Under the pieces are notes generated by a model. That model was not told the origin of the DNA. It did not search any database and saw only the letters and a program-made list of their open reading frames with translations. A stretch of 64,000 nucleotides of DNA, taken from Oscillospiraceae bacterium. Lineage in GTDB: Bacteria > Bacillota > Clostridia > Oscillospirales > UBA929. Below are positions 1-64,000 of the stretch, one piece after another. Every line of letters begins with the position of its first letter. The first letter of the stretch is position 1. Position numbers and translations under genes: made by a program. The stretch covers positions 21,212-85,211 of the forward strand of contig WRAI01000004.1 of NCBI GenBank assembly GCA_009780275.1, in the 5' to 3' direction.

Positions 1-2
1 TC

Positions 3-749
3 GGCGGGCACCTATTCCCGCACGCCGAACAATACGGTGGCGTAAGTGATGGGTTGGCTGTCGTCGAAAATGCTGTGATATGGCGCATCGGCGACGCTAC
101 ACCGCCCGGCCGTTTGCCGGTCAGCTATGTGTCAGAGTATGCCATGGACAAAAATGTTGTGCCATATGCGAAATACGACAATCGCATTGAGCGTATTGAA
201 CATGCTGCTGAGTGGACAACCAACCTCAATCCGCAGAACTACCCCGGCGCGGTGGGCAGCGACATCATCGGCTTTACTTGTGTTGATGAGCAAGGTGTCA
301 CACGCCGCATCGACCGCTTCCATGCTGATGGTGCGGGGCATGGCGCTAACATATGCAACTGGATGGTTGCCATGCGCGACAGCTACACCATCGAAAACGC
401 AAGCAACAGCCCGCGCGAAGTCAAGATTTATCAGCAGAGCTCAGGCCGCGGTATCGGGTGTGTGTTGGTGCGTGATGCTAATGACAATATTATCAAGACC
501 TATCTGTTAACCCACCCGTTCATGCTGGATAGTATTGAGCAAGCAAGGTCTGAGTACCGCGACCGCTACGTCGACAACAAGGATGTATGGATTCCTGTCG
601 TCAACGGCGTGAAGTATTCTCATGCCGGCGAAACGGCGTTGGCGCATACCTTTGCTGTGCCGCCTCTGGCGGCGCAAACAGTAACAATAGAATACGTCAT
701 GCTGGCAAACAGCTGGGGCGCAGTGACGCACTATGTAGAAGTATCATAA
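3..749 (+). CDS. hypothetical protein, C-terminal fragment (ORF open at left window edge)
   Basis: Frame of ORF 54..749 has no stop back to nt 3 (..GGHLFPHAEQYGGVSDGLAVVEN..), so the TTG at 54 is probably internal. Ends TAA 747-749 and is followed by a strong terminator. No family recognised by eye. Confidence 0.5.
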   Translation, partial: GGHLFPHAEQYGGVSDGLAVVENAVIWRIGDATPPGRLPVSYVSEYAMDKNVVPYAKYDNRIERIEHAAEWTTNLNPQNYPGAVGSDIIGFTCVDEQGVTRRIDRFHADGAGHGANICNWMVAMRDSYTIENASNSPREVKIYQQSSGRGIGCVLVRDANDNIIKTYLLTHPFMLDSIEQARSEYRDRYVDNKDVWIPVVNGVKYSHAGETALAHTFAVPPLAAQTVTIEYVMLANSWGAVTHYVEVS

Positions 750-769
750 GGAAAACAGTGTTCGTCCGC

Positions 770-808
770 AAAACACAAAAAGCAGGCGTAGCCTGCTTTT
801 TGTGTTTT
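770..808. terminator. rho-independent terminator, perfect 18-bp stem flanked by A/T runs
   Basis: AAAACACAAAAAGCAGGC-gta-GCCTGCTTTTTGTGTTTT. Confidence 0.85.
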
Positions 809-845
809 CACACATTACATCCTGCAAGGCCATATGTTCTTCTCC

Positions 846-874
846 TTGACAAACATCCAAATTTCACATACAAT
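846..874 (+). promoter_or_regulatory. sigma-A type promoter for gdhA
   Basis: TTGACA (846-851), 17-nt spacer, TACAAT (869-874); upstream of RBS AAAGGAGA and the ATG at 907. Confidence 0.6.
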
Positions 875-885
875 AAAACCCATAA

Positions 886-2253
<1,368 letters not shown>

Positions 2254-3720
2254 TTGATAATGCAGAATGTAAAATGCAGGATGGCAGCGATTGTTTTTGC
2301 TGCTCTGCTGTTGCTCGGGGCTTGCACTCCATCAAACAGCAATAATAACCGTAGAGACCATGAATTTGTTGATGGCGCGGCGTTTCGCGTGTTGTTGCAG
2401 GAGGCGGGGCTGCCGGTGGAGCATTTAGATGTCGAAGACATACAAATCGTTCGTGCTGATGTACTGTTTGGCTATGCCAATGATTTATTCGACATTCACG
2501 CCATTACCGATGCCTGGGGCGGCAGGCATGTGGGATACACATTTGGTTGGTTTGCGGAAAATAATGATAACCTTAACAACGATGCATCTATTACTCGTGC
2601 GCAGGCGACCCATTTTGTCAACGGTGTGCGTGAGGTTAAAGATAGGCGTGCCAGCAGCTTGACGGCGTTTTACGCCATTGCGTCATTTGACCAAATTCAT
2701 ATGATTGACGCGCTTGACGTCGTCAGCATGGGTTGGAGCCGTTTTGATATTATTGACGGTGAGGCGGTGTTTAACCTCAGTGTACAAAATGACAATGAAT
2801 ACAGCATTCCGTTAGGTTACGCCTTGCCAATGGAGCGCGCACGAGCAAACAATGTGCCTGTTTATCTGATGGTGGCAGGCAATATGGCGCATCACGGCGG
2901 CATGACGACAGCGGCGTACATTGTGCGTGACCCTACCATGCGAGAGTCGGCGCTGAACGACTTAGTCGATGCGGCGGAAAATGGCGTTATTTCACCTGTC
3001 AGCGGACAACGGATTTTCTTTGACGGCATTACGATGGACTTTGAGGAAATGCGTGGTGCCGAGACACGTGAAGCGTACTCGCAGTTTATTATTGATTTGC
3101 GTACGCGACTGCCCGAGGGATTTGGGCTATTGATTTGTGTGCATCCGGCCGTGGGGCGGGGAATGCCATTCTTTGATGCCTTTGATTTTCGTGTGTTGGG
3201 CGAGCATAGCGACGGCTTGATTGTTATGGCACATGACTATTACGCTAAATCGCTGTCGGAAGAAGAGCTTCTCTTGGGCGAAGTGGCTACGCGTACGCCG
3301 CCCTCGCCGATTGCCGATGTTTATTACGCCATCTATGCCGCGACGCACTCCGAGACGGGGACTGACCCGGCCAATGTATGGCTGGCGATGTCATTTACCG
3401 GCGTGCAGTGGCAAATGCGGGACGGCGTGGTGCAGAATCGCATTCCGTTGCGTCCGACCAACGACGCCATTGAACGGCGACTGCCGCATGCCACAGTGAC
3501 TCATGGTGCGTCGGGAAACCCTCGCGCAGTGTGGACTTATAATGACTTAGAAAACGTGATGTTTTTTGAAGATGCCGTGTCGACCATGCAACGGCAGCGG
3601 CTGGCCGATATGTTCGGGTTGGCGGGGCTTTCGTTGTGGCGGTTGGGCAATGTGCCGGACGGGAGTGCCGATGTGGATATGGACGCTTGGGATAGGTTGT
3701 TGGCACATAGGGATAGATAG
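2254..3720 (+). CDS. GH18-like glycosyl hydrolase lipoprotein (YaaH/chitinase-like fold)
   Basis: Lipoprotein signal AAIVFAALLLLGAC. GH18-type motif FDGITMDFEEM (DxxDxDxE variant). Track start is the TTG at 2254; the ATG at 2281 (MAAIVF..) is the more likely start. Confidence 0.7.
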   Translation: MIMQNVKCRMAAIVFAALLLLGACTPSNSNNNRRDHEFVDGAAFRVLLQEAGLPVEHLDVEDIQIVRADVLFGYANDLFDIHAITDAWGGRHVGYTFGWFAENNDNLNNDASITRAQATHFVNGVREVKDRRASSLTAFYAIASFDQIHMIDALDVVSMGWSRFDIIDGEAVFNLSVQNDNEYSIPLGYALPMERARANNVPVYLMVAGNMAHHGGMTTAAYIVRDPTMRESALNDLVDAAENGVISPVSGQRIFFDGITMDFEEMRGAETREAYSQFIIDLRTRLPEGFGLLICVHPAVGRGMPFFDAFDFRVLGEHSDGLIVMAHDYYAKSLSEEELLLGEVATRTPPSPIADVYYAIYAATHSETGTDPANVWLAMSFTGVQWQMRDGVVQNRIPLRPTNDAIERRLPHATVTHGASGNPRAVWTYNDLENVMFFEDAVSTMQRQRLADMFGLAGLSLWRLGNVPDGSADVDMDAWDRLLAHRDR

Positions 3721-3721
3721 T

Positions 3722-3753
3722 AAAAAAAACGGGGTATATGCCCCGTTTTTTTT
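3722..3753. terminator. bidirectional rho-independent terminator
   Basis: AAAAAAAACGGGG-tatatg-CCCCGTTTTTTTT between convergent genes. Confidence 0.85.
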
Positions 3754-3763
3754 ATGTGTGAAA

Positions 3764-3907
3764 TTAGCGGCGGAGCTCGTTGGGCGGGTCGTGTTCGCGT
3801 ATGCGTTGGAGTTCGTTGGTTTTGTCGTTAGGAGCAGTAATGGTGAGTGTTGAGCCGCTGATCGTAAAGTAAACAAATGATCCGGGTGCCTGGTCAAATC
3901 CTGACAT
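3764..3907 (-). CDS. small ORF (47 aa), possibly the 3' half of a frameshifted small secreted protein
   Basis: ATG 3907-3905, TAA 3766-3764: MSGFDQAPGSFVYFTISGSTLTITAPNDKTNELQRIREHDPPNELRR. Below the ORF-track cutoff. Starts 2 nt after the stop of ORF 3909..4133 in a different frame. Confidence 0.3.
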   Translation of the reverse strand: MSGFDQAPGSFVYFTISGSTLTITAPNDKTNELQRIREHDPPNELRR

Positions 3908-3908
3908 A

Positions 3909-4133
3909 TCAGATGGTTGTCGTGGCTGGACCAGTTAAAAGATAGGTGTTCGGTTTATTCATGACCTGGCCTGTCGTATTCCAAGTCCAAAACTCAATTG
4001 GAGTCGATGCTGTTTGCTCGGAATTCGATGATATCGGTGTTGCTGCCGCCGTTGAGTCGACCAGCGCAAATGTGCTGAGCAGCAAGAGTATGATAAATGG
4101 TGTGGTTGTTTTTTGGGGGGGTGATAGAGCCAT
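3909..4133 (-). CDS. small secreted protein (74 aa) or 5' half of a disrupted gene
   Basis: N-terminal hydrophobic signal-like segment TTPFIILLLLSTFALVDSTAAA; no family recognised. Confidence 0.4.
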   Translation of the reverse strand: MALSPPQKTTTPFIILLLLSTFALVDSTAAATPISSNSEQTASTPIEFWTWNTTGQVMNKPNTYLLTGPATTTI

Positions 4134-4223
4134 TATATCATGTTGCGGGTGGTGTTAAGGGGGGACTTTAAGTGCGATGCAGAGCACATCGAGTAGATAA
4201 TAAAAAGATTATCATTTTAGGGG

Positions 4224-4252
4224 TTGACAAAAGGGCAAGGGGGGTGTAATGT
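4224..4252 (+). promoter_or_regulatory. putative sigma-A promoter for the dfx-ferritin pair
   Basis: TTGACA (4224-4229), 17 nt, TAATGT (4247-4252) with TG at 4245-4246. Confidence 0.45.
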
Positions 4253-4307
4253 AATACTGTAAGGTGATTGACGAGTATCACGGCGACGAAAGAAAGGGGC
4301 GAATAGT

Positions 4308-4691
4308 ATGCGCAAAAATCAGACATTCTTCATCTGCGAGACCTGTCAAAATTTGATTGGGCTGATTGAAGACCACGGCATTCCTTTGGTATGCTGCGGT
4401 GCGGACATGACGGAGCTTGTGCCCAATACAGTGGAAGCCAGCCAAGAAAAACATTTGCCGGCTTTGACGATGGATGGTGATACGCTTGCCGTTGATGTTG
4501 GCAGTGTGCCGCACCCGATGGAAGCGGCGCACCATATCTCGTTTATTTATGTTGAGACAGAAAAGGGTGGCCAGCGCAAAGGCCTTGAAATCGGCAGCGT
4601 TCCGACGGCAAAGTTTGCTTTTGTTGGCGACAAGCCGCTGGCTGTCTACGCCTATTGCAACCTCCATGGCATGTGGAAAACAGAAGTATAA
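4308..4691 (+). CDS. dfx: desulfoferrodoxin (superoxide reductase)
   Basis: 127 aa. N-terminal desulforedoxin Cys set (CETCQN..VCCG) and C-terminal SOR centre (HPM..H..CNLHGMW). Confidence 0.92.
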   Translation: MRKNQTFFICETCQNLIGLIEDHGIPLVCCGADMTELVPNTVEASQEKHLPALTMDGDTLAVDVGSVPHPMEAAHHISFIYVETEKGGQRKGLEIGSVPTAKFAFVGDKPLAVYAYCNLHGMWKTEV

Positions 4692-4721
4692 CCATTGTCA
4701 TTGAAAGGGAAGAGACTACAT

Positions 4722-5234
4722 ATGATAAGTGAAAAATTACGCAAAGCGCTGAGTGAACAGGTCAATGCTGAGTATTATTCGGCTTACCTGTATCTTGCGA
4801 TGTCGGCGGCAGCTGACCAAATGGGCCTAAAAGGTGCGTCGAATTGGCTGTTTGCTCAGGCACAGGAAGAAATGGCGCATGGCACGCATATTTACCAATA
4901 TATCTTGGAGCGCGGCGAAGCACCAAATTTCGCGGCTATTGATTTGCCGCAGACGGCATTTGTTGATATCCGTGAGATTTTTGATCGTACATTGGAGCAT
5001 GAACAGAAAGTGACGAGGCTGATTAATGCCATTGCGACGCTTGCCATGCAGGAATCCGACCACGCTTGTTATCAGTTTATGATGTGGTTTGTCAATGAAC
5101 AGGTCGAAGAAGAGGCCAGTGCGTCGGAGATTATCGACAAGCTGAAGTTGATTGGCGACAATGAAGCGATGTTGTTGACGCTGGACAATGAGTTGGGGAC
5201 GCGGGTATTTGTCGACCCGTTTCCGGCGGAATAA
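4722..5234 (+). CDS. ftn: ferritin (non-heme)
   Basis: Ferritin ferroxidase ligands in NAEYYSAYLYLAM..AQEEMAHGTHIY..EHEQKV. ATG 4722 preceded by GAAAGGGAAGAG; the track ORF starts upstream at 4695. Confidence 0.9.
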   Translation: MISEKLRKALSEQVNAEYYSAYLYLAMSAAADQMGLKGASNWLFAQAQEEMAHGTHIYQYILERGEAPNFAAIDLPQTAFVDIREIFDRTLEHEQKVTRLINAIATLAMQESDHACYQFMMWFVNEQVEEEASASEIIDKLKLIGDNEAMLLTLDNELGTRVFVDPFPAE

Positions 5235-5246
5235 GACAGTTTTGGT

Positions 5247-5286
5247 AAGAGACTCTTCCAGGTTTGGCCGGGAGAGTCTCTTTTGT
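5247..5286 (+). terminator. rho-independent terminator after ferritin
   Basis: AAGAGACTCT (5247-5256) pairs with AGAGTCTCTT (5273-5282), followed by a T-run. Confidence 0.7.
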
Positions 5287-5315
5287 GTGGCACGGAAAAA
5301 TTTCGATGGCAAGAA

Positions 5316-5344
5316 TGGACAAATAGACGGTGATGGTGTATAAT
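5316..5344 (+). promoter_or_regulatory. putative sigma-A promoter
   Basis: TGGACA, 17 nt, TATAAT (5339-5344), upstream of the DUF1385 gene. Confidence 0.5.
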
Positions 5345-5403
5345 TAAAATAAGTGCGGTATGCGCGGGGGTGCGTCCCTTACGAATGTTAGGAGAATCTA
5401 AAC

Positions 5404-6408
5404 ATGACAGAAAAATTTCGCACATCCATCGGCGGGCAGGCCGTGTTGGAAGGCATTATGATGCGCGGGCCGGAAAAGGCGGCTGTTGTTGTGCGCGACT
5501 CGAAAGGTGAGTTGCATAGCAAAGAGTGGGATCTACAAAAATCGCGATCCAAAAAACATATCATGGCGTGGCCGTTTTTGCGTGGGTTGTTTGGATTTGG
5601 TTCGTCGATGAAGTTGGGCATGAAGGCATTGAACTTCTCGGCTGATATTTTTGCGGCCGAGGAGGAGGCCGAAAAGGCCGGTGGTGTAGAGGAGCACGGC
5701 ACGTCGGGGGAAAATCATCCGCCGCCTGCGGACGGTATCCTCTTTGCAAAAGAAGGCAAAGACGAGGCAAGCATGCCGAAGAAGGAAAATAAAGCCCTGC
5801 AAGGGCTGTTGACGGCGGTGGCGATGGTACTAGGCATTGTGTTGGCGGTGGGGTTGTTTACCATTTTGCCGACGTTTTTGGTGGGGTTGCTGCCGATCGG
5901 CAACGCATTGCTGCGAGGATTTATTGAGGGCGTTGTTCGCTTACTGGTATTCTTGGTGTATTTGTTGTCGGTGTCGCTCATGAAAGACATTCGCCGTACC
6001 TTTGCCTATCATGGTGCTGAGCATATGACCATTGCGACATATGAGGCGGGCGAGACGTTGACCGTTGAGAATGTTCGTAAATTGTCGCGGCTACATCCGC
6101 GGTGCGGTACGAGTTTCCTATTGAATGTGATTGTTATCAGCATGTTGCTGTTCTTTTGGGTGCAATCAGGGGATATGCTGATTCGTATCGGCCTGCGACT
6201 GGCATTGCTGCCGTTTGTGGTGATGCTGGCATTTGAGTTTAACCGTTGGGCGGGACGTAATGACAATTGGTTAAGCCGTGTGCTGCGCGCGCCGGGGCTG
6301 TGGTTTCAAAAGATAACAACGAAAGAGCCAGACGATGGCATGATCGAAGTGGCGATTGCGGCGATGCAAAAGGTGGTGCCGCAAGAGAAGGGGATAGATG
6401 CTTGGTAA
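5404..6408 (+). CDS. DUF1385 (YqhQ-like) membrane protein
   Basis: Conserved ..GIMMRGP.. N-terminus and ..YHGAEHMTI..RLHPRCGTSFLL.. core typical of DUF1385. The family is commonly found next to prmC in Firmicutes. Confidence 0.8.
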   Translation: MTEKFRTSIGGQAVLEGIMMRGPEKAAVVVRDSKGELHSKEWDLQKSRSKKHIMAWPFLRGLFGFGSSMKLGMKALNFSADIFAAEEEAEKAGGVEEHGTSGENHPPPADGILFAKEGKDEASMPKKENKALQGLLTAVAMVLGIVLAVGLFTILPTFLVGLLPIGNALLRGFIEGVVRLLVFLVYLLSVSLMKDIRRTFAYHGAEHMTIATYEAGETLTVENVRKLSRLHPRCGTSFLLNVIVISMLLFFWVQSGDMLIRIGLRLALLPFVVMLAFEFNRWAGRNDNWLSRVLRAPGLWFQKITTKEPDDGMIEVAIAAMQKVVPQEKGIDAW

Positions 6409-6478
6409 GAAAATAGAGCTACCAAATAGGCGACACCGTAAGATATGATAGGAACATGACGCTACAACCGGTGAGTGG

Positions 6479-6507
6479 TTGCTAAGTGTTGAGGAATATG
6501 GTACAAT
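6479..6507 (+). promoter_or_regulatory. putative extended -10 promoter for prmC
   Basis: TTGCTA (6479-6484), 17 nt, TGgTACAAT (6499-6507). Confidence 0.55.
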
Positions 6508-6540
6508 AGTTGCATATTTTGGCTTGAGGAATATTAAGTT

Positions 6541-7371
6541 ATGACGATATCGACGTTAAAAATTGAGTTGATCGAGCGGTTGAGCGAAATGGCGGCCAAT
6601 CCGGCGTTGGAAGCTGCTGAATTGCTGGGACTGGCGGTTGGTATGACCAAAGAGGAACTTGTTGTCGAGGCGCGTGAGCAGGTTTGGCCGGAAAAGGTGC
6701 GCCGTGCGCGGGAACTGTGTAAGCGGCGGTTGTTAGGCGAGCCGTTGGCATATATTTTGGGCCAGTGGGAGTTTTGTGGGCTGACGTTTGAGGTGACGCC
6801 TGATACGTTGGTGCCACGGATTGACACAGAGGTGCTGACGAATCAAGCCATTGAGGCAGTTGAGACGAGCGGAAAAGATATGCCCAAAGTGTTGGATTTA
6901 TGCTGCGGTAGCGGCTGCGTGGGGCTGACAGTTGCCATGAAATGTTCGGTTGTCAATTTGACATTGAGCGATATTTCGGCGGCGGCGCTGGGGGTTGCTC
7001 TGCGGAACGCGCAGAAATTGGGCGTTAATGTGTCGCTTTTGCCGCACGATATGTTGCAATCGCGTCCTCCGGGGTTGTATGATGTGGTGGTATGCAATCC
7101 GCCGTACATACCACGCGAGGACCTGCTGGAGCTCGACAGAACAGTGCGCGACTATGAGCCGCACTTGGCGCTTGACGGCGGGCGTGACGGGCTGGACTTT
7201 TATCGCACGCTGGCATCGTATGCTGCTAAGTTGCTGACACCGTACGGGATGCTGTTGCTAGAATGCGGGTTGGGGCAGCATGAGGAAATTATCGCGCTGT
7301 TCCCGGGCTGGCAGGCAGTGGCACATAAAGACACGCAGGGGATTGAGCGAGTGATTGCGTTGCGGATATGA
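6541..7371 (+). CDS. prmC: release factor glutamine N5-methyltransferase
   Basis: 276 aa. SAM motif LDLCCGSGC and catalytic NPPY (VVCNPPYIP). Confidence 0.92.
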   Translation: MTISTLKIELIERLSEMAANPALEAAELLGLAVGMTKEELVVEAREQVWPEKVRRARELCKRRLLGEPLAYILGQWEFCGLTFEVTPDTLVPRIDTEVLTNQAIEAVETSGKDMPKVLDLCCGSGCVGLTVAMKCSVVNLTLSDISAAALGVALRNAQKLGVNVSLLPHDMLQSRPPGLYDVVVCNPPYIPREDLLELDRTVRDYEPHLALDGGRDGLDFYRTLASYAAKLLTPYGMLLLECGLGQHEEIIALFPGWQAVAHKDTQGIERVIALRI

Positions 7372-7491
7372 TTATTAGGGATGCATATCAGATGTTCTGC
7401 ATCGAGAATGTATGTAGGCGGGACGCTGTGAGCAATGTCCCTACATAAATGTGAAAGAGAAAAATACAATAGAAAAGGACGGTATAACACT

Positions 7492-8625
7492 ATGTCAGCA
7501 GACAAGAAAAAGGCATTGGATACGGCGCTCGCGCAAATCAAAAAGGATTACGGCGAGGGGGCTGTTATGCGATTGGGGTCGGAGGCGCGGCTAAATGTCA
7601 AAGCCATTTCGACGGGGTCGCTTTCGCTCGACTTGGCATTGGGTGTAGGCGGATTGCCACGCGGCCGGATTGTTGAGATTTACGGACCGGAGTCTTCGGG
7701 CAAGACGACATTGACGCTGCACGTCATCGCGCAGGCGCAGAAAATGGGCGGTGAGGCGGCGTTTATTGATGCTGAGCACGCGCTTGACCCGCAGTATGCC
7801 GCAGCGTTGGGTGTTGATATTGAGAACTTGCTGGTTGCGCAGCCCGACAATGGCGAGCAGGCATTGGAAATTACCGACTCGCTGGTGCGGTCGGGAGCAT
7901 TGGATGTCGTTGTTGTGGACAGTGTTGCCGCGCTTGTGCCGCGTGCTGAGATTGAGGGCGATATGGGTGACAGTTTTGTTGGTCTACACGCACGCTTGAT
8001 GTCGCAAGCATTGCGGAAACTGGCGGGCAGCATTGCACGGACGAATACAGTTGTCATTTTTATCAACCAATTGCGTGAGAAAATCGGCGTTGTCTATGGG
8101 TCACCTGAGGTTACAACGGGCGGGCGGGCGTTGAAGTTTTACTCCAGCGTGCGGATTGACGTGCGCAAAAAAGAAGCGATTAAAGTATCGGATATCACGA
8201 TCGGCAACCGTACGAGCGCTAAGGTTGTTAAGAATAAAATCGCGCCGCCGTTCAAAGAGGGCGATTTTGACATTATTTTTGGACAGGGCATCTCGCGTGC
8301 CGGCGAATTGGTTGATTTGGGACAAATGCTGGACTTAGTGCAGAAGTCGGGATCATGGTACTCGATGGGCGATACGCGATTGGGGCAAGGTCGTGAGAGC
8401 GCGACACGGTATATGCTTGACAACCCCGAAATTGCCGCCGATTTGGAGGCCAAAATTCGTGAGCAGGCGAGTCAGTTGAATTTGTCGATTGTCAAGGGCA
8501 AGAAGAAATTTGCACCGGTGAAGGATACCAAGCCACAGGTTGCTGCAGCCACACCTCCTGCGGCAGCGAGTGGAACGGCTGCTGCGAGCAAGCCGATCGC
8601 TGTTGTAGCGGATGACGATGAGTAA
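7492..8625 (+). CDS. recA: recombinase RecA
   Basis: Walker [11 protein letters not shown]1/L2 loop regions, canonical N-terminus [21 protein letters not shown]. Long Ala/Pro-rich tail ending in DDDE. The track ORF starts upstream at 7435. Confidence 0.97.
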
Positions 8626-8639
8626 TATGTTTATCGTTT

Positions 8640-9080
8640 ATGACAGATAGTTTGCAAAAGTGCAAAGAAGTTGCTGCCGCCATGCTTGGTCGCCGTGCTT
8701 TGTCCGAGCATGAGCTGGGCAGCAAGCTGGAAGAAAAAGGCTATGAAGAGGCAGACATTCATGCAACCTTGTCGTATTTGCGTGATTATGGGTATGTTGA
8801 CGACGCTAAGTATGCTTTGTCTTTTGCACAGACGCGGCATGGGCGCGGCCAGGGGTCGTATCGCATTCGGCAGGAATTGCGGCAACGCGGCGTGGATGAG
8901 GAGATTATTGAGGATGTGTTAACACAGCTGCCTGAGCCGGACGACGCCATACAGAAAATTTTGCGAAGCAAGCTCGGTAAAGTTAACGACGAGGACACGC
9001 GGCGTAAGGCGGCGGCGGCGCTGTCACGCAGAGGGTTTAGCTGGGATGAGATAAATGCGGGAATATCGCACTGGGAGTAG
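8640..9080 (+). CDS. recX: recombination regulator RecX
   Basis: 146 aa helical-repeat protein immediately after recA; RecX-like ..RALSEHELGSKLEEKGY...YLRDYGYVDD.. Confidence 0.8.
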   Translation: MTDSLQKCKEVAAAMLGRRALSEHELGSKLEEKGYEEADIHATLSYLRDYGYVDDAKYALSFAQTRHGRGQGSYRIRQELRQRGVDEEIIEDVLTQLPEPDDAIQKILRSKLGKVNDEDTRRKAAAALSRRGFSWDEINAGISHWE

Positions 9081-9085
9081 AAACA

Positions 9086-9619
9086 ATGATGATTCACACA
9101 GCAAGGCTAACCCTGCGCCCGCTCGATATAAACTATTTAGACACCGCACATCGCTATGCGGGAGATGCGGCGAACACGGAATATATGGTGCATTTGCCCA
9201 ACGAAACAAAGCAGGAAACCGAAGCGTTTTTGCGGCGAGTGACGGCGGAGTGGGAGAAAGGCAGTCCTGCGTTTTATGAGCTTGCCGTCGTACTTGACGA
9301 GCAGCATATCGGTGCTGTTTCAGTCTACCTTGACGAGAGTGATAGGCAAGTGGGTGAGCTTGGCTAGATCATTCACAAGGACTACCAAGGCAACGGCTAT
9401 GCCACCGAGGCGGTTGAGGCGCTGAAAGCGTTTGCTTTTGATATGCTGGGTATGGAGAAACTGATCGCGAGTTGTGATCATCGAAACCATAGTTCGGTTA
9501 GAGTGATGGAAAAAATAGGCATGATCTTGGAAGATGGAAATCGTGTGCGGCGGTACAGAGGCAGTGATGAGGATGTGCGGGGTCTACGGTATACTTTGAA
9601 GAAAGAGGAATATACATGA
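9086..9619 (+). pseudogene. RimJ/RimL-type GNAT N-acetyltransferase interrupted by an in-frame TAG at 9365-9367
   Basis: The reading frame from ATG 9086 continues in the same frame after TAG 9365-9367 to TGA 9617-9619. The downstream part encodes the acetyl-CoA motif IIHKDYQGNGYATEAVEALKAFAF. The stop replaces the aromatic residue expected after ..GELG. Confidence 0.75.
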
Positions 9620-10935
9620 AACTACTATTCGTAGCCTTGGGCTGCGCAAAAAATACCGTTGACGGTGAGCGGATGCTCTATTTGTTGACGCAGGCGGGGT
9701 ATACACCCACAACTCATGCGCACGAGGCCGAAGTGGCAGTTGTAAATACTTGTGCGTTTTTGGAGTCGGCGCGGCAGGAGGCCATTGCTGAAATCCTCGA
9801 GTTGGCGCAGCAGAAGCAGTCGGGCAAATTGCATACGCTTGTGGTGGCAGGCTGTATGCCGCAGCTGGTCAAGGATGAGATTTTAGTGGAAATGCCGGAA
9901 GTGGACGGTATTGTTGGTTGCGGGCGTGTAGAAGAGGCCGTTGAAATTATTAACAATGCTGTGGCCAAGCAGCGGCCTGTGGCTGTTGATGGGTTGGACA
10001 GCCCTGTTGTAGTTGGTGAACGATTGCTGTCGAGCTCGCCCGCGTCGGCGTATTTGAAAATCAGTGAGGGGTGCGACAACCATTGTGCTTACTGCCTCAT
10101 TCCGAAAATTCGAGGACCGTTTCGCAGCGCACCGATGGAAGATTTGGTGACAAGTGCTGAAAAGCTTGTTCAAAATGGCGTGCGTGAGTTGATAATTGTG
10201 TCACAAGACACAACGCGCTACGGGGAAGATTTGTACGGCAAGCCGAAATTGGCTGAGTTGTTGGAAAAATTGTGTGAGATTGAGGGCTTGCATTGGATTC
10301 GCTTGCATTACCTTTATCCGTCGTTGCTCGATGATAGGTTGATTGACGTGATTACCAAACAGCCGAAAGTTGTCAAGTATTTGGACATCCCCATACAGCA
10401 TGTTGATGATGGCGTGTTGAACGTCATGAATCGCCCTGACAGCTATGAACAGCTTGATGCGTTGTTTGCCAAGTTGCGTGGGAAAATTGACAATGTGGTG
10501 CTGCGGACGACTGTCATGGTGGGCTTTCCGAGCGAGGATGATGCGGCGTTTGAACGGTTATATCGTTTTCTGCGCAAGCATAAGATAGAACGTGCCGGTG
10601 TGTTTGTGTACAGCCCTGAGGAGGGTACGCCGGCCGCCGCGATGTCGGGCCAAGTGGATGAAACGGTTGCGGCGGAGCGGCAGGCGCAATTGCAGCAACT
10701 GCAATTGGATTTGATGGATGAGTTTAACACGCAGAAAATTGGTACGACAATTGAAGTGCTGTGTGAGGGATATGACGCCTATGCCGAGTGCTGGTTTGGA
10801 CGTTCGTATGCCGATTCGCCGGAAGTGGACGGCAAGGTGTTTTTTATAGCTGATGGTGACGTCAATGCAGGTGATTTTGTCAGTGTGGCGATTGAGGATG
10901 TTGTTGACGGGGATTTGTACGGCGAGGCGGTGTAG
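9616..10935 (+). CDS. rimO: ribosomal protein S12 methylthiotransferase
   Basis: 439 aa. UPF0004 N-domain, radical-SAM CDNHCAYC, C-terminal TRAM. ATGA overlap with the preceding GNAT frame. Confidence 0.93.
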   Translation: MKLLFVALGCAKNTVDGERMLYLLTQAGYTPTTHAHEAEVAVVNTCAFLESARQEAIAEILELAQQKQSGKLHTLVVAGCMPQLVKDEILVEMPEVDGIVGCGRVEEAVEIINNAVAKQRPVAVDGLDSPVVVGERLLSSSPASAYLKISEGCDNHCAYCLIPKIRGPFRSAPMEDLVTSAEKLVQNGVRELIIVSQDTTRYGEDLYGKPKLAELLEKLCEIEGLHWIRLHYLYPSLLDDRLIDVITKQPKVVKYLDIPIQHVDDGVLNVMNRPDSYEQLDALFAKLRGKIDNVVLRTTVMVGFPSEDDAAFERLYRFLRKHKIERAGVFVYSPEEGTPAAAMSGQVDETVAAERQAQLQQLQLDLMDEFNTQKIGTTIEVLCEGYDAYAECWFGRSYADSPEVDGKVFFIADGDVNAGDFVSVAIEDVVDGDLYGEAV

Positions 10936-11007
10936 CGTGTTAATTAGGCGTTTAACGCGTATGCTGCATCGAGGAAAATGTATGTTCTTCTTGCCTTTAG
11001 AGGTGTC

Positions 11008-11631
11008 ATGTTGAAAAACATAATCATTGCAGGTCCGGCAAGAGTCGGCAAATCAACATTGGCAAGAGAAATAGGCGAAGAGCTAGGATATTTTGTCATT
11101 GGCCTTGACAAACTTGTCGCCGTGTTTCAAGAGGCATATCCGCAGCTGGATATTCGGCTTGCTTGGGACAGAGAAAAAACAAGCGCTAATTTGGCGCCGT
11201 TTCTTGGTCACTTTCTTGGTGCGTTTTTTTCGGCTGACGGGCGAGGATTGCTGCCGTACAGCCATGGCGCGGTAAAAGGAAATGCGTTTGTTTTGGAAGG
11301 TGGCTATGTTGATTTTGAAAAGATGCTGCCTATTCTGAAAACGTATGGGATACAAAAGTTAAAAGAAAATTTTATCCTTATAGGACTGATGCAGAATAAG
11401 AAAACAGTAGATGAGTTTATCAGCGATATCAAAAAATACGATACTAAAAACGATTGGACATATGGCTTTAGTGATGATGACTTGAGATGGGTATATGAAG
11501 ACGTTATGTCATCCGGTCAACATATGTCTGATTATCTGGTGAAGTATGGCTTTACGATGTATGATGCATCTACGGAGCGGGAGCAGGTTTTGGCTCAAAT
11601 TGTAGAAGATATAAAAGCGAAATTGGGTTAA
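11008..11631 (+). CDS. P-loop NTPase/kinase-like hypothetical protein
   Basis: Walker A IIAGPARVGKST near the N-terminus; visibly AT-richer than neighbours; family not recognised. Confidence 0.55.
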   Translation: MLKNIIIAGPARVGKSTLAREIGEELGYFVIGLDKLVAVFQEAYPQLDIRLAWDREKTSANLAPFLGHFLGAFFSADGRGLLPYSHGAVKGNAFVLEGGYVDFEKMLPILKTYGIQKLKENFILIGLMQNKKTVDEFISDIKKYDTKNDWTYGFSDDDLRWVYEDVMSSGQHMSDYLVKYGFTMYDASTEREQVLAQIVEDIKAKLG

Positions 11632-11676
11632 GAAAATCTCAGGCATTCCGCAAACAACCACGGAGGTAACAACGAT

Positions 11677-12237
11677 ATGTTAACTAAGGCAAATATTGTG
11701 ACATTGGCGCGGATTGCACTGATTCCGGCGTTTATGATTTTGTTGCTGGCGGGCACACAAGCAACAACCGTTGCGGCCGTCATTATTTTCGTGGTTGCCA
11801 GTGCTACCGACTGGGTGGATGGCTTTTTGGCGCGCAAATACAACGAAGTCACGACATTTGGAAAGTTTATTGACCCCTTGGCGGACAAATTGCTGGTTAC
11901 AGCGGCGCTGCTTATTTTTGTGCAGCACGGACACCTTGCGTCGTGGGCAGCGATGTTGATTATTGCACGGGAGTTTATTATTACGTCGCTGCGTTTGGTG
12001 GCGCTAGCAAAAGGCGAAGTATTGGCAGCGGATTTTTCGGGCAAGCTAAAAACCATCGTACAAATTTCTTGCACGATTTTTATTTTGGTTATCGGTACAG
12101 AGCAACTATATAACTTACTGGGGCATAGCGCCGAAACGGCATCGCAACTGGCGTTATGGGCGGGGTATTTGATGGTAGCCGTGACACTTTGGTCAGGGGT
12201 TGATTACTTGGTACGGCATAGGGATGTTTTGAAGTAA
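11677..12237 (+). CDS. pgsA: CDP-diacylglycerol--glycerol-3-phosphate 3-phosphatidyltransferase
   Basis: CDP-alcohol phosphatidyltransferase motif DWVDGFLAR..G..DPLADK; 186 aa polytopic. Confidence 0.92.
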   Translation: MLTKANIVTLARIALIPAFMILLLAGTQATTVAAVIIFVVASATDWVDGFLARKYNEVTTFGKFIDPLADKLLVTAALLIFVQHGHLASWAAMLIIAREFIITSLRLVALAKGEVLAADFSGKLKTIVQISCTIFILVIGTEQLYNLLGHSAETASQLALWAGYLMVAVTLWSGVDYLVRHRDVLK

Positions 12238-12287
12238 GCAAGCGAGAAATCAACGGGTGAGCGTAAAAGTAGAAAACTCATCGTTAC

Positions 12288-12791
12288 TCACAAACCCAGC
12301 CGATACAGCGCCGCATTTTTAACGCGCGGATGGTTGGGCAGCGCTTGCACTTCCAGCAAAATATAGCCCAAGTCCTCGTAAAAAGCGCGGATTTTTGGAC
12401 GGTCGGCATTGCAATCGAGATAAGATGCAGCAAACCCCATGGCCTTGCATTCGGCGATGGCATACTGCATCATTTTTTTGGCCAAACCTTGTCCGGCATA
12501 GGCGCGCCGAATGGCCACTTTGTGCAGAAAGCCGTAGGGCCCAACCGGCAAGCGCTGCCACAGCCATCTGTCGTTGTCGCGCAAAGGGCTAAGCACCAAC
12601 GTGCCAACGCTGCTGCCGCATTCGTCGTACATAACGACAAATTCTTCAGCCGGCGCGCCGATGTTTTGCTGCGACAAATAATCGTCGTCCAGCGGCCAGT
12701 TTGGTTGACCGATCTCAAACATCCAAGCTGCCGCCTCGCGCATAATCGACAGCGATTCGGCAACGTCACCGCGTGTGAATGCGTAGCTCAT
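12288..12791 (-). CDS. GNAT family N-acetyltransferase
   Basis: Acetyl-CoA binding motif [18 protein letters not shown]; ATGA overlap with the ruvB stop. Confidence 0.8.
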
Positions 12792-13840
12792 AGCGTCATC
12801 TGCCCATCGTTGCTGATATACGTCAGCCCCAAATGCTCATACGCCTTGCGCGTCACAACACGCCCGCGAGGCGTGCGGTTCAAGAACCCCATTTGCAGCA
12901 AATACGGCTCATATACGTCCTCGATGGTTACCGATTCTTCGTTAATTGTAGCCGCTAATGTGTCCAACCCCACAGGGCCGCCCCCGTAATTGTCAATCAT
13001 TGAGCGCAACATACTGCGGTCGGTTTCGTCAAGGCCGAGTGTGTCGATTGCCATTTTTGCCAAGGCATGGTCGGCAAGCTCGCGTGTAATGATACCGCCG
13101 CCGACAACTTGCGCAAAGTCGCGTACTCGCCGCAGCAGCCGGTTGGCAACACGTGGTGTGCCGCGGCTGCGTGAGGCGATTTCACGCGAACCGTCTTCTT
13201 CAATGGCGATGGATAAAATGCCCGCCGAACGCTTGACAATGGCCATTAGTTCATAGGTCGAATACATTTCCAGCCGCTCTACCATGCCGAACCGTGCACG
13301 TAACGGCGACTGGATTTGTCCCGCCCGTGTTGTCGCGCCGACGAGCGTAAATTTTTGTATTGGCATACGTATCGCGCTTGCGCCCTGCCCTTTGGCGAGC
13401 ACGATGTCGATAACAAAATCCTCCATCGCCGAATAGAGGATTTCTTCAACGGTGCTGTTGAGGCGATGGATTTCGTCTATAAATAGAACATCAAAGGCTT
13501 GCAGGCCGTTCAAAATGGCCGCCAAATCGCCGGGGCGTTCCAACACCGGCCCCGATGTGGCGCGCATATTGACGCCCATCTCTTTGGCGATAACGTGGGC
13601 GAGCGAGGTTTTGCCCAACCCCGGCGGGCCGTAAAATAAAGCGTGGTCAAGCGGCTCGCTTCGCATACGCGCCGCCTCGATGTAGATTGACAGATTTTCT
13701 TTGAGTTTTTCCTGTCCCAGATACTCGTCAAGCGACTGCGGACGCAGTGACAGCTCGTTTTCGTCGGCAGTTGTTGAGCGAGTGGAAATCACGCGTTCTT
13801 CTAATTCTAATTCGTTATCATCATTAAAGTCAATCGGCAT
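12788..13840 (-). CDS. ruvB: Holliday junction branch migration helicase RuvB
   Basis: Walker [12 protein letters not shown], Walker B FIDEIHR, RuvB C-terminal winged helix. ATG 13840 preceded by GGAGG; the track ORF extends to 13954. Confidence 0.95.
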
Positions 13841-13910
13841 AGGTAGCCTCCTGTGTGGTAAGGGGCACGCAACAAGGCGCATCCCGCGGATTGTATCTTG
13901 GGAACGTCCT

Positions 13911-14630
13911 CTACAAGGCTGCGATTTGTGCGCCGAGGTCGTTGATGAATTCATTTATACAGAAAGGCGCGCGCCAGTCGTAAATGTGTGTTTCGATAAT
14001 ATTTAGTTCATAGTTTTCATCAGAGCCAATTAGCGCAGGCATAAACTCGTCGCTTTCAACCAATAAAAGGTATGCGCGACTTGTATCGGAGTTAAAGCCA
14101 TCTATTGTGTGAGAATAAACTCCTACAAGCAAACTCTCTCCATCGGCCAACACAACAGTTTCATAGTGCACTGAATCGCCGCCATCACTGATCTCCCAAC
14201 CCTGATAAATTTGCTCAACCTCACCGTTGTAGCGAAAAATGAGGAAGGGCCTCTCGACCCCTGCCGGATAGTACCAACGCAACAATAGTTCAGGGATGCC
14301 GCTGTTGTCAAAGTCGATAAGCCGGGCATATCGGATCGTTGGCACTGTTTCATTGCCAAACTCATCAGGCGGGGATGATCCGACCCGCGCGATTTCGTCC
14401 TGCAAAAAATCCCGATACGCCGTTAACGCACTGCGCAACGCCGAAACGTTAACTTCTGCCGGCGGTGCTAGAACTGTCAACTCCGTTATTTCCGCCGATG
14501 TTTCGGCAGACGGGGTAAAGTTGTTGTACATATCACGGCCGTCTTGCGGCGCTTGCAAAAAAAGGATGCCGACGGCAATGACAAACGCCGCAACCGTGGT
14601 CGCAAGAGCCAATAGGATGATTTTTTTCAT
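13911..14630 (-). CDS. membrane-anchored hypothetical protein
   Basis: N-terminal anchor [24 protein letters not shown]. Contains a [14 protein letters not shown] motif shared with the protein at 27066..28610. Confidence 0.5.
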
Positions 14631-14652
14631 GTAAGCATGCCCTCCGATAAAA

Positions 14653-16626
<1,974 letters not shown>

Positions 16627-16654
16627 CTAATTTTACCATGCCATGAAAATTATG

Positions 16655-17173
16655 TCAACTAAAAAATCTCACAAAAAACGCCGCCGCCGTCATGCCGACT
16701 AAATCGCTTAACAGCGCTACCGGCAAGGCGAATTTCGCCTTTGAAACGCCTGCGCCGCCGAGGTAGACGGTCATGGTATAAAATGTCGTTTCCGTTGAGC
16801 CGAGCATGACGGCGGCGGTGCGTCCGGCGAGGCTGTCAACACCGTGCGTTTGCATAATGTCGGCTCCCAACGCTAACGCGCCGCTACCCGAAAATGGGCG
16901 CAATAGCACAAGTGGTGCCGTTTCCGGCGGAATGCCCAGAAACGAAAACACAGGCGTGACGGCAACAGTCAGCCAATCGAGCAGCCCACTGGCGCGCATC
17001 ATGCCGATGGCGGTGAGTAGCGCGATGAGTGCGGGGATGATGTTGAGCAAAATTTTTAACCCGTCGCCCGCGCCGCTAACGAGATTGCCATAAACGTCAA
17101 CACGCCGTGACAGCCCGTGCGCGGCAACGAGCAGCAGGATAAGTGGTACGGTCATTGAGCCGATAAGTGTCAT
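16655..17173 (-). CDS. spmB: spore maturation protein B (nucleoside-recognition/Gate domain)
   Basis: 172 aa polytopic protein with a SpmB-like sequence (..LLRPFSGSGALAL..). Confidence 0.8.
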   Translation of the reverse strand: MTLIGSMTVPLILLLVAAHGLSRRVDVYGNLVSGAGDGLKILLNIIPALIALLTAIGMMRASGLLDWLTVAVTPVFSFLGIPPETAPLVLLRPFSGSGALALGADIMQTHGVDSLAGRTAAVMLGSTETTFYTMTVYLGGAGVSKAKFALPVALLSDLVGMTAAAFFVRFFS

Positions 17174-17261
17174 GCTGCATCCCTCTCGTAGGGCGCGATA
17201 ATTTTAACGCGCCGTGATTGGCAAGCACTCGTTGCCATATGTACAACCATATGCTTACATA

Positions 17262-17293
17262 ACAAAAAAAGACCGCCATGGGGGGCGGTCTTT
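17262..17293 (-). terminator. rho-independent terminator of the zinc-ribbon gene
   Basis: Minus-strand AAAGACCGCC-loop-GGCGGTCTTT followed by TTTTTTTG. Confidence 0.85.
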
Positions 17294-17309
17294 GGAATAG
17301 AGGTCTGGC

Positions 17310-17981
17310 CTATTGCTTTTCTTGATGCGCTTTCAGGTTTTGTTGTGCGCCGACGAGGTACAGCACCGGGTATATAAATGCAAACATGCCGCCAAATCCT
17401 ATGGCGAGACCGAACCAGCCGCCCCATGCCAGCGCGACCAGTACAGCGGAAATCGCGATCTGCACCATTGAAATGATAGCCAGCGTGCGCAAGAATTTGG
17501 CTTTTTCCAGTTTTTCGCGGTTGGTGATGCCCATAATGCCTATAAACAAGTCGAATCCGCCGACAAGCGCTGCAAAACCAAAGTAAATCGTCCACATTGT
17601 GGTCGTCGCCGTTGGAATAAACGAATCCCAAAATCCGCCGTTTATACCAAGGTCGTAGTAAAGGCCGGAAAGATCATTGAAAAGCTCGGTAAAGATAGCG
17701 GTAATGTCGCCGCCGCCAACCAGCCCCCAAAGTGCTACCATTATGCCGGATGCGCCCGCAAGAACGTACAGGATGCCCATAACAAGCAAGAATATGCGCC
17801 CTTTAGCAGGATTCTGCGGGCGCAGAAATGGATAATATGCTGTAGCGGATTGCGTGGATTGTATTAGGGGTTCAGGTGTAACGGACGCGGTTGTTTCACA
17901 GACGGCCGCTGCGCCGCATTGTTGGCAGAATTTGTCGCCAGAAATAAAAGCTTTGCCGCAGGTTGTGCAGAATTTGGACAT
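17310..17981 (-). CDS. zinc-ribbon domain membrane protein
   Basis: N-terminal CxxC-x10-CxxC (FCTTCG..FCQQCG), then about 5 hydrophobic segments. Confidence 0.55.
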   Translation of the reverse strand: MSKFCTTCGKAFISGDKFCQQCGAAAVCETTASVTPEPLIQSTQSATAYYPFLRPQNPAKGRIFLLVMGILYVLAGASGIMVALWGLVGGGDITAIFTELFNDLSGLYYDLGINGGFWDSFIPTATTTMWTIYFGFAALVGGFDLFIGIMGITNREKLEKAKFLRTLAIISMVQIAISAVLVALAWGGWFGLAIGFGGMFAFIYPVLYLVGAQQNLKAHQEKQ

Positions 17982-18029
17982 AAGTTATCATCCTTTCTTG
18001 CATAGACATACAATGCATCCAATTTACAC

Positions 18030-18641
18030 TTATAATAGCACATTATGGCATTGGCTGTCAATCTTTGAAGAAAACGCCTGCAATATTTTAATCGCCGCCA
18101 GTGAAAATGCCATAGCGACAATCGACGTCAGCCACACAGGAAGTAATATATCAAATGGCGACGCCGCGCCCAGTGATGCACGCACGCCGCCAACGGTCGC
18201 GGGAATCAGCTGAATGGAGGCTGTGTTCATGACAAGCAGGGCCACTAAATCTTTGCAGGCCAAGCTGCCATCGCCATTGATTTTTTGCAACCGCTTTGCC
18301 GCACGTACGCCTGCCGGCGTCGCTGCGTTGCCCAGCCCCAGCAAATTTGCCGAAACATTGGCACTGATGGCCTCCATCGCCTCGTTGTCATGTCTTGCCG
18401 AGGGAAAAATCAGGCCCAGCACAGGCGAAAGCAATTTTGCTAATCCACCTGCAAGTCCCGATGCCCGCATGACCGCCATTACGCCCGACCACAGGCAAAG
18501 AATGCCTGCCATAGCGATGCATAGTTGCACAGCCTGCGCCGCACCGTCAAACGCGCCTGTGGCAAGGGATGCCGCATTGCCTGTGAGCAGTGCGTAGCCC
18601 AGAGAAGCCGCCACCATGATGATCCAAGACCAAGAGAGCAT
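18030..18641 (-). CDS. spmA: spore maturation protein A (nucleoside-recognition/Gate domain)
   Basis: SpmA-like polytopic protein. ATG 18641 preceded by GGAGG at 7 nt; the track ORF starts at 18677. Confidence 0.8.
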   Translation of the reverse strand: MLSWSWIIMVAASLGYALLTGNAASLATGAFDGAAQAVQLCIAMAGILCLWSGVMAVMRASGLAGGLAKLLSPVLGLIFPSARHDNEAMEAISANVSANLLGLGNAATPAGVRAAKRLQKINGDGSLACKDLVALLVMNTASIQLIPATVGGVRASLGAASPFDILLPVWLTSIVAMAFSLAAIKILQAFSSKIDSQCHNVLL

Positions 18642-18732
18642 AGAGAGCCTCCGAAACTTTGAAAATTCCTTGGTCAAGCGTATGCGTCATATGGGGGGGG
18701 TATGCGTTGTAGAAGTGGCAGCCGACACTGCT

Positions 18733-18761
18733 TTGACAAGCGCGACCGCTGTTGATATAAT
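18733..18761 (+). promoter_or_regulatory. sigma-A promoter of the receiver-kinase-alarmone synthetase operon
   Basis: TTGACA (18733-18738), 17 nt, TATAAT (18756-18761). Confidence 0.6.
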
Positions 18762-18844
18762 GAAGCAGCGAGTAGCATGCCGGATAGCACGTGTCGCGAG
18801 GTGTGACACTATTTGTTAAAAGGCAAAGGAAAGGAAATACTTGA

Positions 18845-19285
18845 ATGAGCGAGGCAAAGAAGATTTACATCGCGGACGATGAAACCAATATTCGGTTGGG
18901 CATCAAGACCTTTTTGGAGGGTGCGGGGTATGTTGTCGAGGATTTTGAAAATGGCGATTTGCTGTTGGCTGCCTTTTCTAAAAATCCTGCCGACTTAGTC
19001 ATTTTAGACATTATGATGCCGGGGTCAAACGGTTTTGTTGTTTGCAAAGCCTTGCGAAAAATCAGTTCGGTGCCGATTATTATGCTGACGGCACGGGATA
19101 GCGACTTGGATTACGCCACCGGCTTAGACTTGGGCAGTGATGATTACTTAACCAAGCCATTCAGTCCCATGGCACTCACCATGCGCATTAAGGCGATTTT
19201 TAGGCGTATGGAGTTTGCTAAGGAGATGTACGCCGAGCAGGTGGACACGATGCAAGAGGGCGGAGAAGCCAATGAGAGTGCATAA
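18845..19285 (+). CDS. single-domain response regulator (OmpR-type receiver without a DNA-binding domain)
   Basis: 146 aa. Receiver residues DDE (IADDE), phospho-Asp in VILDIMMP, T in MLTA, K in LTKPF. It ends about 25 aa after helix 5 and the kinase gene overlaps its 3' end, leaving no room for a winged helix. Confidence 0.85.
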   Translation: MSEAKKIYIADDETNIRLGIKTFLEGAGYVVEDFENGDLLLAAFSKNPADLVILDIMMPGSNGFVVCKALRKISSVPIIMLTARDSDLDYATGLDLGSDDYLTKPFSPMALTMRIKAIFRRMEFAKEMYAEQVDTMQEGGEANESA

Positions 19286-20342
19286 GGACAAAAAGAAAGC
19301 AAGGCTGCGTCAAAGAATTCTCGCGGCGTTTTCGCTGGTGCTGTTCTTTTCGCTGCTGGTGCTGGCGGTGGGATTCAATATCGCCATTCGGCTGCTTTCG
19401 GCCAGCGACAGCTATTATTACGCCGAGCAGGACACGACCGGCCGAGCGGGCATAACGCTGTTTGTGTTGGTCGGGATTATGTTTGTTGTGTCTGTGGTTG
19501 TCACTTACTTTTTATCCAACTCTATCACGCGCCCCATTGAAAGGTTGGGTAAGTTTGCGTTGGGGATAGGAAACGGCAATTTTGATACAAATGACTTCAC
19601 CTTTCGAGACATTGAGCTGGAAAACTTAAACGCTGCTTTGAATAAATCGGTGCGACAGTTGGGGGTATATGACAGTGCGCAAAAAGACTTTTTCCAAAAC
19701 GCCTCACATGAGTTGCGCACGCCGTTAATGTCCATCAAAGTTTACGCCGAAGGCATTATTTACGACCTGATGGACGCAAAGCAGGCGGGTGAGACCATTT
19801 TGGAGGAAACTGATAGATTGTCCGAGTTGGTTGCAAACTTGCTGTACATCGCTAAAATTGACAATGTTGATAGCATCGCAACGCTCTACGCTGCCGAGAA
19901 GGTTGACTTGAAAGAGGTCATTAAAACGTGCACTGCGCGGCAACAGGCTGTTGCCGATAAAAAGCAAATTGTTTTTAGCTTTGATTCTGATGATGACGCC
20001 ATTTTTTATATATGTTCCGCCGAGTTGATGGCGCGGGCTGTCGATAATCTTATCTCCAATGCAATCCGCTATGCCATGTCCACGATTACGCTTTCTTGCC
20101 GAAAGGAAGATAACAATATCGTTATCCGCATTGCAGATGATGGTAATGGCATAGAATCTGAAGTCCTGCCCCATGTTTTCGAGCGTTTTTATAAGGGTAT
20201 GGGCGGAAACACAGGCATTGGGTTGTCTATTGTCAAGTCAATCGCTGACCGCCACGACGGTTGGGTGACAGCGGAAAATGTAAATAATGGCGGTGCGGCT
20301 TTTACCATAACGTTGCCTGATGATACGACACAGAGGAGATAA
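19272..20342 (+). CDS. sensor histidine kinase (2 TM, HAMP, HisKA, HATPase_c)
   Basis: H-box FFQNASHELRTPL, N-box LISNAIRYA, G-boxes DDGNGI and GIGLSIV. ATG 19272 overlaps the receiver gene by 14 nt. Confidence 0.9.
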   Translation: MRVHKDKKKARLRQRILAAFSLVLFFSLLVLAVGFNIAIRLLSASDSYYYAEQDTTGRAGITLFVLVGIMFVVSVVVTYFLSNSITRPIERLGKFALGIGNGNFDTNDFTFRDIELENLNAALNKSVRQLGVYDSAQKDFFQNASHELRTPLMSIKVYAEGIIYDLMDAKQAGETILEETDRLSELVANLLYIAKIDNVDSIATLYAAEKVDLKEVIKTCTARQQAVADKKQIVFSFDSDDDAIFYICSAELMARAVDNLISNAIRYAMSTITLSCRKEDNNIVIRIADDGNGIESEVLPHVFERFYKGMGGNTGIGLSIVKSIADRHDGWVTAENVNNGGAAFTITLPDDTTQRR

Positions 20343-20345
20343 AAA

Positions 20346-20978
20346 GTGATTGTAAAATTTTGTGATGAGGAATTTGTGCGTCTGAAAAAGCTGCTGCTCT
20401 CTTACGAGTGGGCGCAACGGACCATGCTGACTAAGTTGAGTGTTATCCACGAATCGTTCAAATACGGTGATAACATTAATCCTATCGGATATATTGCAGG
20501 ACGCATCAAGTCGCCGGAAAGCATTGCGGGGAAATTGCATAAACAGAAACTTGCACTGACCGCCGATAATGCCAAAAAGCATATGAATGACATTGCCGGT
20601 ATTCGCATTATCTGTTCGTATGCCAAAGATATTTATTTTTTGGTCGATTTGATACGGGAAATGCCCGACGGAAACATTATCAGCGAAAAGGATTATGTGA
20701 CCAACCCAAAGCCCAGCGGGTATCGCAGTTATCATATTATTTTGGAAATTACAATATATCATTCGGGCACGACAGAGACTTTGCCGATTGAAATACAAAT
20801 CCGTACAGAAGCGATGAATTTTTGGGCAACACTGGAACATCAAGCCAAATACAAGTACAAAGAAGAAATTCCAAAGCATTTGAGCGACGAACTGATACTC
20901 TGCGCTGATAAAATTGCCGAGCTGGATAATCGAATGTTTTTGATTCATGAAATTATTTCGTTGATAAATAATGAGTAA
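20346..20978 (+). CDS. small alarmone synthetase (RelQ/RelP-type GTP pyrophosphokinase)
   Basis: 210 aa single RelA_SpoT synthetase domain: DIAGIRIICSY, KPSGYRSYHIIL, EIQIRTEAMNFWATLEH. GTV start GTG 20346 lies 3 nt after the kinase stop, with AGGAGA in the kinase 3' end. Confidence 0.9.
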   Translation: MIVKFCDEEFVRLKKLLLSYEWAQRTMLTKLSVIHESFKYGDNINPIGYIAGRIKSPESIAGKLHKQKLALTADNAKKHMNDIAGIRIICSYAKDIYFLVDLIREMPDGNIISEKDYVTNPKPSGYRSYHIILEITIYHSGTTETLPIEIQIRTEAMNFWATLEHQAKYKYKEEIPKHLSDELILCADKIAELDNRMFLIHEIISLINNE

Positions 20979-20986
20979 AGGCACAG

Positions 20987-21011
20987 CGGGCGGGCATGAA
21001 AGCCCGCCCCT
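20987..21011. terminator. GC-rich hairpin between convergent genes (no clear U-tract)
   Basis: GCGGGCGGGC-atgaaa-GCCCGCCCC. Confidence 0.55.
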
Positions 21012-21017
21012 ACAATG

Positions 21018-22055
21018 TTAGGCTGCCGACGCGTGATCTATGCAACACTTAGATTCGCCGGATTTTAGCATGTTGCTGATAAAGATGCCGTAGCCTTTTT
21101 GTGCGTCGTTGACGAACACGTGAGTAATCGCGCCGATGAGTTTACCGTTTTGTACAATCGGGCTGCCGCTCATGCCTTGTACGATACCGCCAGTTTTGGC
21201 AATCAGCTCAGGGTCGGTCACTTTGACAATCATATTGCGTGAATCGCGGTTGCCTAGCAGGCGTATGATTTCGATGTCGTATTGCCGCACTTGATCATCG
21301 GAAACTTGGCAGTATATTGTCGCCATGCCCGTGCTGATTTCGCTATCTTGCGCGATGGGCAGCGGTTTGTTTTTTGATGGTATAGCCGATGGTTTTGTCG
21401 TGCCGAAAATGCCGTTTTCGGTGTTGCTGTATAAATCGCCCATGTGGTCGTTGAGGTCAAAGCTACCGCGCAGTTCGCCCGGGTCGCCGGGCAGTCCGCG
21501 TTTGACATCAATGATGTCGGCGGGCGAAACCGTGCCGCTTTCGAGTGGGAGAAGCTGGCTCGTTTCGGGGTCATGAATGCCATGGCCCAGCGCGCCAAAC
21601 CGATTGCTTATGGGGTCAAAGTACGTTACCGTGCCAATGCCTGCTATGCGGTCGCGGATATACACGCCCAGCCTGTATTGTGTGTCGTTTTGCACTTTTG
21701 CAGGCGTTATCTTAATTGTAAGCGTCTTGCCGTCCCGAGTGACGCCTAATTTGATCGCACTGCCGTCGGCTTGTTGCACGGCGGCATGGAAGTCTTGTGT
21801 GCTTTCGACTTCGGTATCATTAACATGAGTAATCGTATCATTGACCTTTAAGCCGGCGTCTTGCGCGGGTGTACGTTCGCCGGCGTTGGTGGTAACGGCT
21901 GTCAAGCCGATGACCATCACGCCGTTGATGTGTGCCTGGATGCCGATGGCATTGCCCATGGGAATCAGCTCAGCCGGCAATGGCTGCGCCATGCCGATGC
22001 TGACGGTCACAACCATTGAAATTGCTAAGAGAAAAGAGATAGTTTTTTTTCGCAT
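21018..22055 (-). CDS. spoIVB: stage IV sporulation protein B (S55 signalling peptidase)
   Basis: PDZ-like region, then the S55 core ..FGALGHGI.. and ..GMSGSPIVQNGKLIGAITHVF.. ATG 22055 is preceded by GAGGTG and followed by a signal anchor; the track ORF extends to 22292. Confidence 0.9.
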   Translation of the reverse strand: MRKKTISFLLAISMVVTVSIGMAQPLPAELIPMGNAIGIQAHINGVMVIGLTAVTTNAGERTPAQDAGLKVNDTITHVNDTEVESTQDFHAAVQQADGSAIKLGVTRDGKTLTIKITPAKVQNDTQYRLGVYIRDRIAGIGTVTYFDPISNRFGALGHGIHDPETSQLLPLESGTVSPADIIDVKRGLPGDPGELRGSFDLNDHMGDLYSNTENGIFGTTKPSAIPSKNKPLPIAQDSEISTGMATIYCQVSDDQVRQYDIEIIRLLGNRDSRNMIVKVTDPELIAKTGGIVQGMSGSPIVQNGKLIGAITHVFVNDAQKGYGIFISNMLKSGESKCCIDHASAA

Positions 22056-22217
22056 TTTTGAGTCACCTCGCCTTTCGACGCCGTTACTTTGACCAAAAAA
22101 GGTGTCGCTTACTCTACCGAAAACGTGGCAAAAGCGAGGGAAAATGGCTTGGAAGCATTGTCCAATTACGTTACGAGCGGTATTGACGCGTCTGGCACAG
22201 AAAAAATTCGGTTGCGC

Positions 22218-22246
22218 TTGAAAAATATGGCAATGTGTTGTATAAT
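22218..22246 (+). promoter_or_regulatory. sigma-A promoter of the M16 peptidase pair
   Basis: TTGAAA (22218-22223), 17 nt, TATAAT (22241-22246). Confidence 0.65.
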
Positions 22247-22341
22247 GATTTGGCGAATGAACATGATATTGTAAGGAACACAGAGAAAGCATCCGCGAAG
22301 CGGATTCGGCAATTTTTTAACTTATATATTGGAGAAACTTT

Positions 22342-23595
22342 ATGACACGCATAGCCATTATGCCCGGTGTATATCTCACCGCCGTGCAAACCGAAAAATT
22401 CAAGAGCAGTTGTTTATCGGTGAATTTATTGCGCAATCTAAATGCACAAACGGCATCGCAGAACGCAATGCTGCCATCTATTTTGCGCCGCGGCACGCAA
22501 GACTATCCCAACATGGAGCAATACGCTGCACGACAAGATGAGCTGTATGGCGCCAAGATTACGCCGATGGTACGCAAAAAAGGCGAAGTACAGTGTATCG
22601 GCTTACAGGCCGATTTTGTTGACGGCACGTACACGCCCGATGGTGAGGCGCAATTACAAAATGTGTTGAGCTTACTGTGTGATACGCTGTTATTGCCCGT
22701 GCAGGACGGCAAAAAATTTCAAACCGATTATTTCGATAGCGAACAAAGCAATTTGGTTGACAAGATTGATGCGTTGATCAACAACAAAATCGGATATGCT
22801 CGTCACGCTGCAACCGCGTTGATGTGCAGTCATGAAGCGTACGGTATCCATAGCTTGGGGCAGCGTGATGTTGCATCCAATATAACAAATGAGCAATTAT
22901 ATCAAGCGTGGCAGGATGTACTGGCAACGTCGCAAATTGAAATTTTTTACTGCGGGACCGTGCCACGGGCGAGGATTGAGGGATTGCTGCGAAGAAAATT
23001 AGAAGCTTTGCCGCGCAGTGTACTTGAAATCACCAGTACGCAAATTGTGCCGGCGGCGCAGAAAACGCGGACGCATGAAGAGCGCATGGATGTGGGACAG
23101 GGTAATCTTGTACTGGGGTTTCGTACGCCGTTGGATGATTTTCCCGCTGCATTTATGGCAAACATGGTCTATGGTGGCAGCTTGACAGGAAAACTGTTTG
23201 TCAATGTGCGCGAAAGGTTGTCGCTGTGTTACTTTGCGCAGTCGGTGATTGATAAATGGAAGGGTATTATGTTTGTGCAGGCAGGTATTGACTTTGGGCA
23301 GTACGACAAGGCACTCAAAGAGATTTTGGAACAATGGAAAAAGTGCTGTGATGGCGATATTACACAAGATGAAATGACAGCGGCGTTTAATACCGTTGAA
23401 ACGTTGTACACGGCAGTTGAGGACAGCCCGTTTGAGCTTGAAGAATTTGCGCTGGGACAGGCTGTGGGTGGATTTAAGTACAGTGCGGGAGAATTTATTG
23501 AACTGTGCCGCGCTGTGACGGTTGAGCAGGTGGCGCAAGCGGCGCAAGGTATGTCGTTGGATACGGTTTATTTTTTGCGAGGTGATGGGTCATGA
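22342..23595 (+). CDS. M16 family peptidase-like protein (non-catalytic partner, no HxxEH)
   Basis: 417 aa pitrilysin-fold-like protein lacking the zinc motif; overlaps the start of the catalytic subunit gene (ATGA). Confidence 0.8.
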   Translation: MTRIAIMPGVYLTAVQTEKFKSSCLSVNLLRNLNAQTASQNAMLPSILRRGTQDYPNMEQYAARQDELYGAKITPMVRKKGEVQCIGLQADFVDGTYTPDGEAQLQNVLSLLCDTLLLPVQDGKKFQTDYFDSEQSNLVDKIDALINNKIGYARHAATALMCSHEAYGIHSLGQRDVASNITNEQLYQAWQDVLATSQIEIFYCGTVPRARIEGLLRRKLEALPRSVLEITSTQIVPAAQKTRTHEERMDVGQGNLVLGFRTPLDDFPAAFMANMVYGGSLTGKLFVNVRERLSLCYFAQSVIDKWKGIMFVQAGIDFGQYDKALKEILEQWKKCCDGDITQDEMTAAFNTVETLYTAVEDSPFELEEFALGQAVGGFKYSAGEFIELCRAVTVEQVAQAAQGMSLDTVYFLRGDGS

Positions 23596-24854
23596 TGAAT
23601 AACAAATTAAACCAAGCCATCCATCATCGTGTGTTGTCCAACGGGCTGAATGTGTATGTTCTGCCAAAGCCGGGATATCATAAGACGTTTGCGCTGTATG
23701 GTACGCATTATGGCGGCGTGGACGTGAATTTTACCGCCAACGGCGTGACGCATCATACGCCCTACGGGGTGGCGCACTTTTTGGAGCATAAGATGTTCGA
23801 TATGCCCGACGGGCAAAATGCACTGGAAACGCTGGCGGCAAACGGCGCCAACCCCAACGCTTATACGTCAGTCGATTTAACGGCCTATTTGATTGAATGT
23901 ACCTCGCGCTTTGCGGAGAATTTGACGGCGTTGCTCACCTTTGTTAACACGCCGTACTTTACGCCGGAAACGGTCGAGAAGGAAAAAGGCATTATCGGGC
24001 AAGAAATTAAGATGATTGAAGACCGCCCGCACAGCATGATTTTCTATAATATGCTGACGGGATTATATGCCGAACATCCCATCAGTGTGCCGATTGCGGG
24101 CACACAGGACTCGGTTGCAAAAATTACTGACGAAACACTGAATGCCTGTTATCAACACTTCTACAACCCCGCGCAGATGGCGTTGTGCGTGGCGGGTGAT
24201 GTTGATATTGACGAAGTTTGCCGCATTGCCGAGGCTGTGCCGGGCGGTGCGCCTGCGGTGGGCGATGTGGTGCGTGAATACGGCAATGAGAACCACGCCA
24301 AGGCAAAAATGTCTGTCTATCAAAAACACATGGCTGTAGGGTTGCCGCTGTTCATGTTGGGGTGCAAGTTGTCGCCATCAAGCTACGATAGCTTCTGCGC
24401 TGAACTGGAAAGTGATTTGGCGTGCGAGCTGATTGCAGGTAAGTCCAGCCCGTTATATGCACGGCTGTACGCCGAGGGGTTGATCAATGATAACTATCAG
24501 TATGGCTATTTCGGCTTTTCGGGCGGCGCGTGCGGGTTGTTTGGTGGTGAGAGCCGCGACCCTGCGGCGTTTCAAGCAGCGTTGCTGGATGAATGGCAAC
24601 GCGTGAAAAAAACGGGTGTAGACACTGCTCACTTTGTGCGGCTTAAACGTGCAGCATATGGACAATGGCTGCGGCAACTTGACGACAGTGAAGCATTGTG
24701 CCGCAATGCGATGAATGCGCATTTTAATAAGCGTGACGCCTTTACGTTTCCCGAAATTTTTGAGAATATGACAATTGAGGCTGTGATGGCGCGGTTGGAT
24801 ACAATGTTATCGGCTGAGCGGATGTGTTTGTCGCGGATTGACCCTGCGGGGTAG
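23592..24854 (+). CDS. M16 family zinc peptidase (catalytic subunit)
   Basis: Inverted zinc motif HFLEH (GVAHFLEHKMF) and a downstream Glu region. Confidence 0.9.
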   Translation: MMNNKLNQAIHHRVLSNGLNVYVLPKPGYHKTFALYGTHYGGVDVNFTANGVTHHTPYGVAHFLEHKMFDMPDGQNALETLAANGANPNAYTSVDLTAYLIECTSRFAENLTALLTFVNTPYFTPETVEKEKGIIGQEIKMIEDRPHSMIFYNMLTGLYAEHPISVPIAGTQDSVAKITDETLNACYQHFYNPAQMALCVAGDVDIDEVCRIAEAVPGGAPAVGDVVREYGNENHAKAKMSVYQKHMAVGLPLFMLGCKLSPSSYDSFCAELESDLACELIAGKSSPLYARLYAEGLINDNYQYGYFGFSGGACGLFGGESRDPAAFQAALLDEWQRVKKTGVDTAHFVRLKRAAYGQWLRQLDDSEALCRNAMNAHFNKRDAFTFPEIFENMTIEAVMARLDTMLSAERMCLSRIDPAG

Positions 24855-24917
24855 GTATAACTTCCCAACTCTGCGGGACTATCGACTTTTGCCAACAAGC
24901 GAAATGTCAAAAGTCCG

Positions 24918-25013
24918 CCACCTCCTTGTCGAAAGGGGGGTGGGATTTGCATTGCGTTCTTTGCCCCCTTCTTTGAAAGGGGGTGCCCTGTAAGGGGCGG
25001 GGGGTGCTCCCCT
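24918..25013. repeat. three tandem GC-rich hairpin units (REP-like intergenic element)
   Basis: CCACCTCC-ttgtcgaaa-GGGGGTGG (24918-24943). CCCCCTT-ctttga-AAGGGGG (24964-24983). AGGGG-11 nt-CCCCT (24993-25013). Units 1 and 2 are direct near-repeats. Confidence 0.5.
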
Positions 25014-25050
25014 ATATACATAAAAAACAATAAGAAAGAAGGTACAAACA

Positions 25051-26175
25051 ATGCCACCAATTCGTTTTCCCGGCTTTGGATTCCAAGTTGAAATCGAGCG
25101 CGCCGTGACTGAGCGGTTGCCTGTTCAGTGGTACGGCGTACTTATCACACTGGGTGTGGTGCTTGCGCTGTTGTATTGTATGAAACGCGCACCAAAGATG
25201 AGCATCAAGCAAGAGCAGTTGCTCGACATGATGTTTTTTGTGTTGCCGGCTGCGATTATTGCTTCGCGGCTCTATTTTGTGGCGTTTAACTGGGATGCGA
25301 CGACACGCGGTGCTGAGGGGTTCTGGGAAACGCTAGGCAGCGTTTTTGCCGTATGGGATGGTGGAGTTGCTATCTACGGCGCGATATTTGGTGCGGTATT
25401 GACGGCATGGATTTTTTGTCGTGTGCGCAAAATTGACACGTTGGCCATGTTTGACCTCGGCGTGCTCGGATTGTTGATCGGGCAGGCTGTAGGGCGTTGG
25501 GGCAATTTTATTAATCAAGAAGTCTACGGCATTGAAACGGCTTTGCCGTGGCGTATGGGTATCATGCAAGCTGATGGGGCGTACAGCTATGTGCATCCGC
25601 TGTTCTTATATGAATCATTGTGGTGTATTTTAGGGCTGATTGTGCTGCACGTGTTGTCCAAAAAGCGTACGCGCAATGGGCAAGTATTTATGATGTACTT
25701 GGTGTGGTATGGCGCAGGTCGTGCGGTATTTGAAACGATGCGTGCGCCGAGCTATGTGCTGTTTGTCGGTGGCGTGAATACCAGCTTGGCGGTTGCGATT
25801 GGTATGGCGGCGATTGGTGTGATTGGTATGTTGCTATTGTTGCGGACGCCGGCGGCGGTTGCCGCATCTGTCGTGGCTGACTCACCATGTGATGAGGATA
25901 GTGCGCCTTGCGATGATGAGGCAATTGCCGAGCCTGTTGAAAAGGATATTGTTTCCACTGCCTCGCAAACCGATGCGTCTGACGATGACATGCCGCAAGT
26001 TGATGTGTCAGTGAATGAAACTGCAGACGAAGATGATGTTGCGTTTATCGAAGTCGATGTTGAGGAGGTTGCCGCTGAGATGGCTGAGTCTATGCCCGAA
26101 GCGCATGAGTTGGTTGATATCAATGACCTGCCCGATGTGTTGGAAATTGACGATAATGATGACAGTGAGGAATAA
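25051..26175 (+). CDS. lgt: prolipoprotein diacylglyceryl transferase with an acidic C-terminal extension
   Basis: Lgt signatures GGVAIYGAIFG and GRWGNFINQE. About 100 extra C-terminal residues very rich in D/E. Confidence 0.92.
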   Translation: MPPIRFPGFGFQVEIERAVTERLPVQWYGVLITLGVVLALLYCMKRAPKMSIKQEQLLDMMFFVLPAAIIASRLYFVAFNWDATTRGAEGFWETLGSVFAVWDGGVAIYGAIFGAVLTAWIFCRVRKIDTLAMFDLGVLGLLIGQAVGRWGNFINQEVYGIETALPWRMGIMQADGAYSYVHPLFLYESLWCILGLIVLHVLSKKRTRNGQVFMMYLVWYGAGRAVFETMRAPSYVLFVGGVNTSLAVAIGMAAIGVIGMLLLLRTPAAVAASVVADSPCDEDSAPCDDEAIAEPVEKDIVSTASQTDASDDDMPQVDVSVNETADEDDVAFIEVDVEEVAAEMAESMPEAHELVDINDLPDVLEIDDNDDSEE

Positions 26176-26178
26176 TTA

Positions 26179-27012
26179 ATGGCGATATTACTGGACGGGA
26201 AGGCGATTGCTGCTAAACATAAGAAAGAAATTGCCAAAATAGTTGGCGGTATGGCACGTAAGCCGGGGCTTGCTATTGTGCTTGTCGGCGACGACCCCGC
26301 GTCGCAAGTGTACGTTAAATGGAAGATTCGCGACTGCGAAGAGTGCGGCATTACGCCGCATGCGCACTATTTGCCTGCCGCAACGACAACCGAAGAATTG
26401 CTGGCATTGATTGCTAAGCTCAATGCCGACAGTGCTGTTGACGGCATTTTGTGCCAGTTGCCGTTGCCGAAACATATTGATGAGGCGGCAGTGCTGCAAG
26501 CCATTGATCCGCGAAAAGATGTCGATTGTTTCCACCCCGAAAATGTTGGACTGTTTATGATTGGCAGGCCGCGCTTTTGGCCGGGCACGCCGGCGGGCGT
26601 GATGTTGCTGCTGGAAGAGTACGGTATTGATATTGCCGGCAAAGAGTGTGTTGTGGTCGGGCGGAGCAACATTGTGGGCAAGCCGCAGGCCATGTTGTTG
26701 CTGCAAAAGCACGGCACGGTGACAGTGGCGCACTCGCGTACCAAAGACCTTGCTGAGGTGACGCGCCGTGCCGATATTTTGGTCGCGGCTGTCGGTGTAT
26801 TGCACTTGATTACTGCCGACATGGTCAAGCCGGGGGCGGTAGTAATTGATGTGGGCATGAATAAAACTTCTGACGGCAAGCTGGCAGGCGATGTGGATTT
26901 TGAAGGCGTGGAGAAAGTGGCAAGCTATATCACGCCTGTACCCGGCGGCGTTGGGCCCATGACGCGGGTGATGTTGATGAAGCATACGTTGGCCGCCGCA
27001 GGCAGGTTGTAA
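26179..27012 (+). CDS. folD: bifunctional methylene-THF dehydrogenase / methenyl-THF cyclohydrolase
   Basis: 277 aa; ..VGDDPASQVYV..K.. and ..GRSNIVGKP..PGGVGPMT.. motifs. Confidence 0.96.
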   Translation: MAILLDGKAIAAKHKKEIAKIVGGMARKPGLAIVLVGDDPASQVYVKWKIRDCEECGITPHAHYLPAATTTEELLALIAKLNADSAVDGILCQLPLPKHIDEAAVLQAIDPRKDVDCFHPENVGLFMIGRPRFWPGTPAGVMLLLEEYGIDIAGKECVVVGRSNIVGKPQAMLLLQKHGTVTVAHSRTKDLAEVTRRADILVAAVGVLHLITADMVKPGAVVIDVGMNKTSDGKLAGDVDFEGVEKVASYITPVPGGVGPMTRVMLMKHTLAAAGRL

Positions 27013-27065
27013 TTAATAATGCAGAAACGGGGACGGGGGGAGCCCTACATATAAAGGAGCCATCC

Positions 27066-28610
27066 ATGAAGAAAATTATGATTATTCTTGCAGCGACTGT
27101 GGTGTGTGCGTTTGGACTTGCGGTGGGCATTGTGTTTTTTGTGGTGCAAGAGGATATGCCGGAAGGCGCGGTACATACAACACGGCCGCCGGAAGTTTTG
27201 CCGAGAGGCGGCGAAGCAGAGGCAGAGCTTTTTTTGCGGCAGTTTGTGACGATGTTTTCGGTGTATGACGGCTTTTATGATATGGATAGCGGCGCGTTTT
27301 ATGCCAGAACGCACGGTTATTGGGCCTATGTTGACGAGTTGACGCAACCGCCGTTGTATTTTACCGGTGGTCGCTTTGGCGGTGAGCATTTTGAGAGTAG
27401 CACTTGGAGCGAAGAAGATGTTATCGTATTCGACCGTGACGGTGAGCTGATTACCGATGGGATATTTCTGCGAACATTTGAGTATTCGTGGTCGTGGGAC
27501 GGCGATGATGAAGTGCATACGGTTGAATATGACGGCAGCGCAAGTAATTTTTTCCTTTTCGACCTCGATGATAGCGATGAGCCGGTGATTGTTGTGATGT
27601 TTCTAGCGGTAGGAAGTTCTCATATGTTCTCGGTGGTGTATCAGTTTATTGACGGCGAGTATCGCGAGGTGTTTGAGGGCGGGCATTTGAATTTCTTTAA
27701 TGACAATCAGGGCAATTTGATTTTGCGTGATAACGGACCATCGCACCATTGGTGGGGGGGTGGCACATATTATTATGTGACAATGACAGATGAGGGCATG
27801 GATTTTGCTTCTGCGGCGCATTTGATGGCGTATTTTCCTGCGTTTCCGCAACACGATGAAGACTATTTTGATGACGACCTTCTTGTGGCAATTTACGAAC
27901 TTCGTATGGACGAATTGGCAGAAGAAATCACCAAAAACATCCTTGCATATTTTGCAAGTTTACCGTCAACGGTAGAGATTATTTTGCCGCCTTGGACGGT
28001 GTGGGACGGTACGGAGGCATCGGCTGTGGCGAAGATTGAGGCGTTTGTGCGGCGGTTGGTGACAGTGCAGGCGTTTTCCGACTATTTTGGGGTGTATAAT
28101 CAGGATACAGAAACATTCCATGCGGTGAGATGGGATACGCCATCTGAGTTTGTGTTGCCGTCGCGATCGCCGTTATTTTTTCACAGCAATCAGATGGTAG
28201 GTTCTTTGTTAACCCGAGATGGGGAGTGGCGCAATATGCCGTCAACAATTCTGCATTTGCACCCCAGAGATTTGGGGCAAACGGAATGGGATCAACGGCA
28301 GGTGTGGACGCTGTGGGCGATGGATTTTAACATAATTGATTTTGATGGCAACGGGTTTCCCGATGTCTTGGTGTATTACGACAGCCCGTGGGGCGATGAT
28401 GTTGGTTTCCATCGATTGTATCGTTGGAATAAAGGGCCGTTCGACCTTGACATCGATTTATACTTTGAATGGGCGCAAGGCGAAAGCGACCCATTTGAGC
28501 AATCGGCAGGTGGGGTGCGGGAAGATTTGCGATGGCAGATTATTACACGCCTTCGCGCAGAGTTTGACGCGCTACCGCCATCGGCGGTGACTATTACATT
28601 ACCACAATAG
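27066..28610 (+). CDS. membrane-anchored hypothetical protein
   Basis: N-terminal anchor MKKIMIILAATVVCAFGLAVGIVFF. Motifs FDLDDSDEPVIVV and IIDFDGNGFPDVLV related to the protein at 13911..14630. Confidence 0.5.
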   Translation: MKKIMIILAATVVCAFGLAVGIVFFVVQEDMPEGAVHTTRPPEVLPRGGEAEAELFLRQFVTMFSVYDGFYDMDSGAFYARTHGYWAYVDELTQPPLYFTGGRFGGEHFESSTWSEEDVIVFDRDGELITDGIFLRTFEYSWSWDGDDEVHTVEYDGSASNFFLFDLDDSDEPVIVVMFLAVGSSHMFSVVYQFIDGEYREVFEGGHLNFFNDNQGNLILRDNGPSHHWWGGGTYYYVTMTDEGMDFASAAHLMAYFPAFPQHDEDYFDDDLLVAIYELRMDELAEEITKNILAYFASLPSTVEIILPPWTVWDGTEASAVAKIEAFVRRLVTVQAFSDYFGVYNQDTETFHAVRWDTPSEFVLPSRSPLFFHSNQMVGSLLTRDGEWRNMPSTILHLHPRDLGQTEWDQRQVWTLWAMDFNIIDFDGNGFPDVLVYYDSPWGDDVGFHRLYRWNKGPFDLDIDLYFEWAQGESDPFEQSAGGVREDLRWQIITRLRAEFDALPPSAVTITLPQ

Positions 28611-28631
28611 GCGTACAAAGGAGAAAATATC

Positions 28632-30284
28632 ATGAGAACCGACATCGAAATCGCTCGCAGTTGTACCATGCAGCCCATTACGAAAATCGCCGAAAAGGTT
28701 GGCTTGACGGCTGATGAGTTGGAGTGTTACGGCAAGTACAAGGCCAAAGTGCGCGCCGCAGAACGCAAACCCAAAGGCAAACTGATTTTGGTCAGTGCCA
28801 TTACGCCGACGCCTGCGGGTGAGGGCAAGACGACGACGAGCGTCGGGCTTGCCGACGGGCTGTCGCAGTTGGGGCTGAATACGTCGCTGTGCTTGCGAGA
28901 GCCGTCGCTCGGGCCTGTTTTCGGCGTCAAAGGCGGTGCGGCGGGCGGCGGCATGGCGCAGGTCGTGCCGATGGAGGACATCAACTTACACTTCACGGGT
29001 GATATTCATGCCGTTACGGCAGCGAATAATTTGCTCGCCGCGTTGTTGGACAACCATATCCATCACGGCAACGCGTTGGATATTGATGTGCGTGCAATTA
29101 GTTGGAAACGTTGCCTTGACATGAATGACCGCGCTTTGCGTGACTGCGTTGTAGGGCTCGGTGGCAAGCCCAATGGATTCCCGCGGCAGGATAAGTTTGA
29201 GATTAGCGTTGCCAGCGAGGTCATGGCGATTCTGTGCCTTGCCACTGATATGGCTGACTTGAAAGAGCGGCTGGGGCGCATTGTTGTGGCATACAATCGC
29301 GCCGGTGAACCTGTCACGGCCGGCGACTTGCGTGCGCAGGGTAGCATGGCGGCGTTGTTGCGTGATGCCATTTTGCCGAATTTGGTGCAGACGATGGAAC
29401 ATACGCCTGCGTTTATCCACGGCGGACCGTTTGCCAACATCGCGCATGGTTGTAACAGCGTGTCGGCGACGAAGTTGGCGTTATCGTTGACCGATTATGT
29501 CGTCACCGAAGCGGGGTTTGGCGCTGATTTGGGCGCTGAGAAGTTTATCGATATCAAGTGCCGTTCGGCGGGCATTGCGCCGTCCGTTTGCGTGATTGTT
29601 GCCACAATGCGGGCGTTGAAGTTCCACGGCGGGGTCGAGAAAAAAGACATTGGGCAGCCCAACGTCGATGCCTTGGTTAGAGGACTTGATAACCTTTGGC
29701 GGCATTACGATAACGTCACGCAAAAGCTTGGTGTGCCTGCGGTTGTGGCGATCAATCGTTTCGGCAATGACAGCCAAGAAGAGATTGCCGCATTGCTCGA
29801 CGCATGCGCAGAGCGTGGTGTTCCCGTGGCACTCGCCGAGGGTCACGCGCAGGGCGGCAAGGGCATGATGGCGTTGGCGCAAACCGTCATTGACGTGATG
29901 GACAAGCCGACTTGCGGGTTTGTGTATGACTTAAAATTGCCGTTGAAAGATAAAGTCATCGCTCTGACTGAGGGTTACTACGGTGCGGCAAGCACGGCAT
30001 TCATGCCTGCCGCTGAAAAAGAGTTGGCACGGCTGCAAGAGCAAGGTTTTGGTGATTTGCCCGTCTGCATTGCCAAGACGCAGTATTCTTTTTCCGATAC
30101 ACCAACATTGCGCAATGCGCCGAGCGGCTTTGCCATGACGGTACGTGGTGTAAAATTGTCGGCAGGCGCCGGCTTCGTTGTCGTAATGACAGGCGATATG
30201 ATTACCATGCCGGGATTGCCGAAAGTGCCGTCGGCGGAAATGATTGATGTGAGTGGCGGCGGAGAGATTGCGGGGTTGTTCTAG
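28632..30284 (+). CDS. fhs: formate--tetrahydrofolate ligase
   Basis: 550 aa; [14 protein letters not shown] nucleotide-binding loop; full-length FTHFS-like sequence. Confidence 0.97.
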
Positions 30285-30310
30285 TCTGTCGCGCCTCGTG
30301 CACGGCCGCC

Positions 30311-31693
30311 CTATCGCCACCAATCCCCCAACCACCCCAGCGTGCCATATATCTGTAATGAAATTGCCAATACAAACAACACCATGTCAGCAATGCGTGG
30401 TGCTGTTTTTTTGCGCGCGAGGATGAGCAATACCAAAAACGGTATGGCGTCTGCGAAATATCGTACGCCAAAATGCCAGCCGCCGTTGGATGTGTGGAAA
30501 AGAAAGAGGAGCATTTGGAGTGTGGAGAGCCCCAGTACCATCCAAAAAAATCCACGCTCTCGCTCTATCCCGTGTTCTCTATCCTCTATCTTCTGTTTGC
30601 GCACCAGCGCAAATACTGACGCATACGCTGCAATAAAAATCGGATTTGCCAGTGGGAAGAAGAAGCCGTCAAACGCCGGAAAGATAAGTTGTCCGCCTTC
30701 AATGTTGGGCAGACGCAATACAGCAGCCAAATTGCTGGCAGCTTGATTGTTGCCCGAAATGAAAGCATATCGCCAGCTAAATTGCCCATACGGCGCGTTG
30801 AGCATCTCAGGCAGGAAATTATGACCAAACTCCAACGGATTGCCAAAACGCGCAAAATTCAATGACATCAACGCAATGGCGACGACGGCAACAGGGATAA
30901 TGCAATATACAAATATTTTGTGGGGAATACGCCCCTGTGCGCTCGGCACATCATTATGGTCGCTCGCGTATTGTTTGCAGTTTCGCCACAGCCACCACAC
31001 CAACAACGGCAGATAAATTGCTTGAAACGGTCGACAACCTACCGCCAACGCCCAAAATAAAAACGCCGATGGCCAAAGTTTTGGCTTGGGCGAATCAATT
31101 GCCCACAGTGCCAGACAACAGAACATGAATGCCATATTTTGCGCCAAATACCATATGCCGCCGTGGACAGTGATAGGCAGAAAATTGCTGCCGAATGCGG
31201 CGAAAAATGCCCAAAATATTGCCGCGCGTTCATTCATATGCCGCATTAAAAAAAGCGCGAGGAAAACCGCGCCTGTGAGCAAATATAATAGACCGATAAC
31301 CCGGTCAGGCTGGTGTAAACCGAAGATGGGATAGAGCAAAAAGTGCGTGGCGGTTGGCACGGGTGGGAAACTGTTGAAATATTGCCCGTTGAAGCGTGCA
31401 AGCTCCAGACCGTAGAAGTCTTGACAGCGATGATAAAGGTGTTGTTGGCAACTGTCGCAGAGTTGACCCAAATCTAAGTGACCTTGCCACCAACGCTCGG
31501 CTTGTAAAGAATAGGTGTTAAACGGAGTGGGCGCTAAAAGTGCCGTTGTATGCCAGTGGTCGCGTCGTACAGTGTTGTCGACGACGGTTGTCAATATGCT
31601 GAAAAAAGCAAACGTCAGCACGGTTGCGATGGCTAACTTTGCGCCTCTTTGCAGAGTGCGGCGATCTCGGCACGCCGCGATTTCGGCGCTCAT
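30311..31693 (-). CDS. polytopic membrane protein, GT-C-like glycosyltransferase candidate
   Basis: 460 aa with 10 or more hydrophobic segments. The first periplasmic-type loop ..DFYGLELARFNGQYFNSFPPVPT.. is reminiscent of ArnT/PMT-like GT-C enzymes. ATGA overlap with the upstream PAS gene. Confidence 0.4.
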   Translation of the reverse strand: MSAEIAACRDRRTLQRGAKLAIATVLTFAFFSILTTVVDNTVRRDHWHTTALLAPTPFNTYSLQAERWWQGHLDLGQLCDSCQQHLYHRCQDFYGLELARFNGQYFNSFPPVPTATHFLLYPIFGLHQPDRVIGLLYLLTGAVFLALFLMRHMNERAAIFWAFFAAFGSNFLPITVHGGIWYLAQNMAFMFCCLALWAIDSPKPKLWPSAFLFWALAVGCRPFQAIYLPLLVWWLWRNCKQYASDHNDVPSAQGRIPHKIFVYCIIPVAVVAIALMSLNFARFGNPLEFGHNFLPEMLNAPYGQFSWRYAFISGNNQAASNLAAVLRLPNIEGGQLIFPAFDGFFFPLANPIFIAAYASVFALVRKQKIEDREHGIERERGFFWMVLGLSTLQMLLFLFHTSNGGWHFGVRYFADAIPFLVLLILARKKTAPRIADMVLFVLAISLQIYGTLGWLGDWWR

Positions 31694-32568
31694 CTGCGCG
31701 TGCCGCCACGGCTTTCTCGCAATGGGTCTATGTTGCGCCGCGCGGTGGGTAGTGTGCGGTTTTCTAATGTTGTGCAGACCAATGCGATATTGTCAGGCGC
31801 CGGTACGCGGCGTGAATGCTCGCCAATGGTGAGTATTGCGTCATCGTTGCCGCGGATGCGGTACGACCAGACGGTGATGTCAGCGTCCGGATTACTTAAG
31901 CGCGCGCGTCCGCCTTTTAGTTCAGGCAGATCATCCTGGTGTACCAGTTTGAGCCATTCATCCATATAAATGGGCGCACTGAGACCCCATTTTTCAATGT
32001 TTTCCGATGCATAATTGACAACACCAGATTCGGCATCCCACAGCAAAACCGCCCGCGGGCCTTGTTCAATAGCCCATGTCAGTGCGGCAAAGCGTGCCCG
32101 TTCCCACAGCAGACGTTCATCGTGTTCGTCAAGGTTGTGATGGCATTTTGCTGTAGGTCGGAGATTTTCGGCAGGAGCAGGGGCAGCTAATAGTGGCAAA
32201 GCGCTGTCCATTGCCGCGATTTCTTTGAGCATTTGTCGCCACGGATGTACCAATGGCGTGAGGTGCAATACAAAAAGTGCCAGCGCGTCGCTGTCGCTAA
32301 TGTCATTTAATGGCAATGGCACCCATGTGCCTTGCAGACGTACACGGGGTTGGTCAGTAATTTCGACAATGGCCACGGCATCAAACAACGGCGGGTCAAC
32401 GACATCGGGGCGGCAGGAAATTGACCAACGGCCCATGGCGTCAAGCGTTGTCACACTTAATGTTTCAAGTGCCGTTGCGTTGGCATAAACAGGACGGCCG
32501 CTGGTGACGTGTAGGGCGACAATGCCGTACGGCAAGGCTTGCAGTTGTTCAACGGAAGTGGCGGGCAT
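31690..32568 (-). CDS. soluble protein with two PAS-like modules and no output domain
   Basis: ATG 32568 preceded by GGAGG. ..LPYGIVALHVTSGRPVYANATALETL.. and ..VLLWDAESGVVNYASENIEKWGL..WLKLVHQDDL.. fit PAS N-cap/core patterns. Confidence 0.5.
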   Translation of the reverse strand: MPATSVEQLQALPYGIVALHVTSGRPVYANATALETLSVTTLDAMGRWSISCRPDVVDPPLFDAVAIVEITDQPRVRLQGTWVPLPLNDISDSDALALFVLHLTPLVHPWRQMLKEIAAMDSALPLLAAPAPAENLRPTAKCHHNLDEHDERLLWERARFAALTWAIEQGPRAVLLWDAESGVVNYASENIEKWGLSAPIYMDEWLKLVHQDDLPELKGGRARLSNPDADITVWSYRIRGNDDAILTIGEHSRRVPAPDNIALVCTTLENRTLPTARRNIDPLRESRGGTRR

Positions 32569-32572
32569 GGCG

Positions 32573-33652
32573 CTATTCCTCCTCAGTTGTGTCGATGCCC
32601 AGACGTGTGAGCATGGCGTTGATGTCGTCCATAGAGATGTCTTCTTCGACGTGTTGTTCGGGTTCGCGTGGTGCCATCGGCATGCTAATGTCATCATGCT
32701 GTGTGTCATTTGTGGATAAGGTTGTAGATTGCGGTGGGCGCGGGGACGTGTTTTCCACAATGAACTCGGCTGATGACGGTGGATCGGATGTTATTGGCGG
32801 TACGCCGGGGTAAATGTTTTCGGAAGGAAGCTCTTCGGCGGCGGTCATGGATATTTTACCGTCGGTCAATAGCGCCGCTGCACCGAACAGTGCTGTAAAG
32901 GCGAATACACCCAAATCGACAAGCATTGCCTCGCGGTTAAATGGATATGTCCGTGAAAAGCCGACATGCGGTAGAGTGGATAGTGCCGTGTTTTGCATGC
33001 GGTAAAGTAACGGTGAAAGAAAACTGACTATACCAAAAAAACATGCCAGTCCGCCCGCGAAACGCAAGGTCTTGCCGCGCCTGTTAGCGAAATAGCAGCC
33101 GGCGAAAAACAACAGTGTCAATGCCAACGCGATGTCGCTGAACAGAGAATAGATGTAGCTGTTGGCGATGGGGTTGGCGGCATGTTGAAAAAAGGCGTTC
33201 ATCAACCGGAAGCAGCTCCAAAAGACAGGAATTAGATAAGCCAGGCTGTATTGAAACTCTTTGCAGCGCAGGGCATTGACAGAAGCCATCAACACGGCCA
33301 GCCCCGCCAGCAAGAACAACAGCGCATAGAGCAGTTGCGACCATTCGGCGCGTGGTGTTATAGTAATGGCAAGGTAGAGTTCATAGCCGGCCGTGGTGGT
33401 CAGTACCAAACCCGCCAACAGACGGAGCAGTCGCGGGAATATTTGTGGTATGAGCTTACTCTCTCGCCGTGAAAACACCCACGCCAATGCCACGAAGACA
33501 ACTGATAGGGAAATCATGGCAATGGTTAAGACATGCCAAGGTTCAGGCATACGTCCGACGGCGTCAATATCGCCAAAGGCGTTTCGCAATTCTAAGGCTC
33601 GCAGCGTGCCGCCTGCGATGCCAAAAATCAGGCTGAGTAAAAATAGGCTCAT
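32573..33652 (-). CDS. polytopic membrane protein with a Pro/Ser/acidic C-terminal tail
   Basis: ATG 33652 preceded by GGAGGGG; about 8 hydrophobic segments; no family recognised. Confidence 0.45.
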   Translation of the reverse strand: MSLFLLSLIFGIAGGTLRALELRNAFGDIDAVGRMPEPWHVLTIAMISLSVVFVALAWVFSRRESKLIPQIFPRLLRLLAGLVLTTTAGYELYLAITITPRAEWSQLLYALLFLLAGLAVLMASVNALRCKEFQYSLAYLIPVFWSCFRLMNAFFQHAANPIANSYIYSLFSDIALALTLLFFAGCYFANRRGKTLRFAGGLACFFGIVSFLSPLLYRMQNTALSTLPHVGFSRTYPFNREAMLVDLGVFAFTALFGAAALLTDGKISMTAAEELPSENIYPGVPPITSDPPSSAEFIVENTSPRPPQSTTLSTNDTQHDDISMPMAPREPEQHVEEDISMDDINAMLTRLGIDTTEEE

Positions 33653-33768
33653 AATGACCCCTCCAATGCTTATATGTAGCATATCATAGTTTGGATGGAT
33701 TTACAAGTATATTGTGGACAGGCTTGAATATAATGTTGCAGGGTGTGCTTACATACGGAGGAAAATGT

Positions 33769-34791
33769 ATGCTTAAACGATTGATTATCTTAACTACACT
33801 GTTGCTTGTGGTGGTTTTTGTTATGCCGTTATTTACGGTGCTGCGAGGTGGAAAAAACGTTATGATATCCGATAGACCATCACCCGCGGAAGGGGCCAAT
33901 TCGGATATTTTAAATGATGGTGAAGAGACGCTTTGGGACGCTCAAACCACCATCAATGTAGAGCTGTCCGATGGATCGGTGGCGACCATGACCATGAGTG
34001 ACTATATTTTTTCGGTATTGGGAGGTGAGATGGAGCCTACAGCACCGCTTGACGCGTTGAAGGCGCAAGTGGTTGCCATTCGGACGTTTGCGTTGCGAAA
34101 TATCGAACGGAATCGCGAGTGGGATCTGCATGAGAGCGGCGCGGATATTTGCGCCCATCATACGCATTGCTTGGCGTTCCGTCCGCGCGATGAGGCTATG
34201 GAACGTTGGGCGGCGTATACTGATGCCGAATATAATCAGACTATATTTGAACGAGCTATTCGTGGGACTGACGGTATGGTACTGTTGTATCGTGACGCGC
34301 CGATTTTGGCAGTGTATCATGCCATCAGCGCGGGCCATACTGAGAATATTGTCGATGTTTGGGGTGGTGACCACCCATATTTGTCGGGGGTAGAGAGTGC
34401 GGGATGCGCGGACGCGGACGGGTTTGCAAGTGAGGTGACAATTGCTGTTGCCGACTTTCGTGCCAAGGCTTTGGTTGAGTGGCCTGAGGCTGATTTGTCT
34501 GCTGCGCCGGATGCATGGATTACCGGTGTTGAGCGGAGCACGACAGGTGGCATTATGGAGGCAAGCGTTGGTGGTGTAAGTGTGCGTGGCGTGCAGCTAC
34601 GAAACTTGGTAGGGTTGCGTTCAGCGAATTTTACAATCAGTGTAGATGGGGATGGATTTGCGTTTAGTGTGCGCGGCTGGGGGCATGGTGTGGGTATGAG
34701 TCAACAGGGTGCGATTGCTATGGCCACGGATGGCAGCGGGTGGCGCGAGATTTTGGCGCATTATTATCCGGGGGCGACATTAAGTACTTGA
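33769..34791 (+). CDS. spoIID: stage II sporulation protein D (SpoIID/LytB lytic transglycosylase)
   Basis: Signal anchor followed by SpoIID-domain sequence ..LKAQVVAIRTFAL...VYHAISAGHTEN...GHGVGMSQQGA..YYPGATL. Confidence 0.88.
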   Translation: MLKRLIILTTLLLVVVFVMPLFTVLRGGKNVMISDRPSPAEGANSDILNDGEETLWDAQTTINVELSDGSVATMTMSDYIFSVLGGEMEPTAPLDALKAQVVAIRTFALRNIERNREWDLHESGADICAHHTHCLAFRPRDEAMERWAAYTDAEYNQTIFERAIRGTDGMVLLYRDAPILAVYHAISAGHTENIVDVWGGDHPYLSGVESAGCADADGFASEVTIAVADFRAKALVEWPEADLSAAPDAWITGVERSTTGGIMEASVGGVSVRGVQLRNLVGLRSANFTISVDGDGFAFSVRGWGHGVGMSQQGAIAMATDGSGWREILAHYYPGATLST

Positions 34792-34903
34792 TTTTATTCA
34801 AAGAATAGGGTAAACTATGTAGAGGCGGTGCCATCACCCCGTTATATATTTGTGCAATGGGCGGATTGCTATCTGTCCCTACGATATACACAAAGGAGAG
34901 TCT

Positions 34904-36058
34904 ATGACCAAACCCATTATTTATACTGATTATGCGGCGACTGCACCGTTATGCGCAGCGGCGCGTGAGGCCATGATGCCGTTTTTGACCCAGCATTACG
35001 CCAACCCAAACGGGATGTATAGCATTGCCGGATATTCCCGCCGTGCGCTTGAACAAGCACGGGGCACAATTGCCGATTGCTTGAACGTTAAACCCGAGGA
35101 AGTCTTTTTCACGTCGGGCGGCACTGAGGCAGGAAATTGGGCGGTGAAAGGGGTTGCTGAAAAGCGCGACGGCAAGCATATTGTTGTGTCGGCCATTGAG
35201 CACCATGCTGTATTATACGCTGTGGAATATCTGAAAAAATCGCATGGCTATGAAGTAACAGTGCTGCCCTGCGACAAGTTCGGTATGGTCACACCGCAGT
35301 CGATGTGCGACGCTTTGCGCGACGATACTGTGCTGGCAACTTGCATGACGGCAAACAATGAGGTCGGTACAATCCAAGATGTTGATGCGATGGCCGATAT
35401 TTGCCGTGAGAAGGGCGTGCCGTTTTTCACCGATGCGGTGCAGGCCGTCGGGCATATTGCAGTTGACGCCTCGCGTGTCGATTTGCTGTCAATGGCGGCG
35501 CATAAGTTCGGCGGGCCGCGCGGTGTTGGTGCGTTGGTGATCAAAAAAGGCACGAAAATCGGCGCATTGCTGCACGGCGGCGGGCAAGAGCGCAATAAGC
35601 GTTCAGGTACGGAAAATGTTGCGGGCGCGGTGGGCATGGCAGCGGCGTTGCAGTATGCTGTTGATAACATGGATGCCGAAAGTAAGCGGCTGGTTGCGCT
35701 GCGGGACAAATTGATTAAAGGCGTATTGCAAATCCCCTATACTACACTGACGGGTCACCCAATTGAGCGACTGCCGGGATTGGCGTCGTTTACCATTGAA
35801 TATATTGAGGGTGAGTCGATGGTACTGCTGCTCGACAGCCACGGCATTTGTGCGTCGAGCGGGTCGGCGTGTTCAAGTGGGTCGCTTGATCCGTCGCATG
35901 TATTATTGGCAATGGGCATATCGCATGAAGTGGCACATGGTTCGTTGCGATTATCGCTTGGCGAAAGCACGGAAGATGACGATGTGGAATATATTGTTGA
36001 AAAATTACGGATTGTTGTTGAGCGACTGCGGGCGATGTCACCGTTGAGGCCGGAATAG
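34904..36058 (+). CDS. nifS: cysteine desulfurase NifS
   Basis: PLP-Lys in SMAAHKFGGPRG and catalytic Cys loop SSGSACSSG. The track ORF starts at 34850. Confidence 0.93.
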   Translation: MTKPIIYTDYAATAPLCAAAREAMMPFLTQHYANPNGMYSIAGYSRRALEQARGTIADCLNVKPEEVFFTSGGTEAGNWAVKGVAEKRDGKHIVVSAIEHHAVLYAVEYLKKSHGYEVTVLPCDKFGMVTPQSMCDALRDDTVLATCMTANNEVGTIQDVDAMADICREKGVPFFTDAVQAVGHIAVDASRVDLLSMAAHKFGGPRGVGALVIKKGTKIGALLHGGGQERNKRSGTENVAGAVGMAAALQYAVDNMDAESKRLVALRDKLIKGVLQIPYTTLTGHPIERLPGLASFTIEYIEGESMVLLLDSHGICASSGSACSSGSLDPSHVLLAMGISHEVAHGSLRLSLGESTEDDDVEYIVEKLRIVVERLRAMSPLRPE

Positions 36059-36124
36059 GAAGCATTTATGCCACGAATAGCTAGATGCGTGACAGAAATA
36101 ACATACTAAGGAGAAAATATATAC

Positions 36125-36550
36125 ATGTACAGCGATAAAGTTATGGAGCATTTTAACAGTCCGCGCAACATTGGCGAAATTGCCGATGCCAACGGTGTCG
36201 GCGAGGTCGGCAACCAGAAGTGCGGCGATATTATGAAAATTTATCTTAAAATTGAAAATGATATGATTATTGATGTTAAATTTCAGACTTTCGGATGCGG
36301 CGCAGCGGTGGCGACCAGTTCAATGGCGACGGAGTTGATTAAAGGCAAGAGCATTGAAGAGGCATTGCAACTGACCAATAAACGTTTAGCTGAGGCGCTT
36401 GACGGCTTGCCGCCTGCTAAAATGCATTGCTCGGTGTTGGCTGAAGAGGGCATTAAGGCGGCAATTTCCGATTATTATCGCCGGCAAGGCATCGACCCTG
36501 TGCCGATTGTTGGGTGTGATGGGAAGTGCGCGGAGTGTCATGGGCATTAG
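36125..36550 (+). CDS. nifU: Fe-S cluster scaffold NifU/IscU-type
   Basis: Three scaffold cysteines (NQKCGD, FGCGAA, MHCSVLA); 141 aa. Confidence 0.93.
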   Translation: MYSDKVMEHFNSPRNIGEIADANGVGEVGNQKCGDIMKIYLKIENDMIIDVKFQTFGCGAAVATSSMATELIKGKSIEEALQLTNKRLAEALDGLPPAKMHCSVLAEEGIKAAISDYYRRQGIDPVPIVGCDGKCAECHGH

Positions 36551-37268
36551 CAGTGTGTTGTCGCAGACAGTAACATCTGCGGATGTGGGGCGAGAGAAAT
36601 ACAAATACGAAACCCATATGCATACGTCTGAAGTCAGTGCATGCGCAAGCGCAACGGCTGTTGAACAGGTGCGCGAGTATAAGCGCCGAGGCTATGCGGG
36701 GATTATTATTACCAATCATTTTATCAACAGTTACGTCACGCACGCCAAAGATCTGCCGTGGGCGAAGCTGATTGAACTAAATTCCATCGGCTATCATGAG
36801 GCGAAGAAGGAGGGCGACAAGTGCGGCTTGGACGTCTTTTTTGGCTTTGAATACAGTATTGATGGGTTGGATTTTTTGACTTACGGCGTTTCGATTGATT
36901 GTTTGCTTGCCAATCCCGGCATAGACAAGCTCGATGTGGCACAGTATAGCCAATTTGTACGCGATAATGGCGGTTACCTCGCACAGGCGCACCCATATCG
37001 TGAGGCATACTATATTCCCGAGCCATATCCTGTGATGCCGCAATGGGTTGACGGCATTGAAGTCTACAATGTCTCTATGCCTGATACAGTCAACGAGAAA
37101 GCGTTTATTTTCGCGGAGCAGAACAATTTGGGGATGATTGCCGGCAGTGACAGCCATCATTTAGGCATGAAATTTTTGAGCGGCATTACATTGAACAAAC
37201 GTGCTGAGAATATCAGCGATATTATTGACGCCTTGAAAACGAGGGAGATTGGGTTGATTTTACCGTAA
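36540..37268 (+). CDS. PHP-domain phosphoesterase
   Basis: PHP motif I ETHMHTSEVSAC and later ..AHPYRE.. and ..GSDSHH.. motifs. Start uncertain: ATG 36540, or upstream as in the track. Confidence 0.7.
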   Translation: MGISSVLSQTVTSADVGREKYKYETHMHTSEVSACASATAVEQVREYKRRGYAGIIITNHFINSYVTHAKDLPWAKLIELNSIGYHEAKKEGDKCGLDVFFGFEYSIDGLDFLTYGVSIDCLLANPGIDKLDVAQYSQFVRDNGGYLAQAHPYREAYYIPEPYPVMPQWVDGIEVYNVSMPDTVNEKAFIFAEQNNLGMIAGSDSHHLGMKFLSGITLNKRAENISDIIDALKTREIGLILP

Positions 37269-37288
37269 CTGTTGTGATGAGGTGCAAA

Positions 37289-37316
37289 AACAAGCGCGGA
37301 TATTTCTGCGCTTGTT
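37289..37316. terminator. hairpin terminator between convergent genes
   Basis: AACAAGCGC-ggatatttct-GCGCTTGTT. Confidence 0.65.
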
Positions 37317-37330
37317 GGGTAGTATGCGTA

Positions 37331-37822
37331 TTAGTTGTACGAATGATATTGCTGGACGTATGGTTTTTCTCTCTTGCGGTATTCGATTAGCTTCTTGATA
37401 TAACCTATTTCAGTTGCGTTCGGGTTCACAAATGCTCCCGAGTGCTGGGAACATACGCTTTTGAACTCTTTGCCGAAAATTTTCACATCTTTGGCACGCC
37501 AGCATTCATCGTGGCAAGGCGTATGACAAATGCTAACACGGTCATGTACAGCTGTGACAAAATCCGTATCGTCATCCACATAACCGTATTGATAATGCAA
37601 AGAAGAAAACACTTCAAAGCACCAATTATTTTTGCCTTCGACGCCCATTCGGCCGATGTTATATTCGTCATTATATCGCACTTTCCCCCAATTGGCCATA
37701 TTCGGACTTACATTGTTTTTTGCCAAATAAGCTGCGAGATTTAATGCGTTTTCTTTGTGTTCACCTTCGAGCAAATCGTTTATTGCGTCTTCGATTGTGG
37801 CATAACTCTTTTGTCCTGACAT
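37331..37822 (-). CDS. hypothetical protein (163 aa, Cys/His-rich central segment)
   Basis: ATG 37822 preceded by AGGAGA. ..SICHTPCHDECW..CSQH.. AT-richer gene; no family recognised. Confidence 0.5.
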   Translation of the reverse strand: MSGQKSYATIEDAINDLLEGEHKENALNLAAYLAKNNVSPNMANWGKVRYNDEYNIGRMGVEGKNNWCFEVFSSLHYQYGYVDDDTDFVTAVHDRVSICHTPCHDECWRAKDVKIFGKEFKSVCSQHSGAFVNPNATEIGYIKKLIEYRKREKPYVQQYHSYN

Positions 37823-37946
37823 TTTGCGCTCTCCTTTGCTAAATATATTCTTTTGCATCACGTGAGCCATAGAACATAACGCACGAGCGTATGCTTTTAA
37901 TATAGCGTATGTAAATACGGTTGTCAAGAAATAGAGGAGAAAGCCT

Positions 37947-38909
37947 ATGAATCTCACAAGTCGCGACCATTTTAATAACCGCGCCATTGCTGTCTTTGGT
38001 GACAGCATTACCCATGGCGCGAACTGCCCCGATATTCCCGCGCAAAGCTATATCGGCGTTGTTAAGCGCAAACTTATGCAGAATTACGGTTTGAAAAACT
38101 ACGGTTACGCTTCTATGGAATCGTCGATGTGGAATTCCGGCGGCCGATACGATGAGTTGCACCAAATTACGCAAAACACGCCGTGGCAAGAGTTGCGCGA
38201 CGGCAAACTCCTTGGTACGTTTGCATTACAATCACAGCAAAAAGGCGATAGTTTGACAATAGCATTGCGCGAGCCGTACGCATATGCGTATGTGTATGCT
38301 GCGCCGGGAAGCGGAGATTTTAGCGTAAGCAACGGGGGAAAAACACCCGTCACTGCGGTGACACCCTCTTTTGCGAAAGAGGGTAAGAAGGGGTTGAGAA
38401 GCGAGCCGATAAAACTTGGCGGCTCGGCAATCACCATCACAGCGTTGACTGATGAACCGGTTACCCTTTGCGGCATGGGATATTACAACGATTTAGACGG
38501 GCATGTGCTGAATAATTACGCCAACAACGGCTTGCGGCTGGTCGGTATCAGCGACGAAATTTTGGAAATTATGGCAAAAGTCGATACCGCGATATTTTCA
38601 CTCGGCTACAATGACAGCCATTTTCCGACCGACACAGCGGAGTTTACGCGCAAAATTGACCTGCTGATTGCGGCGTTTAATCGCCACGGCACAAAGCTAT
38701 ACGTCAACGACTTGTGCTGGAACTTGCCTGAAAGCGATCATTTTCGCAGTGAAATTAAACGTCTGGCGCAATCTGTGTCACATGCGGTGCGTGTGCCACA
38801 GGTGACAGAAATCGCCGAACGGGAATTGCTCGACGGCGTGGGCGCACACCCAAATGTCGAAGGACACGGCTTACAAGCGGCGGCATTGATTGCGGCAATG
38901 GAGTTGTGA
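37947..38909 (+). CDS. SGNH/GDSL hydrolase family protein
   Basis: Block I FGDSITHG near the N-terminus and a C-terminal ..D..HPN.. block. Confidence 0.75.
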   Translation: MNLTSRDHFNNRAIAVFGDSITHGANCPDIPAQSYIGVVKRKLMQNYGLKNYGYASMESSMWNSGGRYDELHQITQNTPWQELRDGKLLGTFALQSQQKGDSLTIALREPYAYAYVYAAPGSGDFSVSNGGKTPVTAVTPSFAKEGKKGLRSEPIKLGGSAITITALTDEPVTLCGMGYYNDLDGHVLNNYANNGLRLVGISDEILEIMAKVDTAIFSLGYNDSHFPTDTAEFTRKIDLLIAAFNRHGTKLYVNDLCWNLPESDHFRSEIKRLAQSVSHAVRVPQVTEIAERELLDGVGAHPNVEGHGLQAAALIAAMEL

Positions 38910-38993
38910 GTAAATAAAAGCCGCCCAACCTTTTTGTAAAATCCCTCACTATATAAATGACAGTCCGAAATCGTGCCAAATGGGGATAAGCAA

Positions 38994-40583
38994 ATGCAAA
39001 AAATCTACGTCGACCAAGTGATTGCCGAATATACGCAAAAGATATTCGGGTTCGCGCTCTCCAAAACGCAAAACATCGACAAAGCCGAAGAACTCGCCGC
39101 AAGAATTACCTTTGACGTGTACAATTCGCTGTTAAAAGCCGATGCCGTGCATAATATCAACGGGTATATCTGGCGGGTGGCGTGCCATGTGTATGCGCGG
39201 TTTGTTGATGAGGAGGTTAAGGGGCGGAGCATTTCGCTTGACGAAGTGAATGTGCCGAGCGGTGCGGATTTTACCGAAAACTTGGAGAACGACGAAGATT
39301 ACTTGCGATTGCGGCGCCAAATCTCTTATTTGGGCAAAACCCAGCGGGATATTGTGGTCATGCACTATTTTGACCGCTTAAAACAAGGCGAAATTGCGAA
39401 ACGCCTGAAAATTCCGCTCGGAACTGTCAAGTGGCATCTGCACGATGCACGAAAACAGATTAGAGAGGGTTTTACTATGAACAAGCAAATGATTGCACCG
39501 ATTGAATTCAGCAGCATGGGGCATGACGGTAACCCCGGTCCGGAGGGCAAAGACACAAGCTATTACCTGGCAAAACGGCTTGCGCAAAACGTGGCATACG
39601 CGGCGTATTGGCAGGCGAAAAGTATTTCCGAAATTGCCGAAACTCTCGGCGTACCTGCGGCGTTTGTTGAAGACGAAGTTGCCGTACTCGAAGATAACGG
39701 CTTTATGGACAAACAGCCCACCGGCAAGTATTTGACCAATATTTTTATCAGCCAAACATCGTCTGACACCGATAAACGCGCGCATGAGCTGTACGTTAAA
39801 TACGCCGAAATGGTTTGCGAGCAGTATGTGCCGCTGTTGTTTGACGCAATTGGCAACGGCTTGCCTCAAACGTACACGCCGCACGGAGATATCAATTTCC
39901 TGCGCTGGCTTGCTGTGGTGTATGCTTGTCGGGCAAAGTTGCGGCACGGGTCTAATGGTGATGTTGGAAAATATATCGTGGCTCGCAAAGATGGCGGCGC
40001 GTATATCGCTTGTGCCGCAATTGGTGCTGCCGATAGCGATGGCTTGTACAGCGCGTGCGGCGACATGACGCGTAAAGGCGATAGTGAGCCTGTACTTGGC
40101 TGGTCGCTGGACACGTATTACGACAGCCGTACCGGCGCTTGGCGCGACAACTGGGTCTCGGATTACGAGAATTTATACCGCGCCATGACGGGCAAGATGA
40201 CAAAAACCGCCGAAAATGCCGAGGCATTCCAACGATTGTACAGCAAGGGTTATCTTGTTGAATATGGCGGTGGCGACATGGTTAATATGGTGGTAACAAC
40301 GCAAACTCGCGATGAATTTGAAAACTTGCTGCCGGCTATGCCGTCTGAGTTAGCGGCGGCAGGGCGTGAATTGGACAGCGAAATTTACGCGCTGAATAAG
40401 CCGCAATATCCGCCGCATATGCAGGAGTTGTGCCGTATATACAACACCAATTGCCTGTCAAGTCAATCGGTTCTGACCCGTGCGTTGGAGATTTTAAGCA
40501 ACAACGGCACACTTGCGCCGTTGAGTGACGAACAGAAGATGTCGGTGAATACGATAATGTTTAGCGATGTGTTGCCGGGGTAG
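38994..40583 (+). CDS. ECF-type sigma-70 family factor fused to a ~350-aa C-terminal domain
   Basis: Region 2 (..AEELAARITFDVY..YIWRVACHVY..) and region 4 (..QRDIVVMHYFDRLKQGEIAKRLKIPLGTVKWHLHDARKQI..) lie within the first ~165 aa. The remainder is soluble with no TM segment. Confidence 0.8.
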   Translation: MQKIYVDQVIAEYTQKIFGFALSKTQNIDKAEELAARITFDVYNSLLKADAVHNINGYIWRVACHVYARFVDEEVKGRSISLDEVNVPSGADFTENLENDEDYLRLRRQISYLGKTQRDIVVMHYFDRLKQGEIAKRLKIPLGTVKWHLHDARKQIREGFTMNKQMIAPIEFSSMGHDGNPGPEGKDTSYYLAKRLAQNVAYAAYWQAKSISEIAETLGVPAAFVEDEVAVLEDNGFMDKQPTGKYLTNIFISQTSSDTDKRAHELYVKYAEMVCEQYVPLLFDAIGNGLPQTYTPHGDINFLRWLAVVYACRAKLRHGSNGDVGKYIVARKDGGAYIACAAIGAADSDGLYSACGDMTRKGDSEPVLGWSLDTYYDSRTGAWRDNWVSDYENLYRAMTGKMTKTAENAEAFQRLYSKGYLVEYGGGDMVNMVVTTQTRDEFENLLPAMPSELAAAGRELDSEIYALNKPQYPPHMQELCRIYNTNCLSSQSVLTRALEILSNNGTLAPLSDEQKMSVNTIMFSDVLPG

Positions 40584-40598
40584 GGGCGAAGATGCCAC

Positions 40599-40617
40599 GG
40601 GCGAACGAGGTTCGCCC
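40599..40617. terminator. short GC hairpin between convergent genes
   Basis: GGGCGAAC-gagg-TTCGCCC. Confidence 0.5.
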
Positions 40618-41489
40618 TACACTACGCCAAACCGTTTCACTTGCTTCACAAACCCATCGTCAACTCGTCCGAGCATGATAAACTGCCCATCAGGCGCGTA
40701 AACCCTCGTTAATTCTGCACTCTTAATTCTGCATTCTGCATTAGCCCTGATCGGTTTTCCGTTCTTAATATTCGTCATGTCGGCGGTTGTTACTGTGATG
40801 GCGGGATATTGCGCAAAAACCGTTGTATCAATCGGCAACAGCTGCATGTCGGGGCTAACAGCGTCTAATGTCACTGCGTCATCGAGCGTAAAGTTACACG
40901 CCATGGTGCGCCGCAAGCCGGTCATTGCAGCCAAACAGCCCAACTGCCGCCCGATATCGTGGCACAGCGTGCGGATATACGTGCCGCCCGAACAGTGGAC
41001 TTCGATTGTGTATTCATCGCCGTCTTGCGATAGTAATTCCAGTTTTTCAATCACAACATCACGTGCAGGGCGTTCGACTTCGCGCCCTGCGCGTGCTTCT
41101 TTGTACAGTGTTTTTCCGCCGATTTTAATGGCGGAATACATAGGCGGAATTTGCTTTTGTTCACCTGTAAAAGACGGTAACAATGCTTCCAACGCGCCAT
41201 TTGGCGGGCGGGTATCCGACATTGCTGTAATATTGCCGGTAATATCCTGCGTGTCGGTTTCAATGCCGACGCGCAGGACTGCGATGTACGCCTTGCCGTT
41301 GGGCAGATAGTCAAGTGCCTTTGTTGCGCCGCCGATTAAAAGTGGCAGTACGCCGGTGGCCAGCGGGTCGAGTGTGCCGGCATGGCCGATGGCGCGGGTG
41401 CGCAGAATGCCGCGTGTTTTGGCAACGATGTCGTGACTGGTCCAGCCCTGCGGTTTGTCGATGATGAGGAAGCCATTAAGCATGCTCAT
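40617..41489 (-). CDS. truB: tRNA pseudouridine(55) synthase
   Basis: Catalytic Asp motif GHAGTLDPLATG; 290 aa. Confidence 0.95.
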   Translation of the reverse strand: MSMLNGFLIIDKPQGWTSHDIVAKTRGILRTRAIGHAGTLDPLATGVLPLLIGGATKALDYLPNGKAYIAVLRVGIETDTQDITGNITAMSDTRPPNGALEALLPSFTGEQKQIPPMYSAIKIGGKTLYKEARAGREVERPARDVVIEKLELLSQDGDEYTIEVHCSGGTYIRTLCHDIGRQLGCLAAMTGLRRTMACNFTLDDAVTLDAVSPDMQLLPIDTTVFAQYPAITVTTADMTNIKNGKPIRANAECRIKSAELTRVYAPDGQFIMLGRVDDGFVKQVKRFGVV

Positions 41490-41563
41490 AGGGTGTTACT
41501 TTATCTCCTGTTCAAGTCCGTCAAACAGCGGGGTGTTGAGAATTATGTGCCGGGTAGCGATGA

Positions 41564-42487
41564 TTAGGCCATTTCTATTGCGGCCAAAATGGCCTCTCGT
41601 GCTTGTGCTAAGGTGCCCTTGAAAGTGGCACCTGCCGCGCTTTTATGGCCGCCGCCGCCGAGTTTTGCGCAAATGTCACTGGCGTTATGGGGGGGGACTG
41701 TTCGTACCGATACGCGGATTTCGCCGCTAGATTGTTCGCGTATCAATATGCCGATTTGGCAGCCCGCGATGGCACGCGCCAAGCCCGGCAGCGAGTCGGT
41801 ATCATCGGAGGTTAAGCCTTTTAGCATATCTAGCGTCACTTTCAGTACAATGACTGTGCCGTTATGAAATGTTTCTATATCGGCATAAACGGCTTGCTCC
41901 AGTTTAATCTGCGCCAAGCTCTTTTGCTCGAAAAATTTTCGATTTATGCTGGCGAAATCAAAATTTGTTTCCATCAATGCAGCGGCAATGCGGTGGGTGT
42001 TTGGTGTTGTGCTGCCAAACTTAAAGCAACCTGTATCAGTTGCAATGGCAACATAGAGCGATTCAGCGATACGCTGTGTGATTTCAACGCCAAATCCTAT
42101 AATAAGTTGATAAACAATTTCTCCACACGCTGCAAGAGCTCCATCAACGTAGGTGTGTGTGGCAAATGGCTTATGTGAGGCGTGATGGTCAATAGCGAGG
42201 TCGAAGTGCTTGGGGGCCTGGGCGTTGAAGCGAGTGCTGTCAGCTGCGTCGACTGCCACGGTATATTGCGGCACGAAGTTGTCAGCCGCAAGCAAATTCG
42301 CTGTGTACGACGTGAGCAATGTGCCCATATCATCATCAGGCAAGATGTATGCTTGTTTGCCTAATGCGTGTAATGCCAAGCACAGTGCTGTGGCGCTGCC
42401 CACACAATCGCCGTCGGGATTTTTGTGCATGACAATCAGAAAATTATCGCGCTCGCGCAAGTAATCGGCGATTTGTTTAAGCGTCAT
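41564..42487 (-). CDS. nrnA: DHH/DHHA1 phosphoesterase (NrnA-type oligoribonuclease / pAp phosphatase)
   Basis: DGDCVGS, AIDHHASH and GGGHKSAAG motifs. ATG 42487; the track ORF extends upstream over rbfA. Confidence 0.85.
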   Translation of the reverse strand: MTLKQIADYLRERDNFLIVMHKNPDGDCVGSATALCLALHALGKQAYILPDDDMGTLLTSYTANLLAADNFVPQYTVAVDAADSTRFNAQAPKHFDLAIDHHASHKPFATHTYVDGALAACGEIVYQLIIGFGVEITQRIAESLYVAIATDTGCFKFGSTTPNTHRIAAALMETNFDFASINRKFFEQKSLAQIKLEQAVYADIETFHNGTVIVLKVTLDMLKGLTSDDTDSLPGLARAIAGCQIGILIREQSSGEIRVSVRTVPPHNASDICAKLGGGGHKSAAGATFKGTLAQAREAILAAIEMA

Positions 42488-42830
42488 TTTTGGGTAAAAC
42501 TTTGTCCAAAACCTCGTTGATCCGCTCGCTGTGTGCCAATGAATTATCAGCAATGAAGCTAATTTCCGGTGTTTTGTGCAGCACCACAGCTTTGCCAAGC
42601 TCACGGCGCAACAGTCCCGCTGCGCTGGATAAGCCTGCCATGACAGAGTCTTGTGCCGAAGCGTTGCCCATAACGCTGACATGGATTTTGGCGTAACTGA
42701 AATCGCGGCTGACATCGGCACGGGTCAGTGTGTAGAACTTGCCATCAAGGCGCGGGTCTTTGAGGCTGCGTACGGCTTGTGATAGCGCTTTCAGCACCTC
42801 ATCGTTGATCTTGTCGATACGGTCAGACAT
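42477..42830 (-). CDS. rbfA: ribosome-binding factor A
   Basis: 117 aa; RbfA KH-like sequence ..VTLTRADVSRDFSYAKIHVSV.. Confidence 0.92.
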   Translation of the reverse strand: MSDRIDKINDEVLKALSQAVRSLKDPRLDGKFYTLTRADVSRDFSYAKIHVSVMGNASAQDSVMAGLSSAAGLLRRELGKAVVLHKTPEISFIADNSLAHSERINEVLDKVLPKNDA

Positions 42831-42844
42831 GTCAGTTGCCTCCT

Positions 42845-43750
42845 TTATTTTCTATATATTGTAATTTTTAAGTCGCCTTCCGCCCAGTATGTTTCTACAT
42901 CGCCGAACCCATTGCCAAATGATTGGCAGACGACTTCCAATGTGTCTTCCAACGCGGCATTGTGCAAGGCTGGCGGTACATCAACTTGGTCGGAAAATCC
43001 CCTGCCCGAAAAACGCGCCAAAAACCCTTCGGCGAATGTTATAGAGCTCTCTTTTTGGTATGGCAATATAAACTCTTCCTTGCTGCTGAACAGCGGTGCG
43101 CAAATGGCGTCGCGGTCATACTTCCAACTATATCGCTTCGGCGTTATGCCGCGCTCATTCAAATATTGCCAGTAATGCGAAAATAAAAAATCGGCAATTT
43201 GGCGGTATTCCAGGTTTTGTTTAGTCACATCAATTCTGCCGGGGAGGTCGTCACGGCAAATAAACGCACCGCCGGGCTCCAGCACCCTGTGGATTTCACT
43301 GATGACTTTTTCGGGGCGTGAAATCAAATGCAAAACACTGTTGCACACCGCACTGCGTACGCTGCCGCCAGCCAATGGTATATGAAGCGCATTCATGCGG
43401 CAAAGCATTACAGTGTCCAACGAAATATTGTTTTTCTCGGCACGGCGTTGCAGAATTTGTATCATATTGTTGGAGATATCGCCGGCAATCACACGTACGC
43501 CAAACTGAGCCATGGGAACAGTTAAACAACCATCGCCGCAGCCTAAGTCTAAACATATGCCATCGCCCGTTTGCTTGGCAATTTCAGCAGCAAAAAGCGC
43601 ATCCCTTTCGGCAAGCGCATACTTGCGATTGCCTGAATAACTCTCGCCGATGTCGTCATAGCCGATGTAGTGATCACCATCGCCTTGTGTGACAATCGGC
43701 AGATCATCGGTAAGCTGTTGTATGCCGTTGATGATTAGGGGTTCGTGCAT
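42845..43750 (-). CDS. class I SAM-dependent methyltransferase
   Basis: Motif I LDLGCGDGC and post-I VIAGDIS; 301 aa. Its ATG overlaps the infB TAA by 1 nt (TAATG). Confidence 0.8.
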   Translation of the reverse strand: MHEPLIINGIQQLTDDLPIVTQGDGDHYIGYDDIGESYSGNRKYALAERDALFAAEIAKQTGDGICLDLGCGDGCLTVPMAQFGVRVIAGDISNNMIQILQRRAEKNNISLDTVMLCRMNALHIPLAGGSVRSAVCNSVLHLISRPEKVISEIHRVLEPGGAFICRDDLPGRIDVTKQNLEYRQIADFLFSHYWQYLNERGITPKRYSWKYDRDAICAPLFSSKEEFILPYQKESSITFAEGFLARFSGRGFSDQVDVPPALHNAALEDTLEVVCQSFGNGFGDVETYWAEGDLKITIYRK

Positions 43751-46137
43751 TACTCGACTTGTTGCATCTCATACGCCTCGATGACATCGCCTTCTTTGAG
43801 GTCGTTATATTTCTCGATGTTCATACCGCACTCGTAGCCTGTAGCTACTTCGCGCACGTCGTCTTTGAAGCGTTTAAGCGATTCGAGTATGCCCTCATGG
43901 ATGACCACGCCATCACGCAGTAAGCGTACCGAGGCATTGCGTACAATCTTGCCGTCGGTAACATAGCAGCCGGCGACTGTGCCCACACCTGTGACTTTGA
44001 AGACTTGGCGTACTTCGACACGGCCGAGGACAACTTCAACGAATTTCGGGTCAAGCAGCCCTTTCATGGCGGCTTCCATTTCTTCGATGCATTCGTAAAT
44101 GACACGGTAGAGGCGGATGTCAACGTTATTTCGCGCCGCACTGTCGCGCGCTGACGGATCAGGACGTACGTTAAAACCAATCAAGATGGCGTTGCTTGTA
44201 GCACTTAGCAGAATGTCGCTTTCGCTGATGGCACCGACGCCAGTATGGATGATTTTAATGCGCACCTCATCGTTGGACAGCTTTTCGAGCGAGGCTTTGA
44301 GCGCTTCAGCTGAGCCTTGTACATCGGCTTTGATGAGCAGGCGTAACTCTTTGAGCTGCCCCTCTTTAATTTGGTCAAAGAGGTTGTCAAACGACACGGC
44401 TGTTGCGCTGCGGTTACGTTCGTCGCGCTCGGCGTCCTTGCGTTGGTCAACTAACTCGCGCGCCATGCGCTCGTCGGTGACGGCAAAGAAGGGGTCGCCC
44501 GCGCCCGGTACTTCGGACAGACCGGTAATCTCGACCGGCACGCTGGGGCCGGCTTCTTTTAATGGCTGCCCATTTTCGTTGGTCATAGCGCGCACATTGC
44601 CTACTGATGTACCCGCCAAAATCAAGTCGCCTTGTTTTAGTGTGCCGTTTTGCACCAACAGGGTCGCTACCGTGCCGCGGCCTTTATCCAGCCGCGCTTC
44701 GATGACGGTGCCTTTTGCCAAGCGGTTGGGGTTGGCGCGCAACTGTTGGACTTCAGCCGTGAGTAGCACCATATCGAGCAAGTGCGGAATGCCGTCGCCT
44801 TTCTTGGCTGAGACAGGGCAAATAATGGTTTCGCCGCCCCAGTCTTCGCTGACCAAGCCGTGTTCGGTGAGTTGTTGCTTGATACGATCGGGGTTGGCTT
44901 CAGGTTTATCCATCTTGTTGATAGCAACGATAATCGGCACTTCGGCCGCTTTGGCGTGGTTGATGGCTTCGATGGTTTGCGGCATAATACCGTCGTCGGC
45001 GGCAACGACAAGGATAGCAACGTCGGTCACTTTAGCACCGCGCGCCCGCATGGAGGTAAAGGCCGCGTGACCCGGCGTATCCAAGAAGGTAATCTTATGG
45101 TCGCCCACTGTGACGCGATAGGCGCCGATATGCTGTGTAATGCCGCCGGCTTCGCCTTCGGCAACATCGGCCTTGCGGATGCTGTCGAGTAGTGAAGTTT
45201 TGCCATGGTCAACGTGACCCATAACAACGACAACCGGGTCGCGTGCTTCGAGATTTTCATCAACGTCAACGCTGTCGTCAATCAGTTTCTCCTCAATGGT
45301 GACGACAATTTCACGCTCGACTTTGGCACCCATTTCAATGGCAACCATTGCCGCAGTATCGTGGTCAATGATTTGGCTGACGCTTGCCATAACGCCGAGC
45401 TTCATGAGTTGTTTGACGACTTCGACACCTGTTTTTTTCATACGAGACGCCAGTTCACCGACTGAAATTTCCTCGCCGATTTTGACGGTAATGGGCTGTT
45501 TCTTTAAGGCTTCAAGCTGCAAGCGGCGCATTCTGTCGCGGTCTTCCTGCCGCTTCTTTTGGCTGATAACAGCCGGACGGCGATCGCCCTTACGGGCAAT
45601 CTTTTGCATACCGCCTTTTTGATTCTCCATATCCTTGGTGACAAACTTGTCAATGCGCTCATCGTATCTATCAAGGTTGACTGCACCGCTGCGTGTATCA
45701 ACGGTACGCGTACCGCTCTTACGGTTATCGGCGGGCGCAGCATCGGTGATAATTTCTGAGCTGCCAACAGTTGGTTTGGCGGGCTCGAATTTGACAGTTT
45801 CTTTACGAGGTTGTTTAGGTTGCTTGGGGATATTGGTTTTTGCTTCGGCCGTTTGCGCTGCGCCTGAGTCGTCACGTTCTGCGACGGCATCCGCAACGGC
45901 AGGTTCTTCAACCGCTACAGGCTCCGGCTCGTGATATGTTTCAGCGAATACGATGGCAATATCATCAATTTGGTTGTTCTGTGTGATGTGCTCGAACACC
46001 AAATTAAGTTCGTCATCAGACAACGCCTGCTGCACATTTTTTGGCGTTGTCGCATATTCGGTTAAAATGTTGGTCACTGCCTTTGAGGTTGTTTTGAAAT
46101 CTTTTGCCACCTCATGGACCCGGTATTTGATTACCAT
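43750..46137 (-). CDS. infB: translation initiation factor IF-2
   Basis: G-domain [24 protein letters not shown] 46137 preceded by GGAG; the track ORF extends to 46212. Confidence 0.97.
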
Positions 46138-46154
46138 ATTGCACTCCTCTGCGT

Positions 46155-46460
46155 TCAATCTAACAATTGCTGTATTTGCTGCGCCATCTTTTTGTCGGTT
46201 ACGCCGGCACACGCACAGTGTGCCAGGCCCAGCGCGTGACCTAATATTTTGCGGTTGTGCGGCAGTTCAAGCAGTGGTATGTTGCCGGCACGGGCGTGCG
46301 CCTCCACGCGTTTGCGTGTGTTGTCAGACACATCGTTTGCGACTACAATTAACTTTACACTGTGTGTTTGCCGTGCCGCGTTGCCGACAGCTTCTTCTCC
46401 CGTTATCAGCATGCCGCCGCGTCTGCATAAGCCTAAAAGTCTAAGTCGTTTGTCTGTCAC
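46155..46460 (-). CDS. ylxQ: L7Ae/L30e-family RNA-binding protein YlxQ
   Basis: 101 aa, ..GEEAV..A....VKLIVVA.D.S.NT.. pattern; located between ylxR and infB. Confidence 0.8.
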
Positions 46461-46722
46461 TGCACTTCTCCATCAAGTTCTCATAGACAGCTATGTCAAT
46501 CTGTCGTTTGAATTGTCGCTCCAGCGCACGGCTTTTTTGTGCTTTTTGCACACAAACCGTTGCCGGACAAACATATGCGCCGCGGCCTTGCGCTTTTCCG
46601 TTGCTATCAAGGGCGATAAAATTGTCGGGCAGGCGCGCTATGCGCAACAGTTTGCCTTTGGGCAAGCCCTTTCGGCAAGCGATGCAATGACGGATGGGTG
46701 TGTGTGGTACGGTGTTCGGCAT
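46441..46722 (-). CDS. ylxR: YlxR/DUF448 RNA-binding protein
   Basis: 93 aa, ..RHCIACRKGLPKGKLLRIAR..GRGAYVC.. typical of YlxR; located after nusA. Confidence 0.8.
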   Translation of the reverse strand: MPNTVPHTPIRHCIACRKGLPKGKLLRIARLPDNFIALDSNGKAQGRGAYVCPATVCVQKAQKSRALERQFKRQIDIAVYENLMEKCSDRQTT

Positions 46723-46800
46723 AATATAACCTTTCGCAGGGGCAGCCGTCCCCAGTTACTCCCGCATTAGGGGCGTCGGTGAGACAGGCAAAGTTTGCCC

Positions 46801-47862
46801 CTACATTTCGTAGGACTCCGATTTAATATCAATCTTAATGCCCGTCAAACGTGCTGCCAGCCTGGCGTTTTGCCCGGCGCGGCCGATAGCGAGTGACAGT
46901 TGGTCGTCCGGCACAATGACGCGGCAGGCTTTGGGGTCGTCGCCTATCATCTCCACCTCGCTTACACGTGCCGGCGACAGCGCGGCGCCTACATATTCTT
47001 CATCGATATCACTGTATGGGATAATATCAACCTTTTCGCCATTTAACTCGTCAACGATATTGTTGACCCGTGCGCCGCGATTGCCGACGCATGCGCCGAC
47101 GGCGTCAACATTTGGGTCAAGCGAACGTACTGCCATTTTGGTGCGATTGCCCGCCTCACGCACAACATTGATGACTTCAACGATGCCATTGGCAATTTCG
47201 GGCACTTCGAGTTCAAATAAGCGCTTGACAAGCCCGGGGTGTGTGCGAGAAATAAAGACTTGTGGGCCGCGCGTTGACTCGCGCACCTCGGCGACATATA
47301 CCTTAACGTAAGAGCCTTCGGGCAATTCTTCGCCGCGCACTTGCTCGCTTTGCGGTAGTACCATTTGCGTATTACCTTCCTCGTCGCTGTCGATCATACG
47401 CAGATAAGCGTTGCCGCGTGGGTCAATGCGTGTAACAATGCCGGTCAAAATCTCATGCTCTTTGGAGGCGTATTGCTGAAAAATCATGCCGCGCTCAACT
47501 TCACGGATGCCCTGTACGATAACCTGTTTTGCCGTCTGGGCCGCGATGCGCCCAAATGACATCGGGTCAACCGGTGTGCGCAACATATCGCCGACATTGA
47601 GCAGAGGATCTTTTTCACGCGCCAACTCGAGCGAAATTTCTAACGCCGGATTTTCAACTTCCTCAACAACCTCTTTGAGCACAACGGCACGCATGGTTTT
47701 ATTTTCTTCGTCAAGTTCTAGCTCGACATTTTCACCGCCGACATCTGGATCGTTGCGTACAGCAACGGCGACAGCTTGTGAAATTTTATCCAGCATAAAG
47801 GCTTTGGGGATGTTTTTTTCTTTTTCCAATTGCGCCAGCGCATCAAAAAATTCTGCGTTCAT
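46801..47862 (-). CDS. nusA: transcription termination/antitermination factor NusA
   Basis: 353 aa; N-terminal domain, S1 and two KH regions (..IGRAGQNARLAARLTG..). Confidence 0.96.
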   Translation of the reverse strand: MNAEFFDALAQLEKEKNIPKAFMLDKISQAVAVAVRNDPDVGGENVELELDEENKTMRAVVLKEVVEEVENPALEISLELAREKDPLLNVGDMLRTPVDPMSFGRIAAQTAKQVIVQGIREVERGMIFQQYASKEHEILTGIVTRIDPRGNAYLRMIDSDEEGNTQMVLPQSEQVRGEELPEGSYVKVYVAEVRESTRGPQVFISRTHPGLVKRLFELEVPEIANGIVEVINVVREAGNRTKMAVRSLDPNVDAVGACVGNRGARVNNIVDELNGEKVDIIPYSDIDEEYVGAALSPARVSEVEMIGDDPKACRVIVPDDQLSLAIGRAGQNARLAARLTGIKIDIKSESYEM

Positions 47863-47865
47863 TAT

Positions 47866-48333
47866 TTACTCCTTGTATTGTACTTTTATTTGTGCGACAT
47901 CGGCTCTGTCAAATGTTTTTTCGCCGTCATCGCATTGTAAGATAATCTGTTCGTCCGTGGCAGTTAATACACCTTGCCAAGTACGTTTTCCGTCAACGGC
48001 TTTGTAGAGTTTGACATCAACATCTGTGCCGATAAACTGCTTGCGCTGCGTATCGGTGTACAACACACGTTCGATGCCGGGGGAGGATACTTCCAATGAG
48101 TATGCGCCGGGAATAAAGTCCTCTTCATCCAACCAAGGATCAATGGCTTTGCTCATTTGCTCGCAGTCATCGGTGCCGATGCCGCCAGGCTTGTCAATGG
48201 TCAGACGCAACACTGCGCCTGCGGCCTCTTTGCCAAACTCAACATGCCATAAAGTCAGCCCCAATTGCTCGGCAAGGGGCGCGGCGTATGCGGTAACGCG
48301 GTCGGCGATGCGGCTCATAAGATGCTTCCTCAC
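47866..48333 (-). CDS. rimP: ribosome maturation factor RimP
   Basis: 155 aa directly upstream of nusA; ..LEVSSPGIERVL.. motif. Confidence 0.9.
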   Translation of the reverse strand: MRKHLMSRIADRVTAYAAPLAEQLGLTLWHVEFGKEAAGAVLRLTIDKPGGIGTDDCEQMSKAIDPWLDEEDFIPGAYSLEVSSPGIERVLYTDTQRKQFIGTDVDVKLYKAVDGKRTWQGVLTATDEQIILQCDDGEKTFDRADVAQIKVQYKE

Positions 48334-48464
48334 AATGTGGGGCGAACAGTGTGCCCCTACTATACACTACCTAAGAAGTATTAAGAGAGCGGGTCTCCCC
48401 ACTCTCCAACACAACACTTCAATACATAGTATACCACAAGTTTCAAAAATTGCAAGCCTTTTTC

Positions 48465-48494
48465 TTGACTTTTTGGGCGCGTATACATTATACT
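48465..48494 (+). promoter_or_regulatory. sigma-A promoter for serC
   Basis: TTGACT (48465-48470), 18 nt, TATACT (48489-48494). Confidence 0.6.
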
Positions 48495-48548
48495 GTAATT
48501 TGCCGTTTGAATAACGAGCAAGAAAACAGACATAAGGGAGAAATTGCC

Positions 48549-49625
48549 ATGGGACGTGTATTCAATTTTTCAGCCGGGCCGTCGATGTTGCCGGAGTTCG
48601 TGTTGCAACGCGCAGCGGAGGAAATGCTGGACTATCGAGGGACAGGGATGTCTGTGATGGAAATGAGCCATCGATCTAAGCTGTACTTAGGAATTTATGA
48701 GGCGACAGTCCAGAGAATGCGTGATGTGATGGGCATTCCCAATAATTATAAAGTGTTGTTTCTGCAAGGCGGTGCAACGTTGCAATTTGCATCGATTCCC
48801 ATGCATTTGATGGGGCGTACGGGCAAGGCTGATTATGCTGTTACCGGCAGCTTTGCTAAAAAGGCCATGCAGGAAGCAAAAAAGTATGGTGAGGTTAATA
48901 TCGCCTGCGACAGCAAGCCCTATGCCGCTATTCCGGCGCAGAGTGAGTTGACGCTCGACCCCAACGCTTCGTATTTTCACTATTGCGGCAATAACACCAT
49001 TTTCGGCACGCTATGGCCGTATCTTCCGCAGACGGGTGATGTGCCGCTGGTGTGTGATTTGTCGAGCAGCATTTTGAGCCAGCCGATTGATGTGTCGAAG
49101 TACGGTGTGATTTACGCAGGTGCGCAAAAAAATATGGGGCCTGCAGGCTTGACGGTTGTTATCGTGCGCGATGATTTGCTGGATGGGGCATCGGAAATCG
49201 TACCATCAGTGATGAACTGGCGCGGCATGGCTGACAACGATTCGATGCTCAACACGCCGCCATCGTACGGTATTTATCTGCTGGGCTTGGTGTTAGAATG
49301 GATTGAAACCATGGGCGGGTTGCCTGCCATGGAAACGCATAACAAAAAGAAAGCTGCTGTATTGTATGACGCGATGGATGCCTGCGATTTCTATACGCCG
49401 GTTGCCGACAAGGGCAGCCGCTCGCTGATGAATGTGACTTTCCGTTGTCCGAACGAGGATTTGGATAAACTGTTTGTCAAGCAAGCCGCCGAGAAGGATA
49501 TGCTGACGCTGGCGGGGCACCGCTCGGCAGGCGGCGTGCGTGCATCAATATACAACGCCATGCCGATGGCAGGGGTTGAAACACTGGCGGAGTTTATGGG
49601 CGAGTTTGCGAAGGCAAACGGGTAA
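48549..49625 (+). CDS. serC: phosphoserine aminotransferase
   Basis: N-terminus MGRVFNFSAGPSMLP and class-V aminotransferase core. ATG 48549 preceded by AAGGGAGA. Confidence 0.95.
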   Translation: MGRVFNFSAGPSMLPEFVLQRAAEEMLDYRGTGMSVMEMSHRSKLYLGIYEATVQRMRDVMGIPNNYKVLFLQGGATLQFASIPMHLMGRTGKADYAVTGSFAKKAMQEAKKYGEVNIACDSKPYAAIPAQSELTLDPNASYFHYCGNNTIFGTLWPYLPQTGDVPLVCDLSSSILSQPIDVSKYGVIYAGAQKNMGPAGLTVVIVRDDLLDGASEIVPSVMNWRGMADNDSMLNTPPSYGIYLLGLVLEWIETMGGLPAMETHNKKKAAVLYDAMDACDFYTPVADKGSRSLMNVTFRCPNEDLDKLFVKQAAEKDMLTLAGHRSAGGVRASIYNAMPMAGVETLAEFMGEFAKANG

Positions 49626-49626
49626 T

Positions 49627-50448
49627 ATGGCCAATCCGAACATTAAATACCCCAAGGTGAGAAAGAAAAAACGCCGATACATATGCCCGCATTGCGGGCA
49701 GAAATGCATAAGTCCTTGGCATGCGGGAAGCAGTGGTTTTAGAGATGTTCTTCGTTTCTACGCCTTTATGTTTCAGTTTCTCATGTGGGTGGCGTGGCGG
49801 CGTGTGGGTACAATCAAGTGTGCGGAGTGCGGTGTACGGCTGTCTGTTCGTGTGAAATATAAACAGCATTGCGTAAAACGTTGGTCAAGGGCATTAAAGT
49901 TTTTCTCCGGCATTCTGGCGGCTATTGCCTTTGTGGTTTTTTGGGAATCAACGGGGTCGGACGCGTTTTTTATTCCGTTTTTGCTGACGATATTGGTGCT
50001 GTTCTTTTTGCCGGGCATTCTCTTTTCGATGCCGGTGGCGTTGGGACGGCGCAAGAAAATCTTTGCCGTGATGGATATGGATGAGCAACGCAGCTCAGAG
50101 GCCGGCGCGATTTTTATCTCGGCCGCCATGGTGGCTGTGCCACCGCTCAAAGAAGTGGCGTTTGATATACAAGCGCAGCTTGACTTTACGGGCATGGCGT
50201 GCCCTGAACACGTTGTGTACGACTACTCTACCTACGATCTGCGTTTTAGCAGCGACGGAGAGTCATATCCTGTTTTGCTAGGCATTGCTGTGCTTAATGG
50301 TGAAGTAAAATACTTTGAACTTGAATTCTTGGGCAAGACATATGGTATTATAAGGCCCGATATCAAAGAGGGGCAAGCCTTTGAACTTGAGGACTACAAA
50401 GGAAACCACATTCACGGCGTGATTACAAAAATTTATAAATCAACTTAG
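49627..50448 (+). CDS. zinc-ribbon membrane protein, hypothetical
   Basis: ATG 49627, 1 nt after the serC stop. CPHCG..x..CAECG pairs, 2-3 hydrophobic segments and a C-terminal soluble domain. Confidence 0.5.
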   Translation: MANPNIKYPKVRKKKRRYICPHCGQKCISPWHAGSSGFRDVLRFYAFMFQFLMWVAWRRVGTIKCAECGVRLSVRVKYKQHCVKRWSRALKFFSGILAAIAFVVFWESTGSDAFFIPFLLTILVLFFLPGILFSMPVALGRRKKIFAVMDMDEQRSSEAGAIFISAAMVAVPPLKEVAFDIQAQLDFTGMACPEHVVYDYSTYDLRFSSDGESYPVLLGIAVLNGEVKYFELEFLGKTYGIIRPDIKEGQAFELEDYKGNHIHGVITKIYKST

Positions 50449-50460
50449 GAGGAACAAACT

Positions 50461-51618
50461 ATGTTCAACATTCTCACGCTCAACAAAATCGCCAAAGTCG
50501 GTCTCGACCGCTTGCCGAGCGACAAATTTACTTGCGCGGATAATCATGCCGACCCCGATGGCGTTATCTTGCGCTCGGCCGATATGCACGGCTTTGAGCT
50601 GGGTGGAAACTTGAAAGCCATTGCGCGGGCGGGCGCGGGCACAAATAACATTCCTGTCGATGCGTGTGCCGAAGCTGGCATTGTTGTTTTCAACACGCCG
50701 GGCGCGAATGCCAACGCCGTGAAAGAGCTTTGCCTCGGCGCGCTGGTGCTGGCCTCGCGTGACGTTTACGGCGGTATGGCGTGGGTGCAGTCGCTGCAGG
50801 GCACCGAAGAGGTGGCCAAGGCCGTTGAAAAAGGAAAGTCAAACTACGTCGGGCCTGAGTTGAAAGGCAAGAAAATTGGCGTGTTGGGACTAGGCGCGAT
50901 TGGCGCGCCGGTGGCCAACGCGGCGTACGCGCTTGATATGGAAGTTTACGGCTACGATCCGTTTATGAGTGCTGAGAGCGCATGGAAACTCAGTCGCGCT
51001 GTTAAGCCTGCGCCCAGCTTGAATTTCTTGTTTAGTGAATGCGACCATGTGTCGCTGCATATTCCCAGTACGCCGGATAACAAGGCACAGCTTAAAGAGG
51101 CACTTGCCGCAGCAAAGCCGGGATTGCGAATCATCAATATGGCGCGCGGCGATTTGTTCAGCAATGACGATATTTTATCAGCGTTGTCGGATGGCCGCCT
51201 GGCACGATATGTCACAGACTTCCCCAACGAGGGAATGTTGGGGCATAAAGATATTGTTTGCATTCCGCACTTGGGTGCATCAACACCGGAGAGTGAAGAC
51301 AACTGTGCGGTGATGGCGGCCGATGAATTGCAAGACTATTTGGTCAACGGCAACATCGCCAACAGCGTTAACTTCCCCAATGTGTCGATGGCGCGAGAGT
51401 TTCCGCACCGGCTCTGTGTGGCGCATAAGAATGTGCCTAACATTCTCAATACGCTTACGTCGGCTTGCGGCGTCAACGGCATCAACATTGAGAATATGCA
51501 GAATAAATCGAAGAAAGATTATGCCTACACATTGCTCGACAGTGCGACGCCGTTCGACAGTGACGCGGTGGCAAAGTTAGAAGGCATTGAGGGGATCTTG
51601 AGGATTAGAGTTCTATAA
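50461..51618 (+). CDS. serA: D-3-phosphoglycerate dehydrogenase
   Basis: D-2-hydroxyacid dehydrogenase fold (GLGAIG, catalytic ..HLGAST..) with a C-terminal ACT-like segment. Confidence 0.9.
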   Translation: MFNILTLNKIAKVGLDRLPSDKFTCADNHADPDGVILRSADMHGFELGGNLKAIARAGAGTNNIPVDACAEAGIVVFNTPGANANAVKELCLGALVLASRDVYGGMAWVQSLQGTEEVAKAVEKGKSNYVGPELKGKKIGVLGLGAIGAPVANAAYALDMEVYGYDPFMSAESAWKLSRAVKPAPSLNFLFSECDHVSLHIPSTPDNKAQLKEALAAAKPGLRIINMARGDLFSNDDILSALSDGRLARYVTDFPNEGMLGHKDIVCIPHLGASTPESEDNCAVMAADELQDYLVNGNIANSVNFPNVSMAREFPHRLCVAHKNVPNILNTLTSACGVNGINIENMQNKSKKDYAYTLLDSATPFDSDAVAKLEGIEGILRIRVL

Positions 51619-51637
51619 GCATAGCCTATTTTTCCCC

Positions 51638-51667
51638 TTGACACTAGCCTCCCGCATGCTGTATAAT
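51638..51667 (+). promoter_or_regulatory. sigma-A promoter
   Basis: TTGACA (51638-51643), 18 nt, TATAAT (51662-51667). Confidence 0.6.
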
Positions 51668-51719
51668 AGAAAAACTATTCGGCACGGTTGTCTAGCAAGA
51701 TACAGGAGGTCATCACATC

Positions 51720-52709
51720 ATGGCAGAACAAAAAAACATCGTGGGCGAGGAGTCATCAGCACATCGCCTGTTTATTACCAATATACGCGACGCACGGCGG
51801 AAACAACGGAACATTATTGTGTTGTTTGCTTTTTTCCTGTTGACGTTTTTGATTCCGCAGCTTAATGTTGTGCCGAGTGTGCAAGTTGTTACGCGCAGTC
51901 CCGAAACCATGCGTACAACGGTGACACAGTTGATGGAGCCGTCGAGTTATGCTGAAATTTTTGTCGGCGATGACCCGAGCAGTTTCCGTGCCGGTATTGA
52001 GCATGTTCTCAATCCGAGCGAGATGCCGACGATTTTGAGCGACAACCTTGCTGAGCAAATCGCGCGGCGCCGCATTCCAAATGTACCGGAATGGGTTTCC
52101 GATGGTACGATTGCATTGGTGGCATATGCTGTGCCGCTTATTTTGGTGGTGCAGCTCTTATTGTTGGGCTTGGGTGTGTTTGGATTGGTGCTGAGCTATA
52201 AGGACAAAGACAATGAGCGTCTGCGCGGTATGGCGTTGCTGCGGGTTGCTGCGTGGAGTTTTGCAGGCAGCTATTTGCTGTTGATGCTGATTTTCTTGGG
52301 CTTTAATCTCGCGGTGGGATATATCATTACGTTTGGATTGCCGGGCATTGCTCTATTGTCGTTGGCGGCGTCACTGCTCTTTATACGCCAAGTTTTTATG
52401 TTCCGTTGGTTTATGTATCCAGAGACGGTTATCAGCAAAGAAGTGGCGCATCTGTCGTACTACACAAGCCAAGGCACAAAAGAGTGTCCGCACTGCCACG
52501 CCAATGTACTTGAAACATTGGAAAGCTGTCCCGAATGTGGGCAGGCATTAGTAGAGCGTTGGAAATGCCGCGAATGCGGGCAGGTTAATACTGCGTCTCG
52601 CCAGCTCTGTTACAGTTGCGGTCATCCGCCGCGCAAAGACCCGCGAGAGCGAACGCCTGAGGAAATGGCGGCACTCCAAGCAGCGGCTGACGCAGCGTCT
52701 AAAATATAA
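51720..52709 (+). CDS. membrane protein with a C-terminal double zinc ribbon
   Basis: Several hydrophobic segments, then CPHC..CPEC..CREC..CYSC. Confidence 0.5.
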   Translation: MAEQKNIVGEESSAHRLFITNIRDARRKQRNIIVLFAFFLLTFLIPQLNVVPSVQVVTRSPETMRTTVTQLMEPSSYAEIFVGDDPSSFRAGIEHVLNPSEMPTILSDNLAEQIARRRIPNVPEWVSDGTIALVAYAVPLILVVQLLLLGLGVFGLVLSYKDKDNERLRGMALLRVAAWSFAGSYLLLMLIFLGFNLAVGYIITFGLPGIALLSLAASLLFIRQVFMFRWFMYPETVISKEVAHLSYYTSQGTKECPHCHANVLETLESCPECGQALVERWKCRECGQVNTASRQLCYSCGHPPRKDPRERTPEEMAALQAAADAASKI

Positions 52710-52714
52710 TATTT

Positions 52715-53440
52715 ATGCGTATGGATAAACGAGTTGCGTTGATTACCGGCGTTGAGGGCGTGATGGGTGTTGAGATTGTTAAGCATATGGCACGCAAGGG
52801 ATATGCTATTGCGTTGGCATGTTGTGATGACTTTGATAAGGCACGTGCGCTTGAGCGGCTATGTGCCGTACAGGGTGTGGAGACCTTGCTGCTGTCGGGC
52901 GATATTAACGTTAGCGGCACTTGCAGCAAGTGGATTGCTGACATTTTGACGTTTTTCCAGCGGTTGGATGTGTTGATATGCAATGTGGGTTACAACAGTG
53001 AGGGGCAATGGTTTAACGTTATTGATGATGCCGATTTTTTGCCCGGCGCGCAAAATGAAATTCACGGACTTGTGGATTTAATCCAAGCGGCGGCGTGGCC
53101 AATGGAACAGGGCAAGCAAGGGCGAATGATTACGGTATCTTTGCCGTGCGGGTTGGTCAGCAAATCGCGCGACGAATTGTTGACTTCTGCCGTTGAAGGC
53201 ATGACGCGCACCAAGGCAAAGGAGCTTGCCAAGCACAACATTACAGTTAATGCTGTTTTGCCCGGCGTGATTGATTTTCCCAACCATGTTGTCCGCAGCG
53301 ACAATGCGCTGCTCGACATTCCGCTGAGCAGGTTGGGCAAGCCGTCAGAAGTGACCGAGGCTGTCGATTATTTACTGTCGCCTGCGGCGGCGTATGTAAC
53401 GGGGTTGTCGTTAGCTGTAGATGGGGGCGTAAGGCTTTAA
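52715..53440 (+). CDS. SDR family oxidoreductase
   Basis: 241 aa short-chain dehydrogenase fold (..ALITGVEGVMG.., ..NAVLPG..); the glycine motif is degenerate. Confidence 0.75.
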   Translation: MRMDKRVALITGVEGVMGVEIVKHMARKGYAIALACCDDFDKARALERLCAVQGVETLLLSGDINVSGTCSKWIADILTFFQRLDVLICNVGYNSEGQWFNVIDDADFLPGAQNEIHGLVDLIQAAAWPMEQGKQGRMITVSLPCGLVSKSRDELLTSAVEGMTRTKAKELAKHNITVNAVLPGVIDFPNHVVRSDNALLDIPLSRLGKPSEVTEAVDYLLSPAAAYVTGLSLAVDGGVRL

Positions 53441-53456
53441 TTTTTTTGAATCAATA

Positions 53457-53489
53457 AGGCGGCAGTTATACAACTGCCGCCTGTTTTTT
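53457..53489 (+). terminator. rho-independent terminator
   Basis: AGGCGGCAGTT-atac-AACTGCCGCCT followed by GTTTTTTG. Confidence 0.9.
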
Positions 53490-53501
53490 GCGTAATATAC
53501 C

Positions 53502-53693
53502 CTACGGCAACCCGCGTTCATCCTCGCTAATGAGAATTTCACCGTGTTCTCTCTCGAATTCATCAATACACTTTTCCGCGAGAAATTCAAGTTGTGCGTT
53601 GAGAGAGCGGCGGTTTCTCTTCGCGATTTTGGTAATTTTAATATGCATATCTTCTTCAAAGCGAATTCCGGTCTGTATTCTATGATTATACAT
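53502..53693 (-). CDS. Arc/CopG-type ribbon-helix-helix DNA-binding protein
   Basis: 63 aa; ..IRFEEDMHIKITKIAKRNRRSLNAQLEFLAEKCIDEFE.. fits the beta-strand plus two-helix RHH pattern. Confidence 0.7.
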   Translation of the reverse strand: MYNHRIQTGIRFEEDMHIKITKIAKRNRRSLNAQLEFLAEKCIDEFEREHGEILISEDERGLP

Positions 53694-53801
53694 GGTAGCA
53701 GCTCCTTTGCATTATGCTACCACTATGGTACACTACGAAGGCTTGACTTGCAGCTAACTATATGTTATCGTGTTGTTATCGAAAATTGGGAGGACGCGTT
53801 T

Positions 53802-53979
53802 ATGAAGCAATTCACTATTGAACTGAATGAAAAGGCGTATAAGTGGATAGCGCACATTGCCGAAGTGACGGGAAAGCCCGAGGAAACTGATTGCCAGTGG
53901 GGTGTATGGTCAAATCAGCAGGGTTAGCGATGGCGTTGTCAGAGCCTTTACGTGGCATGATTATCATGACGAAGAGTAG
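53802..53979 (+). pseudogene. small RHH-like gene apparently disrupted by a +1 frameshift
   Basis: ATG 53802 (GGGAGG 8 nt upstream) gives MKQFTIELNEKAYKWIAHIAEVTGKPEE, then stops at 53925-53927. Shifting one nt at GAGGAAACTG restores ..EELIASGVYGQISRVSDGVVRAFTWHDYHDEE, ending TAG 53977-53979 inside the terminator. Confidence 0.4.
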
Positions 53980-54010
53980 GAGCCGGTTAAATAACCGGCT
54001 CCTACTCTTC
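53971..54010. terminator. bidirectional terminator, perfect 18-bp stem
   Basis: GAAGAGTAGGAGCCGGTT-aaat-AACCGGCTCCTACTCTTC; includes the last codons of both convergent genes. Confidence 0.8.
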
Positions 54011-55342
54011 GTCTTCTTTGGGAATCCACTTTTTGCCCAACACTCGCGGCATAAATATTGCGCTTCGCGCTACCCAGTCGCCAGCCATCGCCAGCCAAAT
54101 GCCGATCAGCCCTAAGTTCAAATATCGTCCCAAGAACCACGCGCCGAACAACCGCACGATAAACAGCGAGCCTAGGGACGCGACAACGGTGTAGCGCACA
54201 TCGCCCGCTCCGCGCAAGGCATTTGGCCCCACGAAGCCAGGTGCCCAAAAAAGCGGCATTGTGGCAGCGAGCAGTAAAATGACTGTGCGTGCCAAAGAGG
54301 TGATCTCGTCTTGATATTGTGCGGCTTGTCCCATATTCATGTTGATGAGTGTATTCATCAGCGGGAGAGTGAGCAGTGCTGCACCGGTTTGTAACAGGCA
54401 CGCCAGCCCAATCATTTTGAGCATATACTTCCGCGCTTCGTCGTAGCGTTTCGCACCGTAGGCTTGGCCAACCATGGTGACGACTATCGTCATGACCGCT
54501 CCGCCCGGCAGCAAAATCAGCGCGGCGACGTTGGAACCTACCATATTGGCGTTGAGGACGATGTCGCCCATGTCGGCCATAAAAACCATAACCAACAGCT
54601 TTGTGCCGCTGAAAAAGAAAGCGTCCAGGCTGGCGGGGATTGAGATGCGCAGCACAGGCGCGAGTAGCGCGGCCTTGAGCTTAAAAGTGATTTTTGACAA
54701 GTAAATCGTTCCGATGCCGCGCCATTGCAAAAACACCAACACGCCCGCCGCTGCCAAGCGGTTGGCAACCATACCCCAGCCGAGCGCGTCGATGTCCATG
54801 CCCAACCCGCGGCAGGCGTATATTGTGGCAATCAACGCGATGTTGCCTATAATGGAAGCCAGCATGGGGCCGACGTTATTGCCCGTAGCGCGCATTAAGC
54901 CTGCCAAGCCCGAATACGCTGCCCAAAGCGGCATTGACAGCGCAATGTAACGGAAATAGATGTTGGTCTGTGCGATGGTCTCGGTGCCTGCGCCGCCAAA
55001 AAGCAGGCCGATGAGCGGATTGCCAAACAGGGCAAGCAGCACAGAAACGACCGTTACGCCCATAACCAATGCCATAATGGCCTGCATGGCTGTTTGGCCC
55101 GCCGTTTTCACGTCGCCGCCGCCAATGCGCTGTGACACAACGACAGTAATGCCTGATGAGTACGCCATCAACAGCCCGATAAAAAGAAAATTGACAGGGT
55201 TAACCAACCCCACAGCGCTTGTGGCACTGGCCGAAATGCCGGTTGCCATAGCTGTCGAGATAATCATAGCCGCTGTGGCAAGCAACGATTCGAGCATGAC
55301 CGGCCACAGCATTTTGAAAGTGGCTTTGCGGTTAAATATCAT
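54002..55342 (-). CDS. MATE family efflux transporter
   Basis: About 446 aa with 12 TM-like segments and a typical N-terminus ..MLWPVMLESLL.. Start uncertain: ATG 55342 or TTG 55378. Confidence 0.88.
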   Translation of the reverse strand: MIFNRKATFKMLWPVMLESLLATAAMIISTAMATGISASATSAVGLVNPVNFLFIGLLMAYSSGITVVVSQRIGGGDVKTAGQTAMQAIMALVMGVTVVSVLLALFGNPLIGLLFGGAGTETIAQTNIYFRYIALSMPLWAAYSGLAGLMRATGNNVGPMLASIIGNIALIATIYACRGLGMDIDALGWGMVANRLAAAGVLVFLQWRGIGTIYLSKITFKLKAALLAPVLRISIPASLDAFFFSGTKLLVMVFMADMGDIVLNANMVGSNVAALILLPGGAVMTIVVTMVGQAYGAKRYDEARKYMLKMIGLACLLQTGAALLTLPLMNTLINMNMGQAAQYQDEITSLARTVILLLAATMPLFWAPGFVGPNALRGAGDVRYTVVASLGSLFIVRLFGAWFLGRYLNLGLIGIWLAMAGDWVARSAIFMPRVLGKKWIPKEDEE

Positions 55343-55439
55343 AAAAAATAGTATAGCATGATTTTTATGATACGACAAGTAGGTGGTGCGGTTTCACGCC
55401 TGTTTATACGTTTGCATTGTTGTGAGTGGAAGAAACTGC

Positions 55440-55469
55440 TTGACAATATATAGTGCGTTATGCTACAAT
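55440..55469 (+). promoter_or_regulatory. extended -10 sigma-A promoter
   Basis: TTGACA (55440-55445), 18 nt, TGcTACAAT (55461-55469). Confidence 0.65.
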
Positions 55470-55551
55470 ATGACAAGATTTTACCCCCTATTTAGTGATT
55501 GGCATGTGTTGCCGATATTGGGGACAAACTACTGTAATGTAGGAGAAAATT

Positions 55552-56235
55552 ATGAAAATCATCAACGAAAAAGGCAAACTCTTTGGATTGATTAACTTGG
55601 TTGACCTGTTGATGCTTGTGACCTTGGCTGTTGTCGTTGTTGCAGGCGCGGTATTTTTCCTTGGCGGCGGCGAATATGGCTATGGTGCGGCAAAGCAAGA
55701 GGAAGCATCGGAACCGTACTTTGTGGAGGTAGCGTTTACTGTGCAGGTGCAAAATGTTCGGCCCGAGGTGGCTGAGAATTTGCTTGCCGCTATTCCGCGC
55801 TTTACCAACACCCCGTATGTAGTGGGTGCAGATTACTTGCCAAACTTTTTCTTTGTCGATGCGTGGAGTGAGCCGACTGTTGTCTTGGGGTCGACCGCCG
55901 ACGGTGAGCCTGTTGCGACCGTAGATCCGCGCGGACATCAAGATGTGTGGTTTGAGTCGCGTGGCTTGCTCCTGGAGCCGGAAGTTCCCATTTACTCTAT
56001 GATTTCACAGGAAATTCGTCTTGGGCAACGGTTTTGGGTCAAGTCGCGGCTCATTGAAGCCGATGGCACATTGGTTGATTTTGTGGTGAGTGACCCCATT
56101 CATCTTGATGACATTGATTTTGAATTTGGGCATCATCTTGAAGAAGGTGAAGAATTTAGTATAGATGATCCCGCAACTTGGGGCTGGGAGCCAGACCCAT
56201 CTGTTGTCATTATCGACCGCGGGCAACGCGGTTAG
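55552..56235 (+). CDS. DUF4330-like membrane-anchored protein
   Basis: N-terminus MKIINEKGKLFGLINLVDLLMLV.. is characteristic of DUF4330; followed 3 nt later by an O-antigen-ligase-like gene. Confidence 0.6.
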   Translation: MKIINEKGKLFGLINLVDLLMLVTLAVVVVAGAVFFLGGGEYGYGAAKQEEASEPYFVEVAFTVQVQNVRPEVAENLLAAIPRFTNTPYVVGADYLPNFFFVDAWSEPTVVLGSTADGEPVATVDPRGHQDVWFESRGLLLEPEVPIYSMISQEIRLGQRFWVKSRLIEADGTLVDFVVSDPIHLDDIDFEFGHHLEEGEEFSIDDPATWGWEPDPSVVIIDRGQRG

Positions 56236-56238
56236 CCT

Positions 56239-57807
56239 ATGCAACAGCTGCAAACATGGAAATATAGTGTAACCCATCGCTGTACGGCATGGGTCACGCG
56301 TGTTGCCAAGCAGAGTGTGTTTTATCAAGTATTGCAGGCAATGGTGCGTATGTTCACGCAATCTTATACTGCTGGTATTGTTTGCCGTTTGCTGCGGCGT
56401 GATTGTGCGACAGCGCATTCGCGCTATGCGAGGATTGTGCGGCATGCAGACAACAGGCTTCGCCCTGCGGGTGAGGCAATCAAGCGCGGTTGGACAAACA
56501 GTTTACTCGGGCGGCTTGCCCATGCTTTGCGGTGGCGTGAGGCGCGTGACAACAGCCTGTTGGCCTTTTCTGTGCGGCGAACATGTTTGGTGGTGTTGGC
56601 ATTATATTTGCCTATAGATGTTATTCTGCGCGCCGTGTCACCCACGCCGCTGGTTCCCGCGTTGTGGGATGCCGTGTTGTTTGCCGTGGGCATTGCGATT
56701 GTTCTCGCGCGGCGCATGCAATCAAATCGCACAATTGATGGCATTACCGGCATTGATGCGCCGATGCTTTTCTTTATGGCAATTGGCGTATTCTTGTGGT
56801 TGGTCAATTCGCCTGATATGTTGATTGGCTTTACGGGTTTGCGTACAGTGATTCAGTTTATGCTTTTCTTTTTCTTTGTGACATGGCTGGTTGAGACGCG
56901 TGAGGACATTAAATTTTTTCTATACCCATTTTTGGTGTTGGGCTTAATTGTGGCGTTTCACGGCATTTGGCAGTACGCCACAGGCGTGCCGATGCCGGGA
57001 CGTTGGGTTACCGGCGTTGAAAATGAATTTATTCGCACGCGGGCTTTTTCATTCATTGGCAGTCCCAATGTTATGGGTTCATTGCTTATTCTATGGGTTC
57101 CATTGATGGCGGCAATGGCGTACAGGTGGAAGAGTTTTTATCTGAAAGTTGTGGCGTGGGCAGGCGTAGGTGCGATGGCGTTGGCGAGTGTGTTAACCTT
57201 TTCGCGCGGCGGGTGGATTGGTTTGGCCGTTGCGTTGCTATTGTTTGCGCTGATTGTTGACCGCCGATTGTTGCTCTTGTTGGGCGGTGCAATACTGCTT
57301 GCGATGTCAATTCCGGCGGTGGGCGGGCGCATTGCTTTTATGTTCTCGGAAGATTTTCGTGCGGCGTCGGCGCTGGCAGGGCGCGATATGCGTTGGGATT
57401 TTGGTATGAATCTATGGCGCGAGGGCAATGTTTGGCTTGGATTCGGTTTGGGTCGCTTTGGCGGTGCGACGGCAATGAACAACCAAGTTATCCCTGAAAT
57501 GAATTATTTTTATATGGATAACTATTATGTCAAGACGCTTGTCGAGATGGGTTTGCTTGGTTTGCTGAGCTTTATTTTCCTTTGCCTAAGTGGCTTGTGG
57601 AACGCCGCGCGAAGCATTTTCGCCACGCGGGAAAATCGTACTGATAAAGTATTACCTGCCGCGATTTTTTGTGGTGCGGTGGGCATCTTGGTGCATTGCT
57701 TTTTTGAAAATGTCTTTGAAGTGCCGTATATGGTGGCGTATTTTTGGGCATTGTTGGCAATTAGCGGGCGGTGGGCTGCATTAATAAAGACAGAAAAAGC
57801 GGCATGA
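56239..57807 (+). CDS. O-antigen ligase / Wzy_C family membrane protein
   Basis: Polytopic protein with a ..TFSRGGWIGLAVALLLF.. loop typical of the Wzy_C domain. Confidence 0.7.
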   Translation: MQQLQTWKYSVTHRCTAWVTRVAKQSVFYQVLQAMVRMFTQSYTAGIVCRLLRRDCATAHSRYARIVRHADNRLRPAGEAIKRGWTNSLLGRLAHALRWREARDNSLLAFSVRRTCLVVLALYLPIDVILRAVSPTPLVPALWDAVLFAVGIAIVLARRMQSNRTIDGITGIDAPMLFFMAIGVFLWLVNSPDMLIGFTGLRTVIQFMLFFFFVTWLVETREDIKFFLYPFLVLGLIVAFHGIWQYATGVPMPGRWVTGVENEFIRTRAFSFIGSPNVMGSLLILWVPLMAAMAYRWKSFYLKVVAWAGVGAMALASVLTFSRGGWIGLAVALLLFALIVDRRLLLLLGGAILLAMSIPAVGGRIAFMFSEDFRAASALAGRDMRWDFGMNLWREGNVWLGFGLGRFGGATAMNNQVIPEMNYFYMDNYYVKTLVEMGLLGLLSFIFLCLSGLWNAARSIFATRENRTDKVLPAAIFCGAVGILVHCFFENVFEVPYMVAYFWALLAISGRWAALIKTEKAA

Positions 57808-57864
57808 TGTCTTAGGAGCAGTATTCTGCAGCTCTACAAGATAAAATTTTTTTGCAAATACATA

Positions 57865-57896
57865 TTGACGATTGCCAATGTATATGATATCATATA
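57865..57896 (+). promoter_or_regulatory. arsR promoter with an overlapping 16-bp perfect palindrome (candidate operator)
   Basis: TTGACG (57865-57870), 17 nt, TATCAT (57888-57893). The palindrome TATATGAT|ATCATATA (57881-57896) covers the -10. Confidence 0.6.
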
Positions 57897-57922
57897 GACA
57901 GTCTTCGATGTGAGGTGCAACT

Positions 57923-58246
57923 ATGGACAATCAAAAACTAGAACAAGTCACCCGTTTGAAAGCATTGGCTGATCCCAATCGTTTGCAAATTCTCCGTGTG
58001 TTGGCGCGCAATGAAAACTGTGACTGCGATGAAAATTGTGCTTGTCACTTATTGGAGAATGCTAATGTGTCGCAGCCTACGCTATCGCATCATATGAAAA
58101 TTTTGTGTGATTGCGGCATTGTGCTGGGGTGCAAAGCGGGGAAGTGGATGCACTACCGGCTCAATCGTGACGTCATCAATGAACTGACGGCGTTCTTGGA
58201 TGGATTGTGGAATACAAACGAAGGCTGTTTATGCAAAAGGAGGTGA
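57923..58246 (+). CDS. ArsR/SmtB family metal-sensing transcriptional repressor
   Basis: 107 aa. ..LKALADPNRLQILRVL.. and recognition helix ..VSQPTLSHHMKIL.. Cys-rich: CDCDENCAC, CDC, C, CLC. Confidence 0.9.
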   Translation: MDNQKLEQVTRLKALADPNRLQILRVLARNENCDCDENCACHLLENANVSQPTLSHHMKILCDCGIVLGCKAGKWMHYRLNRDVINELTAFLDGLWNTNEGCLCKRR

Positions 58247-58251
58247 ATGTC

Positions 58252-58341
58252 ATGCTGAAAGAGAATAAATGTGATTGCCCGTGCGGTTGCGGTGAAGTTT
58301 GCAGATGCACACCTAACTGCGGTTGTGGTTGCAAGGGTTAA
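58252..58341 (+). CDS. unannotated 29-aa cysteine-rich peptide (metallothionein-like)
   Basis: AGGAGGTG (58238-58245), 6 nt, ATG 58252. Encodes MLKENKCDCPCGCGEVCRCTPNCGCGCKG, ends TAA 58339-58341, and is followed immediately by a strong terminator. Confidence 0.55.
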   Translation: MLKENKCDCPCGCGEVCRCTPNCGCGCKG

Positions 58342-58379
58342 GCAGAAATCCCCACGAAAGTTTCGTGGGGATTTCTGCT
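58341..58379 (+). terminator. strong hairpin terminator of the arsR-peptide unit
   Basis: AGCAGAAATCCCCACG-aaagttt-CGTGGGGATTTCTGCT (16-bp perfect stem). Confidence 0.8.
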
Positions 58380-58526
58380 ATCTTGTAGTTTATGAAAAGC
58401 AAAGCACTACATATCGTTTGAGCTAAAATACCGGTTGACGGAAATAGATAAGTATGATATTTTGAGGTATACCATTCTTTACTTATGTCATCCGGCGCGA
58501 AGCAAAAACAGAAGGGAGGGGAGAGA

Positions 58527-59408
58527 ATGGCAAGTCATTTTCGTCCGCCAAAGCCTCCGCCAAAAGGCCCATTAAAACCGACTGTTGCGCCTGGCGGCAG
58601 TATGCCTCCTGTCATGGCGCCGTTAGATGAAAGAACCTCTCATGACACTATTGATGATAAAAAGACGCTTGAAATGCTACCGGACACGCCTTTGCCATGC
58701 CCGCCGGAACCTGAAATAGCACATGCAAAAACCTCAGAGCAAGAAGAGCTGTCCTCCCTCTATGTTGCCATTGACTATCAAATGCTGAATGGTCGCATTA
58801 AAGGTGGTTTGATACAGATATTCCGGCGCTTTCTTTTTAAATCACGCATTTCCGGCATTCTTTTCTATGCGGTTTTGGCTCTTTTTCTTGTTGTTGTGGG
58901 CATTTTCAGCGGCGTTGGCGATGATTCCCCACGTTATTTCTTTGGGTTTTCTGCGTTGAGAGTCATCAGCGATAGTATGGACAGCGAAATTCCGATGAAC
59001 TCATTGATTATTATCCGCAGTGTTGACCCAGATGCAGTCCGCGTTGGCGATGATATTACATTTACCGATAGCCGCAACCGCACGATTACACATAGGGTCA
59101 TTGAAATTATCGAGGATTACGAGGGAATAGGAGAACGAGGCTTTCAAACGCAAGGTGTTGATAATATTCGCCCGGACAGAGAGATTGTCGTACCTGATAC
59201 CATTGCAGGGCGCGTGGTGTTTCACAATTTATTCCTTGGCAGGTTGTCAAGATTTATTTCTCAAAACGCGTTCCTCGTCAGTGTGTTCAGTATACTGTTT
59301 GTCGGGTTAATTGTGGCATTGAAGGTCTTTCTGTTGCCCGGCAGAGGGAAATTGCCGCAAACGCCTGGGCTTAATCTAAGCAATTCGTTTGCAAGCAAGG
59401 TCGAGTAG
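58527..59408 (+). CDS. SipW-type (S26B) signal peptidase I with a Pro-rich N-terminal extension
   Basis: Catalytic Ser in ISDSMDSEIP and His in ITHRVIEI; single TM. About 130 N-terminal residues are rich in P/K/E. ATG 58527 preceded by GGGAGGGGAG. Confidence 0.85.
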   Translation: MASHFRPPKPPPKGPLKPTVAPGGSMPPVMAPLDERTSHDTIDDKKTLEMLPDTPLPCPPEPEIAHAKTSEQEELSSLYVAIDYQMLNGRIKGGLIQIFRRFLFKSRISGILFYAVLALFLVVVGIFSGVGDDSPRYFFGFSALRVISDSMDSEIPMNSLIIIRSVDPDAVRVGDDITFTDSRNRTITHRVIEIIEDYEGIGERGFQTQGVDNIRPDREIVVPDTIAGRVVFHNLFLGRLSRFISQNAFLVSVFSILFVGLIVALKVFLLPGRGKLPQTPGLNLSNSFASKVE

Positions 59409-59414
59409 CATAAT

Positions 59415-59446
59415 AAAAAGGTAAGCGAGGCATCACTTGCCTTTTT
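59415..59446. terminator. bidirectional rho-independent terminator
   Basis: AAAAAGGTAAG-cgaggcatca-CTTGCCTTTTT. Confidence 0.75.
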
Positions 59447-59455
59447 ACTATGTGA

Positions 59456-60223
59456 TCATATTTTTCGCGCGACAACAACCAACCTATAATCTGGTCGTGA
59501 GTTGATACAGGTTGAAAGTGTAATCAGTTTATCGCCATAGACCGCAGTAAGGCCTGTGTCATACAGGGAAAGCTCGATACAGCGGCGCAGAAAGTCGTCA
59601 AATTCAGCTTCGTCTGCGGCATTGACAAATTGGTGATATGGAAATTGAGTCGGGTTAGCGATAAAGATAAGGATGATTTCATACATGCCGAACCCGGCGC
59701 GTGTGTCGAAAGTAATCAGTGAATGCTCAGCAAAAAAGGATTGTTGTCTGTAATTCAGCAATTGGCCAAACATGCGGTCATTGCCCATGTTGTGCGCGAA
59801 AATGGTAATGTTGTCGCTGTGTGGATCGATGGAGGCGTGTTCGAAGATATAAGGTGTGCCGAATCGACAATCTTCACCCTCGAAATTGCGTCGCAAATAG
59901 AAATTCGGGCGATCAGGCGTGTGCATAACGGGATAGTTTATGTTTGTGCCGTCAATGGTAATCCACCCTATCATATCAGGGTTTTGCGTGAATAGCATGC
60001 CGTATTGGTCATATGTTGTCCATACGGGCGGTGGCGTGTCATTAGGCACTTGCGGCGGCAGCGATGGCGGTCGTTCGATTTGTGATGCCAGCGCGTTAAA
60101 TTGTGCGCGGACATCGCGCTGCTCGGAAAAGTAGCGCCAAAGTTGCACGCCTGAAACGACGAAGACGCCAGCCAGCAGAATGATGATAATTGTCCAAATA
60201 TATGAGCGCCGTCGGCGTGCCAT
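59456..60223 (-). CDS. srtB: class B sortase
   Basis: N-terminal anchor, ..GWITIDGTNINYPVM.., His in IFAHN, catalytic Cys in LITLSTC, Arg in YRLVVVARK. ATG 60223 preceded by GGAGGT at 7 nt. Confidence 0.88.
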   Translation of the reverse strand: MARRRRSYIWTIIIILLAGVFVVSGVQLWRYFSEQRDVRAQFNALASQIERPPSLPPQVPNDTPPPVWTTYDQYGMLFTQNPDMIGWITIDGTNINYPVMHTPDRPNFYLRRNFEGEDCRFGTPYIFEHASIDPHSDNITIFAHNMGNDRMFGQLLNYRQQSFFAEHSLITFDTRAGFGMYEIILIFIANPTQFPYHQFVNAADEAEFDDFLRRCIELSLYDTGLTAVYGDKLITLSTCINSRPDYRLVVVARKI

Positions 60224-60313
60224 TGCAGCTACCTCCATGGAATAAGTTGATACTTTTATTATACGGCATTATCACCAGAAAGGCAATAGTGGCGCAAATG
60301 TATGCTTTTTTGC

Positions 60314-61768
60314 TCAAAGCACGATTAAGTCCATGCCGGCTAATGCCGTCAACAGCACTTCTTGGCGATATTTTGAAATAATTTCTGACCGAGCTGCGCC
60401 GTCGAACGCAATGCTGATCATCTTGCCTGCACCGCTATGGCCGTATTGCCATTCCTCAATGCAGAAAGAGGCATTGCTCTCGGCGAGAAAAGCAAAAATC
60501 TCGGCATAGCCGTTGCCCGTGCCGTTGGTGCTATTGCCGTGCTGGCCCAGCTTTGCCAAGATATGGATGGGGAACTCGTGGGCATTGTCGATGATTTCAA
60601 ACCGAAATATGCCGCCTTTTTCAGAAAACGTGGCGACGATTTGTTTTGATGTTGCTTTGGTTTGGTCTAGTTCTTTAATAGCATTGCTGACTAAATTGTC
60701 GACAAGCGCGGTAAATTTCATTTTAGATGCCGCCAACGAGTGCCATGACGCTCGATTTTGAACAGCGAATAGAATATTTCTCTTGGCACAATCTCTTATC
60801 ATTTCTTCCAGCAAAGCTTGCAAGGGATACCACTCATCAGGCAGGGAGATCGCGTCTTTTGTATCGTCTATTGCGAGCTCTTGGCTCGTTTCATCGGCGA
60901 ACTGACGAATGGCGTCTAAGCGTTTTTCAATCACCCCGAGACGAAAGACTTTGTCTGACGAACGGTCGTTGCTTGTGCTGGCTTTTAAGTCGTCTAATTC
61001 TTCCAATAGGGCTTGATGGGAAATGCCGACAGCTGAAATAATGCCTCGATATTTGTGTTGCTCACTGGTCAGGTCGCCAAGCTGTCCATTTAGATTTTGA
61101 GCTTGGCGCTCTAAATCTTTGAACTGTGCGTCAAACGATATGCGTTCACGATGTTTTTTGATTAAATAAATAATCAAAATGGTTAAGGCAAGGATGACAA
61201 GACCGAGCGCAATCGCTGACGTGTAAAACAAAAGATGGTCTGCTTCATGTGCATAAGGTCCTGCGATAAGGTATCCGCCCCAAAATGTTACAATAATTCC
61301 GGCAAATGCAAAAACAATGCCCTTGAACTCCTTGTCGTGTATTGCCGGAATGCCATTTCTTAATTTAATAATTTTATATATGGCAGAATAAATTAATGTT
61401 TCGACACATATCACTAAAACAAAGAACGCGTCGGTATCGTAAAATTGAAAAATAGAGCCTAGTGCGGCGGATACGAACGCCGATGCCATCCATGCGCAGT
61501 GTCCAAACAAAAAAGCCAATATCAGTGCTGCCCAGTTTATGGAATGTTGTGTTATTCGAAAAAATAAGCCAAGACTGGCAACTCCTGCGACTGTCCTAAA
61601 TGGTTCGCCGACATATCCCAGTGATAAAAACATGATAACGGCAAAAAGAAAAGATGCCATCAAAATAGGGGTGGTCTTATTTGAGTGGGCATGAATGATT
61701 TTCTGATAAAATAATAAGATAATGATGCCGAGTAGTAGATTGCTCATGAATGTATGAACAAATAACAT
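60314..61768 (-). CDS. AgrC-like (HPK10-type, GHKL) membrane sensor histidine kinase
   Basis: About 6 N-terminal TM segments and a coiled linker. H-box-like EQHKYRGII, N-box LVDNLVSNAIKE, G-box STNGTGNGYAEI. Confidence 0.75.
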   Translation of the reverse strand: MLFVHTFMSNLLLGIIILLFYQKIIHAHSNKTTPILMASFLFAVIMFLSLGYVGEPFRTVAGVASLGLFFRITQHSINWAALILAFLFGHCAWMASAFVSAALGSIFQFYDTDAFFVLVICVETLIYSAIYKIIKLRNGIPAIHDKEFKGIVFAFAGIIVTFWGGYLIAGPYAHEADHLLFYTSAIALGLVILALTILIIYLIKKHRERISFDAQFKDLERQAQNLNGQLGDLTSEQHKYRGIISAVGISHQALLEELDDLKASTSNDRSSDKVFRLGVIEKRLDAIRQFADETSQELAIDDTKDAISLPDEWYPLQALLEEMIRDCAKRNILFAVQNRASWHSLAASKMKFTALVDNLVSNAIKELDQTKATSKQIVATFSEKGGIFRFEIIDNAHEFPIHILAKLGQHGNSTNGTGNGYAEIFAFLAESNASFCIEEWQYGHSGAGKMISIAFDGAARSEIISKYRQEVLLTALAGMDLIVL

Positions 61769-61793
61769 GATAACCCGCCTTTACCTTTTTGTC

Positions 61794-61802
61794 TATTATA
61801 AC
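61794..61802 (-). promoter_or_regulatory. extended -10 element upstream of the kinase gene
   Basis: Minus-strand TGtTATAAT about 26 nt upstream of ATG 61768. Confidence 0.45.
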
Positions 61803-61811
61803 ATGAAGCGA

Positions 61812-61862
61812 CAAAAAAGGGAACAGGGTGCCGTTTTACAGTCGAAAAACAGATCCTATTCC
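61812..61862 (-). terminator. terminator-like hairpin plus T6 after the mini-ORF
   Basis: Minus-strand GGGAATAGG ... CCTGTTCCC (9 bp including one G-U pair), followed by TTTTTT. Confidence 0.5.
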
Positions 61863-61878
61863 CTCTATTGCAGCAAAA

Positions 61879-61926
61879 ATTATCGATTAAAAACTATCCT
61901 GTTAAACGCTCGAATAAAACTAGCCA
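61879..61926 (-). CDS. 15-codon mini-ORF with a strong Shine-Dalgarno (candidate peptide or leader)
   Basis: AAAGGAGG, 7 nt, ATG 61926. Encodes MASFIRAFNRIVFNR and ends TAA 61881-61879. Confidence 0.25.
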
Positions 61927-62055
61927 TGCCGATGCCTCCTTTCGTCTTACATTTCAATTTTGGCATTGCGCCAACCAATTGAAGTATAAGGGCTTGAAGG
62001 CAAAAAACCTGTCAAAAAAATGAAGCGAAAATAAGCAAGTTTTGCAAGTTATCGA

Positions 62056-62089
62056 AAGAAAAAAGACACACATTTCAATGTGTGTCTTT
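62056..62089 (-). terminator. rho-independent terminator of the Spo0A-like regulator gene
   Basis: Minus-strand AAAAGACACACAT-tgaa-ATGTGTGTCTTTT followed by TTTCTTTC. Confidence 0.85.
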
Positions 62090-62105
62090 TGGTGTGATTA
62101 TGTTA

Positions 62106-62915
62106 TCAGAAAATCTTTTCTTTACGGATTTTATCGGCGGTGTAAAGGATGAATTCCTTACTGGTGGGAACACCCCGGCCAATATCAATATAAGGAGTGT
62201 AGACTTTGCTTAAATCCTCGGTGTCAGTTTTTTCAAAAGCGTTATACAACAAACGTCGAATGGCTTTTTCTACTGCCTGTGGCTGCTTGCAAAATTTAGC
62301 GGAGATAAGGACAATGATTTTGTTTATTTTGACAAGGTTCGATTTTGGGTATTGCAAGACGCGGTAAATGGCTTCTTCCAGATATTCTCTGGCGGGGTTG
62401 CCATGTGATATGTAATAACGGCTTAGTTCGCTGTCGATTCTGGCGCGAATAAGTGCTTCCGTTTCCAGTTCGCTGTACTTTTGTTGCGTGTACGGTTCTT
62501 TATTGCGATGGAAAAAGTTAGACATCAAGCGTAAGTGTTCCAACACGGCGTCGGGGCTGTATGAGTGATTGTGTTTTTTGATGATAAAATCGGCGAGTTC
62601 ATCCTTTGCCTTGGCGAGCGCCATGCTTTTGTCGCCAAAGTCTGTTACAACCAACAGATAAGGCTTGATTGCCAAATCACACTCCGTCTGGCGAATTTTG
62701 TTAAGCAGGCTCAGTCCATCGCCATCGGAAAGTTCTAAGTCAACAATCACTGCGTCGGGCAAACCGGTTTGAACAAGCTTGTATGCCTCATCGGCGCCGG
62801 TCGTTATCGATAATACAGAAAAATCATCGCTGCGGCTGATACACAATTGCAAGGGGCCGGAATAATTCACGTCATCCTCCACGATGAGAACCTTGTATCG
62901 CTTGTCATATCTCAT
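62106..62915 (-). CDS. response regulator with a Spo0A_C-like DNA-binding domain (Spo0A paralogue-like)
   Basis: Receiver: LIVEDD, phospho-Asp in VIVDLEL, LVVTDF, IIKK. The C-terminus ..[45 protein letters not shown] aligns by eye with Spo0A ..[43 protein letters not shown]. ATG 62915 preceded by GGAGGTG. Confidence 0.8.
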   Translation of the reverse strand: [269 protein letters not shown]

Positions 62916-62935
62916 GTCCACACCTCCGATAGTGC

Positions 62936-62964
62936 ATTCTATCATAGATAGATGCAATTTTCAA
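62936..62964 (-). promoter_or_regulatory. extended -10 sigma-A promoter of the Spo0A-like regulator
   Basis: Minus-strand TTGAAA (62964-62959), 17 nt, TGaTAGAAT (-10 hexamer at 62941-62936). Confidence 0.6.
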
Positions 62965-62967
62965 CCG

Positions 62968-62994
62968 TTGTCCAAAAAAGTACAATTTCGACAA
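62968..62994. promoter_or_regulatory. inverted repeat TTGTCCAA-N11-TTCGACAA containing a perfect 0A-box heptamer
   Basis: TTCGACA (62987-62993) is the reverse complement of TGTCGAA. TGTCCAA (62969-62975) differs from it at one position. The repeat sits between the two divergent -35 elements. Confidence 0.5.
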
Positions 62995-63016
62995 AATCAA
63001 AGAAATATGGTATACT
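62988..63016 (+). promoter_or_regulatory. extended -10 sigma-A promoter of the AbrB-fold gene
   Basis: TCGACA (62988-62993), 17 nt, TGgTATACT (63008-63016). Confidence 0.6.
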
Positions 63017-63029
63017 ATACAAAAAGGGG

Positions 63030-63617
63030 ATGACAGGCATGGATGTTATATTGACGACGAGTGTTTTTGAGCGCGAAGGATTTCTAACGATCCCGAAATC
63101 TATCAGCAAGGTATGGGAAATAAAATGTGGAGACCATCTGTATGCCAAGTTAAAAGATGGGAATGTCACCTTGCAAAGGGAAAATGGGAAAAACCTAGAA
63201 ACTGTGGCGGTTTTGCCAGGCTTCGATGTGCAAATTCCTGAGCATTTTGCTGACAGATTGGGTTTTCCGGTCTGCGGTGAAGTGCAGCTGAAATTAGAGA
63301 ATGATGTTCTGACTATTTATAAAACAAATGTCATCAGCATCTTTTCGCCGCAAGGAAACAGGGAAAGGTTGCGGCGAAAATTGGATGCCGAATTCGAAAT
63401 GCTATTCCAAAAAAGCAGAAGTGAGTTGCTTGAAGATATTTATACTTTGTTGCTTTTAACAGAGTTAAAAGACGAGACGGTAAAGGGACTGCTGGCATTA
63501 CCAAATGCATTGCAGCACATGCGACAGCGGATACGTGGGGACGATGAGTTTGAGGCATTTTTAGAAAAAAAAGTAAAAGAATTGACAGATGAACTGACAG
63601 ATGAATTCAGGCAATGA
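63030..63617 (+). CDS. protein with two tandem SpoVT/AbrB-like modules plus a helical C-terminal domain
   Basis: FLTIPKSISKVWEIKCGDHLYAKLKDGNVTLQRE and FDVQIPEHFADRLGFPVCGEVQLKLENDVLTIYK both fit the AbrB swapped-hairpin pattern (x-IP-x..G[DE]-x-hydrophobic alternation). Start is ATG 63030 or 63039. Confidence 0.6.
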   Translation: MTGMDVILTTSVFEREGFLTIPKSISKVWEIKCGDHLYAKLKDGNVTLQRENGKNLETVAVLPGFDVQIPEHFADRLGFPVCGEVQLKLENDVLTIYKTNVISIFSPQGNRERLRRKLDAEFEMLFQKSRSELLEDIYTLLLLTELKDETVKGLLALPNALQHMRQRIRGDDEFEAFLEKKVKELTDELTDEFRQ

Positions 63618-63735
63618 TAAAAAAGACAAAATTGTACAAAAATATACAGCTGGAAATGGTAGTAAAAGCAGGAAATTTCTTATATAATTATCTCACGAAG
63701 CAAATAATGTGGGGTGTGTAATTTTGTGTGAACAA

Positions 63736-64000
63736 ATGGTGTTGCGGGATTTGGAAAATGAGAATTTGACAGCCATCAATGAAATGCTATGGGGCCTGGT
63801 GCACACGCATCATCGTTATTTTAATGAACTTGCAAGTTTGGCAGATGACAGCGATAATGTGAATGTTATCGCAAATTTGCTTCGAAATATTGGGCGGGAT
63901 GGAGCAAAGCGTAGCTTGACTGTGTCCGTGAGAAATGAAAGTGTTGATATTGCTTTGCGCCGGCATATGTTGGCGGCTGTAGCGCATCACGCTGTTATTC
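63736..64000 (+). CDS. hypothetical protein, N-terminal fragment (ORF open at right window edge)
   Basis: ATG 63736 (in-frame TTG at 63724) opens MVLRDLENENLTAINEMLWGLVHTHHRYFNELASLADD.. with no stop to nt 64000. It is missing from the ORF track because it is unterminated. Confidence 0.4.
   Translation, partial: MVLRDLENENLTAINEMLWGLVHTHHRYFNELASLADDSDNVNVIANLLRNIGRDGAKRSLTVSVRNESVDIALRRHMLAAVAHHAVI

Follow-up and report, generated by a model that had tools for sequence, protein, structure and literature searches.

Organization of the locus

In the 64-kb stretch of DNA analyzed here, hereafter referred to as the window, a tightly packed block of three genes (18845-20978) encodes, in this order, a receiver (REC), a HisKA-type histidine kinase (HK) and a small alarmone synthetase (SAS). 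The genes and the elements that accompany them are the following:

18733-18761, + strand: SigA/Sigma-70-type promoter, TTGACA-17-TGnTATAAT, 12/12 matches including the extended -10
18762-18844, + strand: 5' leader, about 80 nt long, comprising a small hairpin (18791-18809), then TATTTGTT, then a purine-rich ribosome-binding region
18845-19285, + strand: stand-alone receiver of the OmpR/PhoB lineage, 146 aa; Pfam Response_reg (PF00072) only, 94 bits
19272-20342, + strand: membrane sensor histidine kinase, 356 aa; HisKA 56.5 bits, HATPase_c 86.1 bits (Pfam)
20346-20978, + strand: RelP-like SAS, 210 aa, GTG start; RelA_SpoT (PF04607) 113 bits, residues 52-173
20988-21009, + strand: hairpin rich in GC, located where the SAS and spoIVB genes converge; its 8-bp stem consists of GC pairs only (-19.6 kcal/mol, z = -2.3)

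Most of this layout had been read from the DNA alone in the original prediction. The close packing holds: the kinase gene begins, with its ATG, 14 nt before the end of the receiver gene, and the SAS gene starts with a GTG 3 nt past the kinase stop, preceded by an AGGAGA Shine-Dalgarno sequence inside the kinase gene. The proposed consensus promoter is equally well supported. It consists of TTGACA (18733-18738), a 17-nt spacer and TATAAT (18756-18761), with a TG at -15/-14, and it is the single zero-mismatch occurrence of TTGACA-17-TGnTATAAT in the window; when up to one mismatch is allowed, six occurrences are found, against 0.27 expected from shuffles. Conservation of the promoter across the related loci described below was not found overall, comparable promoters being present only upstream of some of them (L010, L012). 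The leader folds with a minimum free energy of -21 kcal/mol (z = -2.3), and the number of terminator-like sites is not above that of shuffles. A riboswitch or another known RNA was rejected for the leader, as no Rfam match was obtained anywhere in the 64-kb window.

The block is AT-richer than its surroundings, as had been stated (GC content 0.41-0.49 vs 0.50-0.56 in the flanks). Regarding the hairpin said to close the unit, its existence is borne out, but it has no U-tract and was left unflagged by the terminator scan, and it is thus not a canonical intrinsic terminator. The placement between spmA and spoIVB is likewise correct as a description, with Gate-family (SpmA/B-like) genes on one side and a gene for a SpoIVB peptidase S55 on the other. 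A sporulation link through these neighbors was nonetheless rejected because they are absent from every other triad; the sporulation-gene surroundings are peculiar to the source genome and lie outside the module.

A receiver without an output domain

The first gene product had been described as an OmpR-type receiver of 146 aa that is devoid of an output domain, and the profile searches agree. PF00072 is found, and no match to Trans_reg_C (PF00486) was obtained at E <= 0.01 with Pfam, under conditions where two controls both score positive, namely L029, a full-length OmpR-type regulator which adjoins a homologous kinase and forms with it the nearest outgroup pair, and P0131, a receiver carrying no more of a winged helix than its C-terminal half. 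The acceptor set is present, with D55 as the phospho-acceptor together with D11, D12, T82, Y101, and K104. Beyond alpha5, only an acidic tail of about 25 aa with variable sequence follows, the gene end being overlapped by the kinase gene.

The top NCBIfam matches are RpaB, CreB, VanR, and OmpR, aligned over positions 1 to about 125 with scores of at most 134 bits, far under the equivalog cut-offs of 250-500. The top PDB matches, over the N-terminal ~125 residues, are WalR/MicA, RegX3, PhoP, and BaeR, and the receivers of PleD are detectable homologs as well (85 bits). A metagenome scan with the receiver alignment and generic patterns (DDY[LI][TVI]KPF and others) gave, among the matches listed, mostly ordinary OmpR-family regulators with 38-62% identity.

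The best 120 homologs are 75-89% identical to the receiver, 126-167 aa long, and all carry PF00072 only, so that a local truncation or pseudogene was rejected. The receiver is also the most conserved of the three partners, with a mean pairwise identity of 79% vs 62% for the cytoplasmic part of the HK and 66% for the SAS, and a dN of 0.156 vs 0.309 and 0.253, respectively, synonymous sites being saturated. The alpha4-beta5-alpha5 region, usually the output and dimerization face, is nearly invariant across the clade. As judged from these homologs, the receiver-only form is the conserved state, and the loss of the output domain dates to the base of a large clade and not to the source genome.

How this state arose may be related to the REC-GGDEF proteins, which nest within the REC-only clade (all trees mentioned here are quick neighbor-joining (NJ) trees without support values). 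In P0121, REC identity reaches 80% and the GGDEF domain is intact, while in L016 a REC with a degenerate GGDEF domain occupies the receiver slot of a triad. The nesting indicates that this receiver lineage repeatedly drives nucleotide second-messenger synthetases. With regard to the degenerate GGDEF of L016, the receiver-only form may be the decay product of a REC-GGDEF regulator whose former output was c-di-GMP, and the output-less state may therefore derive from such an ancestor rather than from the loss of a winged helix. From there, it could be argued that the receiver is nothing but a truncated, non-signaling remnant of an OmpR-type or REC-GGDEF regulator, in an operon that is a relPRS-like unit in decay. 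The half winged helix of P0131 and the degenerate domain of L016 are in line with this idea, as is the receiver tail, whose motif EF-x-K/R-xx-YAE resembles the linker preceding GGDEF in P0121, L016, and P0144. However, at least 120 distinct 90%-clusters at the above identity level have retained the receiver intact, all acceptor residues included, the receiver dN is half the value found for the two partner genes, dS being saturated, all catalytic boxes are kept in the kinase, and the domain was lost at the base of the clade. A mere remnant is thus very improbable, being largely refuted by the conservation seen in the sequences compared.

The kinase and the synthetase

The kinase comprises a first transmembrane segment, an extracytoplasmic loop of about 18 aa, a second transmembrane segment, a HAMP-like linker, HisKA, and HATPase_c. 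H146 lies within SHELRTPL, which contains the HELRT phosphatase motif, and the N, G1, F, and G2 boxes are all present (NLISNAIRY, DDGNGI, FERFYKG, and GIGLSIV). Of the HAMP/HisKA architecture initially assigned, HisKA and HATPase_c are confirmed, as is the 14-nt overlap, but HAMP (PF00672) remains below the Pfam threshold (19.5 bits vs a cut-off of 25, E = 0.0013), aligned to profile positions 1-51 of 53 at the expected place; the kinase ortholog of L006 scores 17 bits. Among orthologs the cytoplasmic part is kept (59-73% identical) and the sensor part is swapped, being either a short loop or, in L006, L019, and L110, an extracytoplasmic domain that spans about 110-130 aa. The short-loop architecture of the window kinase is typical of intramembrane-sensing kinases.

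Regarding the third gene, the assignment to a RelQ/RelP-type synthetase stands as far as an SAS with a RelA_SpoT domain is concerned, and it can be narrowed, the scores favoring RelP: similarity is higher to YwaC/RelP from B. subtilis (153.6 bits) and RelP from S. aureus (148.8 bits) than to YjbM/RelQ (117 bits), and the NCBIfam YjbM equivalog model gives 183 bits, under its cut-off of 320. The motifs DIAGIRII, SGYRSYH, and EIQIRT...LEH align with RelP, with DxxGxR, GYRSxH, and EIQIRT conserved, and the protein aligns over its full length to the RelP structures 6fgk and 6ewz. By these comparisons, the SAS is RelP-like rather than RelQ-like; its assembly into a homotetramer and its synthesis of (p)ppGpp/pGpp from ATP and GTP/GDP/GMP are inferred.

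Conservation of the triad

A survey of REC-only, HK, and SAS combinations, as had been suggested, reveals the triad in at least 13 loci (window/L001, L003, L006, L009-L013, L018, L019, L021, L022, and L110), with unrelated neighboring genes. In 13/13, the REC and HK genes either overlap or are separated by no more than 5 nt, and the gap between HK and SAS does not exceed 62 nt. No full-length OmpR-type regulator turned up in these orthologous operons: the triad receivers are 130-159 aa long, and no DNA-binding domain, winged helix or other, was found in or near the receiver in any triad locus examined. Look-ups starting from the receiver fell in triads in 4/4 cases, even for the most divergent member (62% identity), and for at least 19 further pairs of receiver and SAS clusters the longest contigs are of equal size, which points indirectly to co-location. 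No fourth component, such as a hydrolase, transporter, or antitoxin, proved to be conserved, the HMA-ATPase, MetNQ-like, and UPRTase neighbors each being found in few loci. The triad is a self-contained three-gene signaling module, confined so far to uncultured termite-gut Clostridia.

The SAS can also occur without a linked receiver, as shown by 4/15 close SAS relatives (>=59% identity) that have no two-component system within 5 kb (L014, L015, L017, L023). These solitary SASs are interspersed among the triad SASs in the tree, and no sequence feature separating the two groups was seen by eye. Their existence leaves room for the view that the genes are only co-expressed, the SAS being in the operon merely for joint production and the receiver serving another protein target, a Spo0F-like phosphorelay step, or a phosphate sink for a kinase with a DNA-binding partner elsewhere. 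Single-domain receivers are indeed often sinks, shuttles, or binders of diverse targets (e.g., MrrA), L016 indicates that the receiver slot can hold another output-type domain, and in the nearest outgroup pair, L029, a homologous kinase is paired with a full OmpR-type regulator. However, no Hpt, Spo0B-like or second regulator gene was found in any locus examined, a sink would not need a near-invariant alpha4-beta5-alpha5 face, and co-expression leaves unexplained that the SAS has remained linked over many relocations in which no other neighbor is conserved. Nor does a sink or shuttle account for the natural fusions of the receiver lineage to the SAS lineage described below. Co-expression alone is thus regarded as unlikely, while remaining a serious alternative.

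Natural REC-SAS fusions

Three diverged clusters (P0147, P0271, and P0272; 334-337 aa) combine Response_reg and RelA_SpoT in one chain. They are about 60% identical among themselves; P0147, whose acceptor residues are intact, occurs on 7 contigs that stem from independent assemblies. In the NJ trees, the REC-only clade has the fusion REC as its sister group, and the triad SAS clade has the fusion SAS. With 3 clusters among 5.8 billion, such fusions are rare, and they fall outside the triad clade; an artificial REC+SAS query retrieved no clusters other than these three. On the basis of domain content and phylogeny, they are a Rosetta-stone link between the receiver and SAS lineages. Taken as a proxy for the complex, an AF2 model of the fusion has a pLDDT of 93.8 and a pTM of 0.72; with this intermediate pTM, no confident inter-domain packing can be claimed. 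No PDB chain spanning both domains was found with Foldseek.

The fusions also bear on the possibility that control is centered on the kinase, where the receiver would exert feedback on its cognate kinase in the manner of DivK on DivL/PleC, and the SAS would be constitutive or gated by the kinase. HK and SAS genes are adjacent and closely spaced in all triads, and the conserved cytoplasmic core of the kinase next to a variable sensor would suit this scheme. Nevertheless, it is REC and not HK that is joined to SAS in the fusions, which are orphans with no adjoining kinase, and no HK-SAS fusion was seen among the best matches to SAS-containing queries. Such kinase-centered control is considered improbable. 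Since both domains of the fusions are the closest outgroups of the triad REC and SAS, the alternative originally put forward, in which the synthetase is the target of the receiver, gains independent comparative support; its mechanism is still an inference.

Proposed mechanism

It can be hypothesized that the kinase phosphorylates the receiver, which in turn gates the SAS by protein contact. In this model, the kinase would autophosphorylate on H146 and pass the phosphate to D55 of the stand-alone receiver, which would bind the RelP-type SAS of the same operon in a phosphorylation-dependent way and alter its activity. The output of the two-component system would then be (p)ppGpp/pGpp synthesis itself and not transcription. 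The sign could be either way, the receiver activating the SAS or inhibiting it with relief upon phosphorylation. This gating is judged probable by a narrow measure only, and it is inferred from comparative genomics without having been shown: phosphotransfer, REC-SAS contact, and the effect on synthesis are all deduced, from what can be observed of the genes, their domains, the catalytic and acceptor residues, the conservation and packing of the triad, and the fusions. The perfect, constitutive-type promoter fits control at the protein level. Against the mechanism, it has to be noted that contact, phosphotransfer, and an enzymatic effect all lack direct evidence, and that RelP of S. aureus has been reported not to be allosterically regulated (PMC6606846).

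The more general proposition that His-Asp phosphotransfer directly gates alarmone synthesis, a phospho-receiver or fused REC domain binding and switching a RelP-type SAS, would define an output class from REC to (p)ppGpp synthetase, parallel to REC-GGDEF and c-di-GMP; for this claim, the arguments for and against are evenly poised. As had been supposed, this route of control appears to be undescribed, neither receiver control of an SAS nor anything comparable having been found in the literature searched.

Comparison with known systems

In the relPRS operon of Streptococcus mutans, the SAS RelP, an HK, and a response regulator are encoded together (PMC4963387). As in the window, where the SAS is also RelP-like, a RelP-type SAS is co-oriented and tightly linked with HK and response regulator, but the order is relP-relR-relS instead of receiver-HK-SAS. 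Furthermore, RelR of S. mutans is a full-length DNA-binding regulator, whereas the module regulator has no DNA-binding domain in any ortholog.

The logic would be closer to that of REC-GGDEF regulators of the PleD and WspR type, where a phospho-receiver directly controls a nucleotide second-messenger synthetase; P0121 and L016, nested in the module receiver clade, share the linker motif. Unlike in these regulators, the enzyme of the module has the RelA/SpoT synthetase fold instead of GGDEF, with (p)ppGpp or pGpp as the messenger instead of c-di-GMP, and receiver and enzyme are mostly separate polypeptides, as in the window, being fused in three clusters only. With single-domain regulators (CheY-FliM, DivK, CpdR, Spo0F, MrrA), the module receiver has in common that it stands alone with intact acceptor residues, so that its output must be a protein-protein interaction or phosphotransfer, but it belongs to the OmpR/PhoB lineage and not to those of CheY or Spo0F. 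To our knowledge, no single-domain response regulator has been described that targets an alarmone synthetase.

Modulation of SAS activity after translation has precedents. RelQ is activated by pppGpp and inhibited by single-stranded RNA (PMC6606846), and in toxSAS systems the activity is modulated by a protein encoded in the same operon (PMC7229694), RelP itself having been validated as non-toxic by Jimmy et al. (PMC7229694). In contrast to the present proposal, a phosphorylation-dependent protein regulator of SAS has not been described; and unlike in toxSAS-antitoxin pairs, the gene adjoining the module SAS encodes the kinase, the receiver not being in the antitoxin position.

VraRS and sigma M/W are among the envelope-stress systems known to induce relP and relQ. 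Such systems act on relP/relQ transcription in Firmicutes (PMC6606846) and, as proposed for the module, tie membrane or envelope signals to SAS-made alarmone. The difference is that induction is transcriptional there, whereas the module has no DNA-binding component and its promoter in the window is of a perfect, constitutive type.

Biological significance

The control of SASs is thought to be mainly transcriptional, RelQ responding to nucleotide and RNA effectors and RelP having no known regulator (PMC6606846). The mechanism proposed here is inferred from comparative genomics only, and the module is known so far in uncultured termite-gut Clostridia only. It is nevertheless small and self-contained, it can be tested directly with its three proteins in purified form, and structural work could make use of the natural REC-SAS fusion as a single chain. 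The variable sensor of the kinase suggests that the same output is wired to different signals. If the mechanism is true, a fast, signal-gated route to (p)ppGpp would be added to those known, the synthetase itself being the output of a two-component system, and RelP enzymes would have their first known protein regulator. The enzymatic outputs of response regulators would then extend from c-di-GMP and cAMP enzymes to the messenger of the stringent response.

Organization of the Operon Block

The features of the block and its surroundings are as follows:

18733-21010, forward strand: operon block with promoter, leader, three co-oriented genes and hairpin
About 80 nt, forward strand: leader between the promoter and the receiver gene
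18845-19285, forward strand: receiver gene (146 aa), Response_reg being its sole Pfam match
From 19272, 14 nt inside the receiver gene, forward strand: kinase gene (356 aa, HisKA/HATPase_c)
20346-20978, forward strand: synthetase gene (210-aa RelA_SpoT protein), with a GTG start and AGGAGA 8 nt upstream
20988-21009, forward strand: 3' hairpin
Flanks of the block: Gate-family (SpmA/B-like) genes and a SpoIVB peptidase gene

The consensus promoter of the original prediction is a perfect TTGACA and TATAAT pair spaced by 17 nt, with a TG extension. No other site in the 64-kb window matches without a mismatch, and six matches with at most one mismatch were found against 0.27 expected; its conservation in other triad loci was not found. 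The predicted AT-richness (GC of 0.41-0.49 inside the block vs. 0.50-0.56 around it) and sporulation-gene flanks were also recovered, while the closing hairpin has an 8-bp all-GC stem but no U-run.

The leader contains a hairpin (18791-18809, forward strand) followed by TATTTGTT upstream of the receiver start codon, with a terminator- or attenuator-like look. Shuffled sequences contain terminator-like sites of this kind at least as often, and the hairpin matched no Rfam family. In the neighborhood, a 223-aa gene (17310-17981, reverse strand) with hydrophobic stretches and an N-terminal zinc-ribbon match of 17 bits (Pfam cut-off 25) separates the two Gate-family genes (18030-18677 and 16655-17173); in Bacillus, spmA and spmB adjoin each other. 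The longest SpoIVB ORF (21018-22292, reverse strand) has 424 aa, whereas gene prediction on the identical contig yields 345 aa; the N-terminal 79 codons are probably untranslated. With a 345-aa SpoIVB, roughly 290 nt (22055-22341) separate it from the divergent gene for an M16 peptidase at 22342, and a near-consensus promoter (22218-22246, forward strand) is found in this gap.

Domains of the Three Proteins

The best NCBIfam and PDB matches of the receiver are OmpR/PhoB-family receivers, the alignment being confined to the N-terminal ~125 residues of these ~230-aa regulators. As had been claimed, there is no winged helix and the phosphorylation residues are all retained, namely the acidic pocket (D11, D12), the acceptor D55, T82, Y101, and K104. 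The best 120 homologs in a collection of 5.8 billion proteins match PF00072 only, at lengths of 126-167 aa and 75-89% identity, so that orthologs with a full-length OmpR-type regulator, which would have refuted the claim, were not encountered; full-length OmpR-type proteins first appear at ~55-60% identity (library clustered at 50% identity). Across 13 triads of stand-alone receiver (REC), histidine kinase (HK) and small alarmone synthetase (SAS), conservation is highest in the receiver core, with a mean pairwise identity of 79% vs. 62% for the cytoplasmic part of the kinase and 66% for the synthetase (dN of 0.156 vs. 0.309 and 0.253, respectively, synonymous sites being saturated). Its alpha4-beta5-alpha5 stretch (LTARDSDLDYATGLDLGSDDYL-KPFSPMAL-MR-KAIFRR) is nearly invariant. 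Truncation of the receiver in this genome is ruled out by the receiver-only homologs and by this conservation, and a decayed regulator is scarcely credible as a reading of the operon.

The kinase harbors H146 within SHELRTPL, every ATP-lid box, and two hydrophobic segments around a ~18-residue loop. The predicted HisKA kinase and 14-nt overlap stand, while HAMP, although spanning the full profile length, stays below threshold (19.5 bits vs. a Pfam cut-off of 25). Across triads the cytoplasmic part is kept, and as sensor there is a short loop in some and a ~110-130-aa extracytoplasmic domain in others. Judging from its HELRT phosphatase motif, the kinase is probably bifunctional. Control centered on the kinase, with the receiver acting in feedback, is considered improbable. 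The synthetase, predicted as RelQ/RelP-type, is nearer to RelP structures (B. subtilis YwaC, 153.6 bits; S. aureus RelP, 148.8 bits) than to RelQ/YjbM (117 bits).

Recurrence and Spread of the Triad

Look-ups seeded with receivers (the window protein and clusters P0062, P0084, and P0126, the last being the most divergent member looked up, at 62% identity) all end in REC-HK-SAS triads. A synthetase-seeded genome scan returned 16 loci: nine complete triads, one contig-cut HK+SAS pair, one triad with a degenerate GGDEF on the receiver (locus L016) and five solitary synthetases, four at ≥59% identity and one at 45%. In 13/13 triads the REC and HK genes overlap or are separated by no more than 5 nt, and the HK-SAS distance does not exceed 62 nt. 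For at least 19 further receiver/synthetase cluster pairs, the longest contigs in the search tables are equally long, which is indirect evidence of co-location. Clustering all ORFs of the loci revealed no further gene common to triads, and their neighborhoods differ (ligA/spmAB/spoIVB in the window, an HMA P-type ATPase elsewhere, and others); it follows that the three genes move together, which agrees with the lower GC of the block. The triad, whose recurrence had been proposed as a check of the original prediction, is thus a unit.

The solitary synthetases L014, L015, L017, and L023 are 63-67% identical to the window SAS and share its conserved N- and C-terminal helices; no kinase or receiver lies within 5 kb of them. 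In two otherwise different neighborhoods, a P-type ATPase gene of the heavy-metal transporter type, with an HMA domain, directly precedes the triad on the same strand, at a distance of 52-75 nt from the start of the receiver gene (L003:2534-4948 and L006:2661-4925, also L004, L007, and L008). This might point to a signal from metal or the envelope, or to transcriptional read-through.

All named sources are termite-gut metagenomes or MAGs. The contigs carrying triads L019, L020, and L006 (P0084) have been assigned to termite-gut 'Treponema sp.' MAGs, which reflects either mis-binning or a horizontal transfer of the module between phyla; the remaining triads are labelled Oscillospiraceae, Defluviitaleaceae or Clostridiales.

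Receiver-Synthetase Fusions

An exhaustive representative search revealed the 337-aa cluster P0147, in which a receiver 63% identical to that of the window is joined by a ~12-residue linker to a complete synthetase. P0271 and P0272 share this architecture, and pairwise identity among the three clusters is ~60%; searching with an artificial REC+SAS query brought up no further cases. P0147 is encoded on seven contigs from independent assemblies, none with an adjoining kinase, its acceptor residues are intact, and it is a real orphan response regulator. In NJ trees without support values, the fusion receiver is sister to the receiver-only clade and the fusion synthetase domain to the clade of triad (plus solitary) synthetases. 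As a classic Rosetta-stone argument, drawn from sequence, the fusions suggest a direct functional, usually physical, link between receiver and synthetase. The AF2 model has a pLDDT of 93.8, but the inter-domain geometry is not established because its pTM is only 0.72, and no PDB chain spans both domains. A 122-aa gene (L028:1201-1569) with a weak PilZ (c-di-GMP-binding) match lies 12 nt upstream of P0272.

Origin of the Receiver Lineage

REC-GGDEF proteins nest inside the receiver-only clade (NJ tree without support values). Among them is P0121, with an intact GGDEF and a receiver identity of 80%. In L016 the protein in the receiver slot of a triad is a 251-aa REC whose GGDEF is degenerate and only partial (3164-3919; motif GRNEF, Pfam profile positions 53-152 only); this protein may be an intermediate between the REC-GGDEF and receiver-only forms. 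The receiver-only tail (EF-x-K/R-xx-YAE) also resembles the linker before GGDEF (YAERDMLTGL). P0131 (159 aa) is an internally deleted OmpR-type regulator: its receiver shares 67% identity with the window protein, and of the winged helix only the C-terminal half follows (Trans_reg_C positions 25-77). L029 has a full OmpR-type regulator beside a homologous kinase. Together with the fusions, these forms indicate that the lineage recombined with winged-helix, GGDEF, SAS or no output. The output-less receiver may descend from a REC-GGDEF ancestor, which is only suggestive since the trees lack support values.

Proposed Pathway and Known Systems

It can be hypothesized that the kinase would set the phosphorylation level of the receiver, and that the phosphorylated receiver would bind the RelP-type synthetase and alter its activity, in a direction and through an interface not established, alarmone synthesis thereby becoming the direct output of the two-component system. 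Such gating by binding is favored, by a little over even chances, without experimental or structural evidence of contact. The perfect constitutive-type promoter, though not conserved elsewhere, is compatible with control at the protein level. Besides the missing contact evidence, the main facts against gating are the existence of solitary synthetases of the same clade, the degenerate GGDEF in the receiver slot of L016, and the rarity of the fusions. A less likely but serious alternative is a receiver with another target or with the role of a sink, the synthetase being merely co-expressed; the fusions' suggested link has to be set against it.

The closest described arrangement to the triad is relPRS of S. 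mutans, in which one operon unites the RelP gene and the two-component system relRS (PMC4963387). SAS control is mainly transcriptional according to a review, in which pppGpp and RNA are effectors of RelQ and RelP has no allosteric regulator (PMC6606846). A paper on SAS classification makes no mention of receivers, kinases or two-component systems (PMC7229694), and full-text literature searches for a small alarmone synthetase tied to a receiver/REC domain, a single-domain response regulator or output domains returned nothing relevant. The nearest functional analogue is the REC-GGDEF class. With these precedents and no report of a receiver-SAS pair found in those searches, the proposed pathway is therefore rated as of a known kind, its new elements being the output and the split receiver: if gating by the receiver holds, as seems marginally the better bet, the triad would be a two-component pathway whose output is a second-messenger synthetase, in this case one making (p)ppGpp.

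Follow-up and report, generated by a model that had tools for sequence, protein, structure and literature searches.

The window, a 64-kb stretch of DNA analysed over its full 64,000 nt, carries on its plus strand a compact unit in which a predicted metalloregulator gene, arsR, is followed by a short ORF for a peptide dominated by Cys-x-Cys (CxC) pairs. The features of the unit are the following, with the evidence for each in brackets.

57860-57917, plus strand: candidate ArsR operator, a dyad across the promoter (palindrome in the window, long dyad in relatives)
57865-57893, plus strand: sigma-70-type promoter with -35 TTGACG, 17-nt spacer, extended TG and -10 TATCAT (10 of 12 matches)
57912-57917, plus strand: Shine-Dalgarno (SD) sequence GAGGTG of arsR (sequence; TGAGGTG kept in relatives)
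57923-58246, plus strand: arsR, ATG at 57923 and TGA at 58244-58246, for a 107-aa ArsR/SmtB-family repressor (Pfam HTH_5, NCBIfam NF033788, AlphaFold model)
58238-58245, plus strand: SD sequence AGGAGGTG of the peptide gene, within the last arsR codons and stop (sequence; same-type site in relatives)
58252-58341, plus strand: unannotated 29-codon CxC peptide gene, candidate mini-metallothionein, MLKENKCDCPCGCGEVCRCTPNCGCGCKG (ORF, conservation of position and sequence, purifying selection, in-frame fusions in relatives)
58341-58379, plus strand: hairpin resembling a terminator, at the end of the two-gene operon (18-bp stem, 3-nt loop, weak T tail)

With 107 aa the arsR product falls in the usual size range of winged helix-turn-helix regulators of this type (about 100-120 aa); it matched Pfam HTH_5 (1.3e-11, 44.6 bits, cutoff 22) and NCBIfam NF033788 (81.4 bits, cutoff 55), and its AlphaFold model (pLDDT 84.5) showed the canonical a1-a2-a3-aR-b1-b2-a5 topology; matches in the PDB were weak but specific, to ArsR, CadC-like and SmtB chains. 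Cysteines are located at positions 33, 35, 39 and 41 (alpha2-alpha3 junction), 62 and 64 (end of the recognition helix), 70, and 102 and 104, where a CxC pair is retained in the C-terminal tail. The segment ENCDCDENCAC, residues 31-41, places Cys residues of the metal(loid)-ligand type at the recognised alpha3 sensory site (ELCVC-type), and C35, C39 and C41 are invariant in both the window clade and its sister clade (alignment A2). Judging from sequence and model, the upstream gene appears to be a bona fide ArsR/SmtB metalloregulator.

In the promoter region, the window has a perfect 8+8 palindrome (TATATGAT/ATCATATA) at 57881-57896. The relatives have a longer dyad with arms of 19-22 nt (ACATATTGACAATCATCTATAT / ATATAGATAGTCATCAATATGT), 79-89% complementary, which enclose the -35 and follow the -10, and of which the window copy is degenerate. 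The string TTGACA-17-TAT(C/A)AT was invariant across an alignment of seven relatives, as were ATAGA after the -10 and TC.AT. At the other end of the unit, the hairpin has a folding energy of -36.6 kcal/mol (z = -8.15 vs shuffles); the original prediction had placed a hairpin after the ORF, which is present, and had given it a 16-bp stem, which has to be revised, since 18 pairs were found. Its tail TATCTTGT is only moderately T-rich and a consensus terminator scan made no call on it; strong U-tract hairpins lie directly after the peptide ORF in the related loci L003, L004 and L089, and about 40 nt further in L001. A further promoter-like site, at 58435-58463, belongs to the gene that comes next. 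Rfam gave only sub-threshold miRNA-like matches, all on the hairpin, when 57700-58600 was searched, and we therefore consider that this region holds no known RNA element. The proposed compact layout of promoter, dyad, repressor, peptide and terminator was thus recovered, with promoter and dyad kept in relatives, and the coordinates first given for arsR, SD, ATG, stop and two 12-mers in the peptide gene all hold in the sequence.

The peptide ORF starts with the ATG at 58252, 5 nt past the arsR stop, and ends with TAA at 58339-58341. Its product has 29 residues, 9 of them Cys (31%), arranged in 6 C-x-C pairs, with no aromatic residue and no His, and only about six residues precede the first Cys. 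The peptide therefore shows the traits by which metallothioneins are recognised in sequence, namely low mass, high Cys content, few or no aromatic or His residues and CxC/CxxC motifs. Its SD is much stronger than that of arsR. The 12-mers, at 58282-58293 and 58318-58329, are near-duplicates, and growth of the peptide by internal duplication is plausible. When all six frames of the window were scanned for segments with at least 8 Cys in 20 residues, the peptide ORF was the sole hit, and in control loci totalling about 560 kb only two segments reached this density, both differing in pattern from the window peptide; because of this rarity, the Cys density of the ORF is not a matter of chance.

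The claim that routine annotation misses this ORF proved right. The ENA gene calls on an identical contig leave 1824-2105 of L105 empty, the JGI caller picked a wrong, Ala-rich frame at the locus, and an exact look-up of ten variants of the peptide, GTG-extended forms and the Ala-rich frame being among them, found none in 15 billion proteins. The 44-aa GTG-extended ORF had no match among 5.8 billion proteins; a profile search with five peptides gave no match, a PDB profile search with the peptides came back empty, and tblastn of the peptide against 72,556 plasmids returned only noise (E >= 1). With Pfam and NCBIfam at E up to 1-10, no family was found for the window peptide or for any relative. 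A profile built from the tail of P0003 and the window peptide retrieved a single match among 1.84 billion (representative) proteins, P0121, whose contig carries a His-rich CDF cation exporter.

The window ArsR belongs to a clade marked by NENCxCxExCxC and comprising seven distinct loci (window, L003, L004/L005, L006, L001, L089 and L103), in which the ArsRs are 53-64% identical and a CxC-rich ORF follows arsR in 7/7 of the distinct loci found. The relatives whose samples could be identified come from termite-gut metagenomes. The whole family counts nine peptides of 27-58 residues with 9-19 Cys (20-43%), highly variable in length and Cys number, with 4-10 CxC pairs, zero or one aromatic residue and hardly any His; hydrophobic stretches and signal segments are absent. 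The likeness of the short type (window and L003) to the KPDNGC-type peptides is one of position, composition and Cys spacing, and the alignment is without statistical support. In all eight relatives, the fused loci and L108 included, an SD of the AAAGGAGGTG type lies 6-10 nt ahead of the peptide ATG. Translational coupling to arsR, suggested in the original prediction by the SD in the end of arsR, finds its parallel in start/stop overlaps or ATGA junctions between the two ORFs (L003, L004, L092) and in three loci where ArsR and peptide are fused in frame (P0003, 172 aa; L089, about 158 codons from its ATG; L103), all of which keep a strong internal SD and ATG at the junction. None of the separate, unfused peptide ORFs had ever been called as a gene.

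Within the family, the codon-position differences in the Cys frame were 29/27/70 for positions 1/2/3 over four independent pairs (chi-square p = 8e-7), with pN of 0.17-0.27 against pS of 0.5-0.98 (near saturation), and the L004/L005 peptide ORF gave dN 0.02 and dS 0.19. Each pair aligned 7-19 Cys-Cys columns, with TGT/TGC switches, and changes from Cys to another residue were absent from 7/8 pairs. The idea that the ORF is non-functional, arising by chance in TGC/GGT-rich DNA or masking a true product in the overlapping Ala-rich frame, draws on the low complexity of the sequence and on the +1 Ala-rich frame having been chosen by gene callers in L004 and L106. It is already disfavoured and very improbable: the third-position excess and pN << pS are specific to the Cys frame, SD and ATG serve the Cys frame at all loci, the fusions are in that frame, and in the window the Ala-rich frame crosses the terminator hairpin. 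The Ala-rich frame at 58271-58426 as true product is specifically ruled out by the codon-position statistics, the SD placement and the fusions. The 29-codon ORF behind arsR is a genuine gene that was never annotated, and it is under purifying selection on the Cys frame; conservation of the ORF and of its Cys codons, which the original prediction implied, is what the relatives of this ArsR display.

The association with ArsR extends beyond the clade. On a GC-rich contig, L092, an ArsR of 29% identity (NF033788, 59.8 bits) is overlapped through ATGA by a 23-aa CxC ORF, MKNENCCCGENCACGENCSCGGK, and the pair lies downstream of an RND pump gene and a gene for a DF-family thioredoxin-fold (seleno)protein. 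The CxC peptide gene is thus linked with ArsR in two lineages that are unrelated to each other, and it is the last gene of its transcription unit. A leader peptide or attenuator was ruled out because selection acts on the amino-acid sequence encoded by the ORF, and because the ORF closes the operon on its 3' side, with the terminator immediately after it; a RiPP precursor of, for example, the SCIFF/ranthipeptide type was ruled out because no conserved maturase adjoins the peptide gene.

The flanking genes are different at every locus and no synteny was found beyond the arsR-peptide pair, so the pair itself is the functional unit. In the window the neighbours are Wzy_C, a SipW-like peptidase and a sortase; in L001 they are DUF2087/APH. 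The broader surroundings of the regulator were examined in the sister clade, a large Firmicutes/archaeal group 42-55% identical to the window ArsR. Among the 77 loci listed there, the first downstream gene is of an arsenic-resistance type in at least 48 (ArsP 23, ACR3/SBF 8, ArsM-like 6, ArsD 5, ArsA 3, ArsC/LMWPc 3). No CxC ORF followed arsR in 80 loci of the broader clade (<=55% identity; GTDB species representatives, among the matches listed), and no member of the NENC clade appeared among the matches listed from GTDB species representatives. Since the sister clade mostly controls arsenic-resistance genes, the window unit may have a soft metal(loid), As(III) or a different one, as its inducer rather than Zn as in SmtB/SmtA.

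These neighbourhoods bear on a metallochaperone role, in which the peptide would deliver its metal(loid) to an enzyme or exporter whose gene lies elsewhere, in the manner of ArsD or CopZ, instead of storing it. The member in L108 lies on the same strand as a CDF exporter (on a 5-kb contig without arsR), the L092 member is located behind the RND pump, and sister-clade ArsRs often precede the Cys-rich chaperone ArsD (5/77 among the loci listed). However, no transporter adjoins the module in the window, L001, L003, L004 or L006, the L089 neighbour is an SDF dicarboxylate/amino-acid symporter and not a metal pump, and peptides that differ so much in length and in number of Cys (9-19) do not look like chaperones made for one partner, so that we regard this role as improbable. 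The peptide is not an ArsD, whose domain spans about 120 aa with a thioredoxin-like fold and Cys12/13/18: it had no Pfam ArsD match, though the same library finds ArsD in sister-clade loci.

Some ArsR-family members (BigR/SqrR type) sense persulfides, and the window ArsR had a weak match to the BigR model (37 bits). The regulator might accordingly respond to persulfide, polysulfide, oxidants or electrophiles, with the peptide as sacrificial thiol, sulfane-sulfur carrier or Fe-S ligand; the thioredoxin-fold neighbour in L092 would suit such chemistry. This non-metal function seems still more improbable than a chaperone, given that the BigR score is far under the cutoff of 155, that arsenic or metal regulators make up both the sister clade and the closest relatives of characterised function, and that the CxC spacing fits metal-thiolate clusters, of which it is typical, and not redox pairs, which are CxxC.

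The reading that we favour, and hold to be somewhat on the probable side, is that of a self-contained, autoregulated two-gene operon in which an ArsR sensor is combined with a metallothionein-like sink that binds a thiophilic metal(loid). A single promoter with an overlapping dyad operator would drive both the thiol-rich ArsR and the translationally coupled 29-residue peptide. A thiophilic metal(loid), with As(III)/Sb(III) or Cd/Zn/Hg/Cu(I) as candidate inducers, would fill the Cys sites of ArsR, the repressor would leave its operator and both products would be made. Induction of the peptide by metals is predicted from its co-transcription with arsR and from the return of this linkage in L092. 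The peptide, translated from the much stronger ribosome-binding site, would then sequester the ion in thiolate clusters as a cytoplasmic sink, a predicted stoichiometry fitting nine Cys being M(II)3, Cu(I)~6 or As(III)3, and as the free ion drops apo-ArsR would shut the operon again. In this termite-gut bacterium, the window peptide is probably a small sponge for metal, of a bacterial type not described before.

Several observations count against a sink. The window module has no exporter, and to resist a metal by a sink that offers it no way out is unusual; efflux or modification genes, and not sinks, are the usual targets in the sister ArsR clade; the family is tiny; and in the window the U tract of the terminator is poor and the long dyad degenerate. 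The three ArsR fusions, moreover, are explained by a sensory tail no less well than by a bulk sink.

The peptide could in fact be a sensory accessory of ArsR, either an attached or detachable Cys-rich tail providing ligands or a local buffer setting the threshold and steepness of derepression. ArsR and peptide form one polypeptide in 3/7 clade loci, and such fusions would be Rosetta-stone evidence of physical interaction; production is tightly coupled where the ORFs overlap or share ATGA (L003, L004, L092); the C-terminal Cys form the As(III) site in some ArsRs, and the window ArsR has its own CxC at 102/104. Furthermore, the ArsRs of the sister clade already have short Cys-rich tails at their ends (CICKEGECNCGK and CICNKCNNTNCICE are examples), so that tail, fusion and separate peptide form a graded series. 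Against this, the internal SD and ATG retained in all three fusions suggest that free peptide is still made, the L108 member occurs without arsR on its 5-kb contig, and a peptide SD stronger than that of arsR fits a peptide in excess of the repressor. We judge an accessory role rather unlikely; the fusions hint, at the level of sequence, at a sensor-buffer relationship closer than that of a simple repressor-plus-cargo unit.

The proposed operon with a sink resembles SmtB/SmtA of Synechococcus and BxmR/BmtA of Oscillatoria, where an ArsR/SmtB sensor is likewise genetically paired with a small Cys-rich protein and derepression by metal induces the sink, as we propose for the window pair. The smtB and smtA genes are, however, divergently transcribed, whereas pairs of the window type are co-transcribed and translationally coupled or fused, and the relatives of the window ArsR are of arsenic type, not of Zn type as SmtB. 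The window peptide is about half the size of SmtA and lacks His ligands, aromatic residues and a match to Metallothio_Pro; in agreement with the initial view that it does not resemble SmtA/BmtA, membership of that family, which is marked by a zinc-finger-like fold with Cys and His ligands, finds no Pfam, NCBIfam or PDB match.

MymT, the copper metallothionein of Mycobacterium tuberculosis, is cited as a known bacterial metallothionein (PMC11672702). It is also a very small Cys-rich peptide that was initially unannotated and was found beneath annotation cutoffs, and it is metal-induced and binds metal in thiolate clusters. No sequence relationship to the window peptide emerged from the profile search of 1.84 billion proteins, which returned only P0121, a member of the window-peptide family. 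MymT is controlled by a CsoR-type regulon and is not known to have an adjacent ArsR as its regulator.

The vertebrate MT beta-domain and the Neurospora-type fungal Cu-metallothionein likewise have nine (or seven) Cys within some 25-30 residues, mostly as CxC and with neither aromatic residues nor His, and the Cys register CxC-x5-CxC-x3-CxC is identical over 18 residues to that of the MT2 beta-domain. The likeness is compositional and convergent (pairwise E ~0.01), and the phylogenetic and genetic contexts are unrelated. With the ArsR-controlled ars operons (ACR3/ArsB, ArsD, ArsA, ArsC, ArsM, ArsP) the window ArsR shares the C-x3-C-x-C triad at the alpha3 site; their cargo serves efflux or transformation, whereas that of the window is a peptide of sequestering type, and the sensor loop of the window clade contains an additional ENCxC unit. 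The natural fusions (P0003, L089, L103) resemble designs covered in reviews, in which over-expressed or fused ArsR or metallothionein serves as an intracellular sponge for the bioaccumulation of arsenic or metals; those designs are laboratory constructs.

According to reviews, bacterial metallothioneins are rare and fall in few families, the cyanobacterial and pseudomonad BmtA/SmtA and the mycobacterial MymT; we found no metallothionein described for Clostridia in the literature, as had been supposed. The peptides reported here represent a sequence-defined and evolutionarily validated candidate family from anaerobic gut Firmicutes that is invisible to standard annotation, and that follows an unusual genetic logic, the peptide being translationally coupled to its own sensor or naturally fused with it. 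They are small enough for synthesis and direct testing, and could serve as minimal metal-binding tags. It is conceivable, though doubtful, that ArsR-coupled or fused CxC mini-proteins form a hidden, polyphyletic metallothionein-like class with a built-in sensor buffer: being too short, or read in a preferred Ala-rich frame, they would be missed systematically by gene callers, and with sensor and sponge in fixed ratio or in one polypeptide the buffering capacity would set the switching threshold. The coupling of arsR and CxC peptide also arose in an unrelated lineage, so that looking specifically downstream of metal sensors for short CxC ORFs could reveal many more. According to a 2025 paper (PMC12093948), ars operons have yielded no gene for intracellular sequestration. 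The peptide would fill this stated gap in ars regulons if its ligand is arsenite, and with As(III) as inducer the pair would give an ars-type regulon its first natural arm for sequestration.

The arsR and peptide genes of the window form a compact unit with the following features, and the coordinates first assigned to arsR, the Shine-Dalgarno sequence, the ATG, the peptide and its stop were all correct on checking the sequence.

57865-57893, plus strand: promoter-like site TTGACG-17-TATCAT with an extended TG, from a promoter scan
57881-57896: perfect 8+8 palindrome upstream of arsR
57923-58246, plus strand: arsR, 107 codons (HTH_5, 1.3e-11; NCBIfam ArsR/SmtB metalloregulator model, 81.4 bits, curated cutoff 55)
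58238-58245, plus strand: Shine-Dalgarno sequence AGGAGGTG of the peptide gene, within the final arsR codons and stop
58252 (ATG) to TAA 58339-58341, plus strand: CxC peptide ORF of 29 codons, encoding MLKENKCDCPCGCGEVCRCTPNCGCGCKG
58341-58379: hairpin with an 18-bp stem, beginning at the peptide stop (-36.6 kcal/mol, z = -8.15)

The peptide carries nine Cys in 29 residues, forming six CxC pairs, with no aromatic residue and no His, and is the only segment with at least eight Cys per 20 residues in a six-frame translation of the entire window. The hairpin proposed straight after its stop is present, but with a stem of 18 bp instead of 16; its T tail is mediocre and a consensus terminator scan did not call it. 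An Rfam search of the module region (57700-58600) returned no RNA element.

The only protein identical to the window ArsR comes from an Oscillospiraceae MAG; the next-closest, P0002-P0005, are 64, 60, 56 and 53% identical to it and have in common with it a distinctive NENCxCxExCxC insertion in the sensor loop. Relatives of the peptide were gathered via ArsR, by inspecting the contigs encoding P0002-P0005 behind arsR, and every one has a Cys-rich ORF at the identical place.

L003: separate ORF behind arsR, MTDKIVCPCGCGEVCICPTDCGCACCE
L004/L005: separate ORF behind arsR, MDKILSCECGC(D/E)CECCK(N/D)CEKCCCCDPDCECGCDCECCKDNDCC
L006: ORF behind arsR, MSNDTKAAKKPDNGCSNPNCFCDPCNCGPTCACTGEDCTCGTVCDCASDCECGSGE
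L001/L002 (P0003): equivalent peptide sequence in frame with ArsR, a single 172-aa protein

The L003 and window peptides have CPCGCGEVC.C...CGC.C in common and, judged by this pattern, are plainly homologous. A DNA-pattern scan of metagenome contigs using the clade-specific ArsR motif added L089 and L103, both in-frame ArsR-peptide fusions, so that a Cys-rich sequence follows arsR in all clade relatives found. The three natural fusions lend some weight to the main rival of the sink reading set out below, namely that the peptide is part of the sensor itself, as a buffering or ligand-donating tail. All fusions, however, retain an internal Shine-Dalgarno sequence and ATG: a AAAGGAGGTG-type ribosome-binding site lies 6-10 nt 5′ of the peptide ATG in eight of eight sequences, the three fusions included.

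Differences in the Cys frame fall at codon positions 1, 2 and 3 in the numbers 29, 27 and 70 (four phylogenetically independent pairs; p = 8e-7), and the Nei-Gojobori method applied to peptide-gene pairs gave pN of 0.17-0.27 against pS of 0.5-0.98, the latter near saturation, with dN 0.02 and dS 0.19 for the close pair L004/L005. TGT and TGC switch at aligned Cys-Cys columns (7-19 per pair), while aligned Cys are never replaced in seven of the eight pairs. The peptide ORF is a real gene and, on these substitution patterns, its Cys frame is under purifying selection that extends to the Cys codons, a point on which the original prediction had asked to be judged. An overlapping Ala-rich +1 frame (window 58271-58426; L004:688-807; L106:1572-1670, L106 being an identical copy of the module) was chosen by gene callers in L004 and L106. 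This frame, which in the window extends through the terminator hairpin, was ruled out as the true product by the codon statistics; since these favor the Cys frame, the callers' choice is wrong.

The separate peptide ORFs are annotated nowhere, as had been anticipated for that of the window from its size: an exact-sequence look-up found none of these separate peptides in a 15-billion-protein collection, and a 44-codon GTG-extended version of the window ORF had no match in a search of 5.8 billion proteins. Because callers prefer the Ala-rich frame of the TGC/GGT-rich gene, such genes are mis-called as well as missed, which amounts to a systematic annotation blind spot.

The window ArsR keeps, as C35, C39 and C41, the C-x3-C-x-C triad of its sister clade, and in the AlphaFold model (pLDDT 84.5) the triad clusters at the alpha2-alpha3 junction, the classical ArsR/CadC sensory site. 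Further Cys occur at 62 and 64, where the recognition helix ends, and at 102 and 104, in the C-terminal tail. The loop (window 58010-58045, residues 30-41) reads NENCDC-DENCAC against a single ExCxC unit, GELCAC, in the sister clade, and looks like a tandem duplication of that unit; this Cys gain parallels the Cys-rich cargo.

None of 80 GTDB sister-clade loci (42-55% identity, among the matches listed) has a CxC ORF behind arsR. For 77 of these 80 loci the gene immediately after arsR was scanned against Pfam, with the following main results.

ArsP-type permease: 23 of 77 loci
C_GCAxxG_C_C: 13 of 77
ACR3 (Pfam SBF): 8 of 77
ArsM-like methyltransferase: 6 of 77
ArsD: 5 of 77
ArsA: 3 of 77
LMW-PTP ArsC: 3 of 77
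thioredoxin-fold gene: 3 of 77

Most of these genes are of arsenic type, and the lineage that gave rise to the window regulator is therefore one whose repressors are mainly arsenic-type. Short Cys-rich tails are common at the C-termini of sister-clade ArsRs (L008-L087; e.g., CICKEGECNCGK, CICNKCNNTNCICE, GCCCE). They also speak for a sensor tail, and suggest a continuum from short tail through long fused tail to separate peptide. A different small Cys-rich ArsR partner occurs at L007:381-569 and L017:2330-2515, behind ArsRs 49 and 44% identical to that of the window: a 62-aa protein with a weak DUF6485 match (MKCANVEKCACPKETCPNHKKCCDCV...), its start overlapping arsR. In L007 this gene is followed in turn by one for a ferredoxin-like protein that carries the insert CGCECDCG.

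Seven clade promoter regions align well, with TTGACA-17-TAT(C/A)AT and the ATAGA just 3′ of the -10 invariant. Arms of 19-22 nt, 79-89% complementary, form a dyad around the -35 and after the -10 in L004, L006 and L103. The window's version of this dyad is degenerate, and a local palindrome is present there in addition. The dyad sits where an autoregulatory ArsR operator would be expected, and is our candidate operator. Strong hairpins with U tracts lie directly 3′ of the peptide ORF in L003, L004 and L089; in L001 one lies about 40 nt farther on, and in L006 the 70 nt after the ORF contain none. Neighboring genes are unlike at every locus (window: Wzy_C and SipW/sortase; L001: DUF2087/APH; L089: an SDF symporter), and the conserved unit is therefore arsR plus peptide only. 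The gene directly downstream in the window encodes a SipW-type signal peptidase (TIGR02228, 8.6e-22) whose long N-terminal extension is rich in Pro and Lys; it has its own promoter-like site (58435-58463) and converges with a sortase gene (59456-60238, minus strand). The cluster as a whole (58435-60238) has no relation to the metal module.

Two further contigs carry CxC peptides outside the clade, both alongside metal exporters.

L092, 6547-6974, minus strand (context 6547-9080): arsR whose TGA overlaps the ATG of a 23-codon ORF, MKNENCCCGENCACGENCSCGGK
L108, 921-2792: P0121 (MEKRTKPDNGCDNPHCFCEPVCLCAPDCKCTEEKPCECGQSK) behind a His-rich CDF cation exporter, with a repeat-rich spacer between

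L092, a GC-rich 439-kb contig of another metagenome, was recovered only because its peptide matched the DNA pattern built for the ArsR motif. Its 119-aa ArsR/SmtB protein (NF033788, 59.8 bits, cutoff 55) is 29% identical to the window ArsR; the genes upstream of it encode an RND pump and a thioredoxin-fold (seleno)protein of the DF family. The architecture has thus recurred independently, and the CxC peptide is linked to ArsR in two lineages. P0121 (42 aa), the sole database-called family member, was the one match of a profile of the P0003 tail and window peptide among 1.84 billion representative proteins. The L108 spacer spans ~870 nt rich in 17/33-nt tandem repeats, and a 209-aa gene called within it (1919-2548) seems to be spurious. 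This 5-kb contig has no arsR, which argues against the peptide being a sensor tail, a reading we regard as rather unlikely.

Similar motifs were seen elsewhere. GrpE proteins of L088, L091, L093, L094 and L096 (Pfam GrpE 6e-33 and 2e-32 for the two tested) bear 70-120-residue N-terminal extensions full of CxC/CNENCTCGE-type motifs, on AT-rich contigs, one a human-gut assembly, with dnaK next; a metallothionein-like domain on this chaperone co-factor is odd. The AT-rich contig L097 has a 20-codon ORF (3261-3320, minus strand; MSNENCKCCECCSCECEKCC) next to genes for a thymidine-kinase-like protein and a repeat protein of 1030 aa, with no evident regulator. At L101:549-1060, an ORF without a Pfam match has a hydrophobic N-terminal segment and then many tandem C(N/S)ENC(T/N)C units, extending off the contig.

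In the best-supported reading, to which we give somewhat better than even chances, sensor and sink form one autoregulated operon. Here a thiophilic metal(loid) would free ArsR from the candidate dyad operator, the strongly translated peptide would capture the ion in thiolate clusters, and the drop in free ion would restore repression; if metallothionein chemistry is a guide, nine Cys could accommodate M(II)3, Cu(I)~6 or As(III)3. The composition of the peptide is metallothionein-like. Metal binding by the peptide, operator binding by ArsR and the inducer are inferred. An arsenic-type sister clade and a Cys triad of S3 type suggest As(III)/Sb(III) as inducer; the CDF and RND neighbors and extra Cys pairs suggest Cd/Zn/Hg/Cu. 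Chaperone, non-metal thiol and non-gene readings are less likely. The interpretation as a module survived all in-silico tests run.

An ArsR/SmtB sensor controlling a metallothionein, here a candidate one, is a known kind of system, functionally like SmtB/SmtA and BxmR/BmtA, and MymT is alike as a tiny, overlooked bacterial peptide. The window peptide falls outside the BmtA family, in keeping with the original prediction: it lacks a Pfam/NCBIfam match and His ligands and is about half as large as SmtA. A five-peptide profile, a PDB profile and a profile search of 1.84 billion proteins detected no relation to other families. Its Cys register equals that of a vertebrate metallothionein beta-domain reference sequence over 18 residues, which we read as convergence. 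Whereas smtB and smtA are divergent, arsR and the peptide gene are co-transcribed and translationally coupled here, some with ATGA overlaps and some fused. Recent reviews list as bacterial metallothioneins the cyanobacterial/pseudomonad BmtA type, MymT and few others. Targeted full-text literature searches found no clostridial metallothionein, in line with what had been supposed, and according to a 2025 paper ars operons are not known to contain a sequestration gene (PMC12093948).

The family found so far is small and its habitat narrow. L106 belongs to IMG metagenome 3300010369, sampled from gut segment P1 of Labiotermes labralis, a higher termite, from Petit Saut in French Guiana (PMC7800795), and L089 has the metagenome prefix Ga0082212 in common with MAG Nt197P3bin121, Nt197P3 bins coming from a termite-gut metagenome (PMC9386147). 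JGI metagenomes and ENA assemblies supplied the remaining members, with identical or near-identical contigs (L001 = L002; L004 close to L005). What appears to be new, judged from sequence, is a very small metallothionein-like peptide family and its coupling or fusion to its own ArsR sensor.

Follow-up and report, generated by a model that had tools for sequence, protein, structure and literature searches.

The window, a 64-kb stretch of DNA from a termite-gut Clostridia bacterium, carries a set of four neighboring genes coding for a Spo0A-like response regulator, a polytopic sensor histidine kinase, a small peptide encoded between the two and, divergently from the regulator, a protein with AbrB-like modules (Table 1). 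Promoter and terminator scans, together with RNA folding, resolve these into separate transcription units. The open reading frames lie where an earlier sequence-only reading had placed them, save for the start of the AbrB-like gene (see below). The AT-rich patch of that reading is only mild (GC 0.38–0.45 versus about 0.45–0.57 nearby), and the class-B-like sortase after the kinase, which it had also noted, is found in this contig only, lacks conservation and falls outside the module.

Table 1. Features of the module and their positions in the window
Feature	Position	Strand	Description
Sensor histidine kinase, 484 aa	60314..61768	-	6–7 TM helices, DHp-like hairpin, GHKL ATPase domain
Extended -10 element TGTTATAAT	61795..61803	-	Likely kinase promoter; from sequence
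Hairpin and U-run of the peptide gene (terminator)	61812..61866	-	RNA fold, -31.9 kcal/mol
Small unannotated gene, 15 codons and stop	61880..61927	-	Encodes MASFIRAFNRIVFNR; candidate leaderless signaling peptide
Putative activator-dependent promoter of the peptide gene	61983..62016	-	0A-like/-35-like TTTGACA, 21-nt spacer, TATACT
Intrinsic terminator of the regulator	62061..62090	-	13-bp stem, 4-nt loop, T-run; terminator scan and sequence
Response regulator, 269 aa	62106..62915	-	Receiver and Spo0A_C effector domain; Spo0A paralogue
Divergent control region	62916..63038		Two promoters, exact 0A box, one-mismatch box
Regulator promoter	62964..62936	-	TTGAAA-17-TAGAAT; promoter scan
One-mismatch box TTGGACA	62975..62969	-	11 nt from the exact 0A box, inverted
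Exact 0A box TTCGACA (TGTCGAA on -)	62987..62993	+	Overlaps the -35 of the AbrB-like promoter
AbrB-like gene promoter	62988..63016	+	TCGACA-17-TATACT; promoter scan
AbrB-like gene, 192 aa	63039..63617	+	Tandem SpoVT/AbrB (MazE)-type modules, aa about 1–47 and 55–95

The regulator combines an intact receiver (Response_reg, 48 bits), whose residues E13, D14, D59, T91 and K114 do not vary among 19 homologues, with a C-terminal domain that passes the Spo0A_C profile (46.9 bits, cut-off 25), both as previously proposed. Its family profile recovers the Spo0A effector domains 1FC3 (2.5e-12) and 1LQ1 (6.3e-12) from the PDB over 107 residues, and it is collinear with Spo0A (TIGR02875; PF08769) along its entire length. 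Nevertheless, it scores 76.7 bits against a cut-off of 200 on the Spo0A equivalog model TIGR02875 and is therefore a paralogue and not the master regulator, in agreement with the sequence-only reading; it shows 26% identity to B. subtilis Spo0A. The canonical helix HEIGVPAHIKGY, rightly reported as missing, is replaced by another 14-residue stretch that aligns with the 15-residue Spo0A helix, which in the 1LQ1 study is reported to be the DNA-recognition helix. E, A, I and R are kept therein (AVEKAIRR aligns with RVERAIRH), as is the C-terminal PTxxEF..ADK motif; among members of the regulator family, this putative recognition helix is variable. Non-canonical paralogues form a wider set that includes the regulator, with 17 of 20 sampled relatives scoring 57–117 bits. 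As had also been noted, it does not lie beside spoIVB: the SpoIVB at 21018..22055 is a true equivalog (360.6 versus 305 bits) flanked by a YjbM-like synthetase and YfmF, and no canonical spo0A was found within the 64-kb window.

The kinase, annotated as hypothetical protein FWE06_02440, displays by hydropathy 6–7 TM helices without a large external domain, followed by a DHp-like hairpin with a near-invariant H238 (HKYR) and an ATPase domain whose family alignment features an N-box and the DNAHEF and NSTNGTGxGY motifs. Its homologues match HATPase_c (14/14) and the AgrC-type GHKL model PF14501 (11/14, all below threshold), and the window kinase does not match PF14501. Foldseek searches with its AF2 model (pLDDT 70) recover HK853, KinB, DesK and ZraS (E about 1e-7), a resemblance to generic DHp+CA kinases. 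Thus, of the earlier description as a 6-TM GHKL kinase of the AgrC/HPK10 type, the membrane topology and the GHKL domain stand, but the class is unproven because PF14501 is absent or sub-threshold and the predicted fold is that of generic kinases. The sensor domain is not hypervariable (mean identity 0.44 in the TM region versus 0.49 in the CA domain), and the kinases group only loosely by peptide class. Upstream elements of the ATGTTATAAT type recur at the matching place in L003, L005, L009, L091, L167, L168 and L169.

The small gene between regulator and kinase has a strong ribosome-binding site (GAAAGGAGG, 7 nt upstream). At least 11 other distinct loci (L007, L092, L003, L090, L095, L005, L097, L167, L168, L169 and L091) have comparable ORFs, for peptides of 14–19 residues, ahead of the kinase; counting the window, the gene is found in 12 distinct loci, always directly upstream of the kinase, including those with a convergent regulator (L168) or none (L167, L169). 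L091 has two diverged tandem copies, and L009 shows no clear counterpart. Identity is 0.50–0.69 in the coding sequence versus 0.15–0.38 in the flanks, with synonymous codon changes, and such an ORF is present in 7/8 gaps on the sense strand and 0/8 on the antisense strand (chance 1–6% per gap); the region matches no Rfam family. The peptides have a net charge of 0 to +3 and 3–6 aromatic residues and are amphipathic, with no signal or leader sequence. The terminator hairpin behind the gene is unusually stable (z = -4.67; 0/200 shuffles as stable), and an equivalent hairpin with a T-run follows the peptide gene in other loci. The putative promoter, whose spacer is too long for the consensus promoter scan, has a like layout in L090 (TTCGACC-N21-TATACT), L003 (TCTGACG-N19-TATAGG) and L095 (TCCGACA-N19-TATAGG) and, judging by this layout, may depend on an activator. 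The adjacency of this gene to the kinase lends independent support to the earlier guess that the kinase senses a peptide.

The AbrB-like gene, annotated as hypothetical protein FWE06_02450, starts at 63039 rather than at 62952 as first assumed, a position that is preceded by the promoter and an AAAGGGG ribosome-binding site and that the public gene call shares. The proposal that it is built from AbrB-type modules holds at the family level, with 7/9 members matching PF04014 (best E 1.8e-9) and the L089 homologue reaching 37.9 bits over two stretches (cut-off 24.7), whereas the window protein alone scores 12.2 bits, below that cut-off. Weak PDB matches include 2GLW, a single-chain protein whose alignment spans both modules, AbrB (2L66, 5ITJ) and MazE; the structure model is too poor in quality to confirm the fold. 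A conserved helical C-terminal domain extends beyond both modules.

In the control region between this gene and the regulator, both promoters match 10/12 consensus positions and carry TG extensions. In the window, L089 and L099, exact 0A boxes are placed at -78, -76 and -79, respectively, relative to the start of the regulator. In a comparison conceived after the data were seen, TGTCGAA is present in 5/17 loci (reached in 2/2000 shuffles) and tandem boxes in 3/12 (reached in 0/1000 shuffles), with 0A-like boxes absent from many loci. These boxes could equally be used by the host's own Spo0A. The Spo0A–AbrB logic suggested earlier is circumstantially supported by the 0A box on the AbrB-like -35 and by the enrichment of boxes in the regulatory DNA of the module.

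The gene order is conserved. The regulator is followed by the kinase in 7 distinct loci, their linkage is kept across homologues at 33–42% kinase identity, and the neighborhood of kinase, peptide gene and AbrB-like gene is retained around homologues of 33–49% identity. At least 7 distinct loci (the window locus, L007, L089, L091, L099, L100 and L168) have an AbrB-like gene oriented divergently to the regulator. The co-conserved polytopic kinase bears out the idea of a dedicated partner, and regulator, kinase and AbrB-like gene do occur together in other loci; however, the trio of the sequence-only reading was an understatement that missed the peptide gene, the most conserved companion of the kinase.

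We posit, with roughly even confidence, that the module is a two-component cassette that senses a peptide, has a Spo0A-type output and comprises four separately transcribed genes. Its small gene would furnish a 15-residue, leaderless, aromatic and cationic peptide, which is probably released and then sensed by the adjacent 6–7-TM histidine kinase. Given the conservation of both motifs and gene linkage, we infer that the kinase autophosphorylates at H238 and passes the phosphate to D59 of the neighboring regulator. The latter is predicted to recognize 0A-like boxes (TGTCGAA) at two sites, the divergent control region and the DNA ahead of the peptide gene. By covering the -35 of the AbrB-like promoter it would act as a repressor, mirroring the Bacillus logic in which Spo0A~P represses abrB, and at the overlong-spacer peptide promoter as an activator, which would result in autoinduction. 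The tandem-AbrB protein would then be the downstream transcription factor.

The peptide might instead stay with the cell and modulate the kinase from the membrane or cytoplasm, as MgrB and SafA do with PhoQ or Sda with KinA, providing feedback control of an ordinary two-component system that senses something else. We consider this unlikely. It would be in keeping with the absence of a conserved signal peptide, leader, exporter or protease from the module, with an amphipathic peptide that could sit on the membrane surface, with a well-conserved sensor domain not split into pherotypes and with a peptide gene that is closely linked to the kinase and less so to the regulator. However, known small-protein regulators of kinases have about 30–65 aa, and 14–19 residues fall below this and are too short to span the membrane; moreover, a promoter and terminator of its own with 0A-like boxes is a typical autoinduction layout, and diverged tandem copies, as in L091, are sometimes seen in pheromone loci. 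An effector role, in which the leaderless peptide would be antimicrobial or cytolytic in the manner of PSMs or leaderless bacteriocins and the kinase and regulator would only control its production or sense it for immunity, strikes us as unlikely. Membrane-active peptides are typically cationic, amphipathic and rich in aromatic residues, as these are; mobile elements carry several of the loci, with toxin genes (such as RHS/YD repeats and a holin-like toxin) as neighbors; and in class II bacteriocin systems an inducing peptide can be signal and weapon alike. Yet the loci share no immunity or transporter gene, leaderless bacteriocins (30–50 aa) and PSMs (20–44 aa) are longer than these peptides, and the strict peptide–kinase adjacency, even without a nearby regulator, better fits a ligand–receptor pair.

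Two further readings concern the regulator. It is quite improbable, in our judgment, that the module is a mobile-element device whose regulator binds host 0A boxes and reprograms sporulation or transition-state genes in response to the density of cells that carry the element, on the model of the Rap–Phr cassettes of Bacillus mobile elements. Homologous cassettes do lie beside a relaxase, Rep_trans, serine recombinases, an R-M system, phage tail genes and a transposase; L003 has a near-canonical Spo0A copy (179.9 bits) on an element, divergent from the cassette; the boxes are identical to the Spo0A consensus, and host sporulation genes such as that for SpoIVB are present. Against this, no integrase, relaxase or phage gene is near the window locus, searches of viral contigs, phage genomes and plasmids gave no match, and the idea extends the peptide-sensing cassette rather than excluding it. 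That the regulator is simply the organism's own divergent Spo0A, with its neighbors there by chance, is highly improbable: it is the sole Spo0A_C gene in the window, and spo0A is not beside spoIVB, but its equivalog score, the missing signature helix, the neighborhood kept among distant homologues and the adjacency of its subfamily to the near-canonical Spo0A of L003 all argue otherwise, and canonical spo0A is not known to be encoded beside its kinase.

As a peptide-sensing cassette, the module shares with agrBDCA, comCDE, blp, fsr and pln a small peptide gene, a polytopic kinase without a large external domain, a cognate regulator and box-containing promoters suggestive of autoinduction. It differs from them in its leaderless peptide of only 14–19 residues, in having no AgrB-, ComAB- or protease-type partner, in its Spo0A_C rather than LytTR output and in its separate transcription units. 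Its regulator resembles Spo0A in having exact 0A-box heptamers in its own control regions, but adjoins a dedicated kinase and peptide gene instead of spoIVB and is often on mobile elements. AbrB has about 95 aa; the AbrB-like family shares PF04014-type modules with AbrB, SpoVT and MazE, whereas the window protein joins tandem modules in one chain to a new C-terminal helical domain and is no orthologue of AbrB. The likeness to Spo0A~P repression of abrB lies in a 0A box on the promoter of a gene that is divergent from a Spo0A-type regulator; the B. subtilis abrB gene has its 0A boxes downstream of the promoter, unlike the box on the -35 here. With SHP and ComS/XIP of the Rgg/ComR systems (see the review PMC13361665), the peptides share their very short, unmodified-looking, aromatic/hydrophobic nature, the absence of a Sec signal and their origin from unannotated sORFs adjoining the receptor gene; however, they are mostly cationic, their receptor would be a kinase in the membrane instead of an Rgg/RRNPP regulator in the cytoplasm, and nothing points to an Opp-type importer.

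The module appears to be a peptide-based system of cell-to-cell signaling of a new kind; as the sequence-only reading had suspected, no description of it was found in the literature searched. The family has no occurrence among 185,579 reference genomes; it is rare and confined to a few related gut metagenome series, one of them a confirmed termite gut. The neighborhoods of homologous loci share no exporter or processing gene; an FtsX/ABC set is nearby in L168 only. L098 shows a different arrangement, with the AbrB-like gene downstream of a more distant regulator.

We regard it as established that the cassette consists of four separate transcription units, that it holds a real peptide gene tied to the kinase, that the divergent gene is a tandem AbrB-type partner with a 0A box (the Spo0A-type heptamer TTCGACA or TGTCGAA) on its promoter, and that the regulator is, as predicted from its residues, a phosphorylatable Spo0A-type protein. 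The 269-aa regulator scores 48 bits with Pfam Response_reg and 46.9 bits with Spo0A_C (PF08769; gathering cut-off 25), and its receiver residues E13, D14, D59, T91 and K114 are invariant across 19 homologues, which bears out the sequence-only reading of an intact receiver joined to a Spo0A_C effector domain. A profile built from these homologues recovers Spo0A effector domains from the PDB over 107 residues (1FC3, E=2.5e-12; 1LQ1, E=6.3e-12). The Spo0A equivalog model TIGR02875 aligns with the regulator from end to end at only 76.7 bits, under its cut-off of 200, and the homologues score 66-95 bits on it. In a comparison with a B. subtilis Spo0A sequence, which was also used for a search that found no canonical spo0A in the 64-kb window and of which the 1FC3 and 1LQ1 matches are independent, the near-invariant helix HEIGVPAHIKGY is missing from the regulator, with 14 other residues in its place, while a separate 14-residue helix aligns with a 15-residue Spo0A stretch. 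The customary place of spo0A is beside spoIVB, and no kinase adjoins it there. SpoIVB in the window is genuine (360.6 bits against a cut-off of 305) and has a YjbM-like (p)ppGpp synthetase and YfmF on either side instead of spo0A; 41 kb separate it from the regulator, which adjoins its own kinase. Because equivalog score, signature helix and synteny all fail, we conclude that the regulator is not Spo0A proper, as had been proposed on the grounds of the absent helix and of its position away from spoIVB, and it is very unlikely to be the organism's own divergent Spo0A.

The 484-aa kinase belongs to a family whose 14 homologues have in common a near-invariant H238 (motif HKYR) right behind the last TM helix, an N-box (GNLLSNAIKEL), a degenerate G1 box (DNAHEF) and a G2 box (NSTNGTGxGY). 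The generic GHKL model HATPase_c picks up all 14 at sub-threshold level (best E 4.6e-7), and none of them is matched by a HisKA model. An AlphaFold2 model computed on the family alignment (pLDDT 70) displays an alpha/beta ATPase domain and an extended hairpin of helices in addition to 6-7 TM helices (helices at 2-25, 32-49, 57-74, 79-107, 113-133, 145-172 and from 178 onward), and hydropathy agrees with a polytopic sensor that has no large extracellular domain. With Foldseek, the cytoplasmic part retrieves the generic DHp+CA kinases HK853, KinB, DesK and ZraS (E~1e-7). The motifs, the HATPase_c matches and the fold therefore identify a real histidine kinase of Agr/Com-like architecture. On these data the kinase cannot be placed in the AgrC/HPK10 class to which it had been assigned earlier: the protein is polytopic and of the GHKL kind, but the AgrC/ComD-type model PF14501 (HATPase_c_5) matches 11 of the 14 homologues below threshold and more weakly than HATPase_c does (best 6.5e-5), it does not match the window kinase itself, no AgrC entry is among the 50 Foldseek matches listed, and the family profile finds no kinase at E<=0.1 and no AgrC chain at E<=1 among PDB sequences.

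The 337-bp gap between regulator and kinase on the minus strand contains an sORF that is unannotated in the public record, where FWE06_02440 is the kinase, FWE06_02450 the AbrB-like gene and the one intervening tag probably the regulator. In 12 distinct loci the kinase has an sORF immediately upstream of it, and the same arrangement recurs in unrelated contigs. Within each length class (Table), nucleotide identity is 0.50-0.69 in the coding sequence as against 0.15-0.38 in flanking DNA, neither length nor stop codon varies, and synonymous codons differ at conserved peptide residues. An ORF of 12-22 codons with a Shine-Dalgarno sequence and ATG occurs on the sense strand of seven of eight independent gaps and on the antisense strand of none (chance 1-6% per gap). 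An Rfam scan of 61600-63200 returned two sub-threshold chance matches and no family that explains the region. Attenuation by a leader peptide is rejected, given the terminator and separate promoter before the kinase and the conservation at the amino-acid level. The peptides are leaderless, 14-19 aa long and amphipathic, with a net charge of 0 to +3 and 3-6 aromatic residues. The sORF tracks the kinase and not the regulator, being kept where the regulator is convergent (L168; L numbers denote homologous metagenome loci) or not nearby (L167, L169), and we infer that it is the ligand gene for the adjoining kinase.

Table. Features of the cassette and its surroundings in the window, and peptides of the related loci
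Feature	Location	Strand	Details
Receiver gene, OmpR family	18845..19285	+	146 aa
Histidine kinase gene	19215..20342	+	overlapped by the receiver gene before it
spoIVB	21018..22055
ArsR/SmtB-type gene	57923..58246	+
Cys-rich ORF	58207..58341	+	overlaps the ArsR/SmtB-type gene
Signal peptidase I	58485..59408	+	SipW/archaeal type
Sortase	59456..60238	-	class-B-like; convergent with signal peptidase
Kinase	60314..61768	-
Extended -10 element	61803..61795	-	TGTTATAAT; just before kinase
Hairpin and U-run	after sORF	-	stable; -31.9 kcal/mol, z = -4.67
sORF	61927..61880	-	15 codons; peptide MASFIRAFNRIVFNR (15 aa class); strong Shine-Dalgarno GAAAGGAGG
Promoter-like element	regulator-kinase gap, between regulator terminator and sORF	-	TTTGACA-N21-TATACT
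Regulator terminator	62090..62061	-	13-bp stem; directly after regulator gene
Regulator	62106..62915	-
Regulator promoter	62964..62936	-	TTGAAA-17-TAGAAT
0A box	62987..62993	+	TTCGACA (TGTCGAA on minus strand)
AbrB-like gene promoter	62988..63016	+	TCGACA-17-TATACT
AbrB-like gene	63039..63617	+
Start of a 155-aa gene	63736..64000	+	continues past the window end
Peptide, 15 aa class	L007		MAAFIRLFNQVFLNR
Peptide, 15 aa class	L092		MNAIIRFFNWAFGSR
Peptide, 19 aa class	L003		MAGAWTRFISHFSRIFWNG
Peptide, 19 aa class	L090		MGGFWATFASNFFRALRNL
Peptide, 19 aa class	L095		MSGFWMRFVSGFARLFGNM
Peptide, 18 aa class	L167		MGFWDRVMYAFSYVFAKG
Peptide, 18 aa class	L169		MGWLNTFITFFSRGLGNG
Peptide, 14 aa class	L005		MTFIGIFSRWFAAW
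Peptide, 14 aa class	L168		MWFVIIFTRLFASV
Peptides, 14 aa class, two tandem copies	L091		MWFVNIFTRIFRNM, MWFVNLWTRLFRNM
Peptide, gene cut by contig end	L097		MSWFWYWVDGTWKLM...

No dedicated processing or export gene of the AgrB or ComAB kind is conserved in the gene tables of any locus. One locus, L168, has an FtsX-FtsX-ABC ATPase set (2592-5624) immediately 5' of the peptide gene and kinase, which could be a peptide exporter; no other locus has one. A block of ~55 nt (…AATCAGACG-AATCA-ATGTYGAAATCAGAC-CTTTATGAAAGGGGG) precedes the peptide region in L091 (5701-5770) and L167 (5755-5810), loci that otherwise differ; in L091 the sORF expected after the Shine-Dalgarno sequence of this block has apparently been replaced, and a tandem pair of new peptide genes follows further downstream.

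The divergent gene encodes a 192-aa protein. Its previously proposed start proved wrong: the AbrB-like gene promoter falls within that longer coding sequence, the ATG at 63039 has an AAAGGGG ribosome-binding site in front of it, and the public annotation likewise gives 192 aa, so we place the coding sequence as in the Table. The claim that the protein is built from AbrB-type modules stands at the family level, where PF04014 matches seven of nine members gathered from related loci at E<=5 (best E 1.8e-9) and the L089 homologue, 36% identical, passes the threshold with 37.9 bits over two stretches, but the window protein falls short of it (12.2 bits against a cut-off of 24.7). Profile matches in the PDB are weak; the best, 2GLW, which we take to be a single-chain swapped-hairpin barrel, spans both modules at E 0.3, with the AbrB-family entries 2L66 and 5ITJ on module 1 and MazE on module 2. 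A single-sequence AlphaFold2 model (pLDDT 50) was too poor for a fold search and predicts residues 1-100 to be beta-rich; a conserved helical C-terminal domain of ~90 residues has no family assignment. A toxin-antitoxin reading of this AbrB/MazE-like gene is set aside, as no conserved toxin partner adjoins it in the loci compared. Neither Pfam nor NCBIfam matches the 155-aa gene that begins downstream of it, which shows no conservation in the other loci.

Scanning for promoters revealed two back-to-back sigma-A-type promoters between the regulator and the AbrB-like gene. The TTCGACA heptamer, which is the Spo0A consensus box, overlaps the -35 of the AbrB-like gene promoter, and an inverted one-mismatch box lies 11 nt from it, beside the regulator -35. 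Exact boxes are found at -78, -76 and -79 from the regulator start in the window, L089 and L099, respectively, and upstream of the sORF in L003, L007 and L167. Of 17 loci, 5 carry TGTCGAA in their regulatory DNA (equalled in only 2 of 2000 shuffles), and tandem boxes with a 3-bp spacer (e.g., TTCGACAAAATCAGACA in L169) precede 3 of 12 sORFs (shuffled mean 0.18; 0 of 1000 shuffles reach 3). A universal binding motif is discarded, as exact or tandem 0A boxes are confined to a subset of loci. In several peptide promoters, a 0A-like or -35-like heptamer stands 19-21 nt away from the -10, a spacing like the overlong one of promoters that Spo0A activates, for example that of spoIIG. All these motif patterns were picked after the data had been seen, are absent from some loci and would equally fit the host's own Spo0A.

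Based on tblastn over the family loci and their gene tables, the kinase comes after the regulator in seven distinct loci. The AbrB-like gene and the regulator are divergently arranged in the window and in L007, L089, L091, L099, L100 and L168, with more distant versions in L009 and L098. By tblastn, the sortase, the SipW-type peptidase and the ArsR gene are restricted to the window's own contig among these loci; the sortase, noted earlier as following the kinase, and SipW are thus both rejected as module parts or peptide processors. Several cassettes lie among genes for relaxase, Rep_trans, serine recombinases, MmeI R-M, RHS toxins, phage tails, a holin-like toxin and a transposase; the window locus has no such mobile-element context. 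Full-length relatives turned up only in a few related metagenome series, one of which (JGI 3300010369) derives from a higher-termite gut compartment (PMC7800795); we infer the same origin for the others. NCBI lists the source of the window as an Oscillospiraceae MAG, and one kinase homologue comes from a Defluviitaleaceae MAG. A survey of 185,579 species-representative genomes gave receiver-domain matches only and no full-length relative, and viral contigs, phage genomes and plasmids likewise yielded no full-length relative.

In the field, Spo0A_C counts as a feature that sets the sporulation master regulator apart from all other proteins (Davidson et al. 2018, PMC6136694). Querying 1.84 billion representatives with just the effector domain, we recovered 165 clusters at E<=1e-3, only 11 of them at E<=1e-10. 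Among 20 sampled relatives (within P0038-P0186), 17 score 57-117 bits on TIGR02875, a single one, at 286.7 bits, is canonical Spo0A, and two (P0044, P0048) have no NCBIfam match at E<=1e-12. The 17 non-canonical proteins therefore point to a broad, uncharacterised radiation of REC+Spo0A_C paralogues, and Spo0A_C is consequently not unique to Spo0A in metagenomic sequence space; the survey suggests more than 100 further non-canonical Spo0A-like clusters in metagenomes. One locus, L003, additionally encodes a 250-aa near-canonical Spo0A (9069-9821, minus strand; TIGR02875 179.9 against 200 bits, Spo0A_C 95.6 bits), also present in L004 (3848-4600) and L093, which carries PPHLKGYQYLRDAI, the counterpart of the canonical helix, and a 15-residue Spo0A-type stretch. 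Its gene is transcribed divergently from the cassette regulator and takes the place that the AbrB-like gene has elsewhere, and with relaxase, Rep_trans, serine recombinase, MmeI R-M and RHS toxin genes around it looks like part of a mobile element. More distant Spo0A_C paralogues in L170 (1326-3227) and L171 (234-2238) have a divergent small XRE-type HTH gene upstream and a polytopic membrane protein downstream, which has an 'EP' motif after TM2 in common with the kinase family; no small ORF is evident in the gap after the paralogue at either locus.

We propose that the peptide would be released and then sensed by the kinase membrane domain, with phosphate passing from H238 to D59 of the regulator, which would bind 0A-like boxes, repress the AbrB-like gene by occluding its -35 and activate the peptide promoter, leading to autoinduction. 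The main weaknesses of this scheme are the lack of a conserved exporter or protease, an undiversified sensor domain and boxes that are not universal; in the pherotype test the sensor domain was not hypervariable and the kinases grouped only weakly by peptide class. Rival possibilities are that the peptide stays bound to the cell and modulates the kinase, or that it is itself a membrane-active effector. A further reading, which extends the autoinduction scheme, sees the module as a device of mobile elements directed against the Spo0A regulon of the host. We offer only tentatively, and consider rather doubtful as a whole, the proposal that in gut Clostridia a leaderless aromatic peptide, new polytopic kinases and a Spo0A_C regulator acting on 0A boxes form an unrecognised signalling class that taps or overrides host Spo0A/AbrB control. 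If so, the window cassette would be the founding example of such a cell-to-cell signalling class, a 14-19-residue peptide would be released without a dedicated processing system, a population or mobile element would reach the host transition-state and sporulation network through the module's use of the Spo0A DNA code and its frequent carriage on mobile elements, once with the near-canonical Spo0A copy, and Spo0A_C would mark a broad radiation of paralogous two-component systems rather than Spo0A alone.

By analogy, the cassette may work like the Agr/Com-type peptide two-component systems, with a polytopic kinase and an adjoining peptide gene. Unlike those, which have LytTR output, a processing/export partner and a precursor leader, it has a Spo0A_C output and neither of the other two, and its peptide is nearer to the leaderless ComS/SHP-type pheromones than to AgrD or ComC. 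The anatomy of the cassette stands on firm ground and comes as a surprise to specialists; the family is rare, and the functional steps of the cassette are predictions from sequence. In the literature searched we found no description of Spo0A_C paralogues or of the cassette, in line with the earlier impression that the module is new. It constitutes a conserved Spo0A_C two-component system with its own kinase, apart from Spo0A, and surveys of spore-formers that count Spo0A_C matches could be misled. The peptide gene offers a concrete candidate for peptide signalling by a new chemistry among anaerobic Firmicutes of the gut, one that would join a ComS/SHP-like peptide, an Agr/Com-like membrane receptor and a Spo0A-like output. 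Inputs to Spo0A in Clostridia are still poorly understood; if the regulator reads 0A boxes, the module could let population density or mobile elements influence the genes of sporulation and of the transition state in this group.

Other genes of the window display features of their own. The 146-aa OmpR-family receiver lacks a winged-helix output; it either stands alone as a receiver or represents a regulator that has been truncated or frameshifted. The signal peptidase (TIGR02228, 77.7 bits) has a ~120-aa N-terminal extension with a Pro-rich start, the sortase scores 128 bits on TIGR03064, under the cut-off of 153.75, and this pair is not conserved with the cassette. The ORF that follows the ArsR/SmtB-type metalloregulator gene has a very Cys-rich C-terminal part (…KCDCPCGCGEVCRCTPNCGCGCKG) and could encode a small metallothionein-like protein.

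Follow-up and report, generated by a model that had tools for sequence, protein, structure and literature searches.

A candidate operator of 0A-like boxes between the divergent promoters of a Spo0A-paralogue gene and an AbrB-fold gene

A candidate operator of ~27 bp lies between the -35 elements of two divergent promoters in the window, by which we mean the whole 64-kb stretch of DNA analysed here, from an uncultured member of the Oscillospiraceae. One promoter serves a response regulator paralogous to Spo0A and the other a gene for a protein with a predicted AbrB-type fold, and we put the prospects of the element being an operator for the adjacent Spo0A paralogue at about even. The statistics of the inverted repeat, of the 0A box and of the composite pattern are weak when each is taken alone; the case for the site therefore rests on the comparison of orthologues and not on the single sequence. 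An earlier note on this DNA had described the region as two promoters bridged by an inverted repeat that contains a 0A box and could bind one dimer. Reading of the sequence and a promoter scan recovered all of its motifs where it had placed them; parts of its account of how they might work are revised below.

Divergent promoters in the intergenic region

The promoter scan places the promoter of the regulator gene on the minus strand, with a -35 TTGAAA at 62964-62959 and an extended -10, TGaTAGAAT, at 62936..62944 (TAGAAT at 62941-62936, TG at 62944-62943). The promoter of the AbrB-fold gene is on the plus strand, with a -35 TCGACA at 62988-62993 and an extended -10, TGgTATACT, at 63008..63016 (TATACT at 63011-63016, TG at 63008-63009). 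Each has its hexamers 17 nt apart, within the 16-18 nt by which we defined sigma-A-type extended -10 promoters, and the TG at -15/-14 that completes the definition. Both show 10 of 12 hexamer matches plus the TG, combining a near-consensus extended -10 with a non-consensus -35. Sites with at least 10/12 matches and the TG number eight in the 64-kb window, counting both strands; two of the eight fall within the 123-nt gap between the genes, where they diverge, each ~15 nt ahead of the ribosome-binding site of its own gene. The -10 elements of both are also among the best-conserved 8-nt blocks in four orthologues. We conclude that the gap holds two divergent promoters of the sigma-A extended -10 type, a prediction from sequence that is well supported and beyond chance. 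Transcription is predicted to start at ~62930 on the minus strand and at ~63023 on the plus strand.

The divergent extended -10 promoters of the earlier note are upheld by these counts and by the conservation of the -10 elements. Its shorthand for the first of them, TTGAAA-17-TGaTAGAAT, names the right elements, but the 17 nt run from hexamer to hexamer, with the TGa counted in. Its 114-nt spacer is too short: the alignment of orthologues and the spacing from the ribosome-binding site AAAGGGGA point to ATG 63039, rather than 63030, as the most likely start codon of the plus-strand gene, which makes the gap 123 nt. The ribosome-binding site of the regulator gene, GGAGGTG, is at 62921..62927 on the minus strand and forms a conserved block in the four orthologues.

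Parts of the regulator promoter recur in the wider family. The sequence AAATATG, the reverse complement of the regulator extended -10 region, is present in 9 of 17 family upstream regions, and printed upstream regions, read by eye, repeat the layout TTGAAa-17-TGaTAnnnT, in which the 17 nt between TTGAAa and TAnnnT end in ATGA. The equivalents of the regulator -35, also read by eye, are TTGTAA in L003 and TTGCAA in L004, with spacing unchanged. A sigma-H promoter for the regulator was considered and rejected; the -10 fits RnnGAAT, but no AGGA-type -35 was seen by eye.

Boxes between the promoters

Three boxes occupy the space between the two -35 elements. The left box, TTGTCCAA, at 62968..62975, lies 3 nt upstream of the regulator -35; the middle box, AAGTACA, is at 62978..62984; and the right box, TTCGACAA, at 62987..62994, holds the plus-strand -35 (TCGACA, 62988-62993). 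The outer boxes form an inverted repeat across 11 nt, with arms that agree at 7 of 8 positions and centres ~18-19 bp apart, and the left and middle boxes form a direct repeat with a 10-bp period. The right box includes TTCGACA (62987-62993), which on the opposite strand reads exactly as the 0A box TGTCGAA; at the left box, the corresponding word is TGTCCAA in the window and TGTCTAA in L003. Reckoned from the predicted transcription starts, the left box is centred at ~-41.5 to the regulator promoter and ~-51.5 to the AbrB-fold promoter, the middle box at ~-51 and ~-42, and the right box at ~-60.5 and ~-32.5, respectively.

The inverted repeat is not significant alone, since 37% of the gap's dinucleotide shuffles yield an equal repeat (8-nt arms, at least 7/8 matches, a loop of 5-20 nt); judged on its own statistics it is insufficient as a candidate. 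An exact 0A box within the gap is found in 1.4% of shuffles, and 0A boxes are not enriched across the 64-kb window (13 vs 8.2 expected). The earlier note had proposed a search for the composite TTGTNNAA-N11-TTNNACAA. Run on the 64-kb window, the search returns a single occurrence, at the gap, but 23 of 100 shuffles also contain at least one match. A stable hairpin was not found at the repeat (-2.3 kcal/mol, z = -0.46) and an Rfam search gave no family at its gathering score; on these two grounds a hairpin, terminator or RNA element at the repeat was rejected. The palindrome TTGTMCAA has 13 sites in the window against 5.2 expected, most of them outside the locus by their coordinates, and this count is uninformative, palindromic matches being counted twice.

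Comparison of orthologous intergenic regions

Four orthologous intergenic regions were aligned (the window, L003, L004 and L006), which amount to some two or three independent lineages; L002 has the same sequence as the window. The top-conserved 8-nt blocks are the ribosome-binding site of the regulator gene, its -10, the left box, the right box and the -10 of the AbrB-fold gene. The left box, in which TTGT..AA is invariant in the four, has a conservation score of 0.85, the same as the ribosome-binding site. Three invariant G residues, G62970, G62980 and G62990, are spaced exactly 10 bp apart; G62980 belongs to the middle box, whose position is occupied by TCGTAC in L004 and CTGTAT in L006. 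The outer boxes are separated by N11 in the window, L003 and L004 and by N12 in L006, and the intervening sequence changes. The claim that an element bridges the two promoters is thus borne out, and the element is conserved, with the left box just upstream of the regulator -35 and the right box on the -35 of the other gene.

Conservation of the right half needs no operator, because this half is the -35 hexamer in the four orthologues: T[C/A]GACA, then 17 nt, then the -10, in 4/4. It is therefore worth asking whether the region is promoter architecture only, the right half being a -35, the left half and the A/T tracts being UP-element-like or otherwise constrained, and no regulator binding the dyad. 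The frequency of equal repeats among the shuffles agrees with such an explanation, as do the A/T tracts between the boxes and the -35-like appearance of the left half on the opposite strand (TGGACA or TAGACA). We nevertheless hold it to be rather unlikely. The left box is conserved as a ribosome-binding site is, yet no acceptable -10 at 16-18 nt that would make it a promoter hexamer was seen by eye on either strand; a further leftward promoter with the left half as its -35 was for this reason rejected. Moreover, the -35 at the right box is the consensus TTGACA in none of the four orthologues (0/4), and the second site and the family loci described below also tell against promoter constraint as the whole explanation.

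The half-sites found in these regions are TGTCGAA, TGTCCAA, TGTCTAA and TGTACAA, from which we derive the consensus TTGT-N-N-AA (TTGTNNAA). Box positions T1-G2-T3 and A6-A7 are kept, and C4 and G5 vary: the window and L003 have the exact TGTCGAA, and both outer boxes of L004 and L006 are TGTCTAA or TGTACAA. The 0A-box inverted repeat of the earlier note does contain an exact complement of TGTCGAA, but the exact box is not the conserved unit, being TGTCTAA or TGTACAA in orthologues. Authentic Spo0A reads G2, C4 and G5 of TGTCGAA specifically, and a single change at C4 or G5 costs its DNA-binding domain ~10-fold in affinity (PMC3485338). Variation at just these two positions fits a Spo0A paralogue whose recognition helix has changed. 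The helix also shows a change of E to D in L004 and L006, the carriers of TGTCTAA and TGTACAA; the lineages are too few for such protein-DNA covariation to serve as evidence, and it was rejected as such.

The same variation bears on another explanation, namely that the authentic Spo0A of the host binds the exact 0A box, which would place the module in the sporulation or transition-state regulon. The exact complement at 62987-62993 and the exact boxes in L003, L009 and L019 are what such a regulon would use, and in L013 and L015 a family member lies divergent beside a near-authentic spo0A (179.9 bits in L013; helix ARIERAIRHAIEISW). Against this, the outer boxes of L004 and L006 carry the very C4/G5 changes that authentic Spo0A tolerates poorly (PMC3485338), and what is conserved is T1-G2-T3 and A6-A7, not C4-G5. 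No spo0A was found within the 64-kb window. We regard binding by authentic Spo0A as distinctly unlikely, and continue with the adjacent paralogue as the preferred binder.

A second site and the wider family

A second conserved element, TTGTACAAAAATATACA (TTGTAC-N4-nnTAC), lies on the plus strand at 63632..63648, just past the stop codon of the AbrB-fold gene and upstream of a third gene. It repeats the TTGTAC word directly and in tandem, with a period of 10 bp, and is the best-conserved block of the intergenic region before the third gene. Its counterpart in L003, TTGTACAAAAATGTACA, is nearly identical to that of the window, and the counterpart in L006, TTGTACGGAATTGTACG, is recognisable. When one mismatch is allowed, three of the four matches to TTGTAC-N6-GTAC in the window fall within the locus. 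The tandem second site and these matches suggest that phased, mostly direct boxes are the functional unit, with the dyad confined to the outer pair of the first site. The single dimer on an inverted repeat is the least secure part of the earlier account, and it fits poorly with this apparent pattern of three 10-bp-phased boxes at one site and a tandem direct repeat at the other.

The third gene (63724..64000, plus strand) starts at TTG 63724 or ATG 63736 and runs off the window. Its product, of ~155 aa, has no significant Pfam match. Homologues of it follow the AbrB-fold gene in L006, L009, L019 and L020.

In the wider family, 0A-like boxes are enriched. The exact TGTCGAA is found in 4 of the 10 loci that have a divergent regulator/AbrB-fold pair (0.11 expected), a match with at most one mismatch is found in all 10 (2.9 expected), and neither count is reached in any of 1000 shuffles (0/1000), although these figures overstate independence, because the loci are related and some one-mismatch matches overlap TTGAAA-type -35 words (L166). 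Besides the window, the exact box occurs in L003, L009 and L019. The boxes of L009 and L019 lie within the spacer of the promoter, 8 nt before the -10, and point the opposite way to the window's box, so they are not -35 hexamers. Promoter architecture alone would hardly account for an exact box that is enriched across family loci at positions that include non-hexamer ones, nor for a TTGTAC word that tops the conservation of a second intergenic region. In more remote members of the family, the inverted repeat is absent and the recognition helix varies. Between the regulator and kinase-like genes, 0A-like words occur in about the number expected by chance, as judged by eye.

Relatives of both proteins are few. 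Among 5.8 billion clusters, a single-sequence search with the partner protein (the 192-aa product of the AbrB-fold gene) gave 2 relatives and a profile search gave 6, and the regulator has ~20; among 1.84 billion, the partner protein has 64 representatives. No close relatives were found in reference genomes, which gave receiver-domain matches only, and none were found in viral contigs. In L004, a homologue lies beside lysis genes.

The regulator and its kinase-like neighbour

The regulator gene (62106..62915, minus strand) encodes a protein of 269 aa with a REC and a Spo0A_C domain (Pfam Response_reg, PF00072, 1.6e-12; Spo0A_C, PF08769, 2.9e-12). It matches NCBIfam TIGR02875 over its full length (residues 7-266) with a score of 76.7 bits. 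As this lies below the equivalog cutoff of 200, the protein is a Spo0A paralogue rather than Spo0A itself, and the description of it as a Spo0A-like regulator is sustained. The REC residues E13, D14, D59, T91 and K114 are invariant in 19 homologues.

Alignment to structures 1LQ1 and 1FC3 shows the recognition helix as QAVEKAIRR in the regulator and SRVERAIRH in Spo0A. The near-invariant helix signature of Spo0A, SRVERAIRHAIEVAW, is absent from the regulator, which reads QAVEKAIRRLLYNAF; its closest relatives have QAV[E/D]KAIRR, and the helix varies in distant ones. The regulator retains E, K (for R) and R at what we take to be positions 213, 214 and 217 of B. subtilis Spo0A, and its C-terminal domain has a pI of 9.28. 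To our knowledge, Spo0A_C is the only domain that reads TGTCGAA-like boxes. We favour the paralogue as the binder because its Spo0A_C domain belongs to the type that reads such boxes, its helix keeps the E/K/R residues, its C-terminal domain is basic, the variation in the boxes matches the change in the helix, and its partner protein is acidic.

A terminator-like hairpin of 13 pairs followed by a T-rich tail (62061..62090, minus strand) begins 16 nt past the regulator stop codon. Downstream of the regulator, on the same strand, lies a gene for a 484-aa kinase-like protein (60314..61768), a putative cognate sensor kinase whose membrane topology we assessed by eye. Its match to HATPase_c, the GHKL ATPase domain, is 24.8 bits, just under the cutoff of 26.4, and its orthologue in L166 also matches HATPase_c_5; a HisKA-type domain was not detected in it. 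L166 and L167 also have a similar kinase-like gene after the regulator. We take the 484-aa protein to be the probable cognate kinase of the regulator.

The AbrB-fold partner

The gene at 63039..63617 on the plus strand encodes a protein of 192 aa, predicted to contain a single-chain double barrel of the AbrB/SpoVT type (residues ~1-95) followed by an acidic, helical C-terminal half. The window's protein scores 12.2 bits against PF04014 (E = 0.18; cutoff 24.7). The same profile is matched by six of seven family members at E values up to 10, the best being 1.8e-9, and P0023 has a precomputed PF04014 assignment. There are also weak profile matches to the AbrB N-domain structures 2k1n and 1z0r (E about 0.5). 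An AlphaFold2 model built from a 6-sequence alignment gives block-mean pLDDT values of 67-88 for residues 1-100, mostly 78-88, and shows two tandem beta-beta-alpha-beta-beta units; confidence in the fold is moderate, because the alignment of six sequences is shallow. A single-sequence model, with a mean pLDDT of 50.5, was unusable and was discarded. The top Foldseek matches of the alignment-based model are MraZ (9qlg, 1n0e, 9sz7) and PhS018 (2glw), with E = 3e-5 to 1e-3, and the model has the swapped-hairpin beta-barrel fold. No MraZ family match to the protein was found in Pfam or NCBIfam.

In charge the protein departs from AbrB. Its pI is 5.16 (4.7-5.6 for full-length family members), the pI of the barrel domain is 4.9-5.9 in 5 of 7 members, and within the barrel no basic residue is invariant. 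Arginine is replaced at the equivalents of AbrB R15 and R23, according to an alignment to what we take to be the AbrB sequence. Being acidic and without conserved basic DNA-contact residues, the protein is unlikely to be a counterpart of AbrB, and it may not bind DNA at all. The AbrB partner of the earlier note is thus correct as to the type of fold; equivalence to AbrB does not stand, given that the double barrel is acidic and made of one chain, carries a helical tail and conserves no arginines at DNA-contact positions.

These properties have to be set beside the idea that the AbrB-fold protein is itself the binder, regulating its own gene and controlling the regulator gene. AbrB and MazE-type proteins commonly autoregulate, and the fold search was headed by MraZ and PhS018. 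MraZ-type proteins bind phased GT-containing boxes with six-nucleotide spacers and a 10-bp period (PMC12957436), and the boxes of both sites here are GT(A/C)C-like with the same period. We consider the idea unlikely, because the charge and the lost arginines described above tell against it, the protein of the window falls below significance for PF04014, and the enrichment of 0A boxes, the known target of Spo0A_C, would have to be a coincidence. The Spo0A paralogue remains our preferred binder.

A model for regulation of the locus

In the arrangement that we propose, the operator would consist of three boxes phased at 10 bp, namely TTGTCCA, AAGTACA and a reversed TTGTCGA, the outer two forming the imperfect inverted repeat. 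Its likeliest binder would be the adjacent Spo0A-paralogue regulator, phosphorylated at D59 by the kinase-like protein encoded downstream, and the Spo0A_C domain of the regulator would read the relaxed 0A-like half-site TTGT-N-N-AA. The identity of the binder, the sign of regulation and the dependence on phosphorylation are what we infer from the locus. In the Spo0A-DNA complex (1LQ1), Spo0A is arranged head-to-tail on tandem boxes with a 10-bp period; an inverted pair ~18-19 bp apart is not known as a Spo0A dimer geometry.

Because the left box abuts the regulator's own -35, binding would imply autoregulation, and because the right box is the -35 of the AbrB-fold gene, it would imply co-regulation of that gene. 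The position of the left box at ~-41.5 on the regulator promoter would be compatible with activation. The right box, lying on the -35 of the AbrB-fold promoter, may act by occlusion or by activation of the class-II type. The earlier note had read this overlap as a repression geometry, but overlap with a -35 is no proof of repression: Spo0A activates spoIIG from boxes overlapping the -35, and a -35 site beside a strong extended -10 may just as well serve an activator. Binding may, as the earlier note proposed, activate the regulator's own promoter and occlude that of the partner. The tandem site at 63632-63648 probably ties the third gene to the regulator.

A more elaborate version of the model is improbable in our estimation. 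In it, the locus would be a self-contained duplicate of the Spo0A logic, comprising a Spo0A-derived regulator, its own membrane kinase, a relaxed box (TTGTNNAA, 10-bp phasing), an acidic, MraZ-like double AbrB protein acting as a non-DNA-binding modulator of the regulator (for example, an anti-regulator or DNA mimic) and a third conserved protein. Together these would form a bistable or developmental-type switch, not described before and rare in public sequence data.

Spo0A, an orphan regulator, is usually viewed as a single-copy master regulator with one well-defined box. The locus described here shows a small and rare Spo0A-derived family with an adjacent kinase-like gene, a changed helix and a degenerate 0A-like candidate operator shared with an AbrB-fold gene. 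Should the regulator bind, the family would be a natural experiment in the evolution of Spo0A_C specificity at box positions 4 and 5, and the locus would be a compact three-promoter circuit for tests of autoregulation. A practical consequence is that a bare match to TGTCGAA should not be counted as Spo0A control.

Comparison with known systems

Spo0A and the 0A boxes of Bacillus subtilis and Clostridioides difficile are the closest known counterparts. The combination of REC and Spo0A_C domains and a related helix are common to both systems, and an exact TGTCGAA is present in the window. The regulator differs in its helix, where QAVEKAIRRLLYNAF replaces SRVERAIRHAIEVAW, and in its TIGR02875 score of 76.7 against 200; a kinase-like gene adjoins it, unlike the orphan Spo0A. 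The half-site here is TTGTNNAA, with C4 and G5 not conserved, and the outer boxes are inverted, not tandem head-to-tail. The 0A boxes of abrB are downstream of the transcription start and not on the -35. In C. difficile, the boxes of spo0A are reported to lie upstream of its own promoter (PMC3485338), as they do at the regulator here. Counts of paralogous spo0A genes exist for some Clostridiales genomes (bioRxiv 10.1101/2022.02.25.481979), and truncated phage copies of spo0A are known (PMC10294663). Our literature search found no description of a Spo0A-paralogue subfamily linked to a kinase and an AbrB-fold gene, or of its operator.

With MraZ and PhS018 the 192-aa protein shares the predicted single-chain double barrel, over its N-terminal half or so. 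It differs from MraZ in having no significant sequence match, an extra acidic helical C-terminal half and no conserved basic DNA-contact residues. Its gene is also not in a dcw cluster, its neighbours being a response regulator and a kinase-like gene, not mraW/fts. The AbrB/MazE/SpoVT domain is detectable in the family (PF04014, 6/7), but AbrB is a basic protein whose barrel is built from two chains and whose arginines contact the DNA, whereas the 192-aa protein, which is not an AbrB orthologue, has a single-chain double barrel, is acidic and carries a long helical tail.

Autoregulated two-component systems with a divergent operator are a third point of reference. PhoB, whose pho boxes replace the -35, is an example of this class. 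The boxes described here likewise abut or replace the -35 and are phased in tandem at about one helical turn. The DNA-binding domain differs, being of the Spo0A_C type and not a winged helix. The candidate site can credibly be read as a variant of the response-regulator autoregulatory operator, set in a divergent promoter region.

The third module gene and the elements around it

The third conserved gene of the module occupies 63724-64000 at the end of the window and continues in L001 (2558-3025), giving a product of ~155 amino acids. The protein has a recurrent (E/N)EM(L/F)W motif close to its N-terminus and showed no significant match to Pfam. Homologues lie after the AbrB-fold gene in L006, L009, L019 and L020, and in L010 a similar gene is directly divergent from the regulator. 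Between the stop codon of the AbrB-fold gene and the third gene lies a conserved tandem element, TTGTACAAAAATATACA (63629-63648), which shares one word with the left box of the candidate divergent operator. Its counterpart in L003 is near-identical, and that in L006 is TTGTACGGAATTGTACG. The more distant subgroup, L009 and L019, has a separate conserved block, GAAAACC(G/C)TCACCGAAAAT, ~5-30 nt past the AbrB-fold stop codon, whose CGAAAA words resemble the TGTCGAAA box of the divergent promoters in these same loci. The sequences at the divergent promoters and those after the AbrB-fold gene may co-vary between subgroups.

Downstream of the regulator

A strong terminator-like hairpin on the minus strand (62061-62090; 13 pairs and a T-rich tail) lies 16 nt past the stop codon of the regulator and is followed by a 337-nt gap before the kinase-like gene. 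Given this predicted terminator and gap, the regulator may be largely monocistronic. Immediately past the kinase-like gene is a convergent pair, a SipW/archaeal-type signal peptidase I (58485-59408, plus strand; TIGR02228, 77.7 bits) and a sortase (59456-60238, minus strand). The system may target these genes, for instance in surface-protein or fibre processing. Farther along (57923-58341), an ArsR-type HTH gene (57923-58246) overlaps a cysteine-rich ORF of 44 amino acids, which includes ...CDCPCGCGEVCRCTPNCGCGCKG and looks metallothionein-like.

Relatives of the regulator

The closest regulator homologue from another sample, that in L004 (67% identity), has a phage-like cassette of lysis genes a few kb away (L004 3136-4986), comprising DUF2001, Amidase_2/SH3_3 and an r1t-type holin. 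A search of viral contigs for family members found none. In the related locus L013 the homologue (3001-3807, plus strand) adjoins, divergently, a near-authentic spo0A (2069-2824, minus strand), and the arrangement in L015, also a related locus, is similar. These divergent neighbours suggest that the Spo0A-paralogue family originated by local duplication of spo0A; the near-authentic spo0A beside the paralogue scores 179.9 bits against the Spo0A equivalog model TIGR02875 and has the helix ARIERAIRHAIEISW.
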